Part shown: positions 1-64,000 of the stretch, piece after piece
How positions within the stretch are numbered: the first letter of the stretch is position 1
How the letters are laid out: each line of letters opens with the position of its first letter
Origin: Takakia lepidozioides
Taxonomy: Eukaryota; Plantae; Bryophyta
Reading direction: 5' to 3'
Assembly (NCBI GenBank): GCA_030704615.1
Contig: CM060734.1
Coordinates: 21,514,001-21,578,000, forward strand
Length of the DNA: 64,000 nucleotides
Program-made: the position numbers and the translations under genes
The notes under the pieces: generated by a model
Told to the model about the DNA's origin: nothing
Databases searched by the model: none
What the model saw: the letters and a program-made list of their open reading frames with translations, nothing else

Positions 1-2566
1 GCCTTCTTCATGGGCTGTTCTAATGGCAGGCACTCTCTTCACTGGCATAAGGGGCCACCACAGTCATTCTTGAATGACAATCATATGGCGAACTTTGCAA
101 CCAGCCTACTTAGGGCTTTTGTCCTAATATGCCATGCCCGCAAAGAACATGCTTTAGGGTGTACAATTTGTGTTCTCATTTTCTAAAATACACATCCAAT
201 TAGCCCAACCAATCTATTTCAACTTCATTTTTTTTTATGTGTGTACTCGGAGATTCATGGAGATTCATGCAGAGCTTTACCTCACCTTCTGGGCAGAGGT
301 CCACTACAATTCAATTTACCCAATAGGAGGTAATTTTCTCTTTGGGCTTCCTCTCTCAGTAGTACTGGATTCATCGAGATCTACTAGTGCACTGGACTGG
401 ATTGTATAGAGATGGGTGAATTCTCCAGCCATTGCTGAGTGACTGAATCAAAGAAAATGCATTGGAACAGCAGTCTGCTGTGGAACAGTTGTTTAGATCT
501 ATTTTATGGGTTACAAGTTTAAGCTCATGCAAGTTCCATCCTACTAAAAGTGTTCTCAGGCTCAAAGGTAGGCCAGTCCAACTCCCACCTCCTTCCTTCT
601 AAAGACAATGGCTATGTGAATGTTGACAACTACTCAAGTCAGGAGCCCACACGGGCAGGCCCTCCATCTAGGGAATGAGGTTTGTAGTTCTCTCTTTGTC
701 TGTCTTTAGCAAATTATTGAGCCTAACACACACTTGCTCTTTCACCCAGAATTACCAGGATATTTGGAGGATGACTATGCCTGGGGCGCTCCTGACACGA
801 ATCTCTAGTGAATGCTCCTTCCTTGTTTCTGCAAAGACGGAAGCTGATTACTTGCACCCTGCTGGCCAGAATTTCAGGAGGGAGTTATTTTGTGCAGATC
901 CTTTGTTTTTGTGCTGTGTCAATGCTGCTGACAACACATAGTTCCATGCATTTTGGAAATCGAACGAAGAGCAGATTCAGTCTAAAGGGAAGTTGAAATG
1001 AATGCATGTCATACACATGTAAACTTAATGTCTGTCTACCAACATGTATACTAGGTCTATCAAATGGCACACATACATGTGTTGGTGAGCATTTCTTTGA
1101 GTTGGGTTTGCAAACAGGGCAACCTGGTAGGGACTTGTCTACGTAGTGTACAGCAAGTGTCTGTCAGTGTTGTGAGTTCCTTTGGAAATCGTTCCAGGTC
1201 TAGTGTTGCACAGCAGTTTTGTGGAAACTTTGTAGTGAGCCCTCTGCAAGTCGCATGAAGGAAGTGTGCTTTGGAGTAGTCTAGTAGAACTCACATGAGG
1301 ATTTTATGGTTGCGTGTTTTGGCAGCACTCAAATGGCCCCAGATGCGGTAGATCTTAATAGCAGATATAGTGTAAATTTCTGTTACTATCATCTTGTGGC
1401 CATTGACCCATGGGGCAGAAATAGAGTCAAGAACAGAGGAGATAGAGAGAGAATGTGGGCAGGTGGATGAGTGCACTAGCAGATAAGGGCCTTTTGGTCT
1501 TGCTCAGTGTTCTAAATGGAGTTGTTTTTCTGGTAGACAATCAGATCGTAGCCTTTCTAATGCTTAAGAATCTGGCTTATAGGAGGTCTAATTTCTTGTG
1601 GATTGTCTCCAGTAGGACAAGGTCTTCCTAGTTAGAAAAGGTTCAACTGGTCATGTTGTAAAATGAGGTCATCTACAAACAGCTGTTTCCAGCGGAAGAA
1701 GAACCAAGTCACCACCGCAAACAGTCCAATGGCTCGCAACTTGATGATCACATCATGCTCCATAAGTTGTTCCATGTGGAAGAAAGTTGCCAGTGACCGT
1801 ACAGTGTTCCCTCCACAGTACCCAGGTCTGCATCTGCAAATGATTAATGTGTTGATTTTATGTGCTACAGATGGGATGATCTGTGTATACAAGCAACTTG
1901 GATAGCTATTAGTTACAGGTCAGGCATGCATCACTTCAAGCTCCAATATCTGTGGCTTGACTGTGCTACTAGAACGAACACTTGGGTGTCTCGAAATACA
2001 CTGCACATGAAACTGTGATTTTTTGGTACCAAACTTATATTTTTTCCATGTACAAGTATGAACATAGTGTCGGCGCGGTTGTTATTGTTCTGAGCTGGTC
2101 TGCCTCCTGAAAAAGCAGATTACCCATGCCCCGGTGTCATTTCGTGAAAAAACAGATTACTGATGTTTAGAAATGAAGGATGTGGAGGGCGTCTACTTGA
2201 ATGCCTACACCGAGTCCCAGCTTCCGGATTCCAGCGATCACTCTATGTTCCCAGTTCCCAATCAAAAATCATGGATGAAGTAGGGATGAAATATTTGGGA
2301 ATTTTCATCTTCAAGTTATCCCGTTACCTGTGGGCCCTTGCGGGGACCCACCTCCTCCAGCTGGCGCCCAGCCTCTAGTCTCCCGCACACTTTAAAAAAT
2401 TCCCGATAGTAAACTGTCGCCGGTCTGTGCGGCCAGGCCCTTACTAGCGCTCTCTCTCTCTTGAGCAGGTAGCGGTTGTTTGTGCCTTGCCTGTGCATAA
2501 CCCAGTGATCCTGGGTTCAATCCTTCAACATGTGCCATCAGACCGTCCATTGGGCCCTCGACGGCC

Positions 2567-2790
2567 TATGTGTTGAGCAGTAGGCTCTGTAAATTCACTG
2601 GATGTTAAAGAAACTTTATCTTTATCTTTATCTCTCTCAGTAGGCTCTGCAAATTCATTGGATGTTAAAGAAACTTTATCTTTATCTCTCAGCTGTAGGC
2701 TCTGTAAATTCGCTGGAGGTTAAATAAACTTTATCTTATCTCTGGGCTGTGTGTTGAGCAGTAGACTCTGTAAATTCACTAGACATTAAA
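2567..2790. repeat. Tandem repeat, 4 copies of a ~55-66 bp unit
   Basis: GTAGGCTCTG(T/C)AAATTC..TGGATGTTAAAGAAACTTTATC-type unit starts at 2580, 2640, 2695 and 2761. Confidence 0.9.
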
Positions 2791-2795
2791 CAAAA

Positions 2796-3134
2796 TTTTT
2801 TTCTTTTTTTTTTAATAAAAAGGGAAACACCTGGGAGCGACAGCTCACAAATCAGGCCCCTAATAGTGACAGGACGATCGAGGAAATGGAATACTGTCCG
2901 TGGGCTGGTTGAAGAGAACATGATGGTGGCAGCAGAGTTCTAGAAGTTTGACTGGAATCTCTGTGAGTATCCTTGGGAGTGATGCCTGGATAAATAACCT
3001 CTTTCAAAGTAACCCGCCATGAGGCATAGGAATGGGGCACCACCCAAGAACCATACCACACCCGTCAGTAGCAAGATTTGACCCCAGAATCGTCTGGGTG
3101 GCTCTCAATGCACTTAACCAACTGAGCTACTGAC
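2796..3134 (-). mobile_element. tRNA-derived SINE; tail of a second copy at ~3143-3201
   Basis: Minus-strand head GTCAGTAGCTCAGTTGGTTAAG...GGGTCAAATCTTGCTACTGAC has an A box, a B-like box and a 9-bp closing stem. A-rich tail at ~2796-2813. The GGAA(A)CACCTGGGAGCG plus T-run tail recurs at 3143-3201. Confidence 0.65.
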
Positions 3135-3520
3135 TGTTGGTACTTTACTTTACTTCTTTTCTTTTTTTTTCTTTTTTTTGAGAATGGAACACCTGGGAGC
3201 GTGTAATGGCCAGATTCCTTCTACCTACCTTTTCGACATTTGGATGAACAGACATTGGATGATGACCGTTGAAAAATGGCTTGGATGAAACCAGCTGGAA
3301 ACAATCTATTTTTAAACTAAGTATTGTCTTATGTTAACAGCTAGTTTATCTCTAAAATAGAATGAGGTTATCTGGACAGACACCCGGATGGCATCCAAGT
3401 GACCAATCAGGGCTTGCCACTTGGTTAGTGTGGGCCTTCGTTTATAAAAGAGATCAACACGACGCTTAAGGCAGCGGTGTACGTTTGATGTGGAAACCCT
3501 ACTGTACTTGTGTGTGAGTT

Positions 3521-4234
3521 TTGGATGAAGAAGGTGTGAGTGAGGATGTGCTGTTAAACCGTGTGAGTGATTCTGACTCCTCTCCGTTGGATCCTGCCTA
3601 TCTCGCTAGCTTGCTTTACCGAGCACACATCCCCGTGATAGCTCAATACCCGATAGCACGCAAGCTTCCATTACCTGAGGCCAAAGACAAGCTCTTGAAG
3701 GGTTGGCGGCTCTCGTGGGCTGAACTTAGTATTCCGCAATTCACAGTAGCTGGGGAGGTTGCTGTCGAGTGCGAGAACTTCCTTCCGCCCAACTTACCCA
3801 GTGCGCATCGTCTGTGGGAGCTGGTGAAAGGTGGCAGTTCACTTGTCTTGGCCAACCTGCGGCCTACCTGGAAACCTGACTACAATGTGGACATACCTTG
3901 GGATGACCATGTTGCAAGCATTCCCGTCTCTCGTTTTCCTCATACTGTGCATGATATTTTGATTTTCCCTGCTACTGTGTTTAGACAGGAAAGACTAGGT
4001 TACTACTTGCCTGGATTTCCTATTACTGATTATCCAGTGCATACACTGCTTGCCAAGGAAAAGCGTATCCGCTCCATTGTTCGAGTGGCTTTCTGGCTCA
4101 AAGTGGACGAAGAACTGTGGCATTTTCTGGGTGAAGGTGTTTACATGCTTCACAAACACAGATTCATAAGTGGCTATTGCATCAAGGACTGGGAGTCCAA
4201 ATTGCGTCCTGCACGATCCTCCAGCAGAAGGTAA
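3521..4234 (+). CDS. Unknown 237-codon ORF upstream of gag
   Basis: Stop-free frame downstream of TATA-like TTTATAAAAG (3441). Begins at TTG; no recognisable domain. Confidence 0.45.
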   Translation: MDEEGVSEDVLLNRVSDSDSSPLDPAYLASLLYRAHIPVIAQYPIARKLPLPEAKDKLLKGWRLSWAELSIPQFTVAGEVAVECENFLPPNLPSAHRLWELVKGGSSLVLANLRPTWKPDYNVDIPWDDHVASIPVSRFPHTVHDILIFPATVFRQERLGYYLPGFPITDYPVHTLLAKEKRIRSIVRVAFWLKVDEELWHFLGEGVYMLHKHRFISGYCIKDWESKLRPARSSSRR

Positions 4235-5383
4235 CCACTTTGTTTTTTAACACGACAGACTACAATGCCTGTCACTACTCGGTCTGGCAAGGAGCCCTGG
4301 AATGTGCTAGATGAGTTGCATGATGTGGATCTTACTGATGATGTGAAAGTTGATGGTCACACTCTTCCTGATCCTATGTCTGAAACCTCGTCTCCTGAGG
4401 AGCCACTGCCAGGTAATGATACCAGTCCGACCCAAGGGGTCCCTCCAGCCTCTGGTAATGTGCCTAACCTAAATATTCAGGGCATTTGTGATGTTATGGC
4501 TATATTGTCTAGTTGTCCAGCTCTTATGCAGCTCTTTTTGGATAAACAAGTAGGTTCGCCCTCAGTTACCAAGCTCAAGGAGGTCCATCGTGCTCACAAA
4601 CGGCCTTATCCTGACTATGAGGTAGGCCAAGACTTTGACAACTTCCTCAATTTTTTTGAGATGAGTGTTAAATTCAATGAGCTGCCAGCTTCTATGATTA
4701 CTGATTCCTTTCGTTTTTGTCTCAAAGATGAGGCTCGTGACCTCTTTGAAGCTAGTATCAAGGATCAGGGTGAGTTGCGATGGGGAGTGGCCAAGCAGTT
4801 GGCACTTCAGTTGTTTCGTGCAGACATGCCCATCAATTACACCATGCCTGATCGTCCTTATCAACCTGGTGAGAGTATCTGGAAATACTACACTGACTTG
4901 AAAACCACGGTGGTCAAGGCCATTCCGGTACCTTCTGAATGCACTGCCATCCTTAAAACCTACTTCATTACCGGATTGCCTGCCTCTGATCAAGTCTACC
5001 TACAAAAACATCCTTATCGCAATGAGAGGCATATGGTAGAGATGATGGATGAGTGCATGCGGTTTAAGAATGCTAAACTAGGCAAAGGTTGTCTGCCTGT
5101 TGTTCATTCTGCTCATCAACATACTTCCGAATGTTCTCATGGGGTTGCCATGGTTAAGGGTGGCTCTACAGAGGCCTCTCCTACATTGCTGGAGGAAGTT
5201 AAAAACTTACAACAAGAGCTGCATACTCAGCTTCAGGCGGTAAGGGCAGAAGGATCATGGAGGGCCGCACCTGCCAAGCCTCCTCTTGCTGACTCTCATC
5301 GTGGCCACACTCAGACTGGCCCACAGTATGAGGTTCAAGGTAAACGTGTGGCTTGTTTCATTTGTGGGTCACTTGAGCACTGG

Positions 5384-6108
5384 TGTCGCGGCCCTTTGCC
5401 TTGAGGGCAGGGGGTCGGGACACAAGAGGGGCTGCCCCTGTGGTGGGGGCAGTGGCAGCGATACGTATGGGGGGCTGAAGCACCCTTGAGTGCCCAAAGC
5501 ACTCAAGGAGGCGGAGGCGCTCACTAGGTGGAGCCCCGCACACCGGGTTGCGGTGGGGGTGGCTCCACAAGGGGTGGTGGTAGCTTAGCGGGACTTAGTG
5601 GGGGTGGCATAGGACTCACCTTGGGGCGGAGACCTCGTGGTGGGAGTCGTGGGGAGTCTTGGGACTCATCACGGTCCATAGGGGCCGTGGTGAGTGGGCC
5701 AAGACTCACCGCGACTCATCACCGGGAGTCAAGGGTGTTCGTGGTGGTTCGCCATAAAATGGCATGGTTGTTTGTGAAACCCCCACGGACAGCTACAGAA
5801 GTATATATAGAGAGTAGTAACCCCGAGAACGGTGCAAGCTCGTTGGTGACCAAAAGCTAGTGAGTAAGCGAGCGAGCCGGAAAGCGACCAAAGAGTGGGG
5901 AGCTGTTCCGGACTGCCAACTACCAAAGGGAATTCCGCTGGTTCTAAATTGTTGGAGGGTTCTTTGGGAGATCAAGGGGGGACCGTTATGTCCCGGTGAG
6001 CAGCCGAAGCTCCAAGTTGGCCCGGCGGCCAGGTTGGGAGTTAGGCGCACGCATCAAGCGAGTAACTATGACTTGAGGGGGGAGCTTACCGATGTGAGGT
6101 GTGCGACA
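5384..6108 (+). repeat. 5' LTR (725 bp)
   Basis: About 9 substitutions versus the 3' LTR by eye (~98.8% identical); TATATATA at ~5802. Confidence 0.97.
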
Positions 6109-6110
6109 CT

Positions 6111-6122
6111 TGGTATCAGAGC
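6111..6122 (+). promoter_or_regulatory. Primer binding site for initiator Met tRNA
   Basis: TGGTATCAGAGC, 2 nt after the LTR end. Confidence 0.95.
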
Positions 6123-6163
6123 TTAGAGTTCAGTACGCGATCGTCCTTGGGATTGGCCTCATC

Positions 6164-9100
6164 ATGGGGTCGGGCAAGCCAAAGCAAAAGCGGAACGGCC
6201 CAAAAGATGATGATCCTGGTGAGCCCGATGGGGGCGACGTGTCACAGAGGCGGCCGTTTGAGGAAGCGATACATGTTTCCGAAAACGAGGCCGCTCAAGA
6301 GCGGGAGGAATCTGAGGAGTCGGAGCCTAAGGAATCCTTGAGAGCTCCGACCGACCAACAGATGCCTCCCATGCCGACAGCCTTTTGGGAAGGGTTGTTG
6401 GCGCAATTTGGCGGGACGTTGAAAGACGTGTTGAAGGCGGCTAATACCACTTCCACTAAGGCAAAGTTTAAGGTGAAGCCGAAGGAACCCGGCACCTTCG
6501 AGGGCGTCCGAAATTGGAAGGCACTGAACATTTGGCTCTTGTAGCTGGAGCAGTACTTCCGGGCGGCCAAGTTGAGTGACGAGGATCGGGTGGAAGTGGC
6601 TCCCACCTATTTGAGGGACTATGCTCAACAACGGTGGCAGAAACGCCTTCACGACCGAGGTCCAAGCCCGGAAACCTTGAACTGGAGTGGGTTCAAGGAA
6701 TTGATGAAGATGCAGTTTGTGCCCCTCAACGCGTCTTGGCTCGTCCGGGACAAGATGAGGAATTTGAAGCAAACAGATGACATTCGGGGATATGTCCAGG
6801 CTTTCAATGTGTTGTTGCTCGAAGTCGCGGACATAGCAGAACCAGAAATGGTCTTCAACTTTGTGGCGGGACTGGCCCCATGGGCCAAGCGGAAGTTGGA
6901 GGAGAAGCCACCTAAGACTTTGAACGAGGCAATTGAGAGGGCTGAATGTTTCTCAGATGTCCCTAAGGGTGAAAGACAAGGCCGTATGGAGCTGAACCAC
7001 AAGAAGACCCGGTGGGAAGGTGACTCCTTCCGACCGGAAAAGAAGTGGGATAGGCCACTCTGTGACAATGGCACGTGGAAATCGAAGGGAGGGCCTTCAC
7101 AAGTCAAGGCGGCACTCGGTGCTTCGAAAGGAAAAGTGGGTGGAGCGGCTTATGGCGGACATAAGGCGACCTTTGATGGAGTGTGTTTCAATTGCGGGGA
7201 GCCCGGGCACATGGCCAAGAAGTGCACGAAGCCCCGACAATTGAACATGACTCGGGCGACCACAGAGCTGTCGGAAGATACCATCAGTCGCTTGGTGGAA
7301 GTGGTGGCCGCCAGGACTTGCAAGGTAGACAAATTTTCTTGTGAGTTGTATCAGGAAACTGGCGCCTTACGTAAAGGGAGTCAGTTATTGTTCGTGGATG
7401 GGATAATATCCGGAACTAACGTGTCGTTGTTGGTGGACACAGGAGCGTCGCACTCCTTCATGACACCGACAACAACACAAAAGCTGGGACTCCCGACAAG
7501 TGACGTGGGGGCCTCTATTGAGGTGGGTTATGCCAAAGGAGAACCGCAATTGGCGACAAGGTTGGCGTTTGATGTTCCTCTTCAACTGGGGAGTTGGGAG
7601 GGACGTGAGAACTTCACCATCTGCGAGATCGATGGAGTGGATCTCATTTTGGGGATGGCCTTTTTGAGCAAATCCGGAGCGGTCATAGATGGCCGCAAGA
7701 TAGTAGTCACGCTGCCATGTGGGAATGGTGGCGAGGTCTTACGAGTGTCGGAAACGCCCAAACCCGTGGGAGGGCGAATAAACCTCCTGTCAGCAAGGGA
7801 GTGGGCCGTGGAGGAGCCACACGAGCCCCAGTTTTTGCTCTATATTAGAGAAGTGAAGGGAGAAGGCGATGGGGAGCCGAGCCCAGATTGGATCAAGGGG
7901 ATTTTGGAAAAATACTAGGATGTGATGCCGGAGGATTTACCAAGCGGCTTGCCACCACGAAGAAAAGTTGACCACAAGATTGAGGTGATACCGGGATCGG
8001 AACCGCCTGCCAAGGCGCCCTACCGGTTGAGCCACAGAGAGTTGGTCGAGCTGAAGACTCAGCTCAAAGATCTAATGTCAAAGGGGTACATCCGGCCGAG
8101 TAAGTCACCTTACGGAGCCCCGGTGCTATTCGAAGACAAGAAGGATGGGACGCTGCGGATGTGTGTCGATTACAGGGCTTTGAATAAGCTGACTATAAAA
8201 AACCGGTACCCTTTGCCAAGGATCGACGACCTTTTCGATCGGTTGGCAGGAGCGAAGTATTTCAGCCGGATCGATCTACGCTCCGGCTATCATCAAATTC
8301 GAGTGGCGGAAGGAGATGAGGATAAGACCGCGTGCAGGACAAGGTATGGTTCATATGAGTTCTTGGTGATGCCTTTTGGACTCACCAACGCTCCCACGAC
8401 CTTTAGCACGCTGATGAACAGCCTTTTCTAGGAGTGGTTGGATGACTTTGTGATCGTGTACATCGACGACATCTTGGTGTATTCGAAAACAAAGGAGGAG
8501 CACCTGGAGCACCTCAAAAGGGTGTTCCAGAAATTGCGGGAAGGGAAGCTCTATGCCAAAGCTTCAAAGTGCGAATTCGGGGTCACAAAAGTGGAGTTCC
8601 TGGGGCATGTGATTACACAGGATGGGATCAGAATGGATGACAGGAAGGTGAGGGCAATCTTGGACTGGGAGCCTCCGACTTCGGTCCCGGGAGTGCGATC
8701 CTTCCTAGGACTCGTCTCCTACTACCGGAAGTATGTGAGAAATTTCGCCAAGATCGCGGGGCCGCTGTCAGACCTTCTGTGTAAATCCAAAGTCTAGGCA
8801 TGGAACACCTTTTGTGGCCAAGCTTTTGCTGAATTGAAGCAGCGGATGGCGGAAGCTCCAGTCTTGAAAATCCCGGAGTTCGATCGTCCGTTCGAGATTC
8901 ATACAGATGCGTCGGACTTCGCGATTGGGGGTGTACTGATGCAAGATAGACGCCCAATGGCTTACGAAAGTAAGAAATTGAATGAAGTGGAGCGACGGTG
9001 GCCGACGCACGAGAAAGAGATGAAGGCGGTGGTGCACTGTCTTGAGCTTTGGCGCCACTATGTTGGTTCCAACCCAGTGAAGGTGTTCACGGACAATGTC

Positions 9101-10716
9101 ACGGTGAAGTATTTTGCCACGCAGCCCAAGTTGTCCCCAAAACAACTTAGGTGGCAAGATACTTTGGCGGTGTTCGACGTGGATATCCAGTACAAACCAG
9201 GACGGGACAACGTGGTGGCCGATGCCTTAAGTAGAAAGCAGCAGCTTTTGTTGGTGTACAGGGGCGAGACGGCGCTCCAAAGGAAAATCCGGAAGGCTTG
9301 CCGGAAGCATGAGCTGGCGAAGTCCGTGATGCGGGACTTGAGGATGGGGGTTAAATCGCAGTTCCACTTGCAAAATGGACTGCTCCGGTATGAGCAAAAG
9401 CGTCTCTACGTGCCAAAGGGAGGGATCAGAGATAGCCTCTTGAGAGAATGCCATGATAGCCCGCTTGCGGGCCACGGCGGAGCCAAGCGCACTGCGGCAC
9501 TCTTGAAGAAAGAGTATTTCTTCAAGAGGAGGCAGAGGAGTATGTCAAGACATGCACCACATGCCAACAAAACCGGAGCAAGTACAAAAAGCAAGCGGGG
9601 CTATTACAACCCTTGCCGATTCCAGAGGGGACTTGGGCAAGCGTCTCGATGGATTTCATGACTGCTATGCCGCTGTCAAAAGGATTCGATACAATCATGG
9701 TGGTGGTGGATAGGTTCAGTAAAATGGGCCATTTCATCCCCACCAAGGAGACGGCAACGGCGCAGGAAATATGACGACTTTACTTCGCCCACGTCTTAAA
9801 GCATCATGGAGTGCCGAAGGATATTGTCTCGGACCGCGATCCAAAGTTTACGAGTAAATTTTGGAGGGCACTTTGGAAGAAGATGGGGACGAGGCTGAAG
9901 ATGAGCACCGCCTTCTGACCTACGACCGACGGCCAAACGGAAAGAGTGAATTGCGTAGTGAAGCAGATCTTGCGGAATTACGTGTCGGCAGACCAAACAG
10001 ACTGGGTGGAACACTTAGACGCGGCAGAGTTCTGTTATAATAACACAAAACACTCCGCAACGGGAGTTTCCCATTTCGTATTGGTCTATGGAAAAGCACC
10101 TCTAGTGCCGACAAGTTGGGCCGCCCAGGACGTTGAGGAACCAGCAGTAGCGGCGGTACTGGAAGAACGCAAGCGTTTGTTGAAGCTCGCAAAGTACAAC
10201 ATTGCCAAAGCTAGGAAACAGTATGAGAGGCAGACGAATCGGAAGCGGAGGGAAGTGAAGTTTGAGGCAGGCACGGAGGTCTGGTTGAACATCAAGAATT
10301 TCCGACTACCTCCAGAAGTGAGTCCAAAGTTCGTACCTCCGTATGCGGGACCCTTTCGCATCCGGAAGGTTATGAATGAGGATGTGTATGAATTGGAGCT
10401 GTCGGCAAATAGCAAGGTGCATCCTGTATTCCACGTCTCCCTTTTGAAGCCTTACTTCAAAGATGAAGCGCGTCCGAATCGGCATCAAGTGTTGCGTCCG
10501 CCACCTGTGCTGTTGGATCATGAAAATGAACCTGAGTATGAGGCGGAGGCATTACTTAAGTCGAGGAGGTTCAAGAACCGAGAAACGGAGTATCTCGTCA
10601 AATGGAAGGGCTATCATCATGTGGAGGCATCTTGGGTGCGTGCCTCAGAAATGGGAAACGCAACCGAGGCGGTTGCAGTTTTCGAAGGGCGACCTCAAAA
10701 ACGGAAGAAGCGTTGA
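6164..10716 (+). pseudogene. pol: Chromovirus gag-pol with C-terminal chromodomain; ~6 stops and one frameshift
   Basis: CFNCGEPGHMAKKC, LVDTGAS, YIDD, TDAS, SDRD..F, TDGQTER, GPF and chromodomain EYEAEALL..EYLVKWKGY..ASW. Confidence 0.95.
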
Positions 10717-11623
10717 TGGGGACATCAACCTTGGAGCGTGGGGGAGGAAATGCATGCTTAGCCCGGCTTAGCTAGCTTAGGAATCCGATTGCAAAAACTT
10801 GTATTGTACAAAAATTTGTTATAAAGGAAATGGGTTCCAAATGTTGTGCGTCCTATTTTGTTTGGAATGGTGATGCATGGTGTGGTTGGCTAGTGTGTAG
10901 AATGCATGCTAGCTTACAAAAGTGGGAGAGGTAAATTGGGTTAATCATGTGTTTGCGCAGTGCCAAAATCGGGTGACTTCCATCCAAAGGGGCAAGGAAA
11001 CTTGCGCCTTCCTTAGGAGTTCACGTGCTAGTGCGCACCTGGTGCGTGCGCATATTATAACTGCGCTACCGAGGGGGTTGCTTTGTAGTGCGGGCTAACG
11101 CGGAAGCTACGTGCTTCCGTTCACGTACTATAATCGTGTAGCCTTGGGATGAAGTCATAGTGCGGCTTCGGCATGTTCCCGTACCTCAGGCCAGCATTCT
11201 AAGGCGGACCCAATTGTAGTGATTGGGGCGCGTGGTTGGTTCAAGGTTATCTTCCTAGTCAAAGAGGGTTCGAGGTGAACCCTTGCTTAAGGTGATGCCA
11301 AAAGCGGCATCATGAGCGGTCGCAAGCAATGTTGTTGCAATAAGGCGATTCGATCCTCGGGGAGGATCGTTCCTTGGCCTTGAAGTAGGCCAAGAAGAGT
11401 GCACTGGGAGGAGCTTGAGAGGCTCCACCCTTGGCCGGGACTTGGAGGAAGTCGGCCAAACTAGCTAGTGGAGAGTAGAGTCAAGTGTGGGGTTTGGTTC
11501 TTTGCCATGGGACGCCATGGTACGGAAACAAACTCCTTGATGTGGGACGCCACAACTTGGATGTTCGTTTCCACAAAATGTACAAGCCGATGAGGACATC
11601 GACTCCTTGTTGGTAGTGGTGTG

Positions 11624-12348
11624 TGTCGCGGCCCTTTGCCTTGAGGGCAGGGGGTCGGGACACAAGAGGGGCTGCCCCTGTGGTGGGGGCAGTGGCAGCG
11701 ATACGTATGGGGGGCTGAAGCACCCTTGAGTGCCCAAAGCACTCAAGGAGGCGGAGGCGCTCACTAGGTGGAGCCCCGCACACCGGGTTGCGGTGGGGGT
11801 GGCTCCACAAGGGGTGGTGGTAGCTTAGCGGGACTTAGTGGGGGTGGCATAGGACTCACCCTGGGACGGAGACCTCGTGGTGGGAGTCGTGGGGAGTCTT
11901 GGGACTCATCACGGTCCATAGGGGCCGTGGTGAGTGGGCCAAGACTCAACGCGACTCATCACCGGGAGTCGAGGGTGTTCGTGGTGGTTCGCCATAAAAT
12001 GGCATGGTTGTTTGTGAAACCCCCGCGGACAGCTACAGAAGTATATATAGGGAGTAGTAACCCCGAGAACGGTGCAAGCCCGTTGGTGACCAAAAGCTAG
12101 TGAGTAAGCGAGCGAGCCGGAAAGCGACCAAAGAGTGGGGAGCTGTTCCGGACTGCCAACTACCAAAGGGAATTCCGCTGGTTCTAAATTGTTGGAGGGT
12201 TCTTTGGGAGATCAAGGGGGGACCGTTATGTCCCGGTGAGCAGCCGAAGCTCCAAGTTGGCCCGGCGGCCAGGTTGGGAGTTAGGCGCGCGCATCAAGCG
12301 AGTAACTATGACTTGAGGGGGGAGCTTACCGATGTGAGGTGCGCGACA
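11624..12348 (+). repeat. 3' LTR (725 bp)
   Basis: Direct repeat of 5384-6108. Confidence 0.97.
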
Positions 12349-12470
12349 CTGCGCGACAACTGGACCCGCTTCTGCACCTATGCTGCTCTTGTCCCTGGTA
12401 TGATTGAAGAACACAAACGCATTCAACGCAAACAGAGGGGCAAAGAGCCTTTAAACGAACCAGATCGCTT

Positions 12471-12920
12471 GTGAAGGGGCCAAGCGGTCAGTATCCCACA
12501 CACCCTGCGAAGGATGACTCCATTGTTTCTGTAATGTTGTCCAATGAATTCAAGTTAATGCATTGTGAAGCCAATAAGAAGCTTAGGAAGGAGAGAGTGC
12601 ACCCTCTCATGACTCAATGTCACATAGGGCACCTCTCGTTTTCATGTGTTGTTGACACAGGCTGTACCATGTTTGTTGTTCCATTGTCCGTGGTTCGACT
12701 ACTTGGTCTCAAACTCACTCCAGCCAAGGGTCATTGCAGATGGCACATGTTATGAACCCCTAGGTTTGGTCACCATCCCCATTAAGGTCAGTTGCAAGTC
12801 GGTCACACTGACTTGTACATATCGTCACCATTGGTGAGCAATTGCTGTTAGGCTTGGATTGGATGTGTGCTGTAGGGGCAAAGATTGATGTGGTTGAAAA
12901 CATCATGTGGCTTGCCAGTG
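12471..12920 (+). pseudogene. Aspartic protease of the outer Gypsy (frameshifted)
   Basis: SCVVDTGCT active site, then LLLGLDWM in a shifted frame. Confidence 0.85.
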
Positions 12921-13139
12921 GCAGCTCCTCCCCCCACAAGGTGCAGCTCAACTCTATCTCCTTGCCCGCTGGTTGTGCCACATCTCTCCCACATGCGAAC
13001 CATTGTTGCTGAAACAAAGCGGCAGGCGGGTGAGCAATACAACTGGACACGCTACTTTAACTTTGCCAAGACAGCCCCCTTCACCCCGTATCAATGGCAG
13101 TCACCTTTGTCTGGTAAGAAGAGTGGCCCTCCCATTCCA

Positions 13140-13430
13140 ATCCCAGGTAACACCACTCTTCTTCGCAATCCCGCTGACTTTGTCATACCTGCCTCCTCCC
13201 AAAAGATTGTTTCTCTTTGCCTCACCTTTCTTTGTCCACAAGGTCATTATCTTGAAGTCGAGGGGTGGATACTCTTGATGCTTTCCAAACATTGTTTGAT
13301 TGCATCTGGGGTGCTGGATCGGGGCTTTCGAGGGGAGCTCAGACTTCTTGTTGCCAACCCAGAACGCATACCTATCACCATCCGCAAGGGTCAGGTCCTC
13401 GCTCGACTCACTGCCACCCCATTGACAGAT
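13140..13430 (+). pseudogene. dUTPase-like domain between PR and RT
   Basis: GVLDRGFRGELRLLVAN (motif 3) and ITIRKGQVLARL (motif 4); motifs 1, 2 and 5 are degenerate or absent. Confidence 0.75.
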
Positions 13431-13495
13431 TTAGGAGAGGTGCAACATGCTTTAAGTTTTGCTGACATTGGCCTGTCGATGATCTTGTAGATCAA

Positions 13496-15120
13496 TTGCA
13501 TCTCTTAGCACAATCTGTCACTGCACCCAAGGTCAGTCCCCTGACTCCTGCGCAATCTGCTCATCTTGATCAAGTTCTAACTGATATCAAAATAGGCTCT
13601 GGTCTCACTGAAAATGAAAGGTCTCGTCTATATCGTGTTATTCGTGACAATCTTGATGTTTTCAGTGCTGGTTCTCATGATTTGGGATGTACCGAGGTTC
13701 TTCATCACGACATTATCACTAAAGGTAGCCCTGTCAAACAATATGTTTATAGAGAGAGCGTCAAAGAGCGCGAAATTATGCAAATCGAACTAACCAAGAT
13801 GCTGGATGCAAGAGTTATTAAACCCTCTATTTCCCCCTGGGCCAGCCCCATCGTGTTGGTTGCCAAGAAAGATGGTACCACCCATTTCTGTGTTGATTTC
13901 CGACGTCTCAATGCCCTAACAAAAAAAAATGTATATCCTTTACCTCGCATTAATGATACTTTGGATCAACTCAATGGTGCCACTCTCTTCTCTTCCTTGG
14001 ATCTTGCTGCGGGTTTTTGGCAGGTTCCACTCACAGAGTCAGCCAAGGAGAAAGCTATGTTTACTTGTAAGATGGGCCTCTTTCAGTTTGAAACCATGTC
14101 TTTTGGATTATGTAATGCTACTGCCACCTTTCAACGTCTCATGGATGTTGTTCTAGGGAACTTGCGCTGGGAGTATGCATTAGTATATGTTGATGACATC
14201 AACGTTTACTCAGCTGACTTTGATTCTCACATGCTGGATCTGAAGCGCGTTTTGTGCAGGCTTAGAGGAGCCGGTCTCAAAGTGAAAGCCAAGAAATGTG
14301 ACATGTGCATGACGGAGCTTCATTTTCTTGGCCACCTTCTCTCAGCCCAAGGCATTAGCCCTGACCCTGCCAAAATTCAGGCTGTCTGGGAATATCCTAC
14401 TCCACGTGACAAAAATTGTGTCCGTGCTTTTCTTGGGTTAGCCTCTTACTATCGTCGTTTCATTAAACATTTTGCTCACATTGCCGCTGCGCTTAATCAG
14501 TTGTTATGCAAAGATGTTCGCTTTCTTTGGGGCAAGTCCCAAATCACTGCTTTTGAGAAACTCAAAATTGCCCTCACCAATGCACCCATTCTGGTCTTTC
14601 CTGATTTTTCCCTGCCATGCTTCTGACCTGGCTGTTTCAGCTATTCTATGCCAAAAGAGAAATGGCACGGAACATGTGGTGGCCTATGCTTCCAGGCGGT
14701 TTGACAAACATGAAAAGAACTATAGTATCACTGATAAAGAGGGCCTTGCAGTCATTTTTGCCAGGGTGAAACATTTCCGGCAGTATCTCCATGGCTGCCC
14801 CTTTGTTATTCAGACTGATCATCTTCCATTGAAGGCTCTCAAAACCCCACGAGCACTCTTGGGACGCTTGGCTTGGTGGTCACTTACTCTTCAAATGTTT
14901 GAGTACGACATTGAGTATAAGAAGGGCAAAGCCAACAGCAATGCTGATGCTCTCACACGCACTGAGACTAAGTCCTCTGACCCTTATGTTACCTTAGATG
15001 ACCTTGCACACTGCTTACCATCTGGTGCTTCACACTTGCCTTCTTCCTCTCCTGACGGGTCCAATTTACTTGCTTTGTTTGCCACTGTTCCTTTTCTTCC
15101 ACCTGATCTCATGTCTGAAT
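13496..15120 (+). pseudogene. pol: RT-RNase H of the outer Gypsy
   Basis: SPWASPIVLVAKKDG, CVDFRRLN, LDLAAGFWQ, YVDD, VVAYASR, QTDHLPL. Confidence 0.95.
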
Positions 15121-15614
15121 GGGATTTGCTCTCCTTTTCTGCTGGTTGAGGTTGGTTTAGAGGTTGTACTGTCACGGTCATATTCTAGGTATGATATCAC
15201 TCTCTCTTCTCTGATTGAACTGTCCATTTCTCCTTCTAGTTCTGGTTTTGGCACTGAATCCTCTCCATAGGGAAATCTGCTTCTCTACTTCATTGTCCTT
15301 GGTTGCATCTTCATGAAGTCTCCCTTGTCATTCAGTTGAGCTGAAAGCCTTCCCCTGGAGATCACTGAGGCGGACACTCTGTTAGGCTCACACTAACCCA
15401 AGGGCTGGCTATGGCAGCTGCAACCATGGAGGACCTACTTTACCAAGCCCTCCTCCAGAAGTGTAAGACCAACACTCATCTGTCGGGCCTCTCTTCCCTC
15501 TCCTTAGGCAAGTCAACTATCATCTCCCCTCTCATCGGGAGGATGGCTCCATTAAGATTCGGACCTTATACCAAAAATCCGGGTAATGTAAATAACCGAA
15601 ATTAACCAAATTCC

Positions 15615-16080
15615 AATTTCATCCTGCAAGTAAATCATCCAAAATGGATGAACTTTGATAGATAAAAAATCCACCATCTGCCACCTTCATCCAAGAGGCG
15701 GAAAAGTTCATCCGGTATGGATGAACTAAGGGTGATGGTTAATTTTTTAGTAAAGGATTTCACCCAAAAAAAAGGAAATTCATCCGGTATGGATGATTCT
15801 GCCATAGGTAAATCAACTAATCCGATGACATCATCCGTCAAGTAAACAATTCATCCTGTGCGGATGAACGTAAGTAAATGGTTAAACACCCAGTAATGGA
15901 TTTCATCCGAAAAATACATCCAGTATGGATGAATTCTGCCAAAGGTAGATCAACGGACTAATGATTTCATCCGCAAAGTAGAAAGTTCATCCTTTATGGA
16001 TGAACTTATTCACATAGTTAATTACCCATCAACGAAATCCATCCACAAAGTAACCAGAAGTCATCCAATATGGATGAAAA
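15615..16080. repeat. Array of TTCATCC-N5-GGATGAA palindromes and half-sites
   Basis: Full hairpins near 15635, 15707, 15779, 15850, 15915, 15985 and 16061. Confidence 0.8.
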
Positions 16081-16383
16081 ATCTCAAGATGGTTAATTAG
16101 GGGTTAGGTAACATACCACTGGTCTTAAACTATCAAGTTTTAAAAGAACCAGCCAGATCCAATGAGGGAGGGAGAGAGAGGGAGAGAGAGGGAACCCACC
16201 AACTATCCCCTGGTATGGCAGCTCCTTATGGAGTGAGTGTGGTATGCACTCACCCCGTAAGGGAGTGCATACCAAATCCCATCACATAAATGATCTCCCT
16301 CTACTTTGTAGTATTTGTTTCTGGTTTACTGATGAACCATAGAAATAAATATGCCTACAATCTCCATACTCCCAGGTCAAGGG

Positions 16384-16868
16384 ACAAACGAAGGTACAAC
16401 AACACTTACATCATAATGTAGAGTTTTACCTTTTAGCTTCACATAAGCTCTGGTAATGGAAAGATGAGGCCAATGAAGGGACCTCAACTCCGAAGTTCAT
16501 GAAGCAACAGACAGGAAAGAAACTTTTATCAGCCCTTTAATGTTTGCCTAGCCCATGTTTTGGGTACCACATGGGTACAAAACCAATGGGGGCAGGTTTA
16601 GGTAATGAATTTTCTGCCATTGGCATGTTCCAAGTTGGCAAGTTGTGACAAACGAAGGTACATCAACACATACATCAAAATGTAGAGTTTTACCTTTTAG
16701 CTTATATATAAGCTCTGGTGACCGGAAGAAGAGGCCAGTGAAAGAACCCTCAATTCCCAAGGTCATAAAGTAACAATCAGGAAAGAATCATATATCAGAC
16801 TTTTAGTGTTTACCCGCCCCTTGTTTTGGGTACAACATGTGTACAAAACCAAAGGGGGCAGGTATTGG
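16384..16868. repeat. Diverged ~264-bp tandem duplication
   Basis: ACAAACGAAGGTACA...AATGTAGAGTTTTACCTTTTAGCTT...GGGGGCAGGT at ~16384 and ~16648. Confidence 0.85.
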
Positions 16869-17227
16869 GACTTAGGTAATGAAATCTGGCAGGGGTTTAC
16901 CACCTGGTATTCAGACAAAACATCTACCAGCAGCATATCAGAATTGGGTATTTTTTATGGTGCTACAAAGAGCAAAGCCATGACCAGGGAAGCATAGAAA
17001 CATTTGAGCCAAAGAAATGGAACTCATTCTTATCATAAGGTATCTAAATGACATAAGGCATCGGCTACAGGGGACCGGCAAACAAGAGTAATGTGCATTG
17101 ACCGGATCATGTGTAAGATGTACACGTCTACTCCAGTAAGTTGTCTTACCAGGGCCTAGCTCAAAATATCAGCATTCAGAAGCCCTGTAGATGTTCTATG
17201 CTTATCTTAGGTACCTTCAAGGATGCC

Positions 17228-18140
17228 TTACTCTCCATGCCCAATCGGCCAACATATTTTTGCTGGAGAAGATCTTACCTTATGAAGGACTTGCTTGCTC
17301 CACACCATGGTCATGGCGGAACAATTCTCAGTAGAATGGTTATCCATTTTACAGGTAGTACAGTGTTTCTCCTTCATGTGGCATTCAGCCGTGGTATGGC
17401 CTTTATTCTGGCATTTTTTACCAAACACCCAACACCCTTCCTCCAATGTGTTGCAGCCTCTGTGGCATATTTTTTCAAGATTTCTTCTAGTCTTTTCTCA
17501 TAGTTGTCCCTCTTCAACTTTTCCTTCTTCTTGCTCTTCCTCTTGAGCTCTTGCTCTTCTTCCTCATCTGACTCATCTTCAGAGTCCTCATCATCCCTTT
17601 TATCTCTCCTGAGCATTCCCAATTGCTCAATTCTGTTGGCTGTTTCGAATGCCTCCTCCACCGTATTATGGGGTAGCATATCCACTTTCTTTTGTAATTC
17701 AGGTCTTAGTCCACTCACAAACCATGTCTTCTGTAACCCTGGTGCTGGTACAGCAGCCAGCTTTTTCATCATTAACTACATCTTTTCCATGTACTCTTCA
17801 ACAGTTTCATGCTTCTTTTGCCTTAACTGTTGTAAACTCCCATACACTTCATCCTCAGTTTTGCTTGTCCTGAACCTGTTCCGGAATGCTGTACTAAGGC
17901 CATTCCAGGTTAGGAAATGATTATTAGGAAACCTTGCATACCATTCACTTGCTTTCTTGATAAGTGAACAAGGAAACAGTCTCATCTTGGCATCATCGCC
18001 ATTCTCATTGTTCACAATACACATGTGCTCGAATTGGCTGATGTGTACATCAGGATCCTCTTTCCCTGCATATATTGGAAAAGGTGGTTTTGCCCGTGTT
18101 GGAGGTACCGCCATCTGTGGCCCTACACCCTGCCCACTGA
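17228..18140 (-). pseudogene. gag: Gypsy gag fragment with two zinc knuckles
   Basis: YAGKEDPDVHISQF, RLFPCSL..ASEWY, LRQKKHETVEEY, knuckles CQNKGHTTAEC and CTTCKMDNHSTENC. Confidence 0.85.
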
Positions 18141-18144
18141 CCAG

Positions 18145-21100
18145 ACGATAGTGAGATGGCTTGAAATTTGGAATTCAGATCAGACAGTGAAGGACCTGAA
18201 TCAGTTCCCGAAAAACACAATCCAGCCTGGCACGAAGGTGGAGGGCATCAGTGACACGGTGTTTGAAACCTGGCTTTACAAGGCCACATTTTGGAGTCAG
18301 GTATGTATCTTCTCTAGTGCCTACCTTCACGCAATTCTGCAATGTTTTTTCGGAGTGGAAACCTGACAGATGTTTCCTTGGCAGCTGGAGAAGCGCGCCA
18401 TACTAGTGCTCGAGCAAAATTTGAAGGACTTGAATATTTCAATGGTTTCCTCACCACAGATGACCTTAGAGGCTTACATTCGGAAGTGGAAAAGGCTCAC
18501 CTGGCGATACTGTTTTTTCCGGGAATTCTCGAAGGAGTGGAACATTTTGAGGTCCAACGATTTTGACAGTCAGGTTGGGGGTGAGTGGGCCATGATGCGG
18601 ATTGTCTACAGATGCACTCTCATATGCCCATCCTTGTATTTCATTGCGATGATCGTTGGCGATCATCGCAATTTTCTGTTGCTTACTGTGACCAACTCCA
18701 ACAGACAGGGCCGTTCCCAGGCTGCGAAGTCATTCTCATTCATGGAAGGAAGTGATGATTGGCACCGATCATCACTTTCACTACTGTAAGCTTTTGCAGA
18801 GAATCCTTCATTTCACCCAGAATAGTGAAGAACATTGTTTTGCTTTCGTGTTTCAGTCCTACACCTTTCCCACATTGGAAATTGGATTTTTCATCAAAAT
18901 GTGATGATCGGCGGCGATCATCACATTCTCTCGTTCTGCAGTGTGGTTCTTGCAAGGGAGTTGGATATCCATGTGCAGTCTCTCTCTTTAGGGAATGTAC
19001 TGATGATTGGCGGCGATCATCACATTCTCCTATTTTGTGAATTGACATTTTGGGAGTTGCTTTGGGGTTGCGAGTTTGCACGTACACAAAATATGTGCTC
19101 ATGGAGGGAAAACACTTGAGCGGCGTCCCTGATTATCTCGACATGTGGTCGGATCCTGCCAATGACCCAACCCTGTACAGAGCCGGGATTTTGAGGGACT
19201 GGAGTCCTGCCCATTTCCAGGACTGCGGATGGTACCTTGACTGCCCTCCTGAGCACACGACGTTTCAAGAACAACACATGAAACATATGAACAACCATGC
19301 GGAATGCTGGCGCCTCTCGACGACGACGAGTACCAGAGAAATATAGCTGCATTGGCCACGAAGGAACCTGCCCGGCAGGGAACGCCTTAGAAGGGCAAAA
19401 AGGCGGGGCGTAAGGTGAAAGACAAGGATGCAAAGGGTTCGGAGGTTATCACCAAGTCACTTGCCAAGGTAAAAGAGAAGGAGAAGGAGAAGGAGAAGGA
19501 AAAATATAAGGAAAAGGACAAAAACATGACCGCTGGGAGGTATACCGGGACTATTGAGTGCGTTTTCGATGCCAGGCCACACCCTTCCCAAGCGGACTTG
19601 CCAAGGGGAGATTAAGATTGTCAATGAGGGATGGCTGGCCATGATGCAGGAAGAAAGGGTACTCGGGTGTACCGTCGCCGACTTGGGACGACATGATCTC
19701 TTTCCTTAATCTGGTGAGAATCTTTCTTTTTGTCTGGGTGCAATGAAAGTGTAATTGCCAACATCGGTTTGTGTTTGTCTTCTTCCCTCTTTTTCGATGG
19801 TTCTCAAATTGGGCTTGTCTGTCGCAGGTGAGCACTGGGCCCTCCTACGTTTGCGGTGTGCAGAAATCCTTCGCCGCTGACATGGTCATTCTGGACATCC
19901 CGGACGGCCAGCCAGTTCCTGATGTTCCTCCAAAGGACGAGATGCCAACCTGGAACAAATTCGATGACAACTACTGGAGTTGGGTGTTCGGGTTCTGCAA
20001 TACTTTCTTTTCGGATGCAGGAACTCTTCTGCTGTTTCAGTCTTGTGACAAGGAGAGTCGTCGGGCATTGGCATCTTACCTGAAGTCGTCTGGGTTTGAA
20101 GTTCTTCGGACATGGAATTGTGTCAACATCCTCTACCTTGCGAAAGGGGGTTGTCATGGACAGCTGGTACGACTTTCCCATCCTGACTGAGCTTTTTTCA
20201 CTAGTGTTCTATATTTGTAGTGCCTTGCTCTTGCAGAATTTCCCTTAGGAGACCAGACAGCACTCCCTGGAGAGGTGCAAGGGAGAGAACCCCAGCGTTC
20301 ATGCAAACTCTCTTGGAGTCATACAACCACCATTCGGCACGGGTGGTCGACCTCTCCGTATCCACAGGTTCATTCTCGCCCTGTGTTTTAATTTTTTATT
20401 TCATCTTTGCTTTTGGCAGCCCCTCTAACCTGTTTATGTATTTTTGTTTGAGGCAGGTGCGACTTACCATGCTTGCAAGGCAGGCGGAAGAAGCCTTTTG
20501 GGCATGGATGGGGACTCGGACCTATTCAAGAGTGTCCTCCTCCCCCTTCTGTCCGGCTCAACGTCGAGCACACAGACTGAAAAGATTCAAATCCGGAATG
20601 ATGAGGATCCCGAAGACAATCAGGTCGACAATGACTTTTCATGTGAGAGTGTCTGCCATGGACTTCTCATTTGTCTTTGGGTGCTATGTTAGCGCGCAAA
20701 CATCATTTTATGAGTAATATCAATTTTCTGGGTCTCCCTTGCAGGAAAGGCAACTGTGGGTCTTTAGGAGCCTCCATGATGTGGGACGATTCGGTATTCG
20801 ACAGCCCCCTGCCCAGTTTCGTGCTTCCTGTGTATGCGGATGCAATGGCACTTCGCATGTCCGAGGCTCCATCCCCTGACCCCATAATGTTTGCTCGCGG
20901 GTGTAGAGTAGATATCCCAGATCCGGAGTTCTGAAATTCTTAGACTTGGATGCAGAGGATGCGGGGATATGTTATGCTGAGTCCGAGTCAGATTGAGCTT
21001 CACAGTTTCTATGTACTCTTTTCATCCTCATAAAAGAATTTTGACTTGTTCCGACTGTTCATTTGTCCCAAGTAGGAACGGAATCTTTAATTACAAAATA

Positions 21101-21575
21101 TACATTCAAGGGTTGACATGGCCCACATGATATTGACAGACAAGAAAATCCAACAAAGTTTGCAATTGCTTTCAGGGAGAAAACTTCATCAATCCTTCGT
21201 AGTGTTCGCACTCATTCATCTTACATTCATCCATCCTGCATTCATCAATCTTTTGCGTTGTTCGCACTCATCCATGTTATATTCATCCATTCTACATCCA
21301 TCCATCCTACATCCATCTAATGTTTTCATCCCTCTTTCATCACTCATTCATCCACTTGCACTACTTACTACGCTATTTGAAAACTGTACAAGGGAGGAAT
21401 GCCCACATTGTGTTATTATGCCATCGTGCGTGTTTCCGCGGTAATGGGTGCTCTTCCGCGGAAATAGACCCTGCTTCTTCCCGAGCGGGATGGGCCCACG
21501 CCGACGTGGCGTGAGCCTGGATGTGCTCACATGCTCACACGCTCATGCGGCCAGGCTCACGCGGAGGCGTCCCTG
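18145..21575 (+). mobile_element. Element A: DNA-transposon-like unit with CAGGG terminus carrying an amino-methyltransferase-like gene (5' end lost)
   Basis: Ends in ...CCAGGCTCACGCGGAGGCGTCCCTG (21575) with GCTCAC/GTGAGC subterminal repeats; homologous throughout to inverted element B. Confidence 0.7.
18150..20934 (+). pseudogene. Multi-exon gene with C-terminal beta-class N6A/N4C DNA methyltransferase-like domain (copy A)
   Basis: Approximate exons 18150-18300, 18370-18611, 19080-19713, 19828-20166, 20237-20367, 20457-20646, 20745-20934, mostly GT-AG. Motifs VILDIPDG, FSDAGTLLLF, GFEVLRTW, ERTPAFMQTLLES..RVVDLSVSTG/ATYHAC..GRSLLGMDGD. Confidence 0.7.
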
Positions 21576-23089
21576 CTTCGAAAGCCAGGTAAGCCCCAAA
21601 TCTGTGCCCCAAGGATCACAATGATTGGAAGTAGAGTTGGCTGGCAGCAGACTTAGCAGCCCCACCGACTTCTCCCAATTGATCTTTAGCCAAGATGCAT
21701 GGCAGAAGTAGTCCAGAAAATTCAAAGCTGCGGACACATTCGAGGAAGAAGAATTGTCAATGAAAAGCGTGGTGTCGTCCACATACAGGGAGGATTTTAT
21801 AGAGGGTCCAATGAAGGGGCATGGGGAATGGATAGGCCCATAGAATCATTACGATTATCCATCAGATGTCCCAAGCCATCAGCGGCTATAAGAAAAAGAA
21901 AGGGAGCGAGGGGGCAACCCTGGCGAACAGATCTGAATAGCGGGAAAGACTTTGAAAGGACTCCATTGATCAATACCTTGCTGGATGCTGAGGATGGCAC
22001 AATACGAACCCAAGATAGGAAGTTCCCGGTGATCCCCGAGGCCTCAAGAGCTCCGAGAAGGTAGTCCCAATTAATGTTGTCAAAAGCCTTATGAAAATCC
22101 AGCATCAGACGCGCCAGGGGTTGTTGAGCAATAGCAGCAGAATGGAGGGCTTCGTTGGTGAGCAATATGTTATCCAGGATCATCCTACCTTTGAGAAATC
22201 TTGTTGGTTCAGGCCTAAGGAGCTTAGGCAGCAGGGGCTGCAGGCGCTGAGCTAAGGCCTTGGCAAGGATTTTATAAGTAGAGTTCAAAAGCGTAATAGG
22301 CCTATAGTTGCCCAGGTCATCCCTATTGCCTTTCTTGTAAATCAGGGTAATCACTCCTTGCGATAATTGAGATGGCATGATTCCTTTTGCAAGGATGTCA
22401 TTTGCCAAATCAAGCAAATCTTGAGCAATGCAGTCCCACATTGCCTTGAAGAACTCCACCGGAAGGCCGTCTAATCTTGGAGTTTTCATAGAACTGAGTG
22501 ATTCAATGGCATGCAACAGCTCCATGGATTCAAAGGACTTAGAAAGCAAGGCTTGGTCAGCAGCAGATAGCGTATTAGGGAAGGAGAGAAGAACCTCGTG
22601 CCTCGAGGCTTGGGAGTGGGAGGTGTCCAGAATTTTGGAGAAAAGAGCGGAGAAATGCAGAGCTGCGACCTCTGCCATTTCCTTGGGCTTGCTGAACTGT
22701 TGCCCAGAAGAATCTGAAATAGAGCTGATTATCGTGGCCTCCCTCCTATGTTTTGCCTTTTGAAAAAAGTATGCGTTCATCTTCTCTCCTTTGAGAGACC
22801 AATTAACCCCGGCTTTGATCCTCAAAAAGTGGTCTTTCTTCGCCTCCATAGACCTAAGATTTCTCTTTGTAGCCAGGTATGAGTCCATAGCAACAGGGTT
22901 TTGAATGCCCGCCTCCACCCTTTTATGGCAATGCATTAGGCATTTCGACAAGGCCTTGGACCCCTTGACCGTCATTACCGCCGGCACTAGAGGAGGCAAC
23001 CACAATGCTAGTATCTCTGCTCTCCACAAAAACTTCAAAATCCCTATTTCCCCCATATACAAATGCTTCAAAGCCATCCACTTGACAGC
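21576..23089 (-). mobile_element. LINE (L1-like) ORF2 reverse transcriptase fragment
   Basis: GLPVEFFK, NYRPITLLN..YKILAK, LDFHKAFD, VRQGCPLAP, YVDDTTLF, LKINWEKS. Confidence 0.95.
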
Positions 23090-23849
23090 CAGGGATGCCT
23101 CGGCGTGAGCCTGGTCACGTGAGCGCGTGAGCGCAACTGCGCTCACGCCACGTCACCTTGCGCCAATGCCACGTCACGGGGCTCACTCCACGTCATCACA
23201 CGTGAAGGCCGCGTCACCACGCGCCCAGAAAGAAGTGGAGTGTATTCCCGCGGATTGGCACCCTTTACCGCGGAAACAAGCTGGACGACATAATAAAAGG
23301 CATTGAATAAAGGATGGATGAATGTACAGTTGGATGATAAACATATGGATGAGTGTGAAAAATGAATGTAGATGGATGAATGAGGGATGGATAAGAGTAA
23401 AATGGATGAATGTATAATGGATGTTGAGCAATGACAAAAATTCATGACAGGAAGATGCATGACCAAAACTTTTGACGAATGCACAACGTATATGAAATGA
23501 GTGTGGAAGGTTTGTGGGGTGGATTAAAGAGTACAGAGGATGAATGTACAATGGATGTTGAACAAAGGAAAAAATTCATGAATGGAGCACGCATGAATAC
23601 ACTGTAGATGAATGCACAATGGATATGAGAAGAGTCAGGGAGGTTTGTGAGATGGATTCATACATATTGCAATTTAAATGAAAGTTGATTATGTGATTAT
23701 TATTTGTTCTAAAGGAACAACTACGGTGGAGGAAGGGGATTCAACGTTTTCCAGATAGTATGAAAATGAATATTAAAAGAATATAGTTCAGTCTGACTCA
23801 GAGTCAGTACAATGTATCCCCGCTTCCTCTGCATCTAAGTCTAAGTATT

Positions 23850-26800
23850 TTAGAACACCGGATCCACGCTGGATACACCTACGGCTGGGCAGTAAAAAGT
23901 CAGGGGATAGGTAGCCGTGTGAAGTGTCATTGCTTCGGCATAAACATAAAGCAGAAAATTGGAAAGGGGGCTGTCGAAAACAGACTCGCCAGAAATGACT
24001 ATATCTCCTGAAGATCCACCGCTGCCTTTCCTGAAAGACAGCCTGAAAAAGTTATTACTGTAACTTTGATGTTATTGAGAAATTGAGTATGGCTCCCAAA
24101 GAGGGTTTAGCACTTACTCACATGAAAAGTCGTTGTCGACCTGCTTATCTTCGGGATCGTCATCATTTCGAATTTGAATCCGATCAGTCTGTGTGCCTGA
24201 AGTGGAGCCAGACAAAAGGGGGAGGAGCACTGTGTTGTAGAGGTCAGAATCACCCTCCATGCCAAAAAGGCTTCTTCCGCCTGCATGCATGGTAAGTTGC
24301 TCCTGCACCAGACAGGAGGACATGAACAGTCTGGTGGGGGGGATTTAAGCAGATGAAACTGTTGAAAGAAAACCAATTCGGAAGGGAAAGAACGAACCTG
24401 TGGACACAGAAAGATCGACCACCCGTGCAGAGTGGTGGCTGCATGACTCCAGCAGTATTTGCATGAACGCTGGGGACTTTTCCTTTGCACCTCTCCATGG
24501 AGTGCCATCTGGTCTCTTCAGAGTCTGACTAGACTGCATGAAGTTGTACAAAATGTCATCGACATGGGGCTCATAGGGGGGGTTGACGAAACAACCCTGG
24601 TCAGAAATCTCAAAGCTGCGGATGGAGGATGGTGTCTTGGAGGTGCGAATCCTGCGCAGGCAGATCGCCTCGAACATCCTTGTCTGCCAAAGATAGCAGG
24701 TTAGTGTGGTAAACACAATCTATAGTGGAAGTGTGTACATCGGCTATTCAGGACTCAGACACAAAAAAATCATTTTTATCACGAATCGGTGATGATCGGT
24801 GTCGATCATAACAGATTTTACTAGAGTGGAGCTGCAGAGAACATTGAAACTCATCATGAAAGCACAAGCAAAAGGGAGACGGCATACTAGCTGACCAGGG
24901 AAACCCCCTTTCACAAGGTAGAGGCTGTTCACACAATTCCAAGTGCGCAAAACTTCAAACCCTGAAGACTTGAGGTATGATGCCAATGCCCGACGACTAT
25001 CATTGTCACATGACTGAAAAAGCAGAAGTGTCCCTGCATCAGAGAGGAAGTTATTACAGAACCCGAACACCCAACTCCAGTAGTTGTTTTCAAAGAACGA
25101 GACTGAAATACTACCAACGAAACTTTCAGAGAAAAAAGAAAGAAACTGGAATTCTCACCAGATTGAGGAATGAGATTATATTGTCCCAGGTAGGCGAAGG
25201 CACCCCAGTGTATCCTCTCTTTCGACTTTGCATCATCGACAACCAACCCTCATTAACAATTTTCATCTCTCCTGCCGAATCAGAACGGGAAGGGTGTGGC
25301 TTGGCATCGAACACGCACTGAACAGTGCGGGTATATCTTCCAGCAGTAAAGTCCTGCCCACTCTCCATCTCCTTTTCTTTCTCCTTCCCATTGTCCTTTT
25401 CCTTCTCTTTGGACTTGTCTTTGTCCTTTGGCTTTACTGGTGAGATGGCTATGACATCAACAGCCTTGTCTTTTGGTTTGCGGCCTGCCTTCTTTTCCTT
25501 CTGCGGCATTCCCTGAGCATCAGGCTCCTTGGCAGCCAATGTTGCTATGTTTCGTTGGTACTCTTTGTCAGTCAAAGGCGCCAGCATCTCAGCGTTATTG
25601 TTCAAGTATTTCATATACTGTTCTTGAAAGGTCGTGTGCTCCGGTGGGCAGTCAAGGTACCACCCACAGTCTCTGAAGTGAGAAGGACTCCAGTCCTTCA
25701 ATATCCCTGCAGTATACATGGTTGGATTGTTTGCAGGGTCCGACCACATGTCAAGATAGTCTGGAATTCCGCTCAGGTGATTTCCTTCCATAAGCACATA
25801 TTTCATGTACCTGAAAAAAAGGAGATAAATCCCAACCCACCAAAGCACTCAGTGAGTAAGATGCAAGTAGAACAGAATGAAAGAAACATAGAATGAAATG
25901 GCTCTGAGAACTGCTCCAAGGACCTTTCAGGACCACACGACTGCTCCAGATGTGAATGTCGTCAACGCCATTCAAAACATTCCATTCAATGATACTGTAA
26001 ATACACCCTAATCCACGTGAATGCAAACTATCGTTTTGGAATGACACAGACATAGAAGTGAATGTTGTCAACGACATTCACTTTGGATTTGTGAATACAC
26101 TCCTAATCAAGCCTAATTATTCCTCAAATGAAGCAAAATCAAAGGATGGAAATCATAAACTCGAGTAAGGAACCCTCCCGGAAAACTCAATGCACATTCA
26201 TAACAAACATATCACTGAGGACCTCACAACAACACTGTATGTGAATGACGTCAACGCCATTCACAAAAATACCAACAAGGAACCAATTACTTAGCTCCCA
26301 ATCCATGTAAATTCAAATTGTCGCTGGTGAAGAATACAGACACAGAAGTGAATGTCGTCAACGACATTCACTTTGGATTTCTCATATCAGAGCTTATCAA
26401 GCCTCCAGATTCCTCGCAAGAGGCAAAAACAATGCAGAACAACTGAATGTCTGCATTGACATTCAACAAAATAAAGTGAGGAACCCTCACTGTAAACTCT
26501 ATGGACATTACAAAAATTTACATAATTCTGAGGACCTCTCAACAACTCCGGATGTGAATGTCGTCAACGCCATTCAAGTACATTATCAATTCTAATCAGG
26601 GACACTATAATTACACCCTTAGATCCTAACCAGGTGAATTCATATACTCGCTTAAGAATGACTCAGACAAAGAAGTGAATGTCGTCAACGACATTCAATC
26701 TGGATCTATGATTGTAATCCTTATGAAGCCACATTTTTTCCCAAAAAAAGCAGTAGAGTTTCCAGTATGACATTGCACCTGTACACAACTCGCATCATGG

Positions 26801-26880
26801 CCCACTCTCCTCCAACCTGACTGTCAAAGTCGTTGGACCGTAAAATGTTACCATCTTTGGAGAACTCCCGGAAAAAAGGC
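23850..26880 (-). pseudogene. Amino-methyltransferase-like gene, copy B
   Basis: Same exons as A. Lacks the DIPD segment but keeps MFEAICLRR...VNPPY...EKSPAFMQILLES..VVDLSVSTG. Confidence 0.7.
25945..26700. repeat. Intronic hairpin repeats GTGAATGTC-GTCAAC-G(A/C)CATTCA
   Basis: About 7 copies near 25952, 26058, 26241, 26348, 26445, 26554 and 26675, set in longer repeated units. Confidence 0.85.
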
Positions 26881-27326
26881 CCTCAATGCCAACTACAGCA
26901 GTCTGTTGTCTACTGCTAATGCCTGACTCCCAGTATGCAATCAACTCGTCCAACTGTTCTCCACTCAAATCAGTCTGAGTTCCTTGGGAAACATAAATCG
27001 TGTCCCCTTGTGTGCACAGACTAAGAGAAGAGACCTGCCCTTCAATTACGTCCTCATTTCCCCCAGCCATGCATGGAGTACATCCACCAATTTGTCTCTC
27101 ATATAGACCAGCACAGGTTCTAGAGACAGGATTGTGGATCTTTCATGGCACACTCACACTCTAAAAATTCCATAGATTTTTAGCAGAGTCCCCAAAACAG
27201 AAACCTAGGTAGATAGGTAGATTTCCCCTTTCAGCAGTTATCCCCCCAAAAACTGGGTCAAACAGAGTCCATTTGACAAAGATATGATGAATTTGGCTCC
27301 AAATCATTCAAATTAGATTAAAAAGG

Positions 27327-27368
<42 letters not shown>

Positions 27369-28451
27369 GTTTTCAAGTTTAAAAATTCAAAGTTACACCC
27401 AAAATATCTGGTAACTGGTTCCCGGTTCCCTAAGTTCTATATGGCATCCTAGGTTCCCTGGCCACGTGCCTGCTGTTCCCCTCCATTTCATTTGAGTTCA
27501 ACAGCTCACCATGCTTTGGAATCCCAACCGTCTTCTACCACAAACCGTGGTGACGATGGAGGTCGTGAAGCGATTCTTCCCAGTGAACCCTCGAGAGACG
27601 AGTCCCCTGCGCACTTGATATACACTCTCTTAATAGAGATCAAAATCAGCAAGGAGACACCATTGACGACACCCAGAGATCAGAGACAAGTACTTGCGCA
27701 GTTCGGAGGCCACAGCATCCCCTCTGGACACTGAGCGGGAATAGCTGCTACACAGCAGCTCAGTCTATCGTCAGCTCCTATACCTACTAGCTTCCTGCCC
27801 CTGCCCCTCCTTCTTCACAACAAGATTGACTGTGGATATGCGGAGAGGTGGTCTGCCTGGGATCACCATGAAATTGCACAGATCGGGAATATCTGGTCGG
27901 CATCAGCACTATAGTGCCAGGGCACATAAACCAGATTGTAGGAACAGCCAGAGGAAATGCAGGTTATGCCAGCATCATCCAGACCATCCCTGCATCTTGG
28001 ATATGAATCCTCCAGCAGGGCCGTTGCCTCCATTGCCCGACACTTGGGTTACATGCTCAGCCAGACCTAATCAGGTCATTTCCGTGATAGATTTCAGCGG
28101 CATTCAAATCACTGGCCTCGCTATGCACTGCTGCCCTCAATCAAACATCCTGCAAAGCTGTCACACACGATGCAAAGCTGGCTGTCTTTCTCTGGCAGAT
28201 CGCACATAGAATTCTAAAGGTAGGGCGTTGGCTTCAATTCACCCGTGCACTGCTCTGCTTATGCTGCTCGCTTGGGGTTTCAGAATCTCTGGAACACTGC
28301 CTACTGCCATGCAACATACCTTCAAAAATCTGGCCCAAAATTCACTGGCTGCTCGGACACTGGCATGACCAAACCTCTTTAACTCCAATCAGCCTGCTAC
28401 TGAATTACGATCCCATCACCAAGCAAAATCTATCCCAATGCCCGTTGAGCT

Positions 28452-28951
28452 NNNNNNNNNNNNNNNNNNNNNNNNNNNNNNNNNNNNNNNNNNNNNNNNN
28501 NNNNNNNNNNNNNNNNNNNNNNNNNNNNNNNNNNNNNNNNNNNNNNNNNNNNNNNNNNNNNNNNNNNNNNNNNNNNNNNNNNNNNNNNNNNNNNNNNNNN
28601 NNNNNNNNNNNNNNNNNNNNNNNNNNNNNNNNNNNNNNNNNNNNNNNNNNNNNNNNNNNNNNNNNNNNNNNNNNNNNNNNNNNNNNNNNNNNNNNNNNNN
28701 NNNNNNNNNNNNNNNNNNNNNNNNNNNNNNNNNNNNNNNNNNNNNNNNNNNNNNNNNNNNNNNNNNNNNNNNNNNNNNNNNNNNNNNNNNNNNNNNNNNN
28801 NNNNNNNNNNNNNNNNNNNNNNNNNNNNNNNNNNNNNNNNNNNNNNNNNNNNNNNNNNNNNNNNNNNNNNNNNNNNNNNNNNNNNNNNNNNNNNNNNNNN
28901 NNNNNNNNNNNNNNNNNNNNNNNNNNNNNNNNNNNNNNNNNNNNNNNNNNN
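28452..28951. other. Assembly gap (500 N)
   Basis: Run of N. Confidence 1.
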
Positions 28952-31479
28952 CTATGGACGATTACCACGAGTTCAGGTGAGGACATGAAGCAGAGATTGA
29001 GGAGTGGAGGATGTATTGGTCACCTGACTACGTCTCCATTACTCGACGCACGACGCGACCAGTAGCTGCATCTCGGTACCAATAGTTCACTGCCAGCACT
29101 AGTAGTGGAGCAAGTAGTGCTGGTACTTCTGTAGGTGGTACAGTTCAAAAGGTGCTACTACTCCTCCTGCCACTACTAAACACATGTGCCATAGATTCAA
29201 CCGTGGTGGAGTTCTTCCAGAGTTGCGGAGGATAACCAAAGGTGTACGGACAGAGAAGCTGCGAAGTTTGCAAGACTTCAGCGCAAACCCAGTGAGAGCA
29301 TGCGAGAGGCGTACACTCGTATGAGGCGCTTGATAAGTGTGACCCAAGGGGTTACTGAAGCTCAGGCAATCCAGTTTTGGTATGGAATTCTGGACAAGGA
29401 GCTCAAGAGAAGGGTGCGAGATGCAACTTGTTACAAGCAGCCCAACTACATTAGCAGATGTGTTTCTGCTGGCTGAGCGGATTGAGCTCAACATGGTGGA
29501 GGAGCGAGTTGTCACCATTGGATTTGGCAAGGACATGCCTGCACGAGGCGCAGCTGCCAGCCCACAAGCACAAGGGTGCCAGCAGCGTGGTCAGGGGGGC
29601 AAGGTTTCCAACCCAAGTTCCATGGAGCTTACAGGGGACCTCAGGTGCAGAGGCCCGTGGCATCTTTTGCAGGCCAACAGCAACCAGGGGTGATATGTTG
29701 GACATGTGGAGGACCCCATGTCAAGAGAGATTGCCCAGAGAGTGGCAGAAGGCCGGCACAAGCACAGCCTGCACAGTTGCAGTGTGGGCATTGTGGCAAG
29801 TATGGGCATGGAGATGCCCAGTGTTATGACTTGCATCCTGAGTTGCGCCCAGGCCAGTTCCAAGGGAAAATGGTGGCCGGGGGCGAGGTGGACAACCCAG
29901 AGAGGACGAGTTGGTCGGGGCAGAGGTGCAGGCCAAGGGCAAGCTCAACATGGCCAAGGACGCGGAGGTCAGGGTGTTGATCAAGGCATGGCCAACCGGC
30001 TTCAGCAGCTAGAGCAGAGGCTCGCTGCCATGGCTATAGCTCAGGCGGTACCGGCTCCCAGGCGGGATGGTCCACCTCCTGCTCCTGAGGGAGGAGATAT
30101 GGGAGGCATGGGATTTATGTGCGGAGCAGCACTACCACTAGAGCAGGTGGAATCTGCTGCAGCCGTGACTCGAGGAGCAGCACGAGTTCCTGAGCCACGA
30201 GGTGCAGAGGTGGAATTGGATCCACAGCGTGGGGAGGCAAGCCGTCAGGCGAGGCTTCCTCAGTCATTCACATTGGCGGAGACTGTATCGACGCCATCCA
30301 TGGCACCTAGTTCTCGCCCGACTGTTCCGAGGCGGAGGTTACTATGCCATTGGGGAGAGCTACACGTGCAGCATTGACTCCTGCTGCCAAGGCTAGTGCG
30401 GCTGGTGTGTTATTGGGGGCAGCCACCTCTGTGTGTCAGGCCCCACTGTTCTCGGCAAATGATTGCCACGCCGGGGGTAAGGCCAGCTGCAAGTGTTCAG
30501 ACTAGCAGCAACACTCTGTGAGAGTGGGGAGGTCATTTCATCTTCTGCGGAGTTAGTGGAAGGTGTAGTGGCAGAGGGATCCTCGGATTTGAGGGTCAAG
30601 ACTGCCACGGCTGCGCCCTGGCAAGCTGCAGCTGCCAGGTTGACGGAGCTGCCAGCTAGGCCAGCCTTTGAGCGCGCCATGGTGACACCTGGAGTTGTCT
30701 TTGTTAGACAACCAGGGAGGCATTTTCACTTTGAGTGGACCAGCAGGCAAGAAGTACCGGCCACTGCGGGTCTTGTTGGACTCGGGAGCTCAGCCACTGA
30801 TGTTGGGCAGAGCTGCTATTGCAGGTTTGGGCCTCATGGAGGCGGATATGGAGCTTGCCTTTCCAGATACAGACATATCTGGGAGGATCAGAGCAGGCTC
30901 GGGGCATGACACGGCATCAGTTGGCCATTAGACTGCAGCCGGATCATCCTATCGATGGCTCAGTAATGCGAGCCAAGGCCATTGTGACAGACAAGTCTCT
31001 TACGATGTCCTCGTTGGTGGGGCAGTGTTATACCCATGGGCTTCACCCTGGACTTTGGGAGGAGTCAGCATCCTACATGCCTGGATGGCAGTCAGGCGAT
31101 GGTCGCCGTGCACAACTCCCTGTGACATTCAGTGGGGGTATAGCGGCTGCCCAGCGGGGCAAGATGCCAACACTAGCCGCCTTTACAGCTGCAGTTAGTT
31201 GCCTGGAGAGTTGCTGGAAGGCAATGCCCATGCAGAGGATGTGCCACCTCCAGCAGAGCAGGACGACATGCATGGTATGGCGGAGTTGCCTGCCATGGTT
31301 GCTCACACTCCATTGTGGGGTACGAGCAAGGATTTGCAGCAGGTTGCTGATCGACGGGTACAACAAGCCTGGGTAGAGGCTTTTGTTCCGTCAGGAGAGG
31401 AAGAGAGTGCGGGTATTGCACCAGGACCACCTCAGTTGTCACCATTGGATACCACACCTATTGTGTGGCAGTATCCGGA

Positions 31480-32430
31480 TGAAAGCATTTGCCTTCTGGA
31501 CTTGTTTGGCAGGATCAGCACCGGATTGGCTGCTGTGCTACAGGCAGGTGTACGAGTTCGACGTTACCTGTATGTGGAGAGGATGAGAGACTGCACGACG
31601 CGTCTCACTGCGCCATGTTGCTCAGTTGGTACAGCAACCCTGACTTGTTGCCATTGTCTGCAGTTCGTGGATTCAACAAGCCTTGCCAGCAAACATTTCT
31701 TGCTGGGGGCGCAGGATTTAGAGTAGGTTGGCTCCATTGATCTGGTAGTGGCAGGTTGGCCCTGCCAAGGGCATTCATTAGCCGGGCATGGCAATGGATT
31801 GCGAGACTCGAGGACGGGTCTGTTTTGGGAGATGGTGCGGATTTTGCGCTGCTTGCAGCTTCATCAAGCTGTATCTCCAGCATACATCTTGGAGAATGTA
31901 CCACTGATGGGTGATTCTCGGGCCAGGGTGATGGCCAGTGTGCATCAAGTCCGGTCGTGGCTTGGGTCAGTAGTGTTGCTGGATGCAGCTGCAGTGGGGT
32001 CACGGGCTCATTGTCCACGGCTTTGGTGGACTAACTTGATGCCACCCGCACTAACTCAAGCGTGCATTTGATGGGGTGCAAAGGCCAGCACACTTACCGT
32101 GGATGGCATTTTGGACACAGGGAGGCAGTCTCAACGTGTGAGACACGATGACCGTTCGCCTTTGGCAGTGGTCAACAGGGTGGGTCAACCACGAGCAGCA
32201 TTACCTACACTGCTCAGCTTCCAAGGATCCATGCTTTTCGGGATGGTGGACCTGGCCTCCTGTGGGATGCTCAGTTGCAACAGTTAGTGGAGCCTAATGC
32301 CGACGAGCGAGAGCGGGCTATGGGGTTTTCCACTGGGACCACGGCGGTGCCTTCTCTTTCTGAGGCATCACGTCGCAGGTGTTGGGGCAAGCAATGGATC
32401 TCAATTGCTTGACCTGGATTATCAGCTTGG
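31480..32430 (+). pseudogene. C5-cytosine DNA methyltransferase domain (DNMT3-like motif order) inside pol
   Basis: Motif I LLDLFGRISTG, II YVE, IV DLVVAGWPCQGHS, VI ILENV, VIII HCPRLWWTNL, IX EPNADERERAMGF, X LGQAMD; a few frameshifts and stops. Confidence 0.93.
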
Positions 32431-33878
32431 CTATGGCTGAGCAACGTAGAGTGCGGAGCGCACTTCCCTGGACGGTCTCTCTGCCTACCCGAGACGGTAC
32501 AGGCAGCGAGTGGGGGCGAGCCGGTGAGGACCACGGGGTGTAGACATCCATGGCACACGTGGGAGGTGCTCGAGGTTCAGAGGGAGTTGGCAGCCAAGCA
32601 GCTGTGATGGATGAGGTTGGGGATTCTTCTCGGGATGAGGAGGTTCTCAATGATGAGATGATGGGGCAGGATGAGGCATTGTCATTGACTGAGCAGGAAG
32701 GAAGTACTGCTCAAGAGGTTGCAGCATAGCAACCACGGGACGCGTCCTCTACCTCTAAGCCCACTGGACTTAAGGTTGCAGTCACGGAGGACAATTGGGA
32801 GCCTGACATTGGACCCATTGTCACCGGAGGAGAGAGAGACGACGTATACGGCGGTTCCTGAGGGCTTACAGGAATTGCTTTGCCTTCAGTTTGAAGGACT
32901 TGGGAGCACTGAAGGGTCAAGAGATCCGTATTGAGTTGGCCACTGACACGCCAATCTTTCGGAGACCCTATAGATACAGTGACATGGAGAGGTCTTTGAT
33001 TCAGATGAGGACTCAAGATCTCTGGGAGGCAGGTTTGGTGGAGCTCTCTGGTGGAGAGTATGCTTCAGCCACAGTGATGCCAGCTAAGAAGGATGTCTAT
33101 GGCAATTGGACGGAGAGACGTATGTGCGGTGATTACCGGCCTGTAAATCGTCAGACAAGTCCGATAGGTATGCCATGCCAACACCAGAGGAGATCTTTGA
33201 TGCCATTGGGCATTCCAAGGTCTTTAGCACGTTGGATTTACGATCCGGATATCACCAGTTGCCGATCAAGGAGGCGGATAAGCAAAAGACGGCATTCTGG
33301 GGGATCAATGAGCACGGGAAGGATTGCCTATACCAGTGGCGGTTCTTACCATTTGGGCTTAAAAACGCTCCCGCTGAGTTTCAAAAGAGTCATGGACAGG
33401 ATTCTAGCAGGGGTGGAGTTTGCTCGGTGCTACATAGATGACATCATCATCTTTAGTGCTACGGTGGAGGAGCATGAGAGACACTTCAGGGGGTATTTGA
33501 GCGCTTAAGGACGCACGGATTGAAGTTACATCCGGGCAAGTGCAAGTTTTTCCACAACCAGATTGAGTATCTGGGTCACATGATATATCTTGGAGGATTG
33601 GGGGTACAGCAGACTAAGGTAGAGTCCATTGCACAGGTTCCACGCCCCACGGATGTGAGCCGAGTTCGAGCTTTCATGGGGTTAGCAAACTATTACAGAC
33701 GGTTTGTTAAGGGATTCAGTGCCATTGCAAAGGCTCTAACCAAGCTGACCAAGGTGGACCAGGAGTGGCAGTGGGAAGATGAGCAAGAACAAGCTTTTCA
33801 AGAGCTCAAGGCGAGGTTGACCTCGGCGCCCATCTTGAGACGACCTATCAGGGGGCGTCCTTTTCAGCTGCATACAGA

Positions 33879-35575
33879 TTGGAGCATGCTGGGCTTGGAG
33901 CGGTGCTCACACAGGTGGATGATGAGGGAAGAGAGTTCGTAGTGGCTTATGCTAGCCGCTCGAACAATGCTGCAGAGTCTAAGTATAGCTCATATGAGGG
34001 AGAATGCTTAGCTGCAGTGTGGGCCGTGGCACACTTCAGGTGCTATCTATATGGCAATCTCTTCACCCTTGTCACGGATCACCAACCACTCAAGTGGTTG
34101 ATGGAGTCAGACAAGCTTACGGGGAAGCTTGCACGGTGGGCACTCATCCTTCAAGAGTATGACTTTCAGGTGGTGCATCGACCGGGTTTGGTCAATCGCA
34201 ATGCAGATGGGTTGAGTCGCAATCCATGCACGAGCCAACAGGATGACACTGGAGCTCGGTGGCATGGTGAGACGGACGAGGAGATGGTGCCCGGATGGCA
34301 TGCATCTGCATTTCTGTGTATCTTGGCAGCGGAAGGCCAGGTTGGACCTGCAACAGGGATGACTGTAGATCAAGTGTCTGAGGACCCTGAGGCCAGCAAT
34401 GAGCAAGGTAGCACCAAAGATATACATGAGGATTCAGTTGTGTTGGACTACCTCCGCACTGGAGACACGGCAGCCACTGTGACTGCCAAGGAGAGGGATC
34501 GGATCCTACAACGAGCCAAGAGGTTCAGGTGGGAGGGGACACACCTGCTCCGAGTGTGGGAAGATGGTCGAGTGAGGATTGTGCCTCACCCAACACAGCG
34601 GGCACGGTTAGTGCGCCATGCCCACGAGGAGTTGGGGCATTTTGGGGTGCATCGTACTCATAGTCTACTGCAGGGGCAGTATTGGTGGCGTGGTATGCAC
34701 ACAGAGGTGCAACAATTTGTGGCTAGGTGCATGGTGTGTGACAGGGTGCGTGCTTCATTCAACGCCCCTACTCCACAATTGCACCCTCTTCCGATCATGG
34801 GATTGGGCTACAGGTGGAGTCTTGACTTCGCAGGGCCGTTGCCACTGACCATGCGCCACAACAAGTACGTGTTGGTGATGCTGGAGCACTTCTCCAAGTG
34901 GATTGAATTGGTTCCATTGCCTGATAAGGCTAGTGAGGGAGCTGCGTATGCATTCCTGGATTGTGTGCTTAGCCAATTCGGTGCTCCAGCTGAGGTACTC
35001 ACGGACCAAGGGAGAGAGTTCTTGGGGGAGTTTCAGGCTTTGTGTGACAAAGCCTTGATAGACCACCGCACCACTTCTCGGGATCATCCTGAGGCCGATG
35101 GCTTGGCAGAGAGAGTTGTTCAGACAATAAAGAGGGGTTTGCGCAAGTATGGCTTGCAGAAGGGACACCTAGGAGATTGGGACCTTCAGTTACCCTGGTT
35201 AGCCATGGGCTACAGGTTCAGCAAGCAAGCATCACTTGCCTCCTTCTCACCATACTTTCTTCTCTTTGGCCGAGAGCCGGATTTGCCTACATCCATTCGT
35301 AGAGAAGCTGCTACAGTTCTTAACCTTGACGATCCGGACGTGTGGGCACGTGCATGTGAGCAGCGTGCAGAGTTGTTCAAGAGAGTCATGCCCATGGCTT
35401 TCGAGAACCTTGCCATTGCACAACACCGTGATACGTTGAGGTATGCTACCATACGTGGTGGGGGCTATCGTCCTGGGGTTCGGAGATTCAACCCTGGTGA
35501 CTATGTCTATCTGCAGCAGACTGCTCCTACGACCCTGGATGTGACTGCAGGACGTGTTATTTTGAGGGTTCGAAG
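33879..35575 (+). CDS. RNase H-integrase of the DNMT-Gypsy (long open frame)
   Basis: 580-aa ORF with RH, HHCC zinc finger and DDE core. Confidence 0.9.
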
Positions 35576-35714
35576 GTCTTGCCCTCAGGCGTCTTGGTCT
35601 TGGAGGGTCGGGATGGCATAACTTGGAAGGACCATGTGCGTAATTGTGCGCCATGTCACCTTCCGAACGTCGATGGCAGGATTGACCCAAACCTGGCAGT
35701 GGTATCTGCAGGTT

Positions 35715-35863
35715 TGAGGTGCATGTTGTGTGGGTCTGCTAAAGGGGCAGCCACCATGCTGGTGTGTGATCGATGCTCTAGAGGTTGGCATAGGGGATGC
35801 TTGACTCCACCTCTTGAGATGGTTCCAGATGGGGATTGGTTATGTCCACATTGCATTGGATAG
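35715..35863 (+). CDS. PHD finger at the integrase C-terminus
   Basis: CMLC..MLVCDRC..WHRGC..PPL..VPDGDWLCPHC (C4HC3). Confidence 0.93.
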
Positions 35864-36132
35864 TGGGAGTGGATACAACCATGGAAGGCTAACAAGAAAC
35901 GCAAGGCCCAGCTACTAGGAGACCTTGAACACACGAGATCCTGGCTCAAGTTCACAGATTGCAAGACGGCGACTAACGATGGGGCTACTCTTGTACCCGG
36001 CCTCTTGGTCTATAGAGTTTGAGTACAATAGGGACAGTGATAGAGGACTTAGTATGGTTGTGGCTATTTCATCTTGTAGCTATCTGGAGGTAGAGGGGTA
36101 GAGGGACAGCTATCCACCAGCTAGGGGGCGAT

Positions 36133-36217
36133 TGTGGCAGACTACTTTATTGTGCATATATGTGTGGTGTGGTTTGGACAACGATGTAGTTGTGTAGCGA
36201 TAGGTATGTGCACAACA
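36133..36217 (+). repeat. Very short putative 3' LTR (85 bp)
   Basis: TGTGG...CAACA after the PPT; both ends are homologous to the sister LTR at 50322-50592. Confidence 0.7.
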
Positions 36218-38401
36218 TCTCTGTAACAACACGGGCAATTGCATAAGGTCAAGCCAGACGCCACTCTGGCTTGCAGATGGAGAGACTGTCTCCGGTAACA
36301 GATATTGATAGCGTCGGCGTATTCAAGAGTTTCTTGGAAGAGAACAACTTTGCTTGCAAAACGAGTTTTGACAGGAGTCTTCAGCTTCCGGGTGGGCAGA
36401 CCTGCCTCTATACAAGCCTTGTCCTACTCTTGTCTACCTTTGCCAGACTTCTTAGTCCAGGTAATTGTTTTCTGCAAGGCTGCTTGTGCATCTTTGTGTC
36501 ATTTGTCGCGTACTTGCAGGCTTTGGACATGTAATGTCCAAAGCAAGCACCTACAAATGGTTGTGCAAGTTGCAAATGAGCACATGTAACCACTGAAGAT
36601 AAGGTTGTAGCTAGGGTATTAAGATTGGAACCCTCATCTTTGACATATGCAATTACTTTGTTTGTCAATTGGAATTCTGCAAGCAGGGGTTTAACAATTT
36701 CTACTAGGGCAGTCCCAGCTGTATCAGGAGCCTCGAACAAGCCTACAGTGACATGTCTTGGCATCCACTCTTCATCAATGAAATTCACAACCAACGCGAA
36801 TGTATCAAACCCTGTCCTAGACATCCATAGATCAAATGTAACAGTGACAGTTGCACAACTACCTAGGACAGGCAAAACATAAGTTTCCATGGTTTTGGCA
36901 AGCAAACCTGGGATGTATTCCTTAACCAGCTGTTTGCAGGTTGGGAAACGAATTTTAGGGTCCATGCACATTACTAGTCTACGGAGCCAAGGCGACTCCA
37001 CTGTTAACAAAGCCTCGTAGCCTTTTGCAATGAAAAGGACCAAGTCTTCAATGAACCTCAGCTGAGGAAGGTCGTTCTTTTTGTAACCCCCTTGGCCACC
37101 AAAATACTCCGTGATCACAGATGGAGCAACAGACTTACGCTTCTTGCATTTCACTCTACCCCCTTGTACCCCACATTCAGTAGATTGTAACTCCGCCTTG
37201 TACTTGGCAAAGACCTCTCGATGCTCATTTATGAGATGCTTATTCATGGAGGTGCTCCCATGAGAAGGGCTATATTGCACCAGCCCTTTTCTAGATCTGG
37301 TGGTACTCTGGGAACTCTGTGAGGGCTCTTCAGTATAGTAGTTGTTGTGGCAAATAATGTACCTCATTATTTGCACAGCTTGCACATCAACAACAGACTT
37401 CTGATCGTGAAGAAGAAAGAATGCCCAAACAACACTTGAACGATGGTATGGTACGCAAAAGCGTTGATTCTTGGCAAGAGATGCATACCAGACTCTCCAC
37501 GTCGCTAGGTCTTCCGCAGCTTGAATCTCGTTCCTGCTTTCAGTAGGCTGCAACACCTCTGAGGTCGTGCAAGTGCTATGTTGTTGTTCATTTACAAGCG
37601 TTGTATCACCTGCTTCATCCCCAATGCAAGCCTCAAAATCACTGAAAGACATGCCCTAATCCATCTCAACAGAAATTACAGTATCCCAAAAAATACGGCC
37701 ACTTAAGGGAAACCCCTGCAAAGCTTAGGCAGACCACTACTAAAGTTTCAATTCACTATCCAGTGAAGATGAGGGCTGCTAGTATGAGGATTGTGAGGGT
37801 AAACCATTTAAGCATTGACACCAGCCACCAAACTAACAAAAGAATCAGTACACATTAACAAGGCATTTTGGAGTTCTGATCTCTAGTTCCAAAGCAAGAG
37901 CAGGTGGGCTGTAACACAATCATAATCGTTGGCAGAAGAATGATCCAGGTTAGAAGAAGCCGGCCCCAGAAGAAGGAAATCACCTGTCGAGATTGCATAC
38001 ACATAGCACGTACGTCCCTAAGAGCCTTCATGAAGGCAGATTGTTTGCTGCAAGGCCAAAGACTAGAATATTGCTGCAATTCGCAGCCACTACTTTGCTC
38101 ATTGGAGGAGCCGCACCCTACTGCAGCTTAGGCCCAAAAATCTAACGCCATCGCCATATTGATACCCAGCTCTGTCCACCATAAAGTTGCCGCAATACTG
38201 GTATCGTGACCACGCTGCACTTGCACATACCCAGACCGGTATGGTATGTGTGGGGGGGAATCCTAAAGACATACTCCCCCCAGTACGTGTATGACATGGG
38301 TACACTGGTTTCGTTCATACCCGACTGGTATGTTCTTCAATATATATATTTATACCTGTATTCCATACCTAGGTCCAACCAGGTATACCAGTCCAACATT
38401 G
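36218..38401 (-). mobile_element. hAT DNA transposon (transposase 37652 to 36218), cut by the DNMT-Gypsy
   Basis: BED-like N-terminus, VTFDLWMS, YVKDEGSNL, CFGH, KTPVKTRFAS; TIR CAATGTTGGACTGGTAT at 38401. Confidence 0.88.
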
Positions 38402-39599
38402 ACACATACCCATGCTATATAGCCACTTTTCCTAATGGAAAAATGAAGAAAAAATTGGTCCGTAATGAGCCGTAAGTGCAGATTATGGATCCTAATCGGC
38501 CGTTTTGCTTTGACACGTGGCAAAGAATACCCAAAACCTAACGGCCTGGAAAGGCCTCACAGCAGCACATAACGTTGTGTGGCGCCACGTGATATTTGGT
38601 GAACAAGGAGCATTGCTGCAAACATTTCACTCACCACGGTAACCACACGGTGGAACAATCACGGCACACAATGACCATAAGGTTACACGTGGTCAGCTGA
38701 GAGATGCTGGGATACGTTGTAAGCTGCCATCGTGTTTAGTTCTCCCAATCGATGAAAGGAAGGAGACCATGCTTGCCTCCCACCATACACTTGCGAATGG
38801 TGAAAGTTCCAAAAATCTCAGGTTAATTTTCTTAAGATGCCCCACGGAAAGGGATTTATTCGAGTGAGTACACAAAATGTCTAAGGTTCCAAAGTTGGGC
38901 CAACGAGAATGCTTTTGATCACATGTCGGTTTTGAGAAGATGATGGTCGAAGCCCACTTCATAGACCTACTACCACCATACTCATCATTCACTCCACACA
39001 GCACTCCCCAATCCAATTTCAGGATACAATGCATATGGATGTCCTATATAATATGAGCAGTTTGGCTTGTACTAATCTGGAGTCAATTCTTGTGTCTTAC
39101 AAAGTGAGGGTAAACTGATAAACTGAGCCTAGTTTCCATATCCATTGCATATATTTCTGGATTTTCTAGTTATCGGTATTTTTAATAAGCTCCTTTGTAA
39201 AACTTCAAAGAGAGAGAGAGAGAGAGAGAATGTACTCATAAGACTTGGTTTGCCATAGAAAGAGACAGCGAGTGTGGATGTCTGGGGTTTAGGGCTGGCA
39301 AACCCTATCAACTTCTTGCTTTCACCATCTATTGGGAGAAATTTTGACATCTTATTTTCAGGGACAGATACAGCGCTCTAGAGTGTATTGCTACTAAGTC
39401 TGAACCAGCCCATCAGCTCTACAAAAATGTAGAGAGCTTGTCTCTCCTTTCTTAAACCACAAATGCCTCATGCTTGTGGTATTAGGCTGCCCGCCAGTAG
39501 GGTTCTCTGAGTGGCAGCACAAGAACTTGAAATTGCTGGGGAAAAAATGGGTCCATTACAAAACGTAATAATTTAATGGGTGGAAGAAGGAAGTGCCAC

Positions 39600-41636
39600 T
39601 CATGGGAAGTCAACATCATCCACAATGTCTGCCCTTGTCGTTATCTTCTGCACATACCCTGATAACCACCCCACAATCTCAGATAGCCATACCTTTTCAT
39701 GCCTGGTTCTATTCCCCTCCATCCCAGGAGGTCTGTAGACACAAGGCTATGGCAAGCCAAGCCTAATAAGTAAATTAGATCTCACCCAGTATGTTCCTTG
39801 CACCTCACTGTACATGTAACAACCGAGTATGATACAGAGGCATTGGTCATACGAATTTTGCTTTGATGCAAAGAAGATGCTATCTGTGCCTGCCACAGCA
39901 ACAACAGAATGTGGCAAATGACCACAATTCCAGTCTAACACACTAGACACTTTCCTATGGATACTGCAAGGACAGTGAAGGAAGAGATGCACTCTTTGAC
40001 CCTTTCGTACAGGTTGTGAAGGGCCTAATTCCTGTCGTCCCAAAGCAGGACGGAACAAACGTATATAACTCAGCCCACAAACTTCATAGTGCTGGCGCAC
40101 AGCCAGTAACACCAATTTTAGGGCTGGCATTGACATCATTCTTGAGGTTATAATCTGCTTACCTTGATAAATATCTGTGGGAAACACCTAAGAGTCCCCC
40201 CCTGTACTGCAGTGCTTGTAGAGAACAAGCTAGTTCTCACCTCCTACCTTGCCTCCTGGGCTTGGAGTGAAGGTTTTCCATAAGTTACAAGTGTTCTCTG
40301 CCCACCGGTTGGTTTATTTTAGAATCTTACTGGTTCATGCTTCAGCTACTCTTTACAGGATGCAACATGAGACTAGCAGCCGCTATTTATTCCTAGCACC
40401 TGCTTGGGTCCCTGCCTATTACAGTTATTACTGAGTCGTCCAACGTTGTAATAGATCTCTTGCTTTAAGGGGCTACCCCATGTTTGGGGAATTGACAAGA
40501 GGATAGAGGGACAGTGACAATGAGAGAAGAAAGGAGGCCATGTGTGTGAGCTCACCTAAGCCTAAACAAGCAATGCACTTGCTAATAACTTCTTTGCTCC
40601 GTTTCCCTCTGTAGAAGCTGACCTCACCAGTGCCTTGACAGCGTTGACACTTCCCAGTCCACTGGTAGACCACCTTCTTGCAATCCTACACACCCACCCC
40701 CACATCCCTGAATAAACCCTAGCTCAATCACCCCTTTCTGAATTAGAATCTCTCAACAGATTGAATTTTGCCAACATTATCTATGGAAAGGATGAGGCAA
40801 AGTGCAGAGAAAGACCATTCCCTCCAAATATCCTGATACATGAATGATATGATATGATGACATTTTCACAATTCTAGACGAATTAAAAATACAGGACATT
40901 TTGTGCATTATACTTTCCTCTACAATCAGCCACATTAGAAATTGAAGCAATGCTGGGGTGCAGGCCCTGTCTAACCCAAGTCTCACTCTTTTGTAACAAA
41001 AACTGTCGTTGCTGTGCCAAGTTCTACGTAATTTCCAGCAGGGTGTCATGACATGCGAACTCACAATCAGCTCCCGAGGGTCTGTCGCATGGCTGCATGA
41101 CCTCCATCGCTCAGAGGATAGAGGTTTCGGCTCTTCTGAACCGTGGTGACGTGAGGGGGAACAAGGAGCTAAATAAGATCCATGGAACACGAAGGAAATG
41201 AGTCCAGATTATTCGAAGTACAAACCTCTTTCACGGGGTCGCATCTCAGCCTGGCTTCAATCTGCTCCTTTGAAAGAGGCTCAGAAGTTGGATATGCCAT
41301 GGGCAGTGGCAACGGTGTATCGCCTCTTAAAGCACTATGATCCTCTTTGTGCCATCTTTCTTTCGCCGAAGCCTTGACATCTCTTGTCTGTTCCACATAT
41401 CCATCTTGTTTATTTTTCCCCTTGCCTACTCTCAGTGACGGCCACCGGAAATCTGGCAAGTCTGGCTGGTTCGGAACGGCTGGATCCAGAGCAGCCACTG
41501 AAACAAAGGTGATAGATTGTGATCTGTGACAAGCGGTCCTTAACGGTGGTAGTAATTGAATGCTCCCGGGCCTAAAGGAAGATGAAAGGGGAAAACATCG
41601 ACATGGTAAGGGAGTGTTTCCAGCAAGGCCTAACAT
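39600..41636 (-). CDS. SCO2: SNOWY COTYLEDON 2/CYO1-like plastid DnaJ-zinc-finger protein; exons 41636-41226, 40685-40556, 39658-39600
   Basis: [52 protein letters not shown]; transit-peptide-like N-terminus; GT-AG introns in frame. Confidence 0.9.
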
Positions 41637-42397
41637 CTGAAGCCCCCTTTATCTTAGCCCACGCACATGCTCTTGCGTCCCTGTTACTATGGTAGGCAAG
41701 CGAAGCACTCAGAACGCAGAGGCAGTTGAGGCACATGGGCTGAAAGCGTCTTGACTCCTAACCTCTTTATCTAGAAAGCAGTGCGGTAAAGATACTTGCA
41801 ACTCTCCATTGAAGACACGCATCGTGGTCTCTCTCTCTCTCTCTCTCTCAAATTATCTCAAATACTGAGTCTCCTATGTACATGGAAGAGGGTTCTCCGA
41901 GTCTCCCTAGGAATTACTTACACGGGGACAATCAGCAAGAAGGACATGACAACGAATCATAAGTTATGTGGTCCGAGCAATTTGTAGATGTCATTCACCC
42001 GAAATAATGATGTAATGCCAGGGCGGATTCGCCCGATAGACAGCTATGCGTTGGCGTGACAGACCTCCGCTTTGTGGGGCCAGGCGAATTGGCGAGAGGA
42101 AGCCAGCTGTACCGAGAAGACAGCCAGGTGGCTGTTGCGCGGGTACTAACCGAGAATAGCCGGTGCATCTCGGTCTTACCGTTTAAGGTTACTACAGTCC
42201 ATGTGCCGGGCTTGGCAGTGCTGGCAACCCTCGCACTCCTCCTCGTTCCTGCCTGCGCGTTGCTTGCTGGCCTGCGCAGCCATTGTGGTGGCAGCGGCGT
42301 GCATTTCCATCTGAAGGTGTCTGGGAGGTGGAGGTGTGGTTGTGCAATTCTTTTGTTACCGCTGTCGATCTTCGTTGGAAGGGAAGAGCTCGTGAAA

Positions 42398-43943
<1,546 letters not shown>

Positions 43944-46159
43944 TGTTTAGATGGAGGAAGCCATGCCCTTTAGACAACAGGGACCTTGGGATTGGGAGAG
44001 TGTGGGAATTGGGCCCATGTGTACTCGAGAAGTGCAGGAAGGCCTTGCTCTGCCTGTCGTTAGTCCAGGTACCTTATGCAGGCCCGTTTTCAGGCCTTGC
44101 TTGTAGCAAGGAATCAGAAAATGGCTGCAGATTTAAGGCATGTGAGCTTATATTTGCAGTGGTTGTGGTTTTTGCACTCTTCATTTTTTTGAGAAAGTGC
44201 AATACTTCCTTGCCAGTGCCAGATAGGTAGGCTGCCTGGGAACGTAGCCAATTGTCTGTGTTGACTTTCCCAATCTTTTGTGACGTTTTTCTTAAGGTAA
44301 ACGGTAAAGTTTCCAGTGGATGGTTGTGTGTTGCATGTTGTAGTATGCATTGCTTTGTTGCATTTGAAAAGATTGGAGAGTCATATCTGCCCTCACTATG
44401 TTTCTGTCTGTAATTCTAGAACTTTTCTTTGACTCAATCCACCAATATAGAAGGATGCGGTTGTGGGCTGGCAGGGATGTGGGAACATGTCGAACTGGAC
44501 TCAAAGGTCAACCGCAATTTTCTTGACAGCTTGGTGCTGAAGCCCTTATCTGATTCTCTCCCCATATTCTACTGCAATGTGAGAAGTTGATACCCAGATG
44601 CTTTTGTCGAGTTACTTACTGTTCTGGCAGCTTTTGGGGGTGTTGCATGCCTACTTTGTAGTCTTGCCTACATGGAAGAGACTTTGGAGTATGTGAAACA
44701 ACTCTCACAGACTTCCAAAATGGGGTACAATGCCTTCATTGCAGCCGCAGCCAGCCTTTGGATGTCCTGCCCAATGCAGCAAACAAGAATAAGTAGTAAG
44801 GTGTGTGGCCACGCACCTTACTCCTAATGAGTGTAAGTTGTGCCTTAAGTAGATGTAAAGCTGTGCCTAAAATCAACACCTCCACATGCATGGTCGCACA
44901 GGTCGTGTGCCTAGCAATGATTTGGTGTAATATCTTTTCTAGAGCTCAGTAAAAGGGCCCCTCGATGATAGGGCCACATACCTTAACAATCACACACCCC
45001 TGTATAATATTTGAGCTTCCATATGGATGTCAGATCCACGCATCTACCTCTCTGCCTGTACATACTGATCTATGTGCATAGAGTTTCTTCTCTCGAGGGC
45101 TCGACACTGTGTAACTTAGTTACATGCATCGAGAAGGTGAGATCAATTAATTCAAAACCAGCAGTCTCACTCTCATCATGCAGTTATTGCTGTCTCATCC
45201 AACTATCGTCTTCTTGCATTCTCATTCTCGCATAGTCCATACATACTCCGTATGTTGAACTTAGCTGTCGATGTGTAGGTGAGTATGGCTGAAGGTGCGG
45301 AGTTACAGTGTGGGCAGAAGGTTCTGGGCAGAAAACTTGATCCCGATGAAACTGCTCTTTGGCGCCTTAGGATTGAGTAACTTTGCTGCCCAAAAATGGT
45401 TTGTGCCCAGGGAAAAGGTTGCTTGGCAACCGTGTCTTCTCCAATTACGAGTGAGAAACTCTGCGCACATGGAGGCAAAAACCCGGCTAAGAAATTCGGT
45501 GCAGCAAGATTGCCTATTTTGAGAGAATGTGAAGTTGCAAAAGCAGAAGCGCGATGAAGGGATGAGATAAACATTGTATGAGAGTAATCCTCTCTATCAT
45601 TTCAATCTTCAACTTTTCAATCTCCTTGACCCCATCACATAATTCTTTGATAGCGCCAAATTGTCTTTAACATTGCCACATCCACGCTTAGGCATGCCCC
45701 AGAGCTGACCGTTGTTATAGGGTTGGGAGCCTTGCCAGTACCTTACATTTTGAACGAGGCCCAACGTTATTCGAGCCATGAACGGTCAGATCAACCAAGA
45801 AAGGTCGCTGATCTGCTTTGCTCTGCTTGTCAGCGCGCATACGGTGGCGGTCCGCTTCACACCATTGCTCAGCCCGTGGAGAGTATCCACTTGGTAAACT
45901 GAAATGGCATTTGGATATGAAATTAACGTATCTTTGCCCCATAGCACACCGTAACCCTAAAAATAACTGCGATTGCATGGCCAACTTGATCTGCAAGAGG
46001 TACGAGACAACGTCAGCATACAGAAGCGAAAAGTGGATAGAGAATCTTTGATGGGATTGCTGTTGGAAGGTCCTGAAAGAGATGGATGAACCCCAACCTA
46101 TGGCAGTGATTTGCAGGTGATTGCTAGGGCGATGAGTCCACCAGTTCTTGCAAATGTGA

Positions 46160-46460
46160 AGAAAACTTCGGCTCTAGTTTGGACAAATGACACAACCTTA
46201 TTGCTACTAGAGCTTTGGGAGGAGAAATATTGGGATCATGGGCGTGGATCTATGAGGGAAAAATAACGGGTTCACATTGCAGAGAAGCTGAATGCAGGGT
46301 TTCCCAATACACCACTCGTTTGTGGAAGCATTGTCGCGACAAAGTAGACAAGCTCAAGGACATATATTGGGAAGAAAAGAGAAATGTTCATTAACTAGTG
46401 CTCATCCATCTGATTGGCCATGGTATGAGAAGTTTGACATGATTTTGGGAAGAAACATCT
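46160..46460 (+). pseudogene. Trihelix / Myb-SANT-like DNA-binding domain relic
   Basis: WTNDTTLLLLELWEEKY...HIAEKLN...WKHCRDKVDKLK...SDWPWYEKFDMILG, with a stop and frameshifts. Confidence 0.75.
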
Positions 46461-46778
46461 AGGAATTCGGCATAGAGTGGGCAAGGGGGGGGGGGGGGGG
46501 GGGGGGGGAGGGGGAGGATGCAAGGAGTGCATTGCAATCATCCCCAGATCATTGAGCTTGATGATGTGCAAGAGACACAATTTGACGATGTCCCTTTAAG
46601 CCCTATCCGACAAGCTCTTGTATTCGGTCAGAGCAATGTTTCTGGGACAGGATCAGGTGTGACACCAAAGACTACTTCTGATGAAGCTCCCTACACACAA
46701 CTTACTCCACGAACCAAAGCTTGCTGCAAGCTGTCAAGTGTGCAGGGTCGTCCCAGTACAACCATGAGCGGTCATGAT

Positions 46779-48273
46779 CAGTGTTGGTCTGGTATGGGTA
46801 TCAGACCCGAGTATCAACCCTGGCATCAGGGACCAGACCAGCCTGGTCCTAAATTCTACATACACAGGGTGATACCATTGCTTGGCTTAGGGTAGGGTTT
46901 CTGAGAATAGGCACATACCATACGAGTCTGGTGTTGAGGGCTAAGGTTTCTTGTTGATGCTCGTTGCAAGTGTTTCGCAACCCTTCTTCAACTGATATCA
47001 ATTTTTGTCGAGGGGGAGTATGAAAGAGTGTTATGACGCCCATTTCGCAGCTTAGGGTAGGTGGATTGTTGGGCGAACAATCAAGTTTGATTCCCATGTG
47101 CAGTTTTGCAATTCATGTATGATGCACTCATCAAGTGTTTTATTAATTAGTGAATTGAAACCTTGTTCGATACCAGATCCCAGTATATATACCAGCTGAT
47201 ATTACTTGAGCACATTTGTATTGGTATATACCAGTGTTGGCCGGGTACCATGTTTTGAGCCCTCTTCCAGTCCCGGTTATGGCCTACTCCTTGAAAAAAA
47301 TGGATGGCCGGGGCAGGGTATATCAATAGGTTTGAAAAACATCTCGGTTAACAGGTTCTCATTAAACACATGAATGTTTTCTTGTCCGGTTCTCAATCTA
47401 CCGGTTATGCCATCTTAAAATTGCCGGTTCCATGGTACCGGTTATGGGATTCATCCATTTTTACATTTTTACTTTCTCTAGCATTTTTGTGTATGTGTGA
47501 AAAAGTACACAAGAGGGCTACGGCCTGGTGGTAAGCCACTCGTGGATTGGCCTGTGGGTCTCGGGTTCAAACGTTCAACCCCTATCATCTATCTCTCTGC
47601 CTTCAGGCTGCCCCTGTAATACACTAAGTTTATAACTATTGTTTAGCCAAATGCCCAACTAATTAATTTCCTATTTACTTGGACATCCTCAATGTTGTGC
47701 ACCTAATCTCCCCAACCATTGTAAACGTATAGTTACTAGTAAGACATAACTAGGATCTGTCCATCTGCAATAATCTTAACTACCATCACCCTACCATCAC
47801 CAACCCCTATACCTATATTATCTAGAACCGCCTTTACGCCATCCCCATTTGCTCCGGATCCTGCTCTGGGTATAACACCTTTACAATCACAATGCCGGTT
47901 CTCTAGCTGGTTAGGAAGCTGGATGGCTTTAGCCGGTTCCCTTCCATAGCCGGTTCCTCCGGGGGCTGCACTTTCCGGGTATGCATATGTGCATAACCGA
48001 CAAATAACCGCCGGGTATGCATGTCCAGATGTCATACCCAGCCAACACTGGTATATACCAGATCCCAGTATATATACCAGCTGGTATTACTTGAGCACAT
48101 TTGTATTGATACCATTGCTTAAGTGATTAAGATTTTCTCAGTATCCTTACCAGACTAGTATCTAATTTGAAAAATATCCCTGGTACCAATGTTCCCTTGG
48201 TATGTCATTTTGAGAGCCACCCATATACCAGGACAGCCTGGTATCCAAAAATGTTGATACCAGACCAACACTG
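46779..48273. mobile_element. Non-autonomous hAT element
   Basis: 17-bp perfect TIR CAGTGTTGGTCTGGTAT; 8-bp TSD GTCATGAT / GTCGTGAC. Confidence 0.9.
47232..48050. mobile_element. Nested hAT MITE
   Basis: TIR CAGTGTTGGC(C/T)GGGTA, perfect TSD GTATATAC, CCGGTT subterminal motifs. Confidence 0.92.
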
Positions 48274-50321
48274 GTCGTGACGCTGCGATCATGAAGATTA
48301 GGTCACTGCGGAACTAGGACCATGAGCGGGAACGACGGACCATGAAGGGAACATGAACCATGATCATGGCGGTTGAGCCATGAACCAAGAACAGAAGAGT
48401 CTCGGGCAAAAAAAGGGTCCACAGACGACGGTTGGAGTCATGGCGGTTGGCTCACAAAGAGGTTATGGCGGTTGACATGAGAGTATTTAGGCGAGCGCAA
48501 GGAAAGAAGAAAGGCCTTTTACAATACACATGATAAGATTCGTGAGCACGGACTGAGGCAGGAGCAGGGAAGAGTGACAGTGAGACTGAGAGCAGATTAG
48601 ATGGAGATATGGGAACGGAGTTCCAAAGTAGACTAGGGAAGTTGAATGTATTTGTGACCAAAGGCTGCGCCCTGTACTATACTCCATGAAATTATAAAGC
48701 AACTCTTATTTGGAATCCAACATTGTGTAGAGAGAGACCTAAGTGAAGTTATGGAATGCCTAATTGGAAGAGGAACTTGAATCGAAGGGATTACAGAAGT
48801 AATCTCAACTAGCAATATACCCAAGTTCACTGTTAAACTAGAATGATCATAAACTCATGAAAATAACAGGTTCATGGTACCCCATGATAGGCTCTCATTT
48901 TAAGATAATACCCTCTTCAATGCGCCTATAGGCCCCGCCAGTACGGCCCATGGGGTCAGCTTCTAAGACCAGCGCCCATCCACCGGGTCCGCCGAAGGGT
49001 CCATTGGATAGTCTAGTCTGTTGTGGAGGGTCTGCTGGAGGGTCCACCGACTCTCCAAAGTCCGCTAGAGAGGGTCCACTCTACGTGCAGAGTGGACTGT
49101 GAGTCAGCTGGAAGGTCCGCCGCTGCAAAAAAACAAGGATTTAAGAAAGAAGTAGTATACAGTACCACCTGAAAGATTTGAACACCGAATCTCATGCTCA
49201 TTATTTGTTGCTCTTAACCACCACACTACCCACTGCTTTCCACAAACCCCTGAAATAACTAATGTTTTATGTGTATTACCAGATCCTGTATGCAGGTCCC
49301 CTCTTGGTTGGGACCTACCGCAGCAGACTGACTTGGCCGGTAGACCAAAAAGCCGACCGGCTTACATGGCAGACCGAGCAGCAGACCCCGAGCCGCAGCC
49401 GACCCTCCGAGGGGCGCTCCCACCCCCTTTGCGTGACAGGTGGGCCCCTCCACATGCACACGCGTGCGCATTGAAGATGGTGTTATCTTTCAATGAGAAG
49501 CCCCCATGATACACTAGACGTATTAAATATACACTACAACAGATCCTAGTTTTTATGTCTATCACTATTCGGCAGTCATGGTTTCCATGTCTACAAATAT
49601 GACTGTAGAGTCATGGAGGACATTGGCAGTGAAGTATTTCCTTAAATTGCGGAGTGATATAGTCATATATATATGTATTTTGCAAGTCATGTTGATCGTA
49701 TGAAGTTAAATGGTTGTTATGTCACCACAAAATATATACACCACTGCGGAGTCATAAAATTCTCATTTGGTGTGTATAATATATTCTAGCGACGACTGAA
49801 GGTCGGAAGCTAGTTTAGCGTAGAGCAGATATAGGGTGCCAAAGTGCCACATCATTGTCACCACGTCATCGTCGCCACGTTTCATCGCCACTTTTCGTCA
49901 TCAAATTTTTTGGTACTTGCCCACACTGCCCGGAATGTCTGCTTGGTCTTAGCATGCCGTTGGGACCTGCCCGGACTGCCCGAAATGTTTTCTTGGTCTT
50001 AGCAGGTCGTGTTTCAATCTCTGCCTGCTCACCTGCATTGTGGTTCTCACAGACCAATCCGATATTACCTAAATATAGACACAAGCAACACACACAAGAG
50101 GTCATTTTGGGTTGATAGTCGGTGTCATGACACAAGGTCAAGGACAATGTGGTGAGGGCACTTCTTCGACCTATTCCAGCCTGTTTTGCCCTCTCATCAG
50201 ACTCGGCCCTGAGATGCATATTGAATTCTATAAGTTAGCTCATTGGGTGGATCTGTGGTATCCAAAAACAGATAACAGAGATGAGGAGAAACTTTGGAAT
50301 GAACACTTTTCCGACCCCAGT

Positions 50322-50592
50322 TGTCGTGCGCATACATATCGTTACACAACTACATCGCGGTCCAACACCACACAACACATGTGCACACCATACACTAGTA
50401 TATCACTAGTCCACCACTAGTCACTAGTCCAACCACTAGGCTGCCACTAGTCAGTCACTAGGCTGCCACTATGTTACCCACTATGGCAGTCACTAGTCCA
50501 CCACAATTTATCTAGTATACCACTAGTCCACCACTAGTCCAACCACTAGGTTGTCACTATGTTGCCCACTATGCAGTCACTAGTCCACCACA
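50322..50592 (-). repeat. 3' LTR expanded by CACTAG tandem repeats
   Basis: Minus-strand TGTGG...CGACA ends; CCACTAGTC-type repeats at ~50390-50590. Confidence 0.75.
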
Positions 50593-51095
50593 ATCGCCCC
50601 CCTAGCTGGTGCTTAGATCCCTCTAAGTCCAGGTAGCCACAAGATGTGATAGTGACTGTAGCCTCACTAAGTCCTCCACCACTGTCCCTACTACACTCAA
50701 ACTCGATAGATCAAGAGGCCGGGTACAAGAGTAGCCCCATCGTTAGTCGCCGTCTTGCAACATGTGAACTTGAGCCTGGGATCTCGTGTATTGACTCATA
50801 TGAGCTTGGCCTCCCATGTCTTATTAGCTGCCACTAGTCATATCCACTGCCACTATCCCAAGCAGTGTGGATATAACCAATCTCCATCAGGAACCTTCTC
50901 AAGAGGTGGTGTCAAGCATCCCATGTGTCAACCTCTTGAGCATCGATCACACACCAGCATAATGGGTGCCCCTTTGGCAGACCCACAGAGCATGCACCTC
51001 AAACCTGCAGATACCACTGTCAAGTTTGGGTCAATTCTGCCATCGACATTAGGAAGGTGACATGGCGCACAATTACGCACATTGTCCTTCCAAGT

Positions 51096-51395
51096 CGCAT
51101 GCACACGAAGTCGGGACAGGTACACCCCGGAAAATTTCCCACCGTCACCTGATAGGCCCTGTCGTGCAAAACAGACCCAGATGTGACCAAAGTATAAACC
51201 CGTCCATACCCAGGTGAAGGTACTTCCATAGTTCCTGTTACCCGAGCCTGAAGTAGTCTGGCCGATTCCACCTTCGCATCGTGATCAGGCCCCGAAGCCA
51301 CCCGATGCACTGTTTTGCCATTCCTTCTCGTGGGATGCGAAGTATCATCTGGAGGAAGCACCATAGCAGCAAGGCCACCAAGAGTCCACGCCACA
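51096..51395 (-). other. 300-bp foreign insert encoding a partial SWIM-like zinc finger
   Basis: Absent from the sister copy; reads YQVTVGNFPGCTCPDFV, out of frame with pol. Confidence 0.6.
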
Positions 51396-54300
51396 GCCAT
51401 CCCGACCCTCCAAGATCAGGACTTCTGAGGGCAACACCTCTCGAACCCTCATAATAACACACCCTGTAGTGACATCTAGGGTCGTAGAAGCAGTCTGCTA
51501 CAAATAAACATAGTTACCAGGGCTAAACCTCCAAACTCCAGGACGATATCCTCCACCACGTATAGTGGCATACCTCAACGTATCACGGTGCTGTGCAATG
51601 GCAAGGTTCTCAAAAGCCAGGGGCATGACTTTCTTGAACAACTCTGCACGCTGATACATGCACGTACCCACATGTCCGGATCGTCAAGGTTAAGGACTTG
51701 AGCAGTGTCCCTACGAATGGCTGTAGGCAAATCCGGCTCTCGGCCAAAGATGAGGAACTATGGTGAGAATGAGGCAAGTGATGCTTGCTTGCTGAACCTG
51801 TAGCCCATGGCTAACCAAGGTACCTAAAGATCCCAATTTCCTAGGTCTCCCTTCTGCAAGCCATACTTCCGCAAGCCCCTCTTCACCATCTGCACAACTC
51901 TCTCTGCCAAGCCAACGGCCTCAGGATGATCCCGAGAAGTGGTGCGGTAGTCTATTAAGGCTTTATCACACAAAGCCTGAAACTCCCCCAAGAACTCTCT
52001 CCCTTGGTCCGTGAGTACTTCAGCTAGAGCACCGAATCGGCTAAGCACACGATCCAAGAATGCATACGCAGCTCCCTCACTAGCCTTATTAGGCAATGGA
52101 ACCAATTCGATCCACTTGGAGAAGTGCTCCACCATCACCAACACATATTTATGGTGGCGCATTGTCAGTGGCAACGGTCCTGCGAAGTCAAGACTCCATC
52201 TATAGCCCAATCCCATGATCGGAAGAGAATGCAACTGGGGTGTAGGGGCGTTGAATGAAGCACGCACCCTGTCACACACCAAGCACCTAGCCACAAATCG
52301 TTGCATCTCTGTGTGCATACCACGCCACCAATACTGCCCTTGCAGTAGACTATGAGTGTGTCGCACTCCAAACTACCCCAACTCCTCATGGGCATGTCGC
52401 ACTAACCATGCACGCTATGTTGGGTGAGGCACAATCCTCACCCGACCATCCTCCTACACTCGAAGCAGGTGTATCCCCTCCCACTTGAACCTCTTGGCTC
52501 GCTGCAGGATCCGATCTCTTTCCTTGGCAGTTACAGTGGCTACCGTGTCTCTAGTACGGAGGTAGTTCAGCACAGCCGAATCCTCATGTATATCTCTAGC
52601 ACCACCTGGCTCGTCACTAGCCTCAAGGTCCTCAGACACTCCGTCTACAGTCATCCCTGTTGTAGGCCCAATCTGGCCTCCCGCTGCCAAGATACACAAA
52701 AATGCAGATGTGTGCCATCCCGGCACCATCTCCTCGTCCGTCTCACCATGCCACCGAGCTCTAGTGTCATCCTGCTGGCTCATGCATGGATTGCGACTCA
52801 ATCCATCCGCATCCCGATTGGCCAAACCCGATCGATGCACAACCTAAAAGTCATACTCTTGGAGTATGAGTACCCACCGTGCAAGCTTCCCCGTAAGCTT
52901 GTCTGACTCCATCAACCACTTGAGTGGTTGGTGATCCGTGACAATGGTGAAGAGATTGCCGTATAGATAGCACCTGAAGTGTGTCACGACCTACACTGCA
53001 GCTAAGCATTCTCCCTCATATGAGCTATACTTAGCCTTTGCAGCATTGTTCGAGCGGCTAGCATAAGCCACTACAAACTTTCTTCCCTCATCATCCACAT
53101 GTGTGAGCACCGCTCCAAGCCCCAGCATGCTCCAATCCGTATGCAACTAAAAGGGACGCCCCCTGATAGGTTGTCTCAGGATAGATACCGAGATCAACCT
53201 CGCCTTGAGCTCTTGAAAAGCTCGTTCCTGCTCATCTTCCCACTGCCACTTCTGGTCCACCTTGGTCAGTTTGGTTAGAACCTTTGCAATGGCACTAAAT
53301 CCCTTGACAAACCGTCTATAATAGTTTGTCAACCCCATGAAAACTCAAACTCGGCTCACATCCGTGGGCATGGAATTTGTGCAATGGCCTCTACCTTAGT
53401 CTGCTGTACCCCCAATCCTCCAGGATATATCATGTGACCCAGATACTCAATCTGGTTGTGGAAAAACTTGCACTTCTCCGAATGCAGTTTCAATCCGTGC
53501 GCTCTCAAGTGCTCAAATACCACCTGAAGGTATCTCTTATGCTCCTCCACTGTAGCACTAAAGATGATGATGTCATCTATGTAGCACCGAGCAAACTCTA
53601 CCCTTGCTAGAATCTTGTCCATGACTCTCTGGAACTCTGCAGGAGCATTCTTAAGCCCGAATGGCAAGAACCGCCACTGGTATAGGCAATCCTTGCCGTG
53701 CTCATTGATCCCCCAAAATATCGTCTTTTGCTTGTCCGCCTCCTTGATCGGAAATTGGTGATATCCGGATCATAAATCCAAAGTGCTAAAGACCTTAGCA
53801 TGCCCAATGGCATCAAAGATCTCCTCTGGTGTGGGCATGGCATACTTATCGGACTTGGTCTGACGATTTAGAGGCCGGTAATCACCGCACATACGCCTCT
53901 CCGTCCAATTGTCATAGACATCCTTCTTGGCTGGCATCACTATGGCTGAAGCATACTCTCCACCATATAGCTCCACCAAACCAGCCTCCCAGAGGTCTTG
54001 AGTCCTCATCTGAATCAAAGACCTCTCCATGTCACTGTAAGAGACCCATCGGACCCTGATGGATAAGTCACTGTATTGATCTGGGTAGACCCCCAATTGG
54101 TGATATCCGAATTTTCATTTACAGCTCTCTTCTTTGAGCCCTGAGGTTTGGACACATCATTTACTCGGCCTGAGTTGTCCGCTTCCTGGATGCCTAATGG
54201 TCTCGAACTCCTGCGCCTCTTACATTGCCCTCGGCCGGGATTATCCCCAACCTCAAATACCGGTTCCCCTCCTACGCACCGGTGATTCATACTGACAGCA

Positions 54301-57114
54301 CATAAAAATCACAGGAGGAAACGCAGTGGCATAAGGAAATATTGAACCTCGCTTCATGAGTGGAGGTTCCAAAATCCTGATATTCATTCGTTCTCTAACA
54401 AACTGTCTACCACCTTGCAACGAATCAGACATTCACACCCCCTCTCACGGAACTAAGGAATTTCCGTGGGACATTCTTGATTTCACATATTGTGATCATT
54501 TTCTCTGGGGGATCCATCCAATTTTGGTGTCTCTTGGACGACATACAAAGGAACGTCCACTGGACAGGCGAGGTTCATGTGAATGCTTCTCTAGCCCTTG
54601 ACGTAGGTCTACTAATAGCTCCAGATAAAAGGTCTATAGTGGCCTACGAGTAGACGCTACGGTGGATTTTGGGATTACCAAAAATGCGGCAGAAACACAT
54701 TGGGAAAAAACTAGCGCTGGGATAAATGAGAACAGTTCACAGAGGAGAAAAAAACCACTCATAACTCTACCAAACCCTCAACAAAAAAATGCATTTTCCA
54801 CCACCACCATCTGTAAACCCTAACCCTCAGCAAACAAACCACCAAAGACGAACCAACAGCACACAAAAACCACACCCTCACACAAGACACAAAACCACCA
54901 GCACACAAAACCACTACCACCCACAGTTCCACCAGCATAACACACACCAAAAACTGAGAAACACGATGAATAAAAAAGACGACATAATATGAAATGAAAA
55001 ACTCGCAGCAATGAAATGAAATGTAACAGTAGCAAAGCACAGCAAAGAGCAAAGCAAAGCACGGCAAAAAGTTTCGGACACAATACAGAACAGGAAAGCA
55101 AGCAAACATGCAAAATTGAAATGCAATTCATTGGGATGTTGTTCTATACCAACAGCTGTTCTATACATGAGAGAAAAAAAAAACCACAGCCACAGCAAAG
55201 ACTCTTCCACAGTGAAAACTGCCAGACAGAAAACAAATCCAATTGTACATACAACTGCTCGTGTTCTTCTGTAGGAGTACTGAAGCCCTCCTGCAGGTAG
55301 CCTGCCAAGCAATTATGGTCCTCATTCTCGAGGAATTCTGTAACCGTAAACGAAATGGACAGTAGGGTTCTCTCTAAATGTCCAAATCCATGTCAAAACA
55401 AGAGGAAAAGAATTAGTTTTGTGAACTTTACCTGCTGGTTTCAGCCATTTCGGTCAGCCCACCACCAAAACTCTCTCCTTTCGTGTCTGCTCAAGAGACT
55501 CCGTGTGCTCCTCTCCTCTCTGCTCCGCTCTCCGCTGCTCTTCACTACACTGCGCTCCACTGTCCACTCTCACCTCTCAAAAGTCTCTCTTTTAACGCTC
55601 TCCTCTCTCTGTTCGCATTTGCACAGCGCTTCCGCGTACAGAAGAGACTGGCGAAAGAATGGAATGAGCGCGCGCGAGGCTTATATGCCGTTGTGCCGAA
55701 AATCTGAACCGTCGGCGTCGATTGAAATCGAATGGCCGCGACGGCGAACGGCGCCTGAAATGGATGTCGTGCAACATCCATCCGCTCATCCATGCATAAA
55801 AATGTAATAATCATCCAGTTCAGATTCTGTCCATCCCTCTGGGATGAGGACAACTGACAAATGAACAGACGAATGAAAAGACTGACGTTAACGAGAAAGG
55901 ATGTAATGATTGTGTACTAGATATCCGCCTGCCATGATAACTCCGTGACGGCAGTTTCCAGACTGTACATCCCTCACGCTCACGTTAACGGCGCTCGACG
56001 TTAGGGCCACACTAATAAAAGAGGCGGTTATAAATGGTACCACACCTCGATCCAGGAGAACCGTGTTGGCCCAAATCTACTAATACAGTACCAGTATTTC
56101 GAAATAGATTCTGAGTTATAATGTTTAATTGGAATGAAAAATTGTAGATTTCGTTACGACAGTGGGCCGCCTTGCATAACTACTCCCTCACGCCCCTGGT
56201 ACGAGTTGACATCTTTCACGCTGGCTGCAATGTCTAGAGCCTGTCAGAGCCGCACGATTTTTATGGAGCGGCTATCAACGGCACCAGACCTCGATCCACG
56301 AGAACATTCTTCAATTTCCCAATGTGTAAGTTTCGACAAGTACGAAAACTTTCATGGAGATTTCGGCCGTTATCCTTTTGGCGTCATCATTGGGAGATAG
56401 GGTGCTCTCAATATATGACACTCTTTGCACACATCACTCACCGACGCCACAAAATCCGTAAGAACCGTCCGATTCCCACGATAGGTGGCCTTATCGATCC
56501 GGGAGACAATGAATCAGAACTTCCCATTGGACAGATTCCGAACCAAGCTTAGAGTACATCTCTATATAAGGTCCCACTGCACACACTACCCGCTTCTCCC
56601 ACCAGGCCTCTCATTTGCATCTTCTTCTTCCGCGCACAACTCTGGCAATCGTGCACCTTTGTGCCCATCGTCCAGTTCTCTTGCAGTCTCTACACCTCAC
56701 CGTGTTTTCCAAAGTGTCCCCTGTGAACTTCTTAGTTCCGACGGAGGATATTTCGATAATATTTTTATTTAGACATTGTTTTTTATTTTTTTATTTCTCC
56801 TTTAAATGTAGTCCATTTAGAACACATACTCTTAAAGCTTGTCTCCATATCTCCTCTATTACCTCCAATGGGCAGTCGCGACATTGTTTGTCATTCATCC
56901 AAAAGTACCAGTGAGGTGTTTTCATCCCCGGTTATCAGCGTCACGTCCGTCCGTCAGCGTCAGGTCACGTCAGACCTGACGCTGACCGGACCTCTGTCAC
57001 GTCAGGTTCGGAGAATATTCTGGTAAAAATAGTACCAGGTAAAATACTGCCACTTAAGCAGCCACGTCGCCGACACGGTGGCGGTGGCAAATACATTTTG
57101 AAAATTAACAAATG

Positions 57115-58080
57115 AACGCGACCGCCAATTATGGCGGTCCCTTTGTTTTCGAAATTAAAAAAGAAATAGCGACCGCCATAATTGGTGGTCGCTTCAATTT
57201 ATTTTAAAAAAAAAATAAGATTGGCGGTCGCACTGGCGGTCGCTTTATTTTCGAATTAAAAAAAGAAATAGCGATCGCTATCCTGGCAGTCGCTTCAATT
57301 AATTATTTTTTTAAAAACAAGATTGACGGTCGCCTAATTTAAAAAAGAAAACAAGCGACTGCCGTATTAGCGGTCGCACAATTTTGTAAATATGTACAAA
57401 ACAAGCGACCGCCACATGGCGGTCGGATAATTTCAAAAATATATTAAAAAAAAACAACGACCGCCATTGGGCAGTCGCTTAATTTAAGAAAAATATAGAA
57501 AAATAAACGACCGCCATATGGCGGTCGGTAAATTTAGAATTATATAAATAAAACAAGCGACATATGAAAATAAAAGCGACCGCCACACCGGTGGTCGCTT
57601 GTTTTAAAACAGTACAATATTTGCGACCACCAAACTGGCGGTCGCGTCAATTTTAAAATATATATTAAGTTTAAGCGACCGCCAGCCTGGAGGTCGCTTA
57701 AACTTGAAAATATAAAGATTAAAAGCGACCGCCTTACTGGCGGTCGTGGTTTTTAAAAAATATTAAAAATAAAAGCGACCACCATATTGGCGGTCGTTTT
57801 ATTTTAAATATATTAACAAATGAAGCGACCACCATATTGGCGGTCGCTTTATTTTATTAACAAATGAAGCGACCGCCATACCGGCAGTCGCATTATATTT
57901 TGAAATAAAAAACAATAGCGACCGCCATACGGGCGGTTGCTTAAATTTAAAAATATACAAAATAGAAGTGACCGCAATACTACACAAAATGAAAGGAAAT
58001 AAAAGTGACCGCAGTAGTGGCGGTCACTTGTTTTTCATAAAAAATAGAAATAACGACCGTAGTATTAGCGGTCGCTTAAT
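57115..58080. repeat. Array of ~20 GCGACCGCCA-N-TGGCGGTCGC hairpins, ~50-bp period, A-rich spacers
   Basis: Directly visible. Confidence 0.95.
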
Positions 58081-58482
58081 TTCAAAATTATAACAAATAT
58101 GGTTGTACAGCCTTTTTCGAGTGGGCGTTATTGGTTCGTCATTTATTCATTTCACTTACATTTCACTTTCATCTTTCTTGGATCATATATAAGGGAGGAG
58201 GGTCACCAAGCTCCTCACTTCTTTTGGCGCAAACACTTGAGGTTGCTTTGGATGTTCTCTTCCATTGAACGAGAGTGTAGCCCAAGAGGAGGGTGCGCAC
58301 CTTTTGTCGTTGTGGCTTCCACCAAAGCCACTTCAGCAGATTGTGTATAAGCTCAACATTATAACCCACATCAACCCACTTGGGTTGCTGACAAGTGTAG
58401 AAGTGTTGGGCTATCGCATTGCACTCTACATTCACAACACCTTCATTTATAGGTGACTGTTTTTTGTTGCTTACATCGCTAG

Positions 58483-61015
58483 GTCCCAGGGGAGTGGATA
58501 TTGGGTGAAGATGAGGGAAGAATGGAGCCCTTGGTATACGGCAATCCCGAACATTGTCAGTGCCACTGGTAGTGTTGAGTACAACCTATGTGGATTAAAG
58601 CTTTCTTATCGTAAGGATCGGTTGCTCGCTCACCTCGGCTATAAGGTGTGAAGAGCACTAGGGTGGGTTTATGCCATAAAGCACTTATGTGGGTAAAAAG
58701 TCACTTTGCCCAGTATGGAGGCAATATTCTAATGTCTTTGGATCTGGACATGACCTCTGAGCAGAACACTTCATCTTCCCGTCAGGATGCCCCGATTAGT
58801 ACCCAGGGCGATTCTTGTGAGGCTTCGGGTATCCTTGGACAAGTAGGTTGTGCCGGAGCAATACCTACTTCAACACCTTTTTGTACCCATACACTTCAAT
58901 GGAGTAGAGGATTACGGCAGCAATCCATGCAGGAAGGTCTTAACTTGTCTGCGAAAAGACAATTGGATAAAAAATGGATGCAGTTTTTCTTCGAGGCCAA
59001 CATACCATTTAATAAGGCAAGGCTTCCGGCATTTGTTTCTGCCGTTAGAGCAACCTTGGAGTCCAGATCCACGTACGTGCCTCCGACTTATCACAATCTC
59101 TGCACAGGATTGCTAGAAGATGCCATGACCGAGCTTACACAAAAGGTCAACGATAGGACGAGCGAGTGCATCAGAAAATATGGAAGCACTATATGTGCCG
59201 ATGGTTGGAGTTCTGTTACAAACAGACCGTTGTTCAATGTCATGCTCGTATGTCCAGCTGGAGAATTCTTGGGATCGGTCGACACTAGTGGCAAGAAGAA
59301 AGATGGACGTTATCAATGCCAACTATTGACGGACTTCATCGAACAGATCGGAAGTGATAGAATCGTGCAAATATGCACAGACAATGCCACTAACATGAGA
59401 AACACTGCAGACATGTTGTTGGCACGTTATACCCATATGTACTATTAAGGTTGTGCTGCTCATATCCTTGACCTCATTTTGAAAGATTGGGGAAAAGAAC
59501 AGTGGGTGAAACAACTTGTCAAGCGAACGAAGACTGTTGTGTCATTCATCCGCACACACCACATCTCTTTGGCAATATATAGAAGGCACGAACCCAAATA
59601 CAACCTCCGTAATCTAGGCGAAACTCGTTTTGCCACTAACTTCTTGATGGTGGATCGGTTGGTGACGGTGAAGAGCAGTCTGGAGCACACCATCATCGAT
59701 CCTCAATGGGATGCGTACACATGGACATTGCGGGACTCCATAAAAGCCAAGTCATTGGGCAAAAGTCGAAAAGTTCGAAATAGCATTCGCAGCGATGATT
59801 TCTGGAAGAAATGTAAAAACTTTCTTTATATGGTAGAGCCGGTGTTAATCGTCTTGCAGGAGTTTGATGGAAAGCAACCAGTAATGGGCAAGGCATGGTT
59901 ACTAATGCAAAATCTTGAGAAGCACGTCCAATCCTTGAGGCATCCTCCCTTCTCCTTGGAACCTGAACTTGCGGACAGTGCTGAGGATGCATTTTACGAC
60001 CGTCGTTCGATGGTTCGAACGGACTTGCATTATGCGGGGGCTTTGCTCAATCCATTCTTGCTCGACCATGCTCCGAGACGACGCTGATGCCAAGGTCGGC
60101 CTCGTGCGAGTGCTCGTACAACTGGCTTCGCCGAACCATGCAGAGAGAGCTATATCTGAGTACCAATGCTTCTCAAATCGCCGCAACCCTTTTGAGGACA
60201 TGTCGGATCCAAAAGAGCTCAATATGTTGTCACATGAATGGTGGGATCTGATTGGAGCTGGAGCAAGAACATTGGCTCCCATTGCAAAGCGTATTCTTGC
60301 TCAAGTGTGCTCTGCCTCATCTTGCGAATGCAATTGGAGTAGTTACTCATTTCTTCACAACAAGGTTTGCAACAGGTTGAATCTCGCGAGGGCTGACAAA
60401 TTGATGTATGTGTATATCAATTGTCGACTGCTACGTGAAAGGGCAACGGATGATGCTGCAACAGGGTATGAGAGGAATTTGCATTCGAAAGCTGAGGTTG
60501 ATTCGATGAGTGACGATACTGAGTCTCTGAGAGAATCATCTCAGAGGGAATCATCTGCCTCCGATAGTGAAGATGGATCCGATGATGCTCCCGAAAATGC
60601 GTATGACCTGTTTACATTCATAGAGGAGGATGCTTATATCCAGCCGACCTTTGATGACCTTCTTGAAGAAGTGCGTATCGCAGATAAAGGTGAAGCTGCA
60701 ATTATGTCATCCCCAGAACATGGTCCTCAAAATGAAGTTGGGGTCGACCCTCGCCCCCCACTACACGCTGAAGCCACCGGTAGTGCCCCAATGAAGCTTA
60801 GGGGTGATGAATTTCCAGGACCGAGCGATGCGTGCGTGTGGAAAACAGATCAACCTTGTTGCTCCTTAATGTCCGTTGTGTTGATGGGGAGCTGGATCGG
60901 TTTTGGCATTGTGGTGAAGCTGGTCGTATCGGTGAGGCATGATCTCGTCTCGTCGACTGTACAATGGGTTCGACACTATCGTTTGTATGAACAAAGTTAC
61001 CGGAGTGGGAGTTGA
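58483..61015 (+). pseudogene. hAT transposase (DUF659-type, with dimerisation domain)
   Basis: FFFEANIPF, CADGWS, ICTDNA, CAAHILDL, TRFATNF, WW..LAPIAKRILAQVCSASSCECNWS; one stop and one frameshift; TATATAAG at ~58186. Confidence 0.93.
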
Positions 61016-61484
61016 CCTCAGAGAGAACTAAATGTGGTTCGAGGTCGCTTGCAGATTCAAAGACCTGGACATATGAGGTCGGATAAGGAGGACGATTTCA
61101 GCACTGATCATGGCAATGGTGGTGAAGTCGAGGCTGACCCGGATTTTCAACCCATCGGAGCATTAGAATTATGATCTTCTTCGTCCCGCCGTCGAAGTAG
61201 TAAAAGGAACTGAAGCAAAACAGCTGTAGGCATGCATCAGCACATTTTAGTGGACATGTTTATATTTCTGTAGTGAAGAAATACCAGTGTGATCATTGTC
61301 ACTATGAGTATTTGTATTGCTGTTGTGCATGTATTGGAAAATAAAAGATGTTGCCCATGTGTATACCAGCCAAAATGTTGGCCAAATGCACCGTCACTTG
61401 CTCATGTTTGTGTTCGATGACTTGCTTGTGGAATGGAGAACAATTGTGTCATGCTTCCAACTTTGCATTCATTTTTATTTTAAT

Positions 61485-62810
61485 GCAGCGACCGGCATCA
61501 CTGGCGGTCGCATTTGTTTCTTATTCTTTGTAAATACAATGAACTTGATGTAATAGCGATCGTCTTTTGTTTCTTCGTAAAATTACTAGTGGTCGTTTTA
61601 ATTTCTATTTTTTCTGAAAATCCAGCAACCGCCAATAGTGGCGGTCAGTTGTTTTTAAAATTTTGGAAAATGGATCGACCGCCATATTTTGCAGTCGTTT
61701 TTTTGGGATTTTTAAATGGAGTGACCGCCAAGGTGGTGGTCGCTTCTACGAAGTGTGCCCTGCGCATGGAGTGAGGAGTGAGGCAGGGGGAGGGGGGCAT
61801 ATAAGCTCGGACTCAAAAATGCAGTGACCGCCATTACTTGCGGTCGCTTTTATTTTATTTTATTTTTTAAATGGAGCGACCGCAAAGGTGGCGGTCGCTT
61901 CTATGAGGTATGTCCTACGCATGGAGCGAGGAATGAAAGGGGGGGGGATATACATGGCGATCGCATTTATTTTATTTATTTAGGAAATAAAGCGACCGCC
62001 ATTACTGGCGGTCGCTTTTATTTTAATTATTTTGGAAATGAAGCGACCACCATTATTGGCGGTTGCTTTTATTTTAATTATTTTGGAAATGAAGCGACCG
62101 CCGTTACTGGCGGTCGTTTTTTTGTTTTTTGGAGGAAAAAATCGAGCGACCGCCATTAGGCGGTCGCCACTATTGTTGTTTTTTGTAATTGCAGCGACGC
62201 TTTTATTTAAATTTGGTTGGAAATGGAACGACCGCCATTTGTGGCGGTCACTTTTATTTTAATTGTTTTGAAAATAAAAATGAAACGACCGCCAGTAACG
62301 GTCGTTTTTATTTTTTATTTTTTGAAAATTACGGGCGGCCGCCGCAATTGTTTTTTTTTTGTAAATCCAGCGACTGCCATTACTGGCGGTCGCTTTTATT
62401 AAAATTTTGTTGGAAATGGAGCGACCGCCATGACTGGCGGACGCTTTTATTTTAATTGTTTTGAAAATCAAGCGACCGCCATTACTGGCGGTCGCTTTTA
62501 TTTTAATTTTTTTTAAATGAAGCGACTGCCATTACTAGTGGTCGCTTCAATTCTTAATGTCTCCGTAAATGTAGCGACCGCCTATGTTGGCGGTCGCTTA
62601 TTTATTTTATTTTCGGAAAATGGAACGACCGCCAATTTTGGCGGTCGTTTTTTTTTTTTTTTTTTTTTTTTTTTCTTGGAAAATGGAGCGACCGCCAATT
62701 CTGGCGGTCGCAATTTTTTTATTTATCCTGAAAATGGAGCGGTCGCTTCTAGAAGATTCGCCCTGCAGGTGGCCCGAGGAATGAGGGGGGGGGGGGGGAT
62801 TATAAGCCAA
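61485..62810. repeat. Array of ~24 of the same hairpins, T-rich spacers
   Basis: Directly visible; mirror composition of the left array. Confidence 0.95.
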
Positions 62811-64000
62811 GGGAGGCTCATTCTCCCCTCACTTCCTTTCCACACAACTTCTGTGTGCATGACATTTCATTATTCCACGACACGTAGTCACGTGGAGAAA
62901 GAGGCCATTGGTTGGGTGGGGGGTATTTTTTGCCGCGATTTCTGTGAGGTCGTTGCAGAATGCTCCCATAGGCCCTCTTCTGGCTTCCAAGATCATTTTA
63001 TTCTACAAAATTAGCTTTTAGGAACTATTTTGACACCTACTCAAACTAGTTTAGGATGAAGGGTTTAGAGTTACGTCTTATTAGTAAACCTCGTTTAGTG
63101 TTGCTCCGATTGTTGCAGAATAGCAGAGGGCCAGGACGATGACCGTCATGGAAGAGATGACCCCAATGAATATGGACCGCCCCTAAGAAAATCAAAGGAT
63201 CAAGGCAAGAATTGGGAAGTATATGGTGATCCTAGCATACTAGCAGAAGAGGGCTGGGAGGATGTTCCGGAAGAGTTCAGGTGATCGATGGCGAGATGCA
63301 AAAAAATTCGTGAAATGGTACCACATCAATCAATTGTGGCCTTTGGATAGGCATGACGTGCAAACCCGAAACAATTACGCAGAGTCCAGGTCTTGCACGA
63401 ACTTGCATTTCTAGCATGGACGAATGAGGTGCATTGCACATTGTGGGGTCAACCTCTCTTAAAGGGCCAAATCCCGTACACCTTGGCAGCCATGTTATAC
63501 GTGGAGGTCATACTCTTGCGTCTAGTGAATTGACAAACTACTAGTAGGAGGAACGCAAGGTTGCTATACGATTTGGAGTACATCCCGGACACGTTCGGAA
63601 TACAACCGAACTGCAACGTTAGAAGAACAACTGGCGAAAAGAGACCACCGAATCAGGACCCTGCAGGACCGACTAGACTGGCAAACACTGCGCATAGCCG
63701 AGTTGGCAGCTAGATTGTAAGACATGCTTTCAAACAATGAAGGCACTGTTGTCCACAATGAGGATCAAACAAACGTCGTGGACATGGACGCGGAATTTGC
63801 GATGCCCGATCGCAGTATTGACCTCATCATTCACAAAATTACGGACGTCCTTGACCCTGTGGCCGATAAAACCATGGTTGAGGAACAACGAATTGCGGAT
63901 GAAAGAAGGAGGAAAGGAAAAGAACCAGTACTGGAAACCGGGGAATGCTCGAGGGTCACCATTCAATCCGAGATGAACCGGATATTAGATGTCGACCGCG

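Follow-up and report, generated by a model that had tools for sequence, protein, structure and literature searches.

Remnants of a probable land-plant transposon family whose accessory gene encodes a beta-class DNA amino-methyltransferase fold and is accompanied by palindrome arrays

The window, by which we mean the whole 64,000-nt stretch of Takakia lepidozioides DNA that was analysed (GCA_030704615.1, CM060734.1:21,514,001-21,578,000, forward strand), probably contains the decayed 3' parts of two 5'-truncated elements from a large cut-and-paste DNA transposon family that occurs in non-seed land plants. The family would carry a beta-class-fold accessory gene, together with palindrome arrays. 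The C-terminal half of the encoded protein is a genuine beta-class DNA amino-methyltransferase fold with the motif order IV...X-I-II. To our knowledge, bacterial-type DNA amino-methyltransferases are rare in eukaryotes. The use of 6mA or 4mC by plants is debated.

Copy A (plus strand, 18145-21575) and copy B (minus strand, 26877-23090) are inverted, tail to tail. In a self-BLAST of the window, A 18513-21575 and B 26877-23090 matched each other in blocks whose nucleotide identity was 68-86%. The intron borders are GT..AG, and the frame agrees with full-length homologues (splicing is predicted from sequence). An earlier note on this DNA was right to describe two diverged, multi-exon copies. It had also placed them inside elements with a common terminus. 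The pattern CAGGGA(C/T)GCCTC is matched perfectly at just two sites in the 64 kb (21564-21575, minus strand, and 23090-23101, plus strand), each at an outer limit of the homology between A and B. Each copy does have this 12-nt terminus, but only the 3' end survives in either. The 5' parts are gone: copy A breaks off at about 18145, next to a retrotransposon gag ORF, and copy B at 26877. The 64-kb window lacks the other terminus or a TIR partner, a TSD, and a transposase. What is left in each fragment is the 3' terminus of the element and, of its spliced accessory gene, the distal two thirds. The features are as follows (palindromes have no strand).

17776-18114, minus: retrotransposon gag ORF abutting the first exon of copy A.
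18145-18300, plus: first retained exon of copy A, N-terminal region, from about residue 67 of the moss homologues onward; aligns with Ceratodon proteins and with an exon of a related locus, L005 (tblastn E 8e-6); GT donor at 18301.
18385-18613, plus: copy A exon 2, helical N-terminal region; 30 of the 33 codons common to B are identical; donor mutated (AG/AT versus AG/GT in B).
18646-19023, no strand: copy A intron palindrome array, 4 copies (pattern search of the window).
19080-19713, plus: copy A large exon, decayed; its frame changes three times or more, and an in-frame stop codon lies at about 19388; GT donor at 19714.
19828-20166, plus: copy A exon that encodes DIPDGQPVP, the loop resembling motif IV, as well as motifs V-VIII (phmmer, 94 matches, best E 3.7e-21).
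20249-20367, plus: copy A remnant exon with motif X-like PWRG..E(R/K) and motif I-like VVDLSVSTG; about 56 upstream codons and the preceding intron deleted.
20457-20642, plus: copy A exon with ATYHAC..GRSLLGMDGD (motif II/III-like) and an acidic tail.
20750-20996, plus: final exon of copy A, with a frameshift near 20925 and a stop codon at 20994-20996; its C-terminal LDLDAE motif recurs in the moss proteins.
20997-21575, plus: non-coding 3' and subterminal part of copy A, with the element terminus (21564-21575) as its last 12 nt.
21600-23089, minus: LINE-type reverse transcriptase fragment between the two termini (RVT_1 E 7.7e-23), foreign to the element.
23090-23789, minus: terminus of copy B (23090-23101) with its subterminal and 3' non-coding sequence.
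23790-24030, minus: copy B last exon, frameshifted.
24122-24299, minus: copy B exon with ATYHAC / GRSLFGMEGD; a 5-nt deletion causes a frameshift near 24285.
24396-24683, minus: copy B exon with a variable region containing NPPY (24584-24573), motif X-like PWRG..EK, and motif I-like VVDLSVSTG.
24789-24812, no strand: lone A-type palindrome in an intron of B.
24888-25088, minus: copy B partial exon, motifs V-VIII; first ~45 codons, including the DIPD loop, gone.
25159-25809, minus: copy B large exon of 217 codons, undamaged; it covers the end of the N-terminal region, Lys/Glu-rich linker, and start of the methyltransferase-like domain.
25952-26698, no strand: copy B intron palindrome array, 6 copies in ~290-nt tandem units.
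26778-26877, minus: fragment of the first exon retained in copy B; beyond 26877 there is no more homology with A or with other family members.

Besides having lost their 5' ends, the copies bear frameshifts, a stop, and exon deletions, and both are pseudogenes. A deletion of ~180 nt removed the DIPD part from its exon in copy B, and copy A is without ~368 nt (one intron and ~56 codons) that B has kept. Because both reading frames are destroyed, the copies in the window can do nothing themselves. A and B are members of different subfamilies, whose proteins are ~85% identical, and they decayed independently. All searches used single window exons or full-length database homologues as the query; merging A and B into one protein would give a chimera, because they are dead fragments of two subfamilies. 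Pooled over 291 codons, A versus B gave a dN of 0.093 and a dS of 0.889 (ratio, 0.105). Strong purifying selection acted on the gene between the two subfamilies, and a dN/dS of ~0.10 indicates that it was under selection in live elements.

A phmmer search with the copy A exon at 19831-20166 returned 94 matches, including annotated Ceratodon purpureus proteins. The window exons are collinear with 758- to 810-aa proteins of C. purpureus and with ~90 other database proteins. Protein searches with one relative (P0051) and with a family alignment added only Ceratodon paralogues. The family is spread over Takakia, the moss Ceratodon, and many environmental plant-associated assemblies. Its members are not single-copy host genes lacking a terminus; they occur in several copies, and a defined terminus of the element marks their end. 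Four paralogous moss loci on different chromosomes have >16 kb in common, ending at one precise terminus, and at the locus L001 the common sequence stops at position 16035. The moss terminus starts with GGGAAAA, whereas that of Takakia starts with CAGGGA, and the similarity is positional only. These data bear on whether the sequence is a host gene, domesticated or horizontally acquired, in an inverted duplication instead of transposon cargo. A host gene would fit the multi-exon structure, the purifying selection, and the moss copies, which are annotated as ordinary hypothetical genes. Even so, we regard it as very improbable, because both window copies are truncated and disabled, homology stops at a sharp common terminus with subterminal repeats, and the moss paralogues (at least four) are dispersed with identical ends.

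The carrier element is apparently Mutator-like. Inside the region shared by the moss loci is an ORF of 714 aa (L001:621-2765, minus strand) with a D..E..D..C.FH pattern that looks MULE-like. The assignment comes from this reading of the sequence and from language-model look-alikes, in which MULEs scored 0.80-0.88 (all <0.9); the candidate transposase had no match in Pfam, PDB, or plasmid tblastn. The relatives also have an upstream exon with IPL..L..VRP and (D/E)GNHR, conserved between L001 (8640-9239) and L005 (600-1088), and its ParB/Srx likeness is a short motif. For this GNHR exon, negative or uninformative results came from Pfam, NCBIfam, a PDB profile, and an hhalign comparison with the ParB of phage P1. 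By tblastn, neither the upstream ParB-like exon nor the transposase is in the window; therefore, the linkage of the gene to both is seen in moss only. A hAT or other non-Mutator carrier was also considered. The CAGGGATG terminus is reminiscent of the Ac/Ds end, and a hAT transposase ORF (DUF659 and hAT dimerisation domain) lies ~4 kb beyond the moss element (L001:19932-23378). However, the sequence shared among the moss paralogues ends before that ORF, which is the sole hAT ORF found and has its own GC-rich subterminal arrays. The moss terminus is not CAGGG, and the ORF conserved within the shared region is the MULE-like one. Therefore, we judged a hAT carrier to be unlikely.

The beta-class assignment comes from independent profile and structure searches. 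In a comparison of the family profile with PDB sequences, CcrM was the best match (E 1.7e-3), followed only by beta-class enzymes. The CcrM alignment consists of two collinear stretches, over motif IV and over motifs I-III, and the window exons follow the permuted beta-class motif order. DNA-methyltransferase families in PHROGs matched the family at E 1.6e-5 to 5e-5. In Pfam, PF01555 gave 20.8 bits with the relative P0054, against a gathering cut-off of 26.7, and no match in nine other relatives; the ten window ORFs, taken exon by exon, gave nothing relevant. Structure was tested on an AlphaFold model of residues 296-572 of P0054 (pLDDT 76.5), a database homologue of the broken window copies. 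The best 41 Foldseek rows for this model were all beta-class N6A/N4C enzymes, with E values down to 1.6e-11. VIA-align gave it Z scores of 18.3 to 14.8 against beta-class enzymes and ~11 against MT-A70 enzymes; CcrM, MboIIA, M.BceJIV, PvuII, and bdelloid N4CMT were among the matches (Z 17-18). In the ESM Atlas, 10/10 rows were PF01555, and the structural neighbours included a cluster with PF01555 plus ParB_N. In many of the beta-class enzymes of bacteria and phages, a ParB domain is fused at the N terminus. The absence of a Pfam match for the window exons is what would be expected if the methyltransferase likeness were a chance pattern of short motifs. We give that reading practically no weight, because the searches converge on one fold class and the Foldseek and VIA-align results refute it. 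Thus, a Rossmann fold was found, and the claim of a beta-class N6A/N4C methyltransferase-like gene stood. The peptides cited for it are also where they had been placed: VILDIPDG (~19885-19908), SDAGTLLLF, GFEVLRTW, the E(K/R)xPAFMQ...DLSVSTG exon, and ATYHAC...GRSL..GM(E/D)GD. For the N-terminal region kept in the window, no fold came out of Pfam, PHROGs, the PDB profile, AlphaFold (pLDDT 57), Foldseek, or the Atlas, and a ParB-like reading of those exons was rejected.

A double proline and a stacking aromatic residue define the catalytic loop of known amino-methyltransferases. At the motif IV site, the 63 aligned members have D (51), E (8), Q (3), or N (1), then a hydrophobic residue, P (57), E (34) or D (22), G (42) or N (14), L (56), P (49), V (49), and P (54). 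This gives the consensus D-hydrophobic-P-(E/D)-G-L-P-V-P, with DIPDGQPVP in copy A. A catalytic (D/N/S)-P-P-(Y/F/W) occurs in none of the 63. At the SAM motif I site, the family has V-V-D-x-x-A-(S/A/G)-T-G versus D-P-F-x-G-x-G-T-T; the last Gly is kept in 15 of 18 members and the first in a minority, although some members keep G-x-G. The acidic motif II/III is ALE.D in 5/5 members and GM(D/E)GD in the window. Therefore, motifs IV and I both depart from consensus, in agreement with the earlier note. The NPPY to which it drew attention is present in copy B, in an exon partly deleted from A, but the aligned positions are conserved in no relative. NPPY lies inside a variable region, and, because of the lack of conservation, we take it to be a chance string and rejected it as a catalytic motif.

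Two readings of this domain have to be weighed. In one, intact members are active N6-adenine or N4-cytosine methyltransferases, a mobile writer in which D-x-P-(E/D) is a working variant of motif IV. The fold is complete, the motif X-like, I-like, and II/III-like segments are conserved, G-x-G persists in some members, and purifying selection extends to the variant loop, which indicates that the loop matters. However, no member keeps the aromatic residue and double proline, PF01555 scores below its gathering cut-off, and the conservation is equally compatible with a binding role. A conventional 6mA/4mC writer is thus a minority possibility, though a real one. We lean, if only a little, towards a putative non-canonical or catalytically inert DNA/SAM-binding module, because every family member has other residues in place of the stacking aromatic and of one proline in motif IV.

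In all lineages examined, the gene has arrays of palindromes, in its introns or upstream of it, whose 9- to 10-nt arms flank a 4-nt spacer; their sequence differs in each lineage. The copy A palindrome is 24 nt long, with 10-nt arms GTGATGATCG and a 4-nt spacer. It has five matches in the 64-kb window, four in the A array and one in a B intron, where 0 are expected. The copy B palindrome, also 24 nt long, has 10-nt arms GTGAATGTCG and the spacer TCAA, with six matches (0.01 expected). The two differ symmetrically, at three positions per arm. Relatives have their own arrays, with 14 copies at Ceratodon L001 and 10 at L005 (~0 expected by chance for each). The intronic arrays and the absent upstream exon and transposase had been missed in the earlier note.

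To judge from this co-occurrence alone, the protein of intact elements may recognise the element's own palindrome array. It might then act on the DNA or chromatin of its own element, for example, by self-marking or by keeping host silencing away from it. The protein of relatives would begin with the ParB/Srx-like upstream exon, and the element would also encode the MULE-like transposase. A more specific proposal is that intact members are a transposon self-recognition system, in which a ParB/Srx-like clamp and a re-tooled methyltransferase would read rapidly co-evolving palindromes. The system would deposit an unconventional mark (6mA, 4mC, or another SAM-dependent one made through the D-x-P-E loop) or shield the site, and so escape silencing. 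We offer this as speculation that is probably wrong in at least some part. The locus itself is without function, and its value is as comparative evidence. It belongs to an old multi-copy family with a complete fold under purifying selection, a catalytic loop replaced in every member, and its own palindromes always present. This makes the family a concrete, testable candidate for a transposon that recognises or marks its own DNA. The A and B subfamilies are a natural pair for this, with closely similar proteins and palindromes that differ at a few defined positions.

The PF01555 enzymes (CcrM, M.BceJIV, MboIIA, RsrI, PvuII, and M1.HpyAVI) have the same fold and permuted motif order as this family. 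However, identity is 12-20%, DPPY/SPPY is replaced by D-x-P-(E/D), and FxGxG is replaced by A-x-T-G. Those enzymes are bacterial or from phages, whereas the family described here is intron-containing, eukaryotic, transposon-borne, and below the gathering score. METTL14 and ciliate MTA9 offer an analogy, as inert methyltransferase-fold partners with a degenerate motif IV, selected for nucleic-acid binding. Unlike the present family, they are not of the PF01555 class but of the MT-A70 class, whose enzymes are the weaker structural matches (Z ~11). Bdelloid N4CMT (PDB 8s9m/n/o; structural match Z 17.8) and Marchantia MpDN4MT1a/b are likewise beta-class, bacterial-type folds in eukaryotes. They differ in that they belong to the host, keep a canonical catalytic motif (in MpDN4MT1, TSPPY; bioRxiv 10.1101/2021.02.12.428880), and have demonstrated activity, whereas the gene described here is transposon cargo with a variant loop, known from sequence.

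The closest parallels are accessory genes of algal transposons. The earlier note had called the gene undescribed, which was only partly right: the Ectocarpus transposon Sola1-1_Ec32, published in 2025, has an accessory gene with ParB-like and N4C/N6A DNA methyltransferase parts, and the same paper (Genome Biol 2025, PMC12477816) cites similar proteins from transposons of green and red algae. Its authors propose that the accessory protein binds and epigenetically modifies its own element (PMC12477816). By description, which is how the two were compared (the ParB part is absent from the window), that gene and ours are both transposon accessory genes separate from the transposase that join prokaryote-type domains. 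They differ in carrier (Sola1 versus apparently Mutator-like), in the land-plant host here, and in the family-wide non-canonical loop. In Bostrychia Plavaka elements, PAG2 (N6-adenine methylase and SET) and PAG3 (ParB and 2OG oxygenase) have adjacent inverted-repeat arrays, and an accessory protein is proposed to bind its own element (bioRxiv 10.1101/2025.02.11.637652). The domain combinations and the carrier are other than those found here, where the arrays are in introns or upstream of one gene. Even so, in both cases tandem inverted-repeat arrays adjoin a transposon accessory gene.

The earlier note described two diverged copies of a multi-exon gene, and the alignment agrees; the copies lie in inverted orientation. 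In a self-BLAST of the window, and also in an inverted-repeat view, copy A (18513-21575, forward strand) pairs with copy B (26877-23090, reverse strand) in collinear blocks of 68 to 86% identity. The copies and their neighbors are arranged as follows:

17776-18114, opposite strand to copy A: retrotransposon gag ORF (Retrotrans_gag, E 1e-11), upstream of copy A and abutting its first retained exon
18145-21575, forward strand: copy A
about 21600-23089: LINE reverse-transcriptase fragment (RVT_1, E 7.7e-23), between the two termini
26877-23090, reverse strand: copy B

The terminus that the note assigned to both copies, CAGGGA(C/T)GCCTC, was recovered as well. The 64-kb window contains its 12-nt pattern, CAGGGAYGCCTC, perfectly matched at just two places (21564-21575, reverse strand, and 23090-23101, forward strand), both exactly at the end of the A/B homology. 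No second terminus, TSD, or transposase was found for either copy within the window. All peptide strings quoted in the note are present where it placed them. The GT..AG borders and frame continuity with homologues suggest that the gene is spliced.

Other features of the window were also recorded. A run of N, an assembly gap, lies at about 28450-28970 (with X-runs in ORFs at 28405-29065), and element boundaries near it are unreliable. At 12885-15149 (forward strand), the pol region of an LTR retrotransposon encodes a dUTPase domain (PF00692, E 1.3e-6) that immediately precedes the RVT_1 and RNase H ORFs; this is a plant Ty3/Gypsy-type element with a dUTPase. Another stretch, 33879-35621 (forward strand), has the RNase H, integrase zinc-binding, and rve domains typical of a Gypsy element. 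An ORF at 42056-42946 (forward strand) matches the 14-3-3 domain strongly (E 1.8e-60); surrounded by transposons, it appears to be all or one exon of a host gene.

Relatives were sought with single window exons and with full-length database homologues; A and B were not merged, and exons were not joined. Exon by exon, the window had no match in Pfam. A phmmer search with copy A exon 19831-20166 against 1.84 billion representatives returned 94 matches (best E 3.7e-21, 42% identity). Among the long ones are proteins annotated as hypothetical in the moss Ceratodon purpureus (P0051, P0095, P0096, and P0097; 758 to 810 aa, spread over four chromosomes) and uninterrupted ORFs of public read assemblies (P0054, 596 aa; P0049/P0100, 494 aa). 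Every exon of the gene in the window is collinear with these long relatives: the N-terminal region, the large exon, the DIPD exon, the variable-region exon of B, the PWRG...STG exon, and the C-terminal LDLDAE tail. Intron positions vary by lineage, and L005, an assembly contig, has one 513-aa ORF (3710-5251) in place of a stretch that at least three introns interrupt in the window. A phase-1 intron directly after the motif I-like x-T-G is common to the window copies, L005, and P0011.

The note had proposed a beta-class amino-methyltransferase fold. When a profile of eleven relatives was searched against all PDB sequences, CcrM ranked first (E 1.7e-3), matching in two collinear stretches, motif IV and motifs I-III. 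The other methyltransferases among the matches listed were all beta-class (DpnA/M1.HpyAVI, TTHA0409, and bdelloid N4CMT). PHROGs DNA-methyltransferase families matched the same C-terminal stretch (1.6e-5 to 5e-5), and PF01555 scored 20.8 bits on P0054, below its threshold of 26.7 bits. We modeled P0054:296-572 with AlphaFold from a family alignment of 65 rows (mean pLDDT 76.5). Foldseek of this model against the PDB gave only beta-class N6A/N4C enzymes in the best 41 rows (E to 1.6e-11). VIA-align Z scores were 18.3 for CcrM, 18.1 for MboIIA, 18.0 for M.BceJIV, 17.8 for rotifer N4CMT, and 17.2 for PvuII, compared with about 11 for MT-A70 enzymes. Each of the ten nearest ESM Atlas clusters was 100% PF01555, one with ParB_N as well. 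Profile and structure searches therefore both find an amino-methyltransferase fold, and the methyltransferase-fold reading of the gene is correct.

The note also saw that motifs IV and I depart from DPPY and FxGxG, and this proved to be a family-wide pattern. Across 63 aligned members, motif IV reads D51/E8/Q3/N1 - hydrophobic - P57 - E34/D22 - G42/N14 - L56 - P49 - V49 - P54, and (D/N/S)PP(Y/F/W) occurs in 0 of 63. Motif I reads V-V-D-x-x-A-(S/A/G)-T-G. An acidic ALE.D segment is retained in the family, with GMDGD (A) and GMEGD (B) as window counterparts. Because the same variant loop runs through 63 members, it is a conserved family trait and not decay. The aromatic residue of motif IV stacks on the flipped base. 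Since the loop has lost this residue, we lean towards the family domain being a non-canonical or inert binding module. The NPPY reported in copy B is present, but we rejected it as a meaningful motif; the aligned positions are conserved in no relative, so it is a chance string.

Copies A and B are both dead. The start of copy A corresponds to about residue 67 in the homologues. Its splice donor after 18613 is mutated, its large exon (19080-19713) contains an in-frame stop and changes frame several times, about 368 nt present in B (an intron and about 56 codons) are missing, and its last exon has a frameshift. Copy B begins later in the gene (26877). About 180 nt are gone from it, among them the acceptor and first 45 or so codons of the DIPD-loop exon; 5 nt are deleted following ATYHAC, and the last exon is frameshifted. 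A comparison of A with B across six exon segments free of indels (291 codons) gave a dN of 0.093, a dS of 0.889, and a dN/dS of 0.105. Therefore, most divergence between the two subfamilies arose while the protein was functional, and the disabling lesions are later than most of it.

Both copies contain palindrome arrays. In A, the intron that follows the second exon contains a 24-nt palindrome (arms GTGATGATCG, spacer of 4 nt) four times. In the homologous intron, B has six copies of a different palindrome (arms GTGAATGTCG, spacer TCAA) in tandem units of about 290 nt, and one A-type palindrome lies in another B intron. The rest of the window lacks both motifs, and about 0 occurrences would be expected by chance. 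The A (18646-19023) and B (25952-26698) palindromes have a common architecture of 10-nt arms (GTGA...TCG) and a 4-nt spacer. Three central arm positions differ, changed symmetrically in both arms, as might be expected for a putative dimeric reader with shifted specificity. Fourteen copies of CAGCCTACG-GTGA-CGCAGGCTG lie upstream of the gene at the C. purpureus locus L001 (CM026442.1), and L005 has 10 copies of TGTCGGATCCGACA within an intron. Thus, the pairing of gene and array is conserved while the site sequence changes, a pattern that would suit a putative co-evolving protein and binding-site pair.

In the moss, the sequence common to four paralogous loci extends past the 10-kb upstream flank on one side; on the other it stops at exactly the same place in each (L001:16035 and its equivalents, ...CACACCTGTGTTTTTCCC), 1.2 kb beyond the stop codon. 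Read inward, the moss end and the window ends have two blocks in common: GTGAGC, 15 nt from the tip, and CCGCGG(A/T)A, at about 170 to 200 nt. On the opposite strand, the shared region encodes a 714-aa ORF with a zinc-finger-like N terminus and a D...E...D...C.FH pattern. It had no match in Pfam or PDB; nearly all of the named clusters that resemble it in the Atlas are MULE clusters (0.80-0.88), which is a lead only. An exon carrying IPL..L..VRP and (D/E)GNHR, which resembles a ParB/Srx signature, is conserved upstream of the annotated moss start and also in L005; profile methods did not confirm this identity. The moss exon (L001:8640-9239, forward strand) has 36% identity to L005:600-1088, is about 78% conserved in DNA among paralogues, and sits 0.8 to 1.4 kb before the annotated ATG. 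The true start of the annotated gene models (758 to 810 aa) seems to lie farther upstream. Neither this exon nor the 714-aa transposase candidate has a counterpart in the window, and no recognizable fold was found in the N-terminal region that the window retains. A hAT transposase farther downstream in L001 is outside the region shared by the paralogues. There, two units adjoin the element (L001:17030-19600 and 19300-24500), bordered by CGGGCGCGAGC-type arrays that are GC-rich and inverted. A protein-kinase-like ORF lies within one unit, and a 1148-aa hAT transposase (DUF659 and hAT dimerization domain) within the other; the two units are probably a non-autonomous and autonomous hAT pair.

The earlier observation is real. 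At this locus, a transposon accessory gene is represented by two fragments, both truncated and dead. ParB-like and N4C/N6A methyltransferase accessory genes are reported in the Ectocarpus Sola1-1 element (PMC12477816), and ParB and methylase accessory genes beside inverted-repeat arrays in Bostrychia Plavaka elements (bioRxiv 10.1101/2025.02.11.637652). The DN4MT1 enzymes of Marchantia, which have TSPPY, are encoded by host genes (bioRxiv 10.1101/2021.02.12.428880). A literature search found no land-plant report of ParB and methyltransferase transposon accessory genes. The gene family is a land-plant variant of this recently described algal theme, notable for its conserved non-canonical catalytic loop and its subfamily-specific palindromes.

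Follow-up and report, generated by a model that had tools for sequence, protein, structure and literature searches.

What is a DNA methyltransferase doing inside a retrotransposon of a land plant, and is it a lasting part of the element or an accident of one copy? The role of retrotransposon-borne DNMTs has been a question since 2018, and part of the difficulty is that the hosts known to carry them do not lend themselves to experiments. In the window, the whole 64,000-nucleotide stretch of Takakia lepidozioides DNA analysed here, positions 28952-36217 are a decayed member of a high-copy Gypsy family, with the order Gag-protease (PR)-DNMT3-like methyltransferase (MTase)-reverse transcriptase (RT)-RNase H (RH)-integrase (IN)-PHD finger. 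We are almost certain that this is a Gypsy element of the KnitGypsy-Dnmt3 lineage and that the MTase is present throughout its family.

All features of this copy lie on the forward strand. A gag remnant with two CCHC-type knuckles (28952-30400) was recognized from translations and from a tblastn match to the N-terminus of the Marchantia protein P0005, and P0318 gave a weak score with the Pfam Retrotrans_gag profile. The 5' end of the element, comprising about 60 N-terminal gag codons and the left repeat, sits inside a gap of 500 N (28452-28951), so that left repeat, primer-binding site (PBS) and target-site duplication (TSD) are invisible in this copy; a search to the left of the gap found neither the left repeat nor the remainder of an interrupted hAT-like ORF. 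The aspartic protease (30700-31130; catalytic D-S-G at 30779-30787, LLDSG) is frameshifted and holds the same position upstream of the MTase in 54 of the 62 related loci with room for it. The profile search called for in an earlier, sequence-only reading recovered PF00145, PF00628 and rve in the element. DNA_methylase (PF00145) matched 31727-32068 (E 3e-12) within the MTase (31487-32430), and RVT_1 matched in three frame pieces over 32807-33939, corresponding to a frameshifted RT with a YIDD motif (32790-33800). Matches to RNase H, Integrase_H2C2 and rve lay inside 33783-35618, marking RNase H (33850-34230) and an integrase with an H2C2 zinc finger, a DDE core and a C-terminal part (34590-35620). 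Pfam and the related loci thus give the Ty3/Gypsy order Gag-PR-RT-RH-IN with a DDE integrase. The copy closes with a polypurine tract (PPT, 36123-36131), which also precedes repeat B in relatives, and with repeat B itself (36132-36217), the right element end, reading ...GCACAACA here and ...GCACGACA in relatives. No A-B repeat follows B, and of the terminal sequences only PPT and B are visible in this copy.

The window copy is dead: a stop at 31724 and frameshifts interrupt the MTase, the RT side is frameshifted at about 32830, and further lesions lie in gag, PR, RT and the IN-PHD interval. Sequence comparison within the window revealed a second copy of the family on the reverse strand (50322-54039; 91% over RT-IN). 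It is cut inside the RT and hence lacks the MTase, carries an insertion of about 300 bp in the integrase tail, and terminates at the same B end. Elsewhere in the window, a Gypsy at 6545-10716 carries a chromodomain, and a 14-3-3 exon nearby (42398-42880) has a Sphagnum protein as its best named full-coverage match, at 95% identity, with 91% for Klebsormidium; its tree did not resolve.

Judged by its motifs, the MTase is DNMT3-like and of the C5 type. Translations placed motifs I (LDLFGRIS, 31496), IV (GWPCQG, with PCQ at 31760-31768), VI (ENV, 31892-31900), VIII (AHCPRLWW, 32006), IX (ERERAMGF, 32305) and X (to 32399) in normal order. Because the motifs are unpermuted, the domain is not DRM-type: motifs VI-X do not stand ahead of I-V, and DRM2 matches span just motifs I-V (E 0.004). 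The closest solved matches are DNMT3A/B, both by sequence and by fold, with an AlphaFold model of the domain that is modest (pLDDT 60, low in the TRD region). Pfam and the translations therefore bear out the earlier description of a non-permuted C5 MTase with PCQ, ENV and motifs IX-X between protease and RT. The alterations it had pointed out in motifs I (FGRIS) and VIII (HCPR) are indeed present, and they look like decay when set beside the intact motifs of relatives. There, the catalytic Cys is kept in 65/65, the ENV Asn in 65/65 and the second Gly of motif I in 60/61, and five Marchantia ORF1 proteins (1278-1281 aa) have all five tested motif patterns. The family MTase is an intronless, non-permuted Dnmt3-like domain with its key residues kept; it is the window copy itself that is broken.

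Our data support the view that the MTase is a stable, selected component of the family. In host DNA runs the MTase bins were covered like the RT bins (run X2, 0.57-0.99 M versus 0.94-1.09 M, flank 260-500; run X5, 585-990 versus 470-1310, flank under 6), these values being sums and not copy numbers. The same domain order recurred in 80 related MTase-anchored loci, which are not independent because they come mostly from one family; L081, one distant match among viral contigs with an unrelated context, was left out of all counts. Where there was room, RT lay downstream in 45/48 loci, IN in 29/33 and PHD in 20/25, and Gag lay upstream in 36/39. This fixed position rules out an MTase confined to the window copy as a separate insertion with its own TSD. 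When the window was compared with distinct relatives, four loci with insertions or deletions being omitted, pS and pN were 0.74 and 0.22 for the MTase (n=65), 0.74 and 0.18 for RT (n=45), and 0.74 and 0.34 for PR (n=46). Saturated pS with low pN is the signature of purifying selection on the MTase between lineages, and together with the invariant Cys and Asn it rules out a neutrally evolving family consensus without PCQ/ENV. Within the large family, shared changes gave N/S of 0.64 for the MTase, 0.65 for PR, 0.37-0.44 for RT/RH/IN, and 1.39 for PHD, the last resting on 6 changes; these ratios reflect constraint that has been weaker in recent times, with methyl-C decay blurring the signal. The MTase value and the broken state of the window copy are what a copy-specific insertion or neutral passenger would have in its favour. 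Against run coverage, a fixed family-wide position, the pN/pS pattern, congruent MTase and IN trees and intact Marchantia ORFs, such an origin is extremely improbable, and we rejected it. Inserted copies show decay at CHG and CG, so in the end they carry methylation as other elements do. CpG depletion was considered as a signature of self-methylation and is not distinctive: the element's CpG o/e of 0.42-0.59 is no lower than the 0.39-0.50 of three further elements within the window.

More telling for how the element works are two features that the earlier reading had missed, namely a stop after the MTase and permuted repeats. An in-frame stop followed by CAAC(C/T) stands after the MTase in 49 of 50 distinct loci; its conservation is read from relatives plus the single window copy. 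The window reads TAG CAA CCA (32727-32735), a CAR-YYA readthrough-type context (PMC3542737), in frame with the start of RT. Because this stop is conserved in the family, MTase and RT are assigned to separate ORFs; ORF1 ends here as Gag-PR-MTase, and RT-IN likely depends on readthrough. Homologous ORF1 proteins terminate 90-94 aa beyond motif X. The stop is kept in three families whose linkers otherwise do not align (the window family, L001 and the large family), and the tail leading to it has, in 42/49 loci, a length that is one of seven different multiples of three. TAG has become TAA in 14/47, a share of 30% that only 1 of 54 like-context columns reaches in the decay background, a pattern more in keeping with a stop than with a splice acceptor; the TAA copies are scattered over the tree, as decay would give, and do not form one lineage. 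RNA structure 3' of the window stop was not significant (z -0.9 and 0.0), and values of -1.5 to -4.6 in five relatives, scored against mononucleotide shuffles only, were not relied on. In Klebsormidium and several other relatives a single ORF runs on with no such stop, so not every member of the lineage needs a high MTase dosage.

The data on repeats, PBS and TSDs come from relatives. These have TG...CA ends (TGTC...GACA) and 4-bp TSDs, exact in 6 of 9 two-ended loci and with one mismatch in one more, but permuted repeats instead of two plain LTRs. The layout is A...B-A-B in 6/17 tails and A...B in the remainder, with no B upstream in any of 24 left ends. Five of the seven A|B junctions are clean joins, L031 retains a PBS copy and L056 has an insert of about 20 nt; they look like joined cDNA ends, which would imply integration from a circle. 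An 11-nt PBS, found within two mismatches in 19/22, is complementary to sequence 29-31 nt past the TATA box, a spacing seen in 14/22. With the PPT ahead of B and the PBS behind A, the expected LTR is B-GC-A.

The earlier reading also placed a C4HC3 PHD finger at the end of the integrase (35720-35863), and this holds (PF00628 inside 35501-35860, E 7.5e-11), both here and family-wide; the integrase end carries this finger and not the chromodomain that defines chromoviruses. Its best single-domain matches are KDM5B/KDM5A PHD1, ATXR5 and BAZ2B, and the motif check showed L-x-C-D and a PPL..VP.G.W pocket with no aromatic cage. KDM5 PHD1, ATXR5 and BAZ2 are proteins which we take to be readers of unmodified H3. 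Many H3K4me0 readers have an acidic residue before the first Cys, and the element's PHD has none there, which counts against such a ligand. On balance, we lean towards a PHD that tethers to unmodified H3.

Taken together, we propose a joint explanation, to which we give even chances. A leaky stop would end Gag-PR-MTase, and readthrough to the RT-PHD integrase would set a high MTase:RT ratio, so that the MTase, made as abundantly as coat protein, would be packed at Gag-like levels. Minus-strand synthesis would be self-primed (PMC4600332), as in Tf1, and ordinary strand transfers would yield a cDNA with the LTR B-GC-A at each end. This cDNA could close into a two-LTR or one-LTR circle, in which the integrase would cut the palindrome GACA-GC-TGTC within the LTR to give A...B-A-B or A...B. 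Before insertion the MTase likely methylates the new cDNA, and the PHD likely tethers the integrase to nucleosomes with unmodified H3 tails.

Several steps of this scheme have competitors. RT-IN could come from a transcript spliced at the AG of the TAG, from re-initiated translation or from a subgenomic RNA, all of which leave ORF1 as Gag-PR-MTase. The large-family site reads TTTGCGTAG, which is acceptor-like, and an AUG two codons past the stop leaves room for re-initiation in that family; moreover, strict CAR-YYA occurs in just 4/49 loci, 42 having CAACCC, and some Marchantia gene models connect MTase and RT by a run of residues shorter than their distance in the genome. However, gene models are predictions, ORF2 gene calls begin at differing codons, the tail is open and frame-preserving, TAA is frequent, the window is purine-rich upstream of the stop, and neither the window nor L001 has an AUG downstream of it. 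We consider these routes unlikely, and readthrough of the conserved stop quite probable. Likewise, A...B-A-B could come from linear cDNA with extra template switches, through DIRS-like end regeneration from an internal B-A junction, with A...B produced by later B x B recombination and no need for a circle. This layout equals the DIRS split direct repeats described in PMC5890265, B repeats 340 bp apart could recombine, and in 10 distinct loci the element stops at B, with no A. The A|B junctions, however, vary as joined ends do, PBS remnant included, and the PPT and PBS positions make B-GC-A the expected LTR; the circle route thus appears reasonably likely and the linear one rather unlikely.

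The excess MTase may also act somewhere other than on cDNA: at the nuclear insertion site, on other copies, on host chromatin or on packaged RNA, or it may be a nucleic-acid-binding part of the particle. Enzymes of LTR-element polyproteins normally act within the particle, which counts against such a role, as do the retention of all catalytic motifs and the closest solved enzymes, which are DNA MTases. A further point against it is that related Dnmt3 domains carried by DIRS elements methylate DNA at CG (PMC5890265); the same paper raises RNA-methylation and host-benefit models that would suit action elsewhere. Also in favour of such a role, placement in ORF1 would yield the MTase far in excess of what a particle with a single cDNA calls for, and CpG depletion is not distinct. 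We judge action elsewhere tentative and on the unlikely side, and action on cDNA evenly poised. Most speculative in our proposal are what the MTase acts on and to what end, be it to label cDNA as self or to damp the new copy, and which ligand the PHD binds. A bolder version, which we hold to be doubtful, is that this ancient bryophyte Gypsy lineage departs from the textbook at three steps, with a DNMT3 at capsid stoichiometry via a leaky stop, self-priming, and circular cDNA integrated via a palindrome inside its own LTR, and that the MTase would label the circle and protect the spare palindromes GACAGCTGTC against the element's own integrase. A spare palindrome remains in every full-length inserted copy, and such shielding would explain why methyltransferases recur among retroelements that pass through a circle, namely DIRS and the present lineage.

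If the proposal is true, DDE-integrase integration from a circle would be an exception to LTR circles as dead ends, and the stop leads one to expect the enzyme as a major protein of the particle and not as a minor Pol domain. Marchantia polymorpha, a model that can be transformed, carries near-intact copies, annotated there as hypothetical genes (among them Mp5g06330, Mp5g06860 and MpVg00370). MTase and PHD ORFs of the family inflate host gene counts, and standard LTR finders may miss or misclassify the family owing to its permuted repeats.

Sequence kinship places the element with the KnitGypsy-Dnmt3 lineage of Klebsormidium, reported in 2018, in agreement with the kinship suggested earlier. 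In unrooted trees without a host DNMT3 outgroup, both its MTase and its integrase fall with the Klebsormidium element; the RT tree is poorly resolved. KFL_009030040 of Klebsormidium shares 49% identity over the MTase piece and falls in the same pre-RT group. The element nests among bryophyte elements; named relatives come from Marchantia, Calypogeia and Sphagnum, and also from Haematococcus, whose MTase is placed differently. No vascular-plant name occurs among the named entries of the 72-match and 44-match lists, most entries of which are nameless. Persistence from streptophyte algae was once suggested; the lineage itself extends beyond streptophytes to Haematococcus. Like the earlier reading, our literature search found no paper describing this family in embryophytes.

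KnitGypsy-Dnmt3, as described in the available text of PMC5890265, is alike in having a non-permuted Dnmt3-like domain before RT in a Gypsy element and in its A-coding-B-A-B repeats, seen here in relatives. It has one Pol ORF, whereas here a stop follows the MTase and the hosts are land plants; because this stop separates the MTase and RT ORFs, we file the element as a lineage variant and not as KnitGypsy-Dnmt3 itself. That text does not contain 'PHD', gives no replication mechanism for KnitGypsy-Dnmt3, and reports no activity of the Klebsormidium MTase domain in yeast, a result it calls inconclusive. Added here are the conserved stop with CAACC after the MTase and, in relatives, the self-priming PBS, 4-bp TSDs and A...B-A-B repeats. 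The novelty once claimed for a writer-plus-reader element was overstated, since PHDs are reported to be widespread in retrotransposons (PMC6673714) and the 2026 EpiLTRs preprint (bioRxiv 10.64898/2026.05.21.726589) describes LTR elements with a DNA-methyl writer and a chromatin reader. EpiLTRs differ in combining DAM, a DNMT4-sister DNMT and a chromodomain, occur in Cymbomonas and Euglena, and are set apart from Gypsy-DNMT3 by their authors. Chromoviruses and PHD-bearing retrotransposons (Gypsy-7a_cRei, PMC9940879; REM1, as cited in PMC6673714) likewise have a Gypsy polyprotein with a module that reads histones and presumably steers insertion; the available texts describe no MTase in them, and here the integrase ends in a PHD instead of a chromodomain. 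TMV-type (type I) readthrough (PMC3542737) and the Tj1 gag-pol stop (PMC4600332) likewise separate an abundant product from a rare one by UAG followed by CAA-CYN, but here the stop follows protease and MTase instead of Gag, and most relatives have CAACCC. Split repeats are shared with DIRS/Ngaro elements, which use a tyrosine recombinase, whereas this lineage has a DDE integrase and 4-bp TSDs. Finally, a DDE integrase that cuts a circle palindrome is known from foamy virus, where, in the available text of PMC1180852, the cut falls at the LTR-LTR junction of two-LTR circles, whereas the cut predicted here would fall inside the LTR.

A gag, protease (PR), C5 methyltransferase (MTase), reverse transcriptase (RT), RNase H, integrase and PHD finger were all located on the plus strand at 28952-36217 by translation and Pfam domain search, bearing out the sequence-only reading of an MTase-bearing Gypsy element that ends in a PHD finger. 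The translated MTase has motifs I, IV, VI, VIII, IX and X in normal order and is thus non-permuted, as proposed. Numerous frameshifts disrupt this main copy, as does a stop at 31724 that is absent from 98% of the depth in host DNA run X2; the left end of the copy falls inside an N gap. A second copy of the family (50322-54039, minus strand), cut before the MTase, is 91% identical to the main copy over RT-integrase; its terminal repeat B (50400-50590, minus strand) is expanded by short tandem units to ~270 bp, versus 86 bp in the main copy. A transposase-like pseudogene (36218-37655, minus strand), hAT-like by eye and without a Pfam match, reaches the right end of the main copy and seems to be interrupted by it; its remainder was sought left of the N gap and not found.

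The MTase is a constituent of the family. Its bins have about the same depth as RT bins in host DNA runs and exceed the flank by a factor in the hundreds (these are contig depths added up, not copy numbers). The order around the MTase is fixed in 80 metagenome loci (65 distinct at 98%; nearly all one Sphagnum-like family, plus the single locus L001): among loci with room, RT was in place in 45/48, RNase H in 33/37, integrase in 29/33, PHD in 20/25, PR in 54/62 and Gag in 36/39. Depth and order together rule out an insertion confined to the main copy. A central MTase piece matched 72 longer proteins, the named ones being from Marchantia, Calypogeia and Sphagnum (57-73%), Klebsormidium (49%) and Haematococcus (41%), and a PHD piece matched 44 proteins with the same bryophyte names. 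Neutral evolution of the MTase is contradicted between lineages: synonymous sites of the main copy and its metagenome relatives are saturated (pS 0.74), and pN is 0.22 for the MTase, between RT (0.18) and PR (0.34). Selection shows less strongly within the large family, where shared-change N/S is 0.64 for the MTase, 0.65 for PR and 0.37 for RT. The feature is real, old and selected.

All 65 relatives retain both the catalytic Cys and the Asn of ENV. Both motif alterations first read in the main copy are confirmed: the motif I Gly, changed there, is intact in 60/61 relatives, and the motif VIII Arg, intact in 42/65, is replaced in 21 others by either of its two CpG-decay products; the main copy carries one of these. 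Five Marchantia proteins (1278-1281 aa) contain all five motif patterns tested. The male V chromosome of Marchantia carries Gag-PR-MTase ORFs of full length, MpVg00370 and MpVg00540, which are labelled hypothetical genes. The nearest solved proteins are DNMT3A/3B, both by sequence (query protein P0004) and by fold (a modest-quality predicted model of protein P0002), and we infer the function of the MTase, as of the PHD finger. The latter, whose zinc ligands are intact in relatives, has no aromatic cage and, among single domains, is matched best by KDM5B and KDM5A PHD1, MLL3, ATXR5, PHF21A and BAZ2B, whose PHD fingers read unmodified H3 tails. Its place on ORF2 means that it travels with the integrase, not the MTase, which makes a role in targeting likelier than that of a substitute for the DNMT3 ADD domain.

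On the MTase tree the window element falls in with those of Marchantia, Calypogeia and Sphagnum (support 99/97), and on the integrase tree its neighbours are those of Calypogeia and Sphagnum (98/95). The host is probably a bryophyte. The suggested kinship with Klebsormidium elements agrees with these trees, where Klebsormidium lies outside the bryophyte groups, and with a wider MTase tree (unrooted, 110 classifiable rows, without a host DNMT3 outgroup; split support 0.95 or 0.61 by branch), where 24 pre-RT rows (window, bryophytes, Klebsormidium) stand fully apart from 86 post-RNase H rows, which include Haematococcus. A profile search returned 375 clusters at E < 1e-30. Among the best 150 of these, 86 also carry RT, RNase H or integrase, 46 of 66 integrase-bearing clusters have the PHD, and, in clusters with RT, the MTase follows it in 47 and precedes it in 3. 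By these counts and the tree split, an old green-plant lineage ordinarily combines the MTase with a PHD, and it has the MTase in either of two positions. An RT-RNase H-integrase-PHD protein of the same lineage, P0239 (CAA9586175.1), is labelled uncultured cyanobacterium and probably stems from plant DNA binned with a metagenome.

In the window, the frame leading into RT reads ...EVAA*QPR...DNWEP, with TAG CAA CCA at 32727. A stop plus CAAC(C/T) occupies the equivalent site in 49 of 50 distinct loci with room (35 TAG, 14 TAA), the single exception having an insertion, and lies a multiple of three from the motif X region in 42 of the 49, at seven different lengths. Homologous Marchantia, Calypogeia and Sphagnum proteins stop 90-94 residues past motif X; separate ORF2 proteins of 1033-1044 aa start just before RT, with differing start codons. 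Because Klebsormidium and the homologous protein P0279 have a single ORF, the stop is specific to the clade containing the window element. UAG-CAR-YYA is the type I readthrough motif, and UAA works too, according to PMC3542737. The TAA share of 30% exceeds the 11% decay background for like context, which is more in keeping with a stop than with a splice acceptor, whose AG should not vary. Counter-evidence comes from the dispersal of TAA copies across the tree, from strict agreement with CAR-YYA in just 4/49 loci and, in the large family, from an AUG located two codons past the stop. ORF1 is Gag-PR-MTase by whatever route ORF2 is expressed. Judging by the way Gag:Pol ratios are controlled in LTR elements, an MTase encoded on ORF1 would be produced at Gag levels.

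The relatives open with TGTC and close with GACA, and their 4-bp target-site duplications are exact in 6/9, with one mismatch in another; the two that fail involve a contig end in one case and an altered left end in the other. A 339-bp repeat A stands at the start, and the polypurine tract is followed by a 113-bp B, a 2-nt spacer, A and B in 6/17 tails. Ten further distinct loci, three with target-site duplications, stop at the first B, as do both window copies, and no B precedes the left A in 24/24 loci. The B-A joint reads GACA-NN-TGTC (NN is GC in 3/7, otherwise AC, AC, AT and TC). An 11-nt site directly after the left A, not tRNA-like, was found in 19/22 loci, and its complement sits 29-31 nt past a TATA box in 14/22, an arrangement typical of self-priming (PMC4600332). 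Since the polypurine tract precedes B and the primer-binding site follows A, ordinary reverse transcription would yield an LTR of B-GC-A at both ends. Cutting at the palindrome would convert a two-LTR circle into A...B-A-B and a one-LTR circle into A...B. Recombination between B repeats would also yield A...B copies. The A|B joints, clean in 5/7, with a primer-binding-site remnant in one and an insert in another, resemble joined cDNA ends, and the element may thus integrate through a circle.

Elsewhere in the window, a second decayed Gypsy-type element (12876-15149, plus strand) encodes, immediately before RT, a dUTPase domain (PF00692, E 1e-6), which is uncommon in plant LTR elements. A young chromovirus (5383-12350, plus strand; 728-bp LTRs 98.8% identical, CpG o/e 0.88), whose integrase ends in SH3 and a chromodomain, is nested in an older gag-like ORF (4235-5404). 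A large degenerate inverted repeat (19967-25817 and 18513-26877, arms 72-86%) around a LINE RT fragment (21797-23152) may consist of one repeat present twice in opposite orientation, or of long TIRs. A hAT-type transposase remnant (58645-61015, plus strand), with DUF659 and a weak dimerisation domain, is flanked by degenerate repeat-rich arms (~57100-58100 and 61500-62750). The only host gene noticed is a 14-3-3 gene, whose first coding exon (42398-42880, plus strand) matches Sphagnum at 95% (best named at full coverage), Klebsormidium at 91%, Ceratodon at 87% and vascular plants at 83-88%; a 14-3-3 tree left this exon without a resolved position.

Literature searches on embryophyte occurrence, PHD-bearing Gypsy elements, readthrough, and split repeats or circle integration in Gypsy found no land-plant account of the family, its stop or its integration route; subscription papers and Repbase were poorly covered, so absence is unproven. 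The three text supplements of PMC5890265 that were searched name neither Marchantia nor Sphagnum and list Physcomitrella. Two parts are new and testable: the stop, which places the MTase with Gag, and the proposed integration through a circle. Taken together, the element is a land-plant variant of a described kind, and the A...B-A-B layout of its relatives is that noted for KnitGypsy-Dnmt3, the Klebsormidium Gypsy element with a Dnmt3-like domain (PMC5890265).
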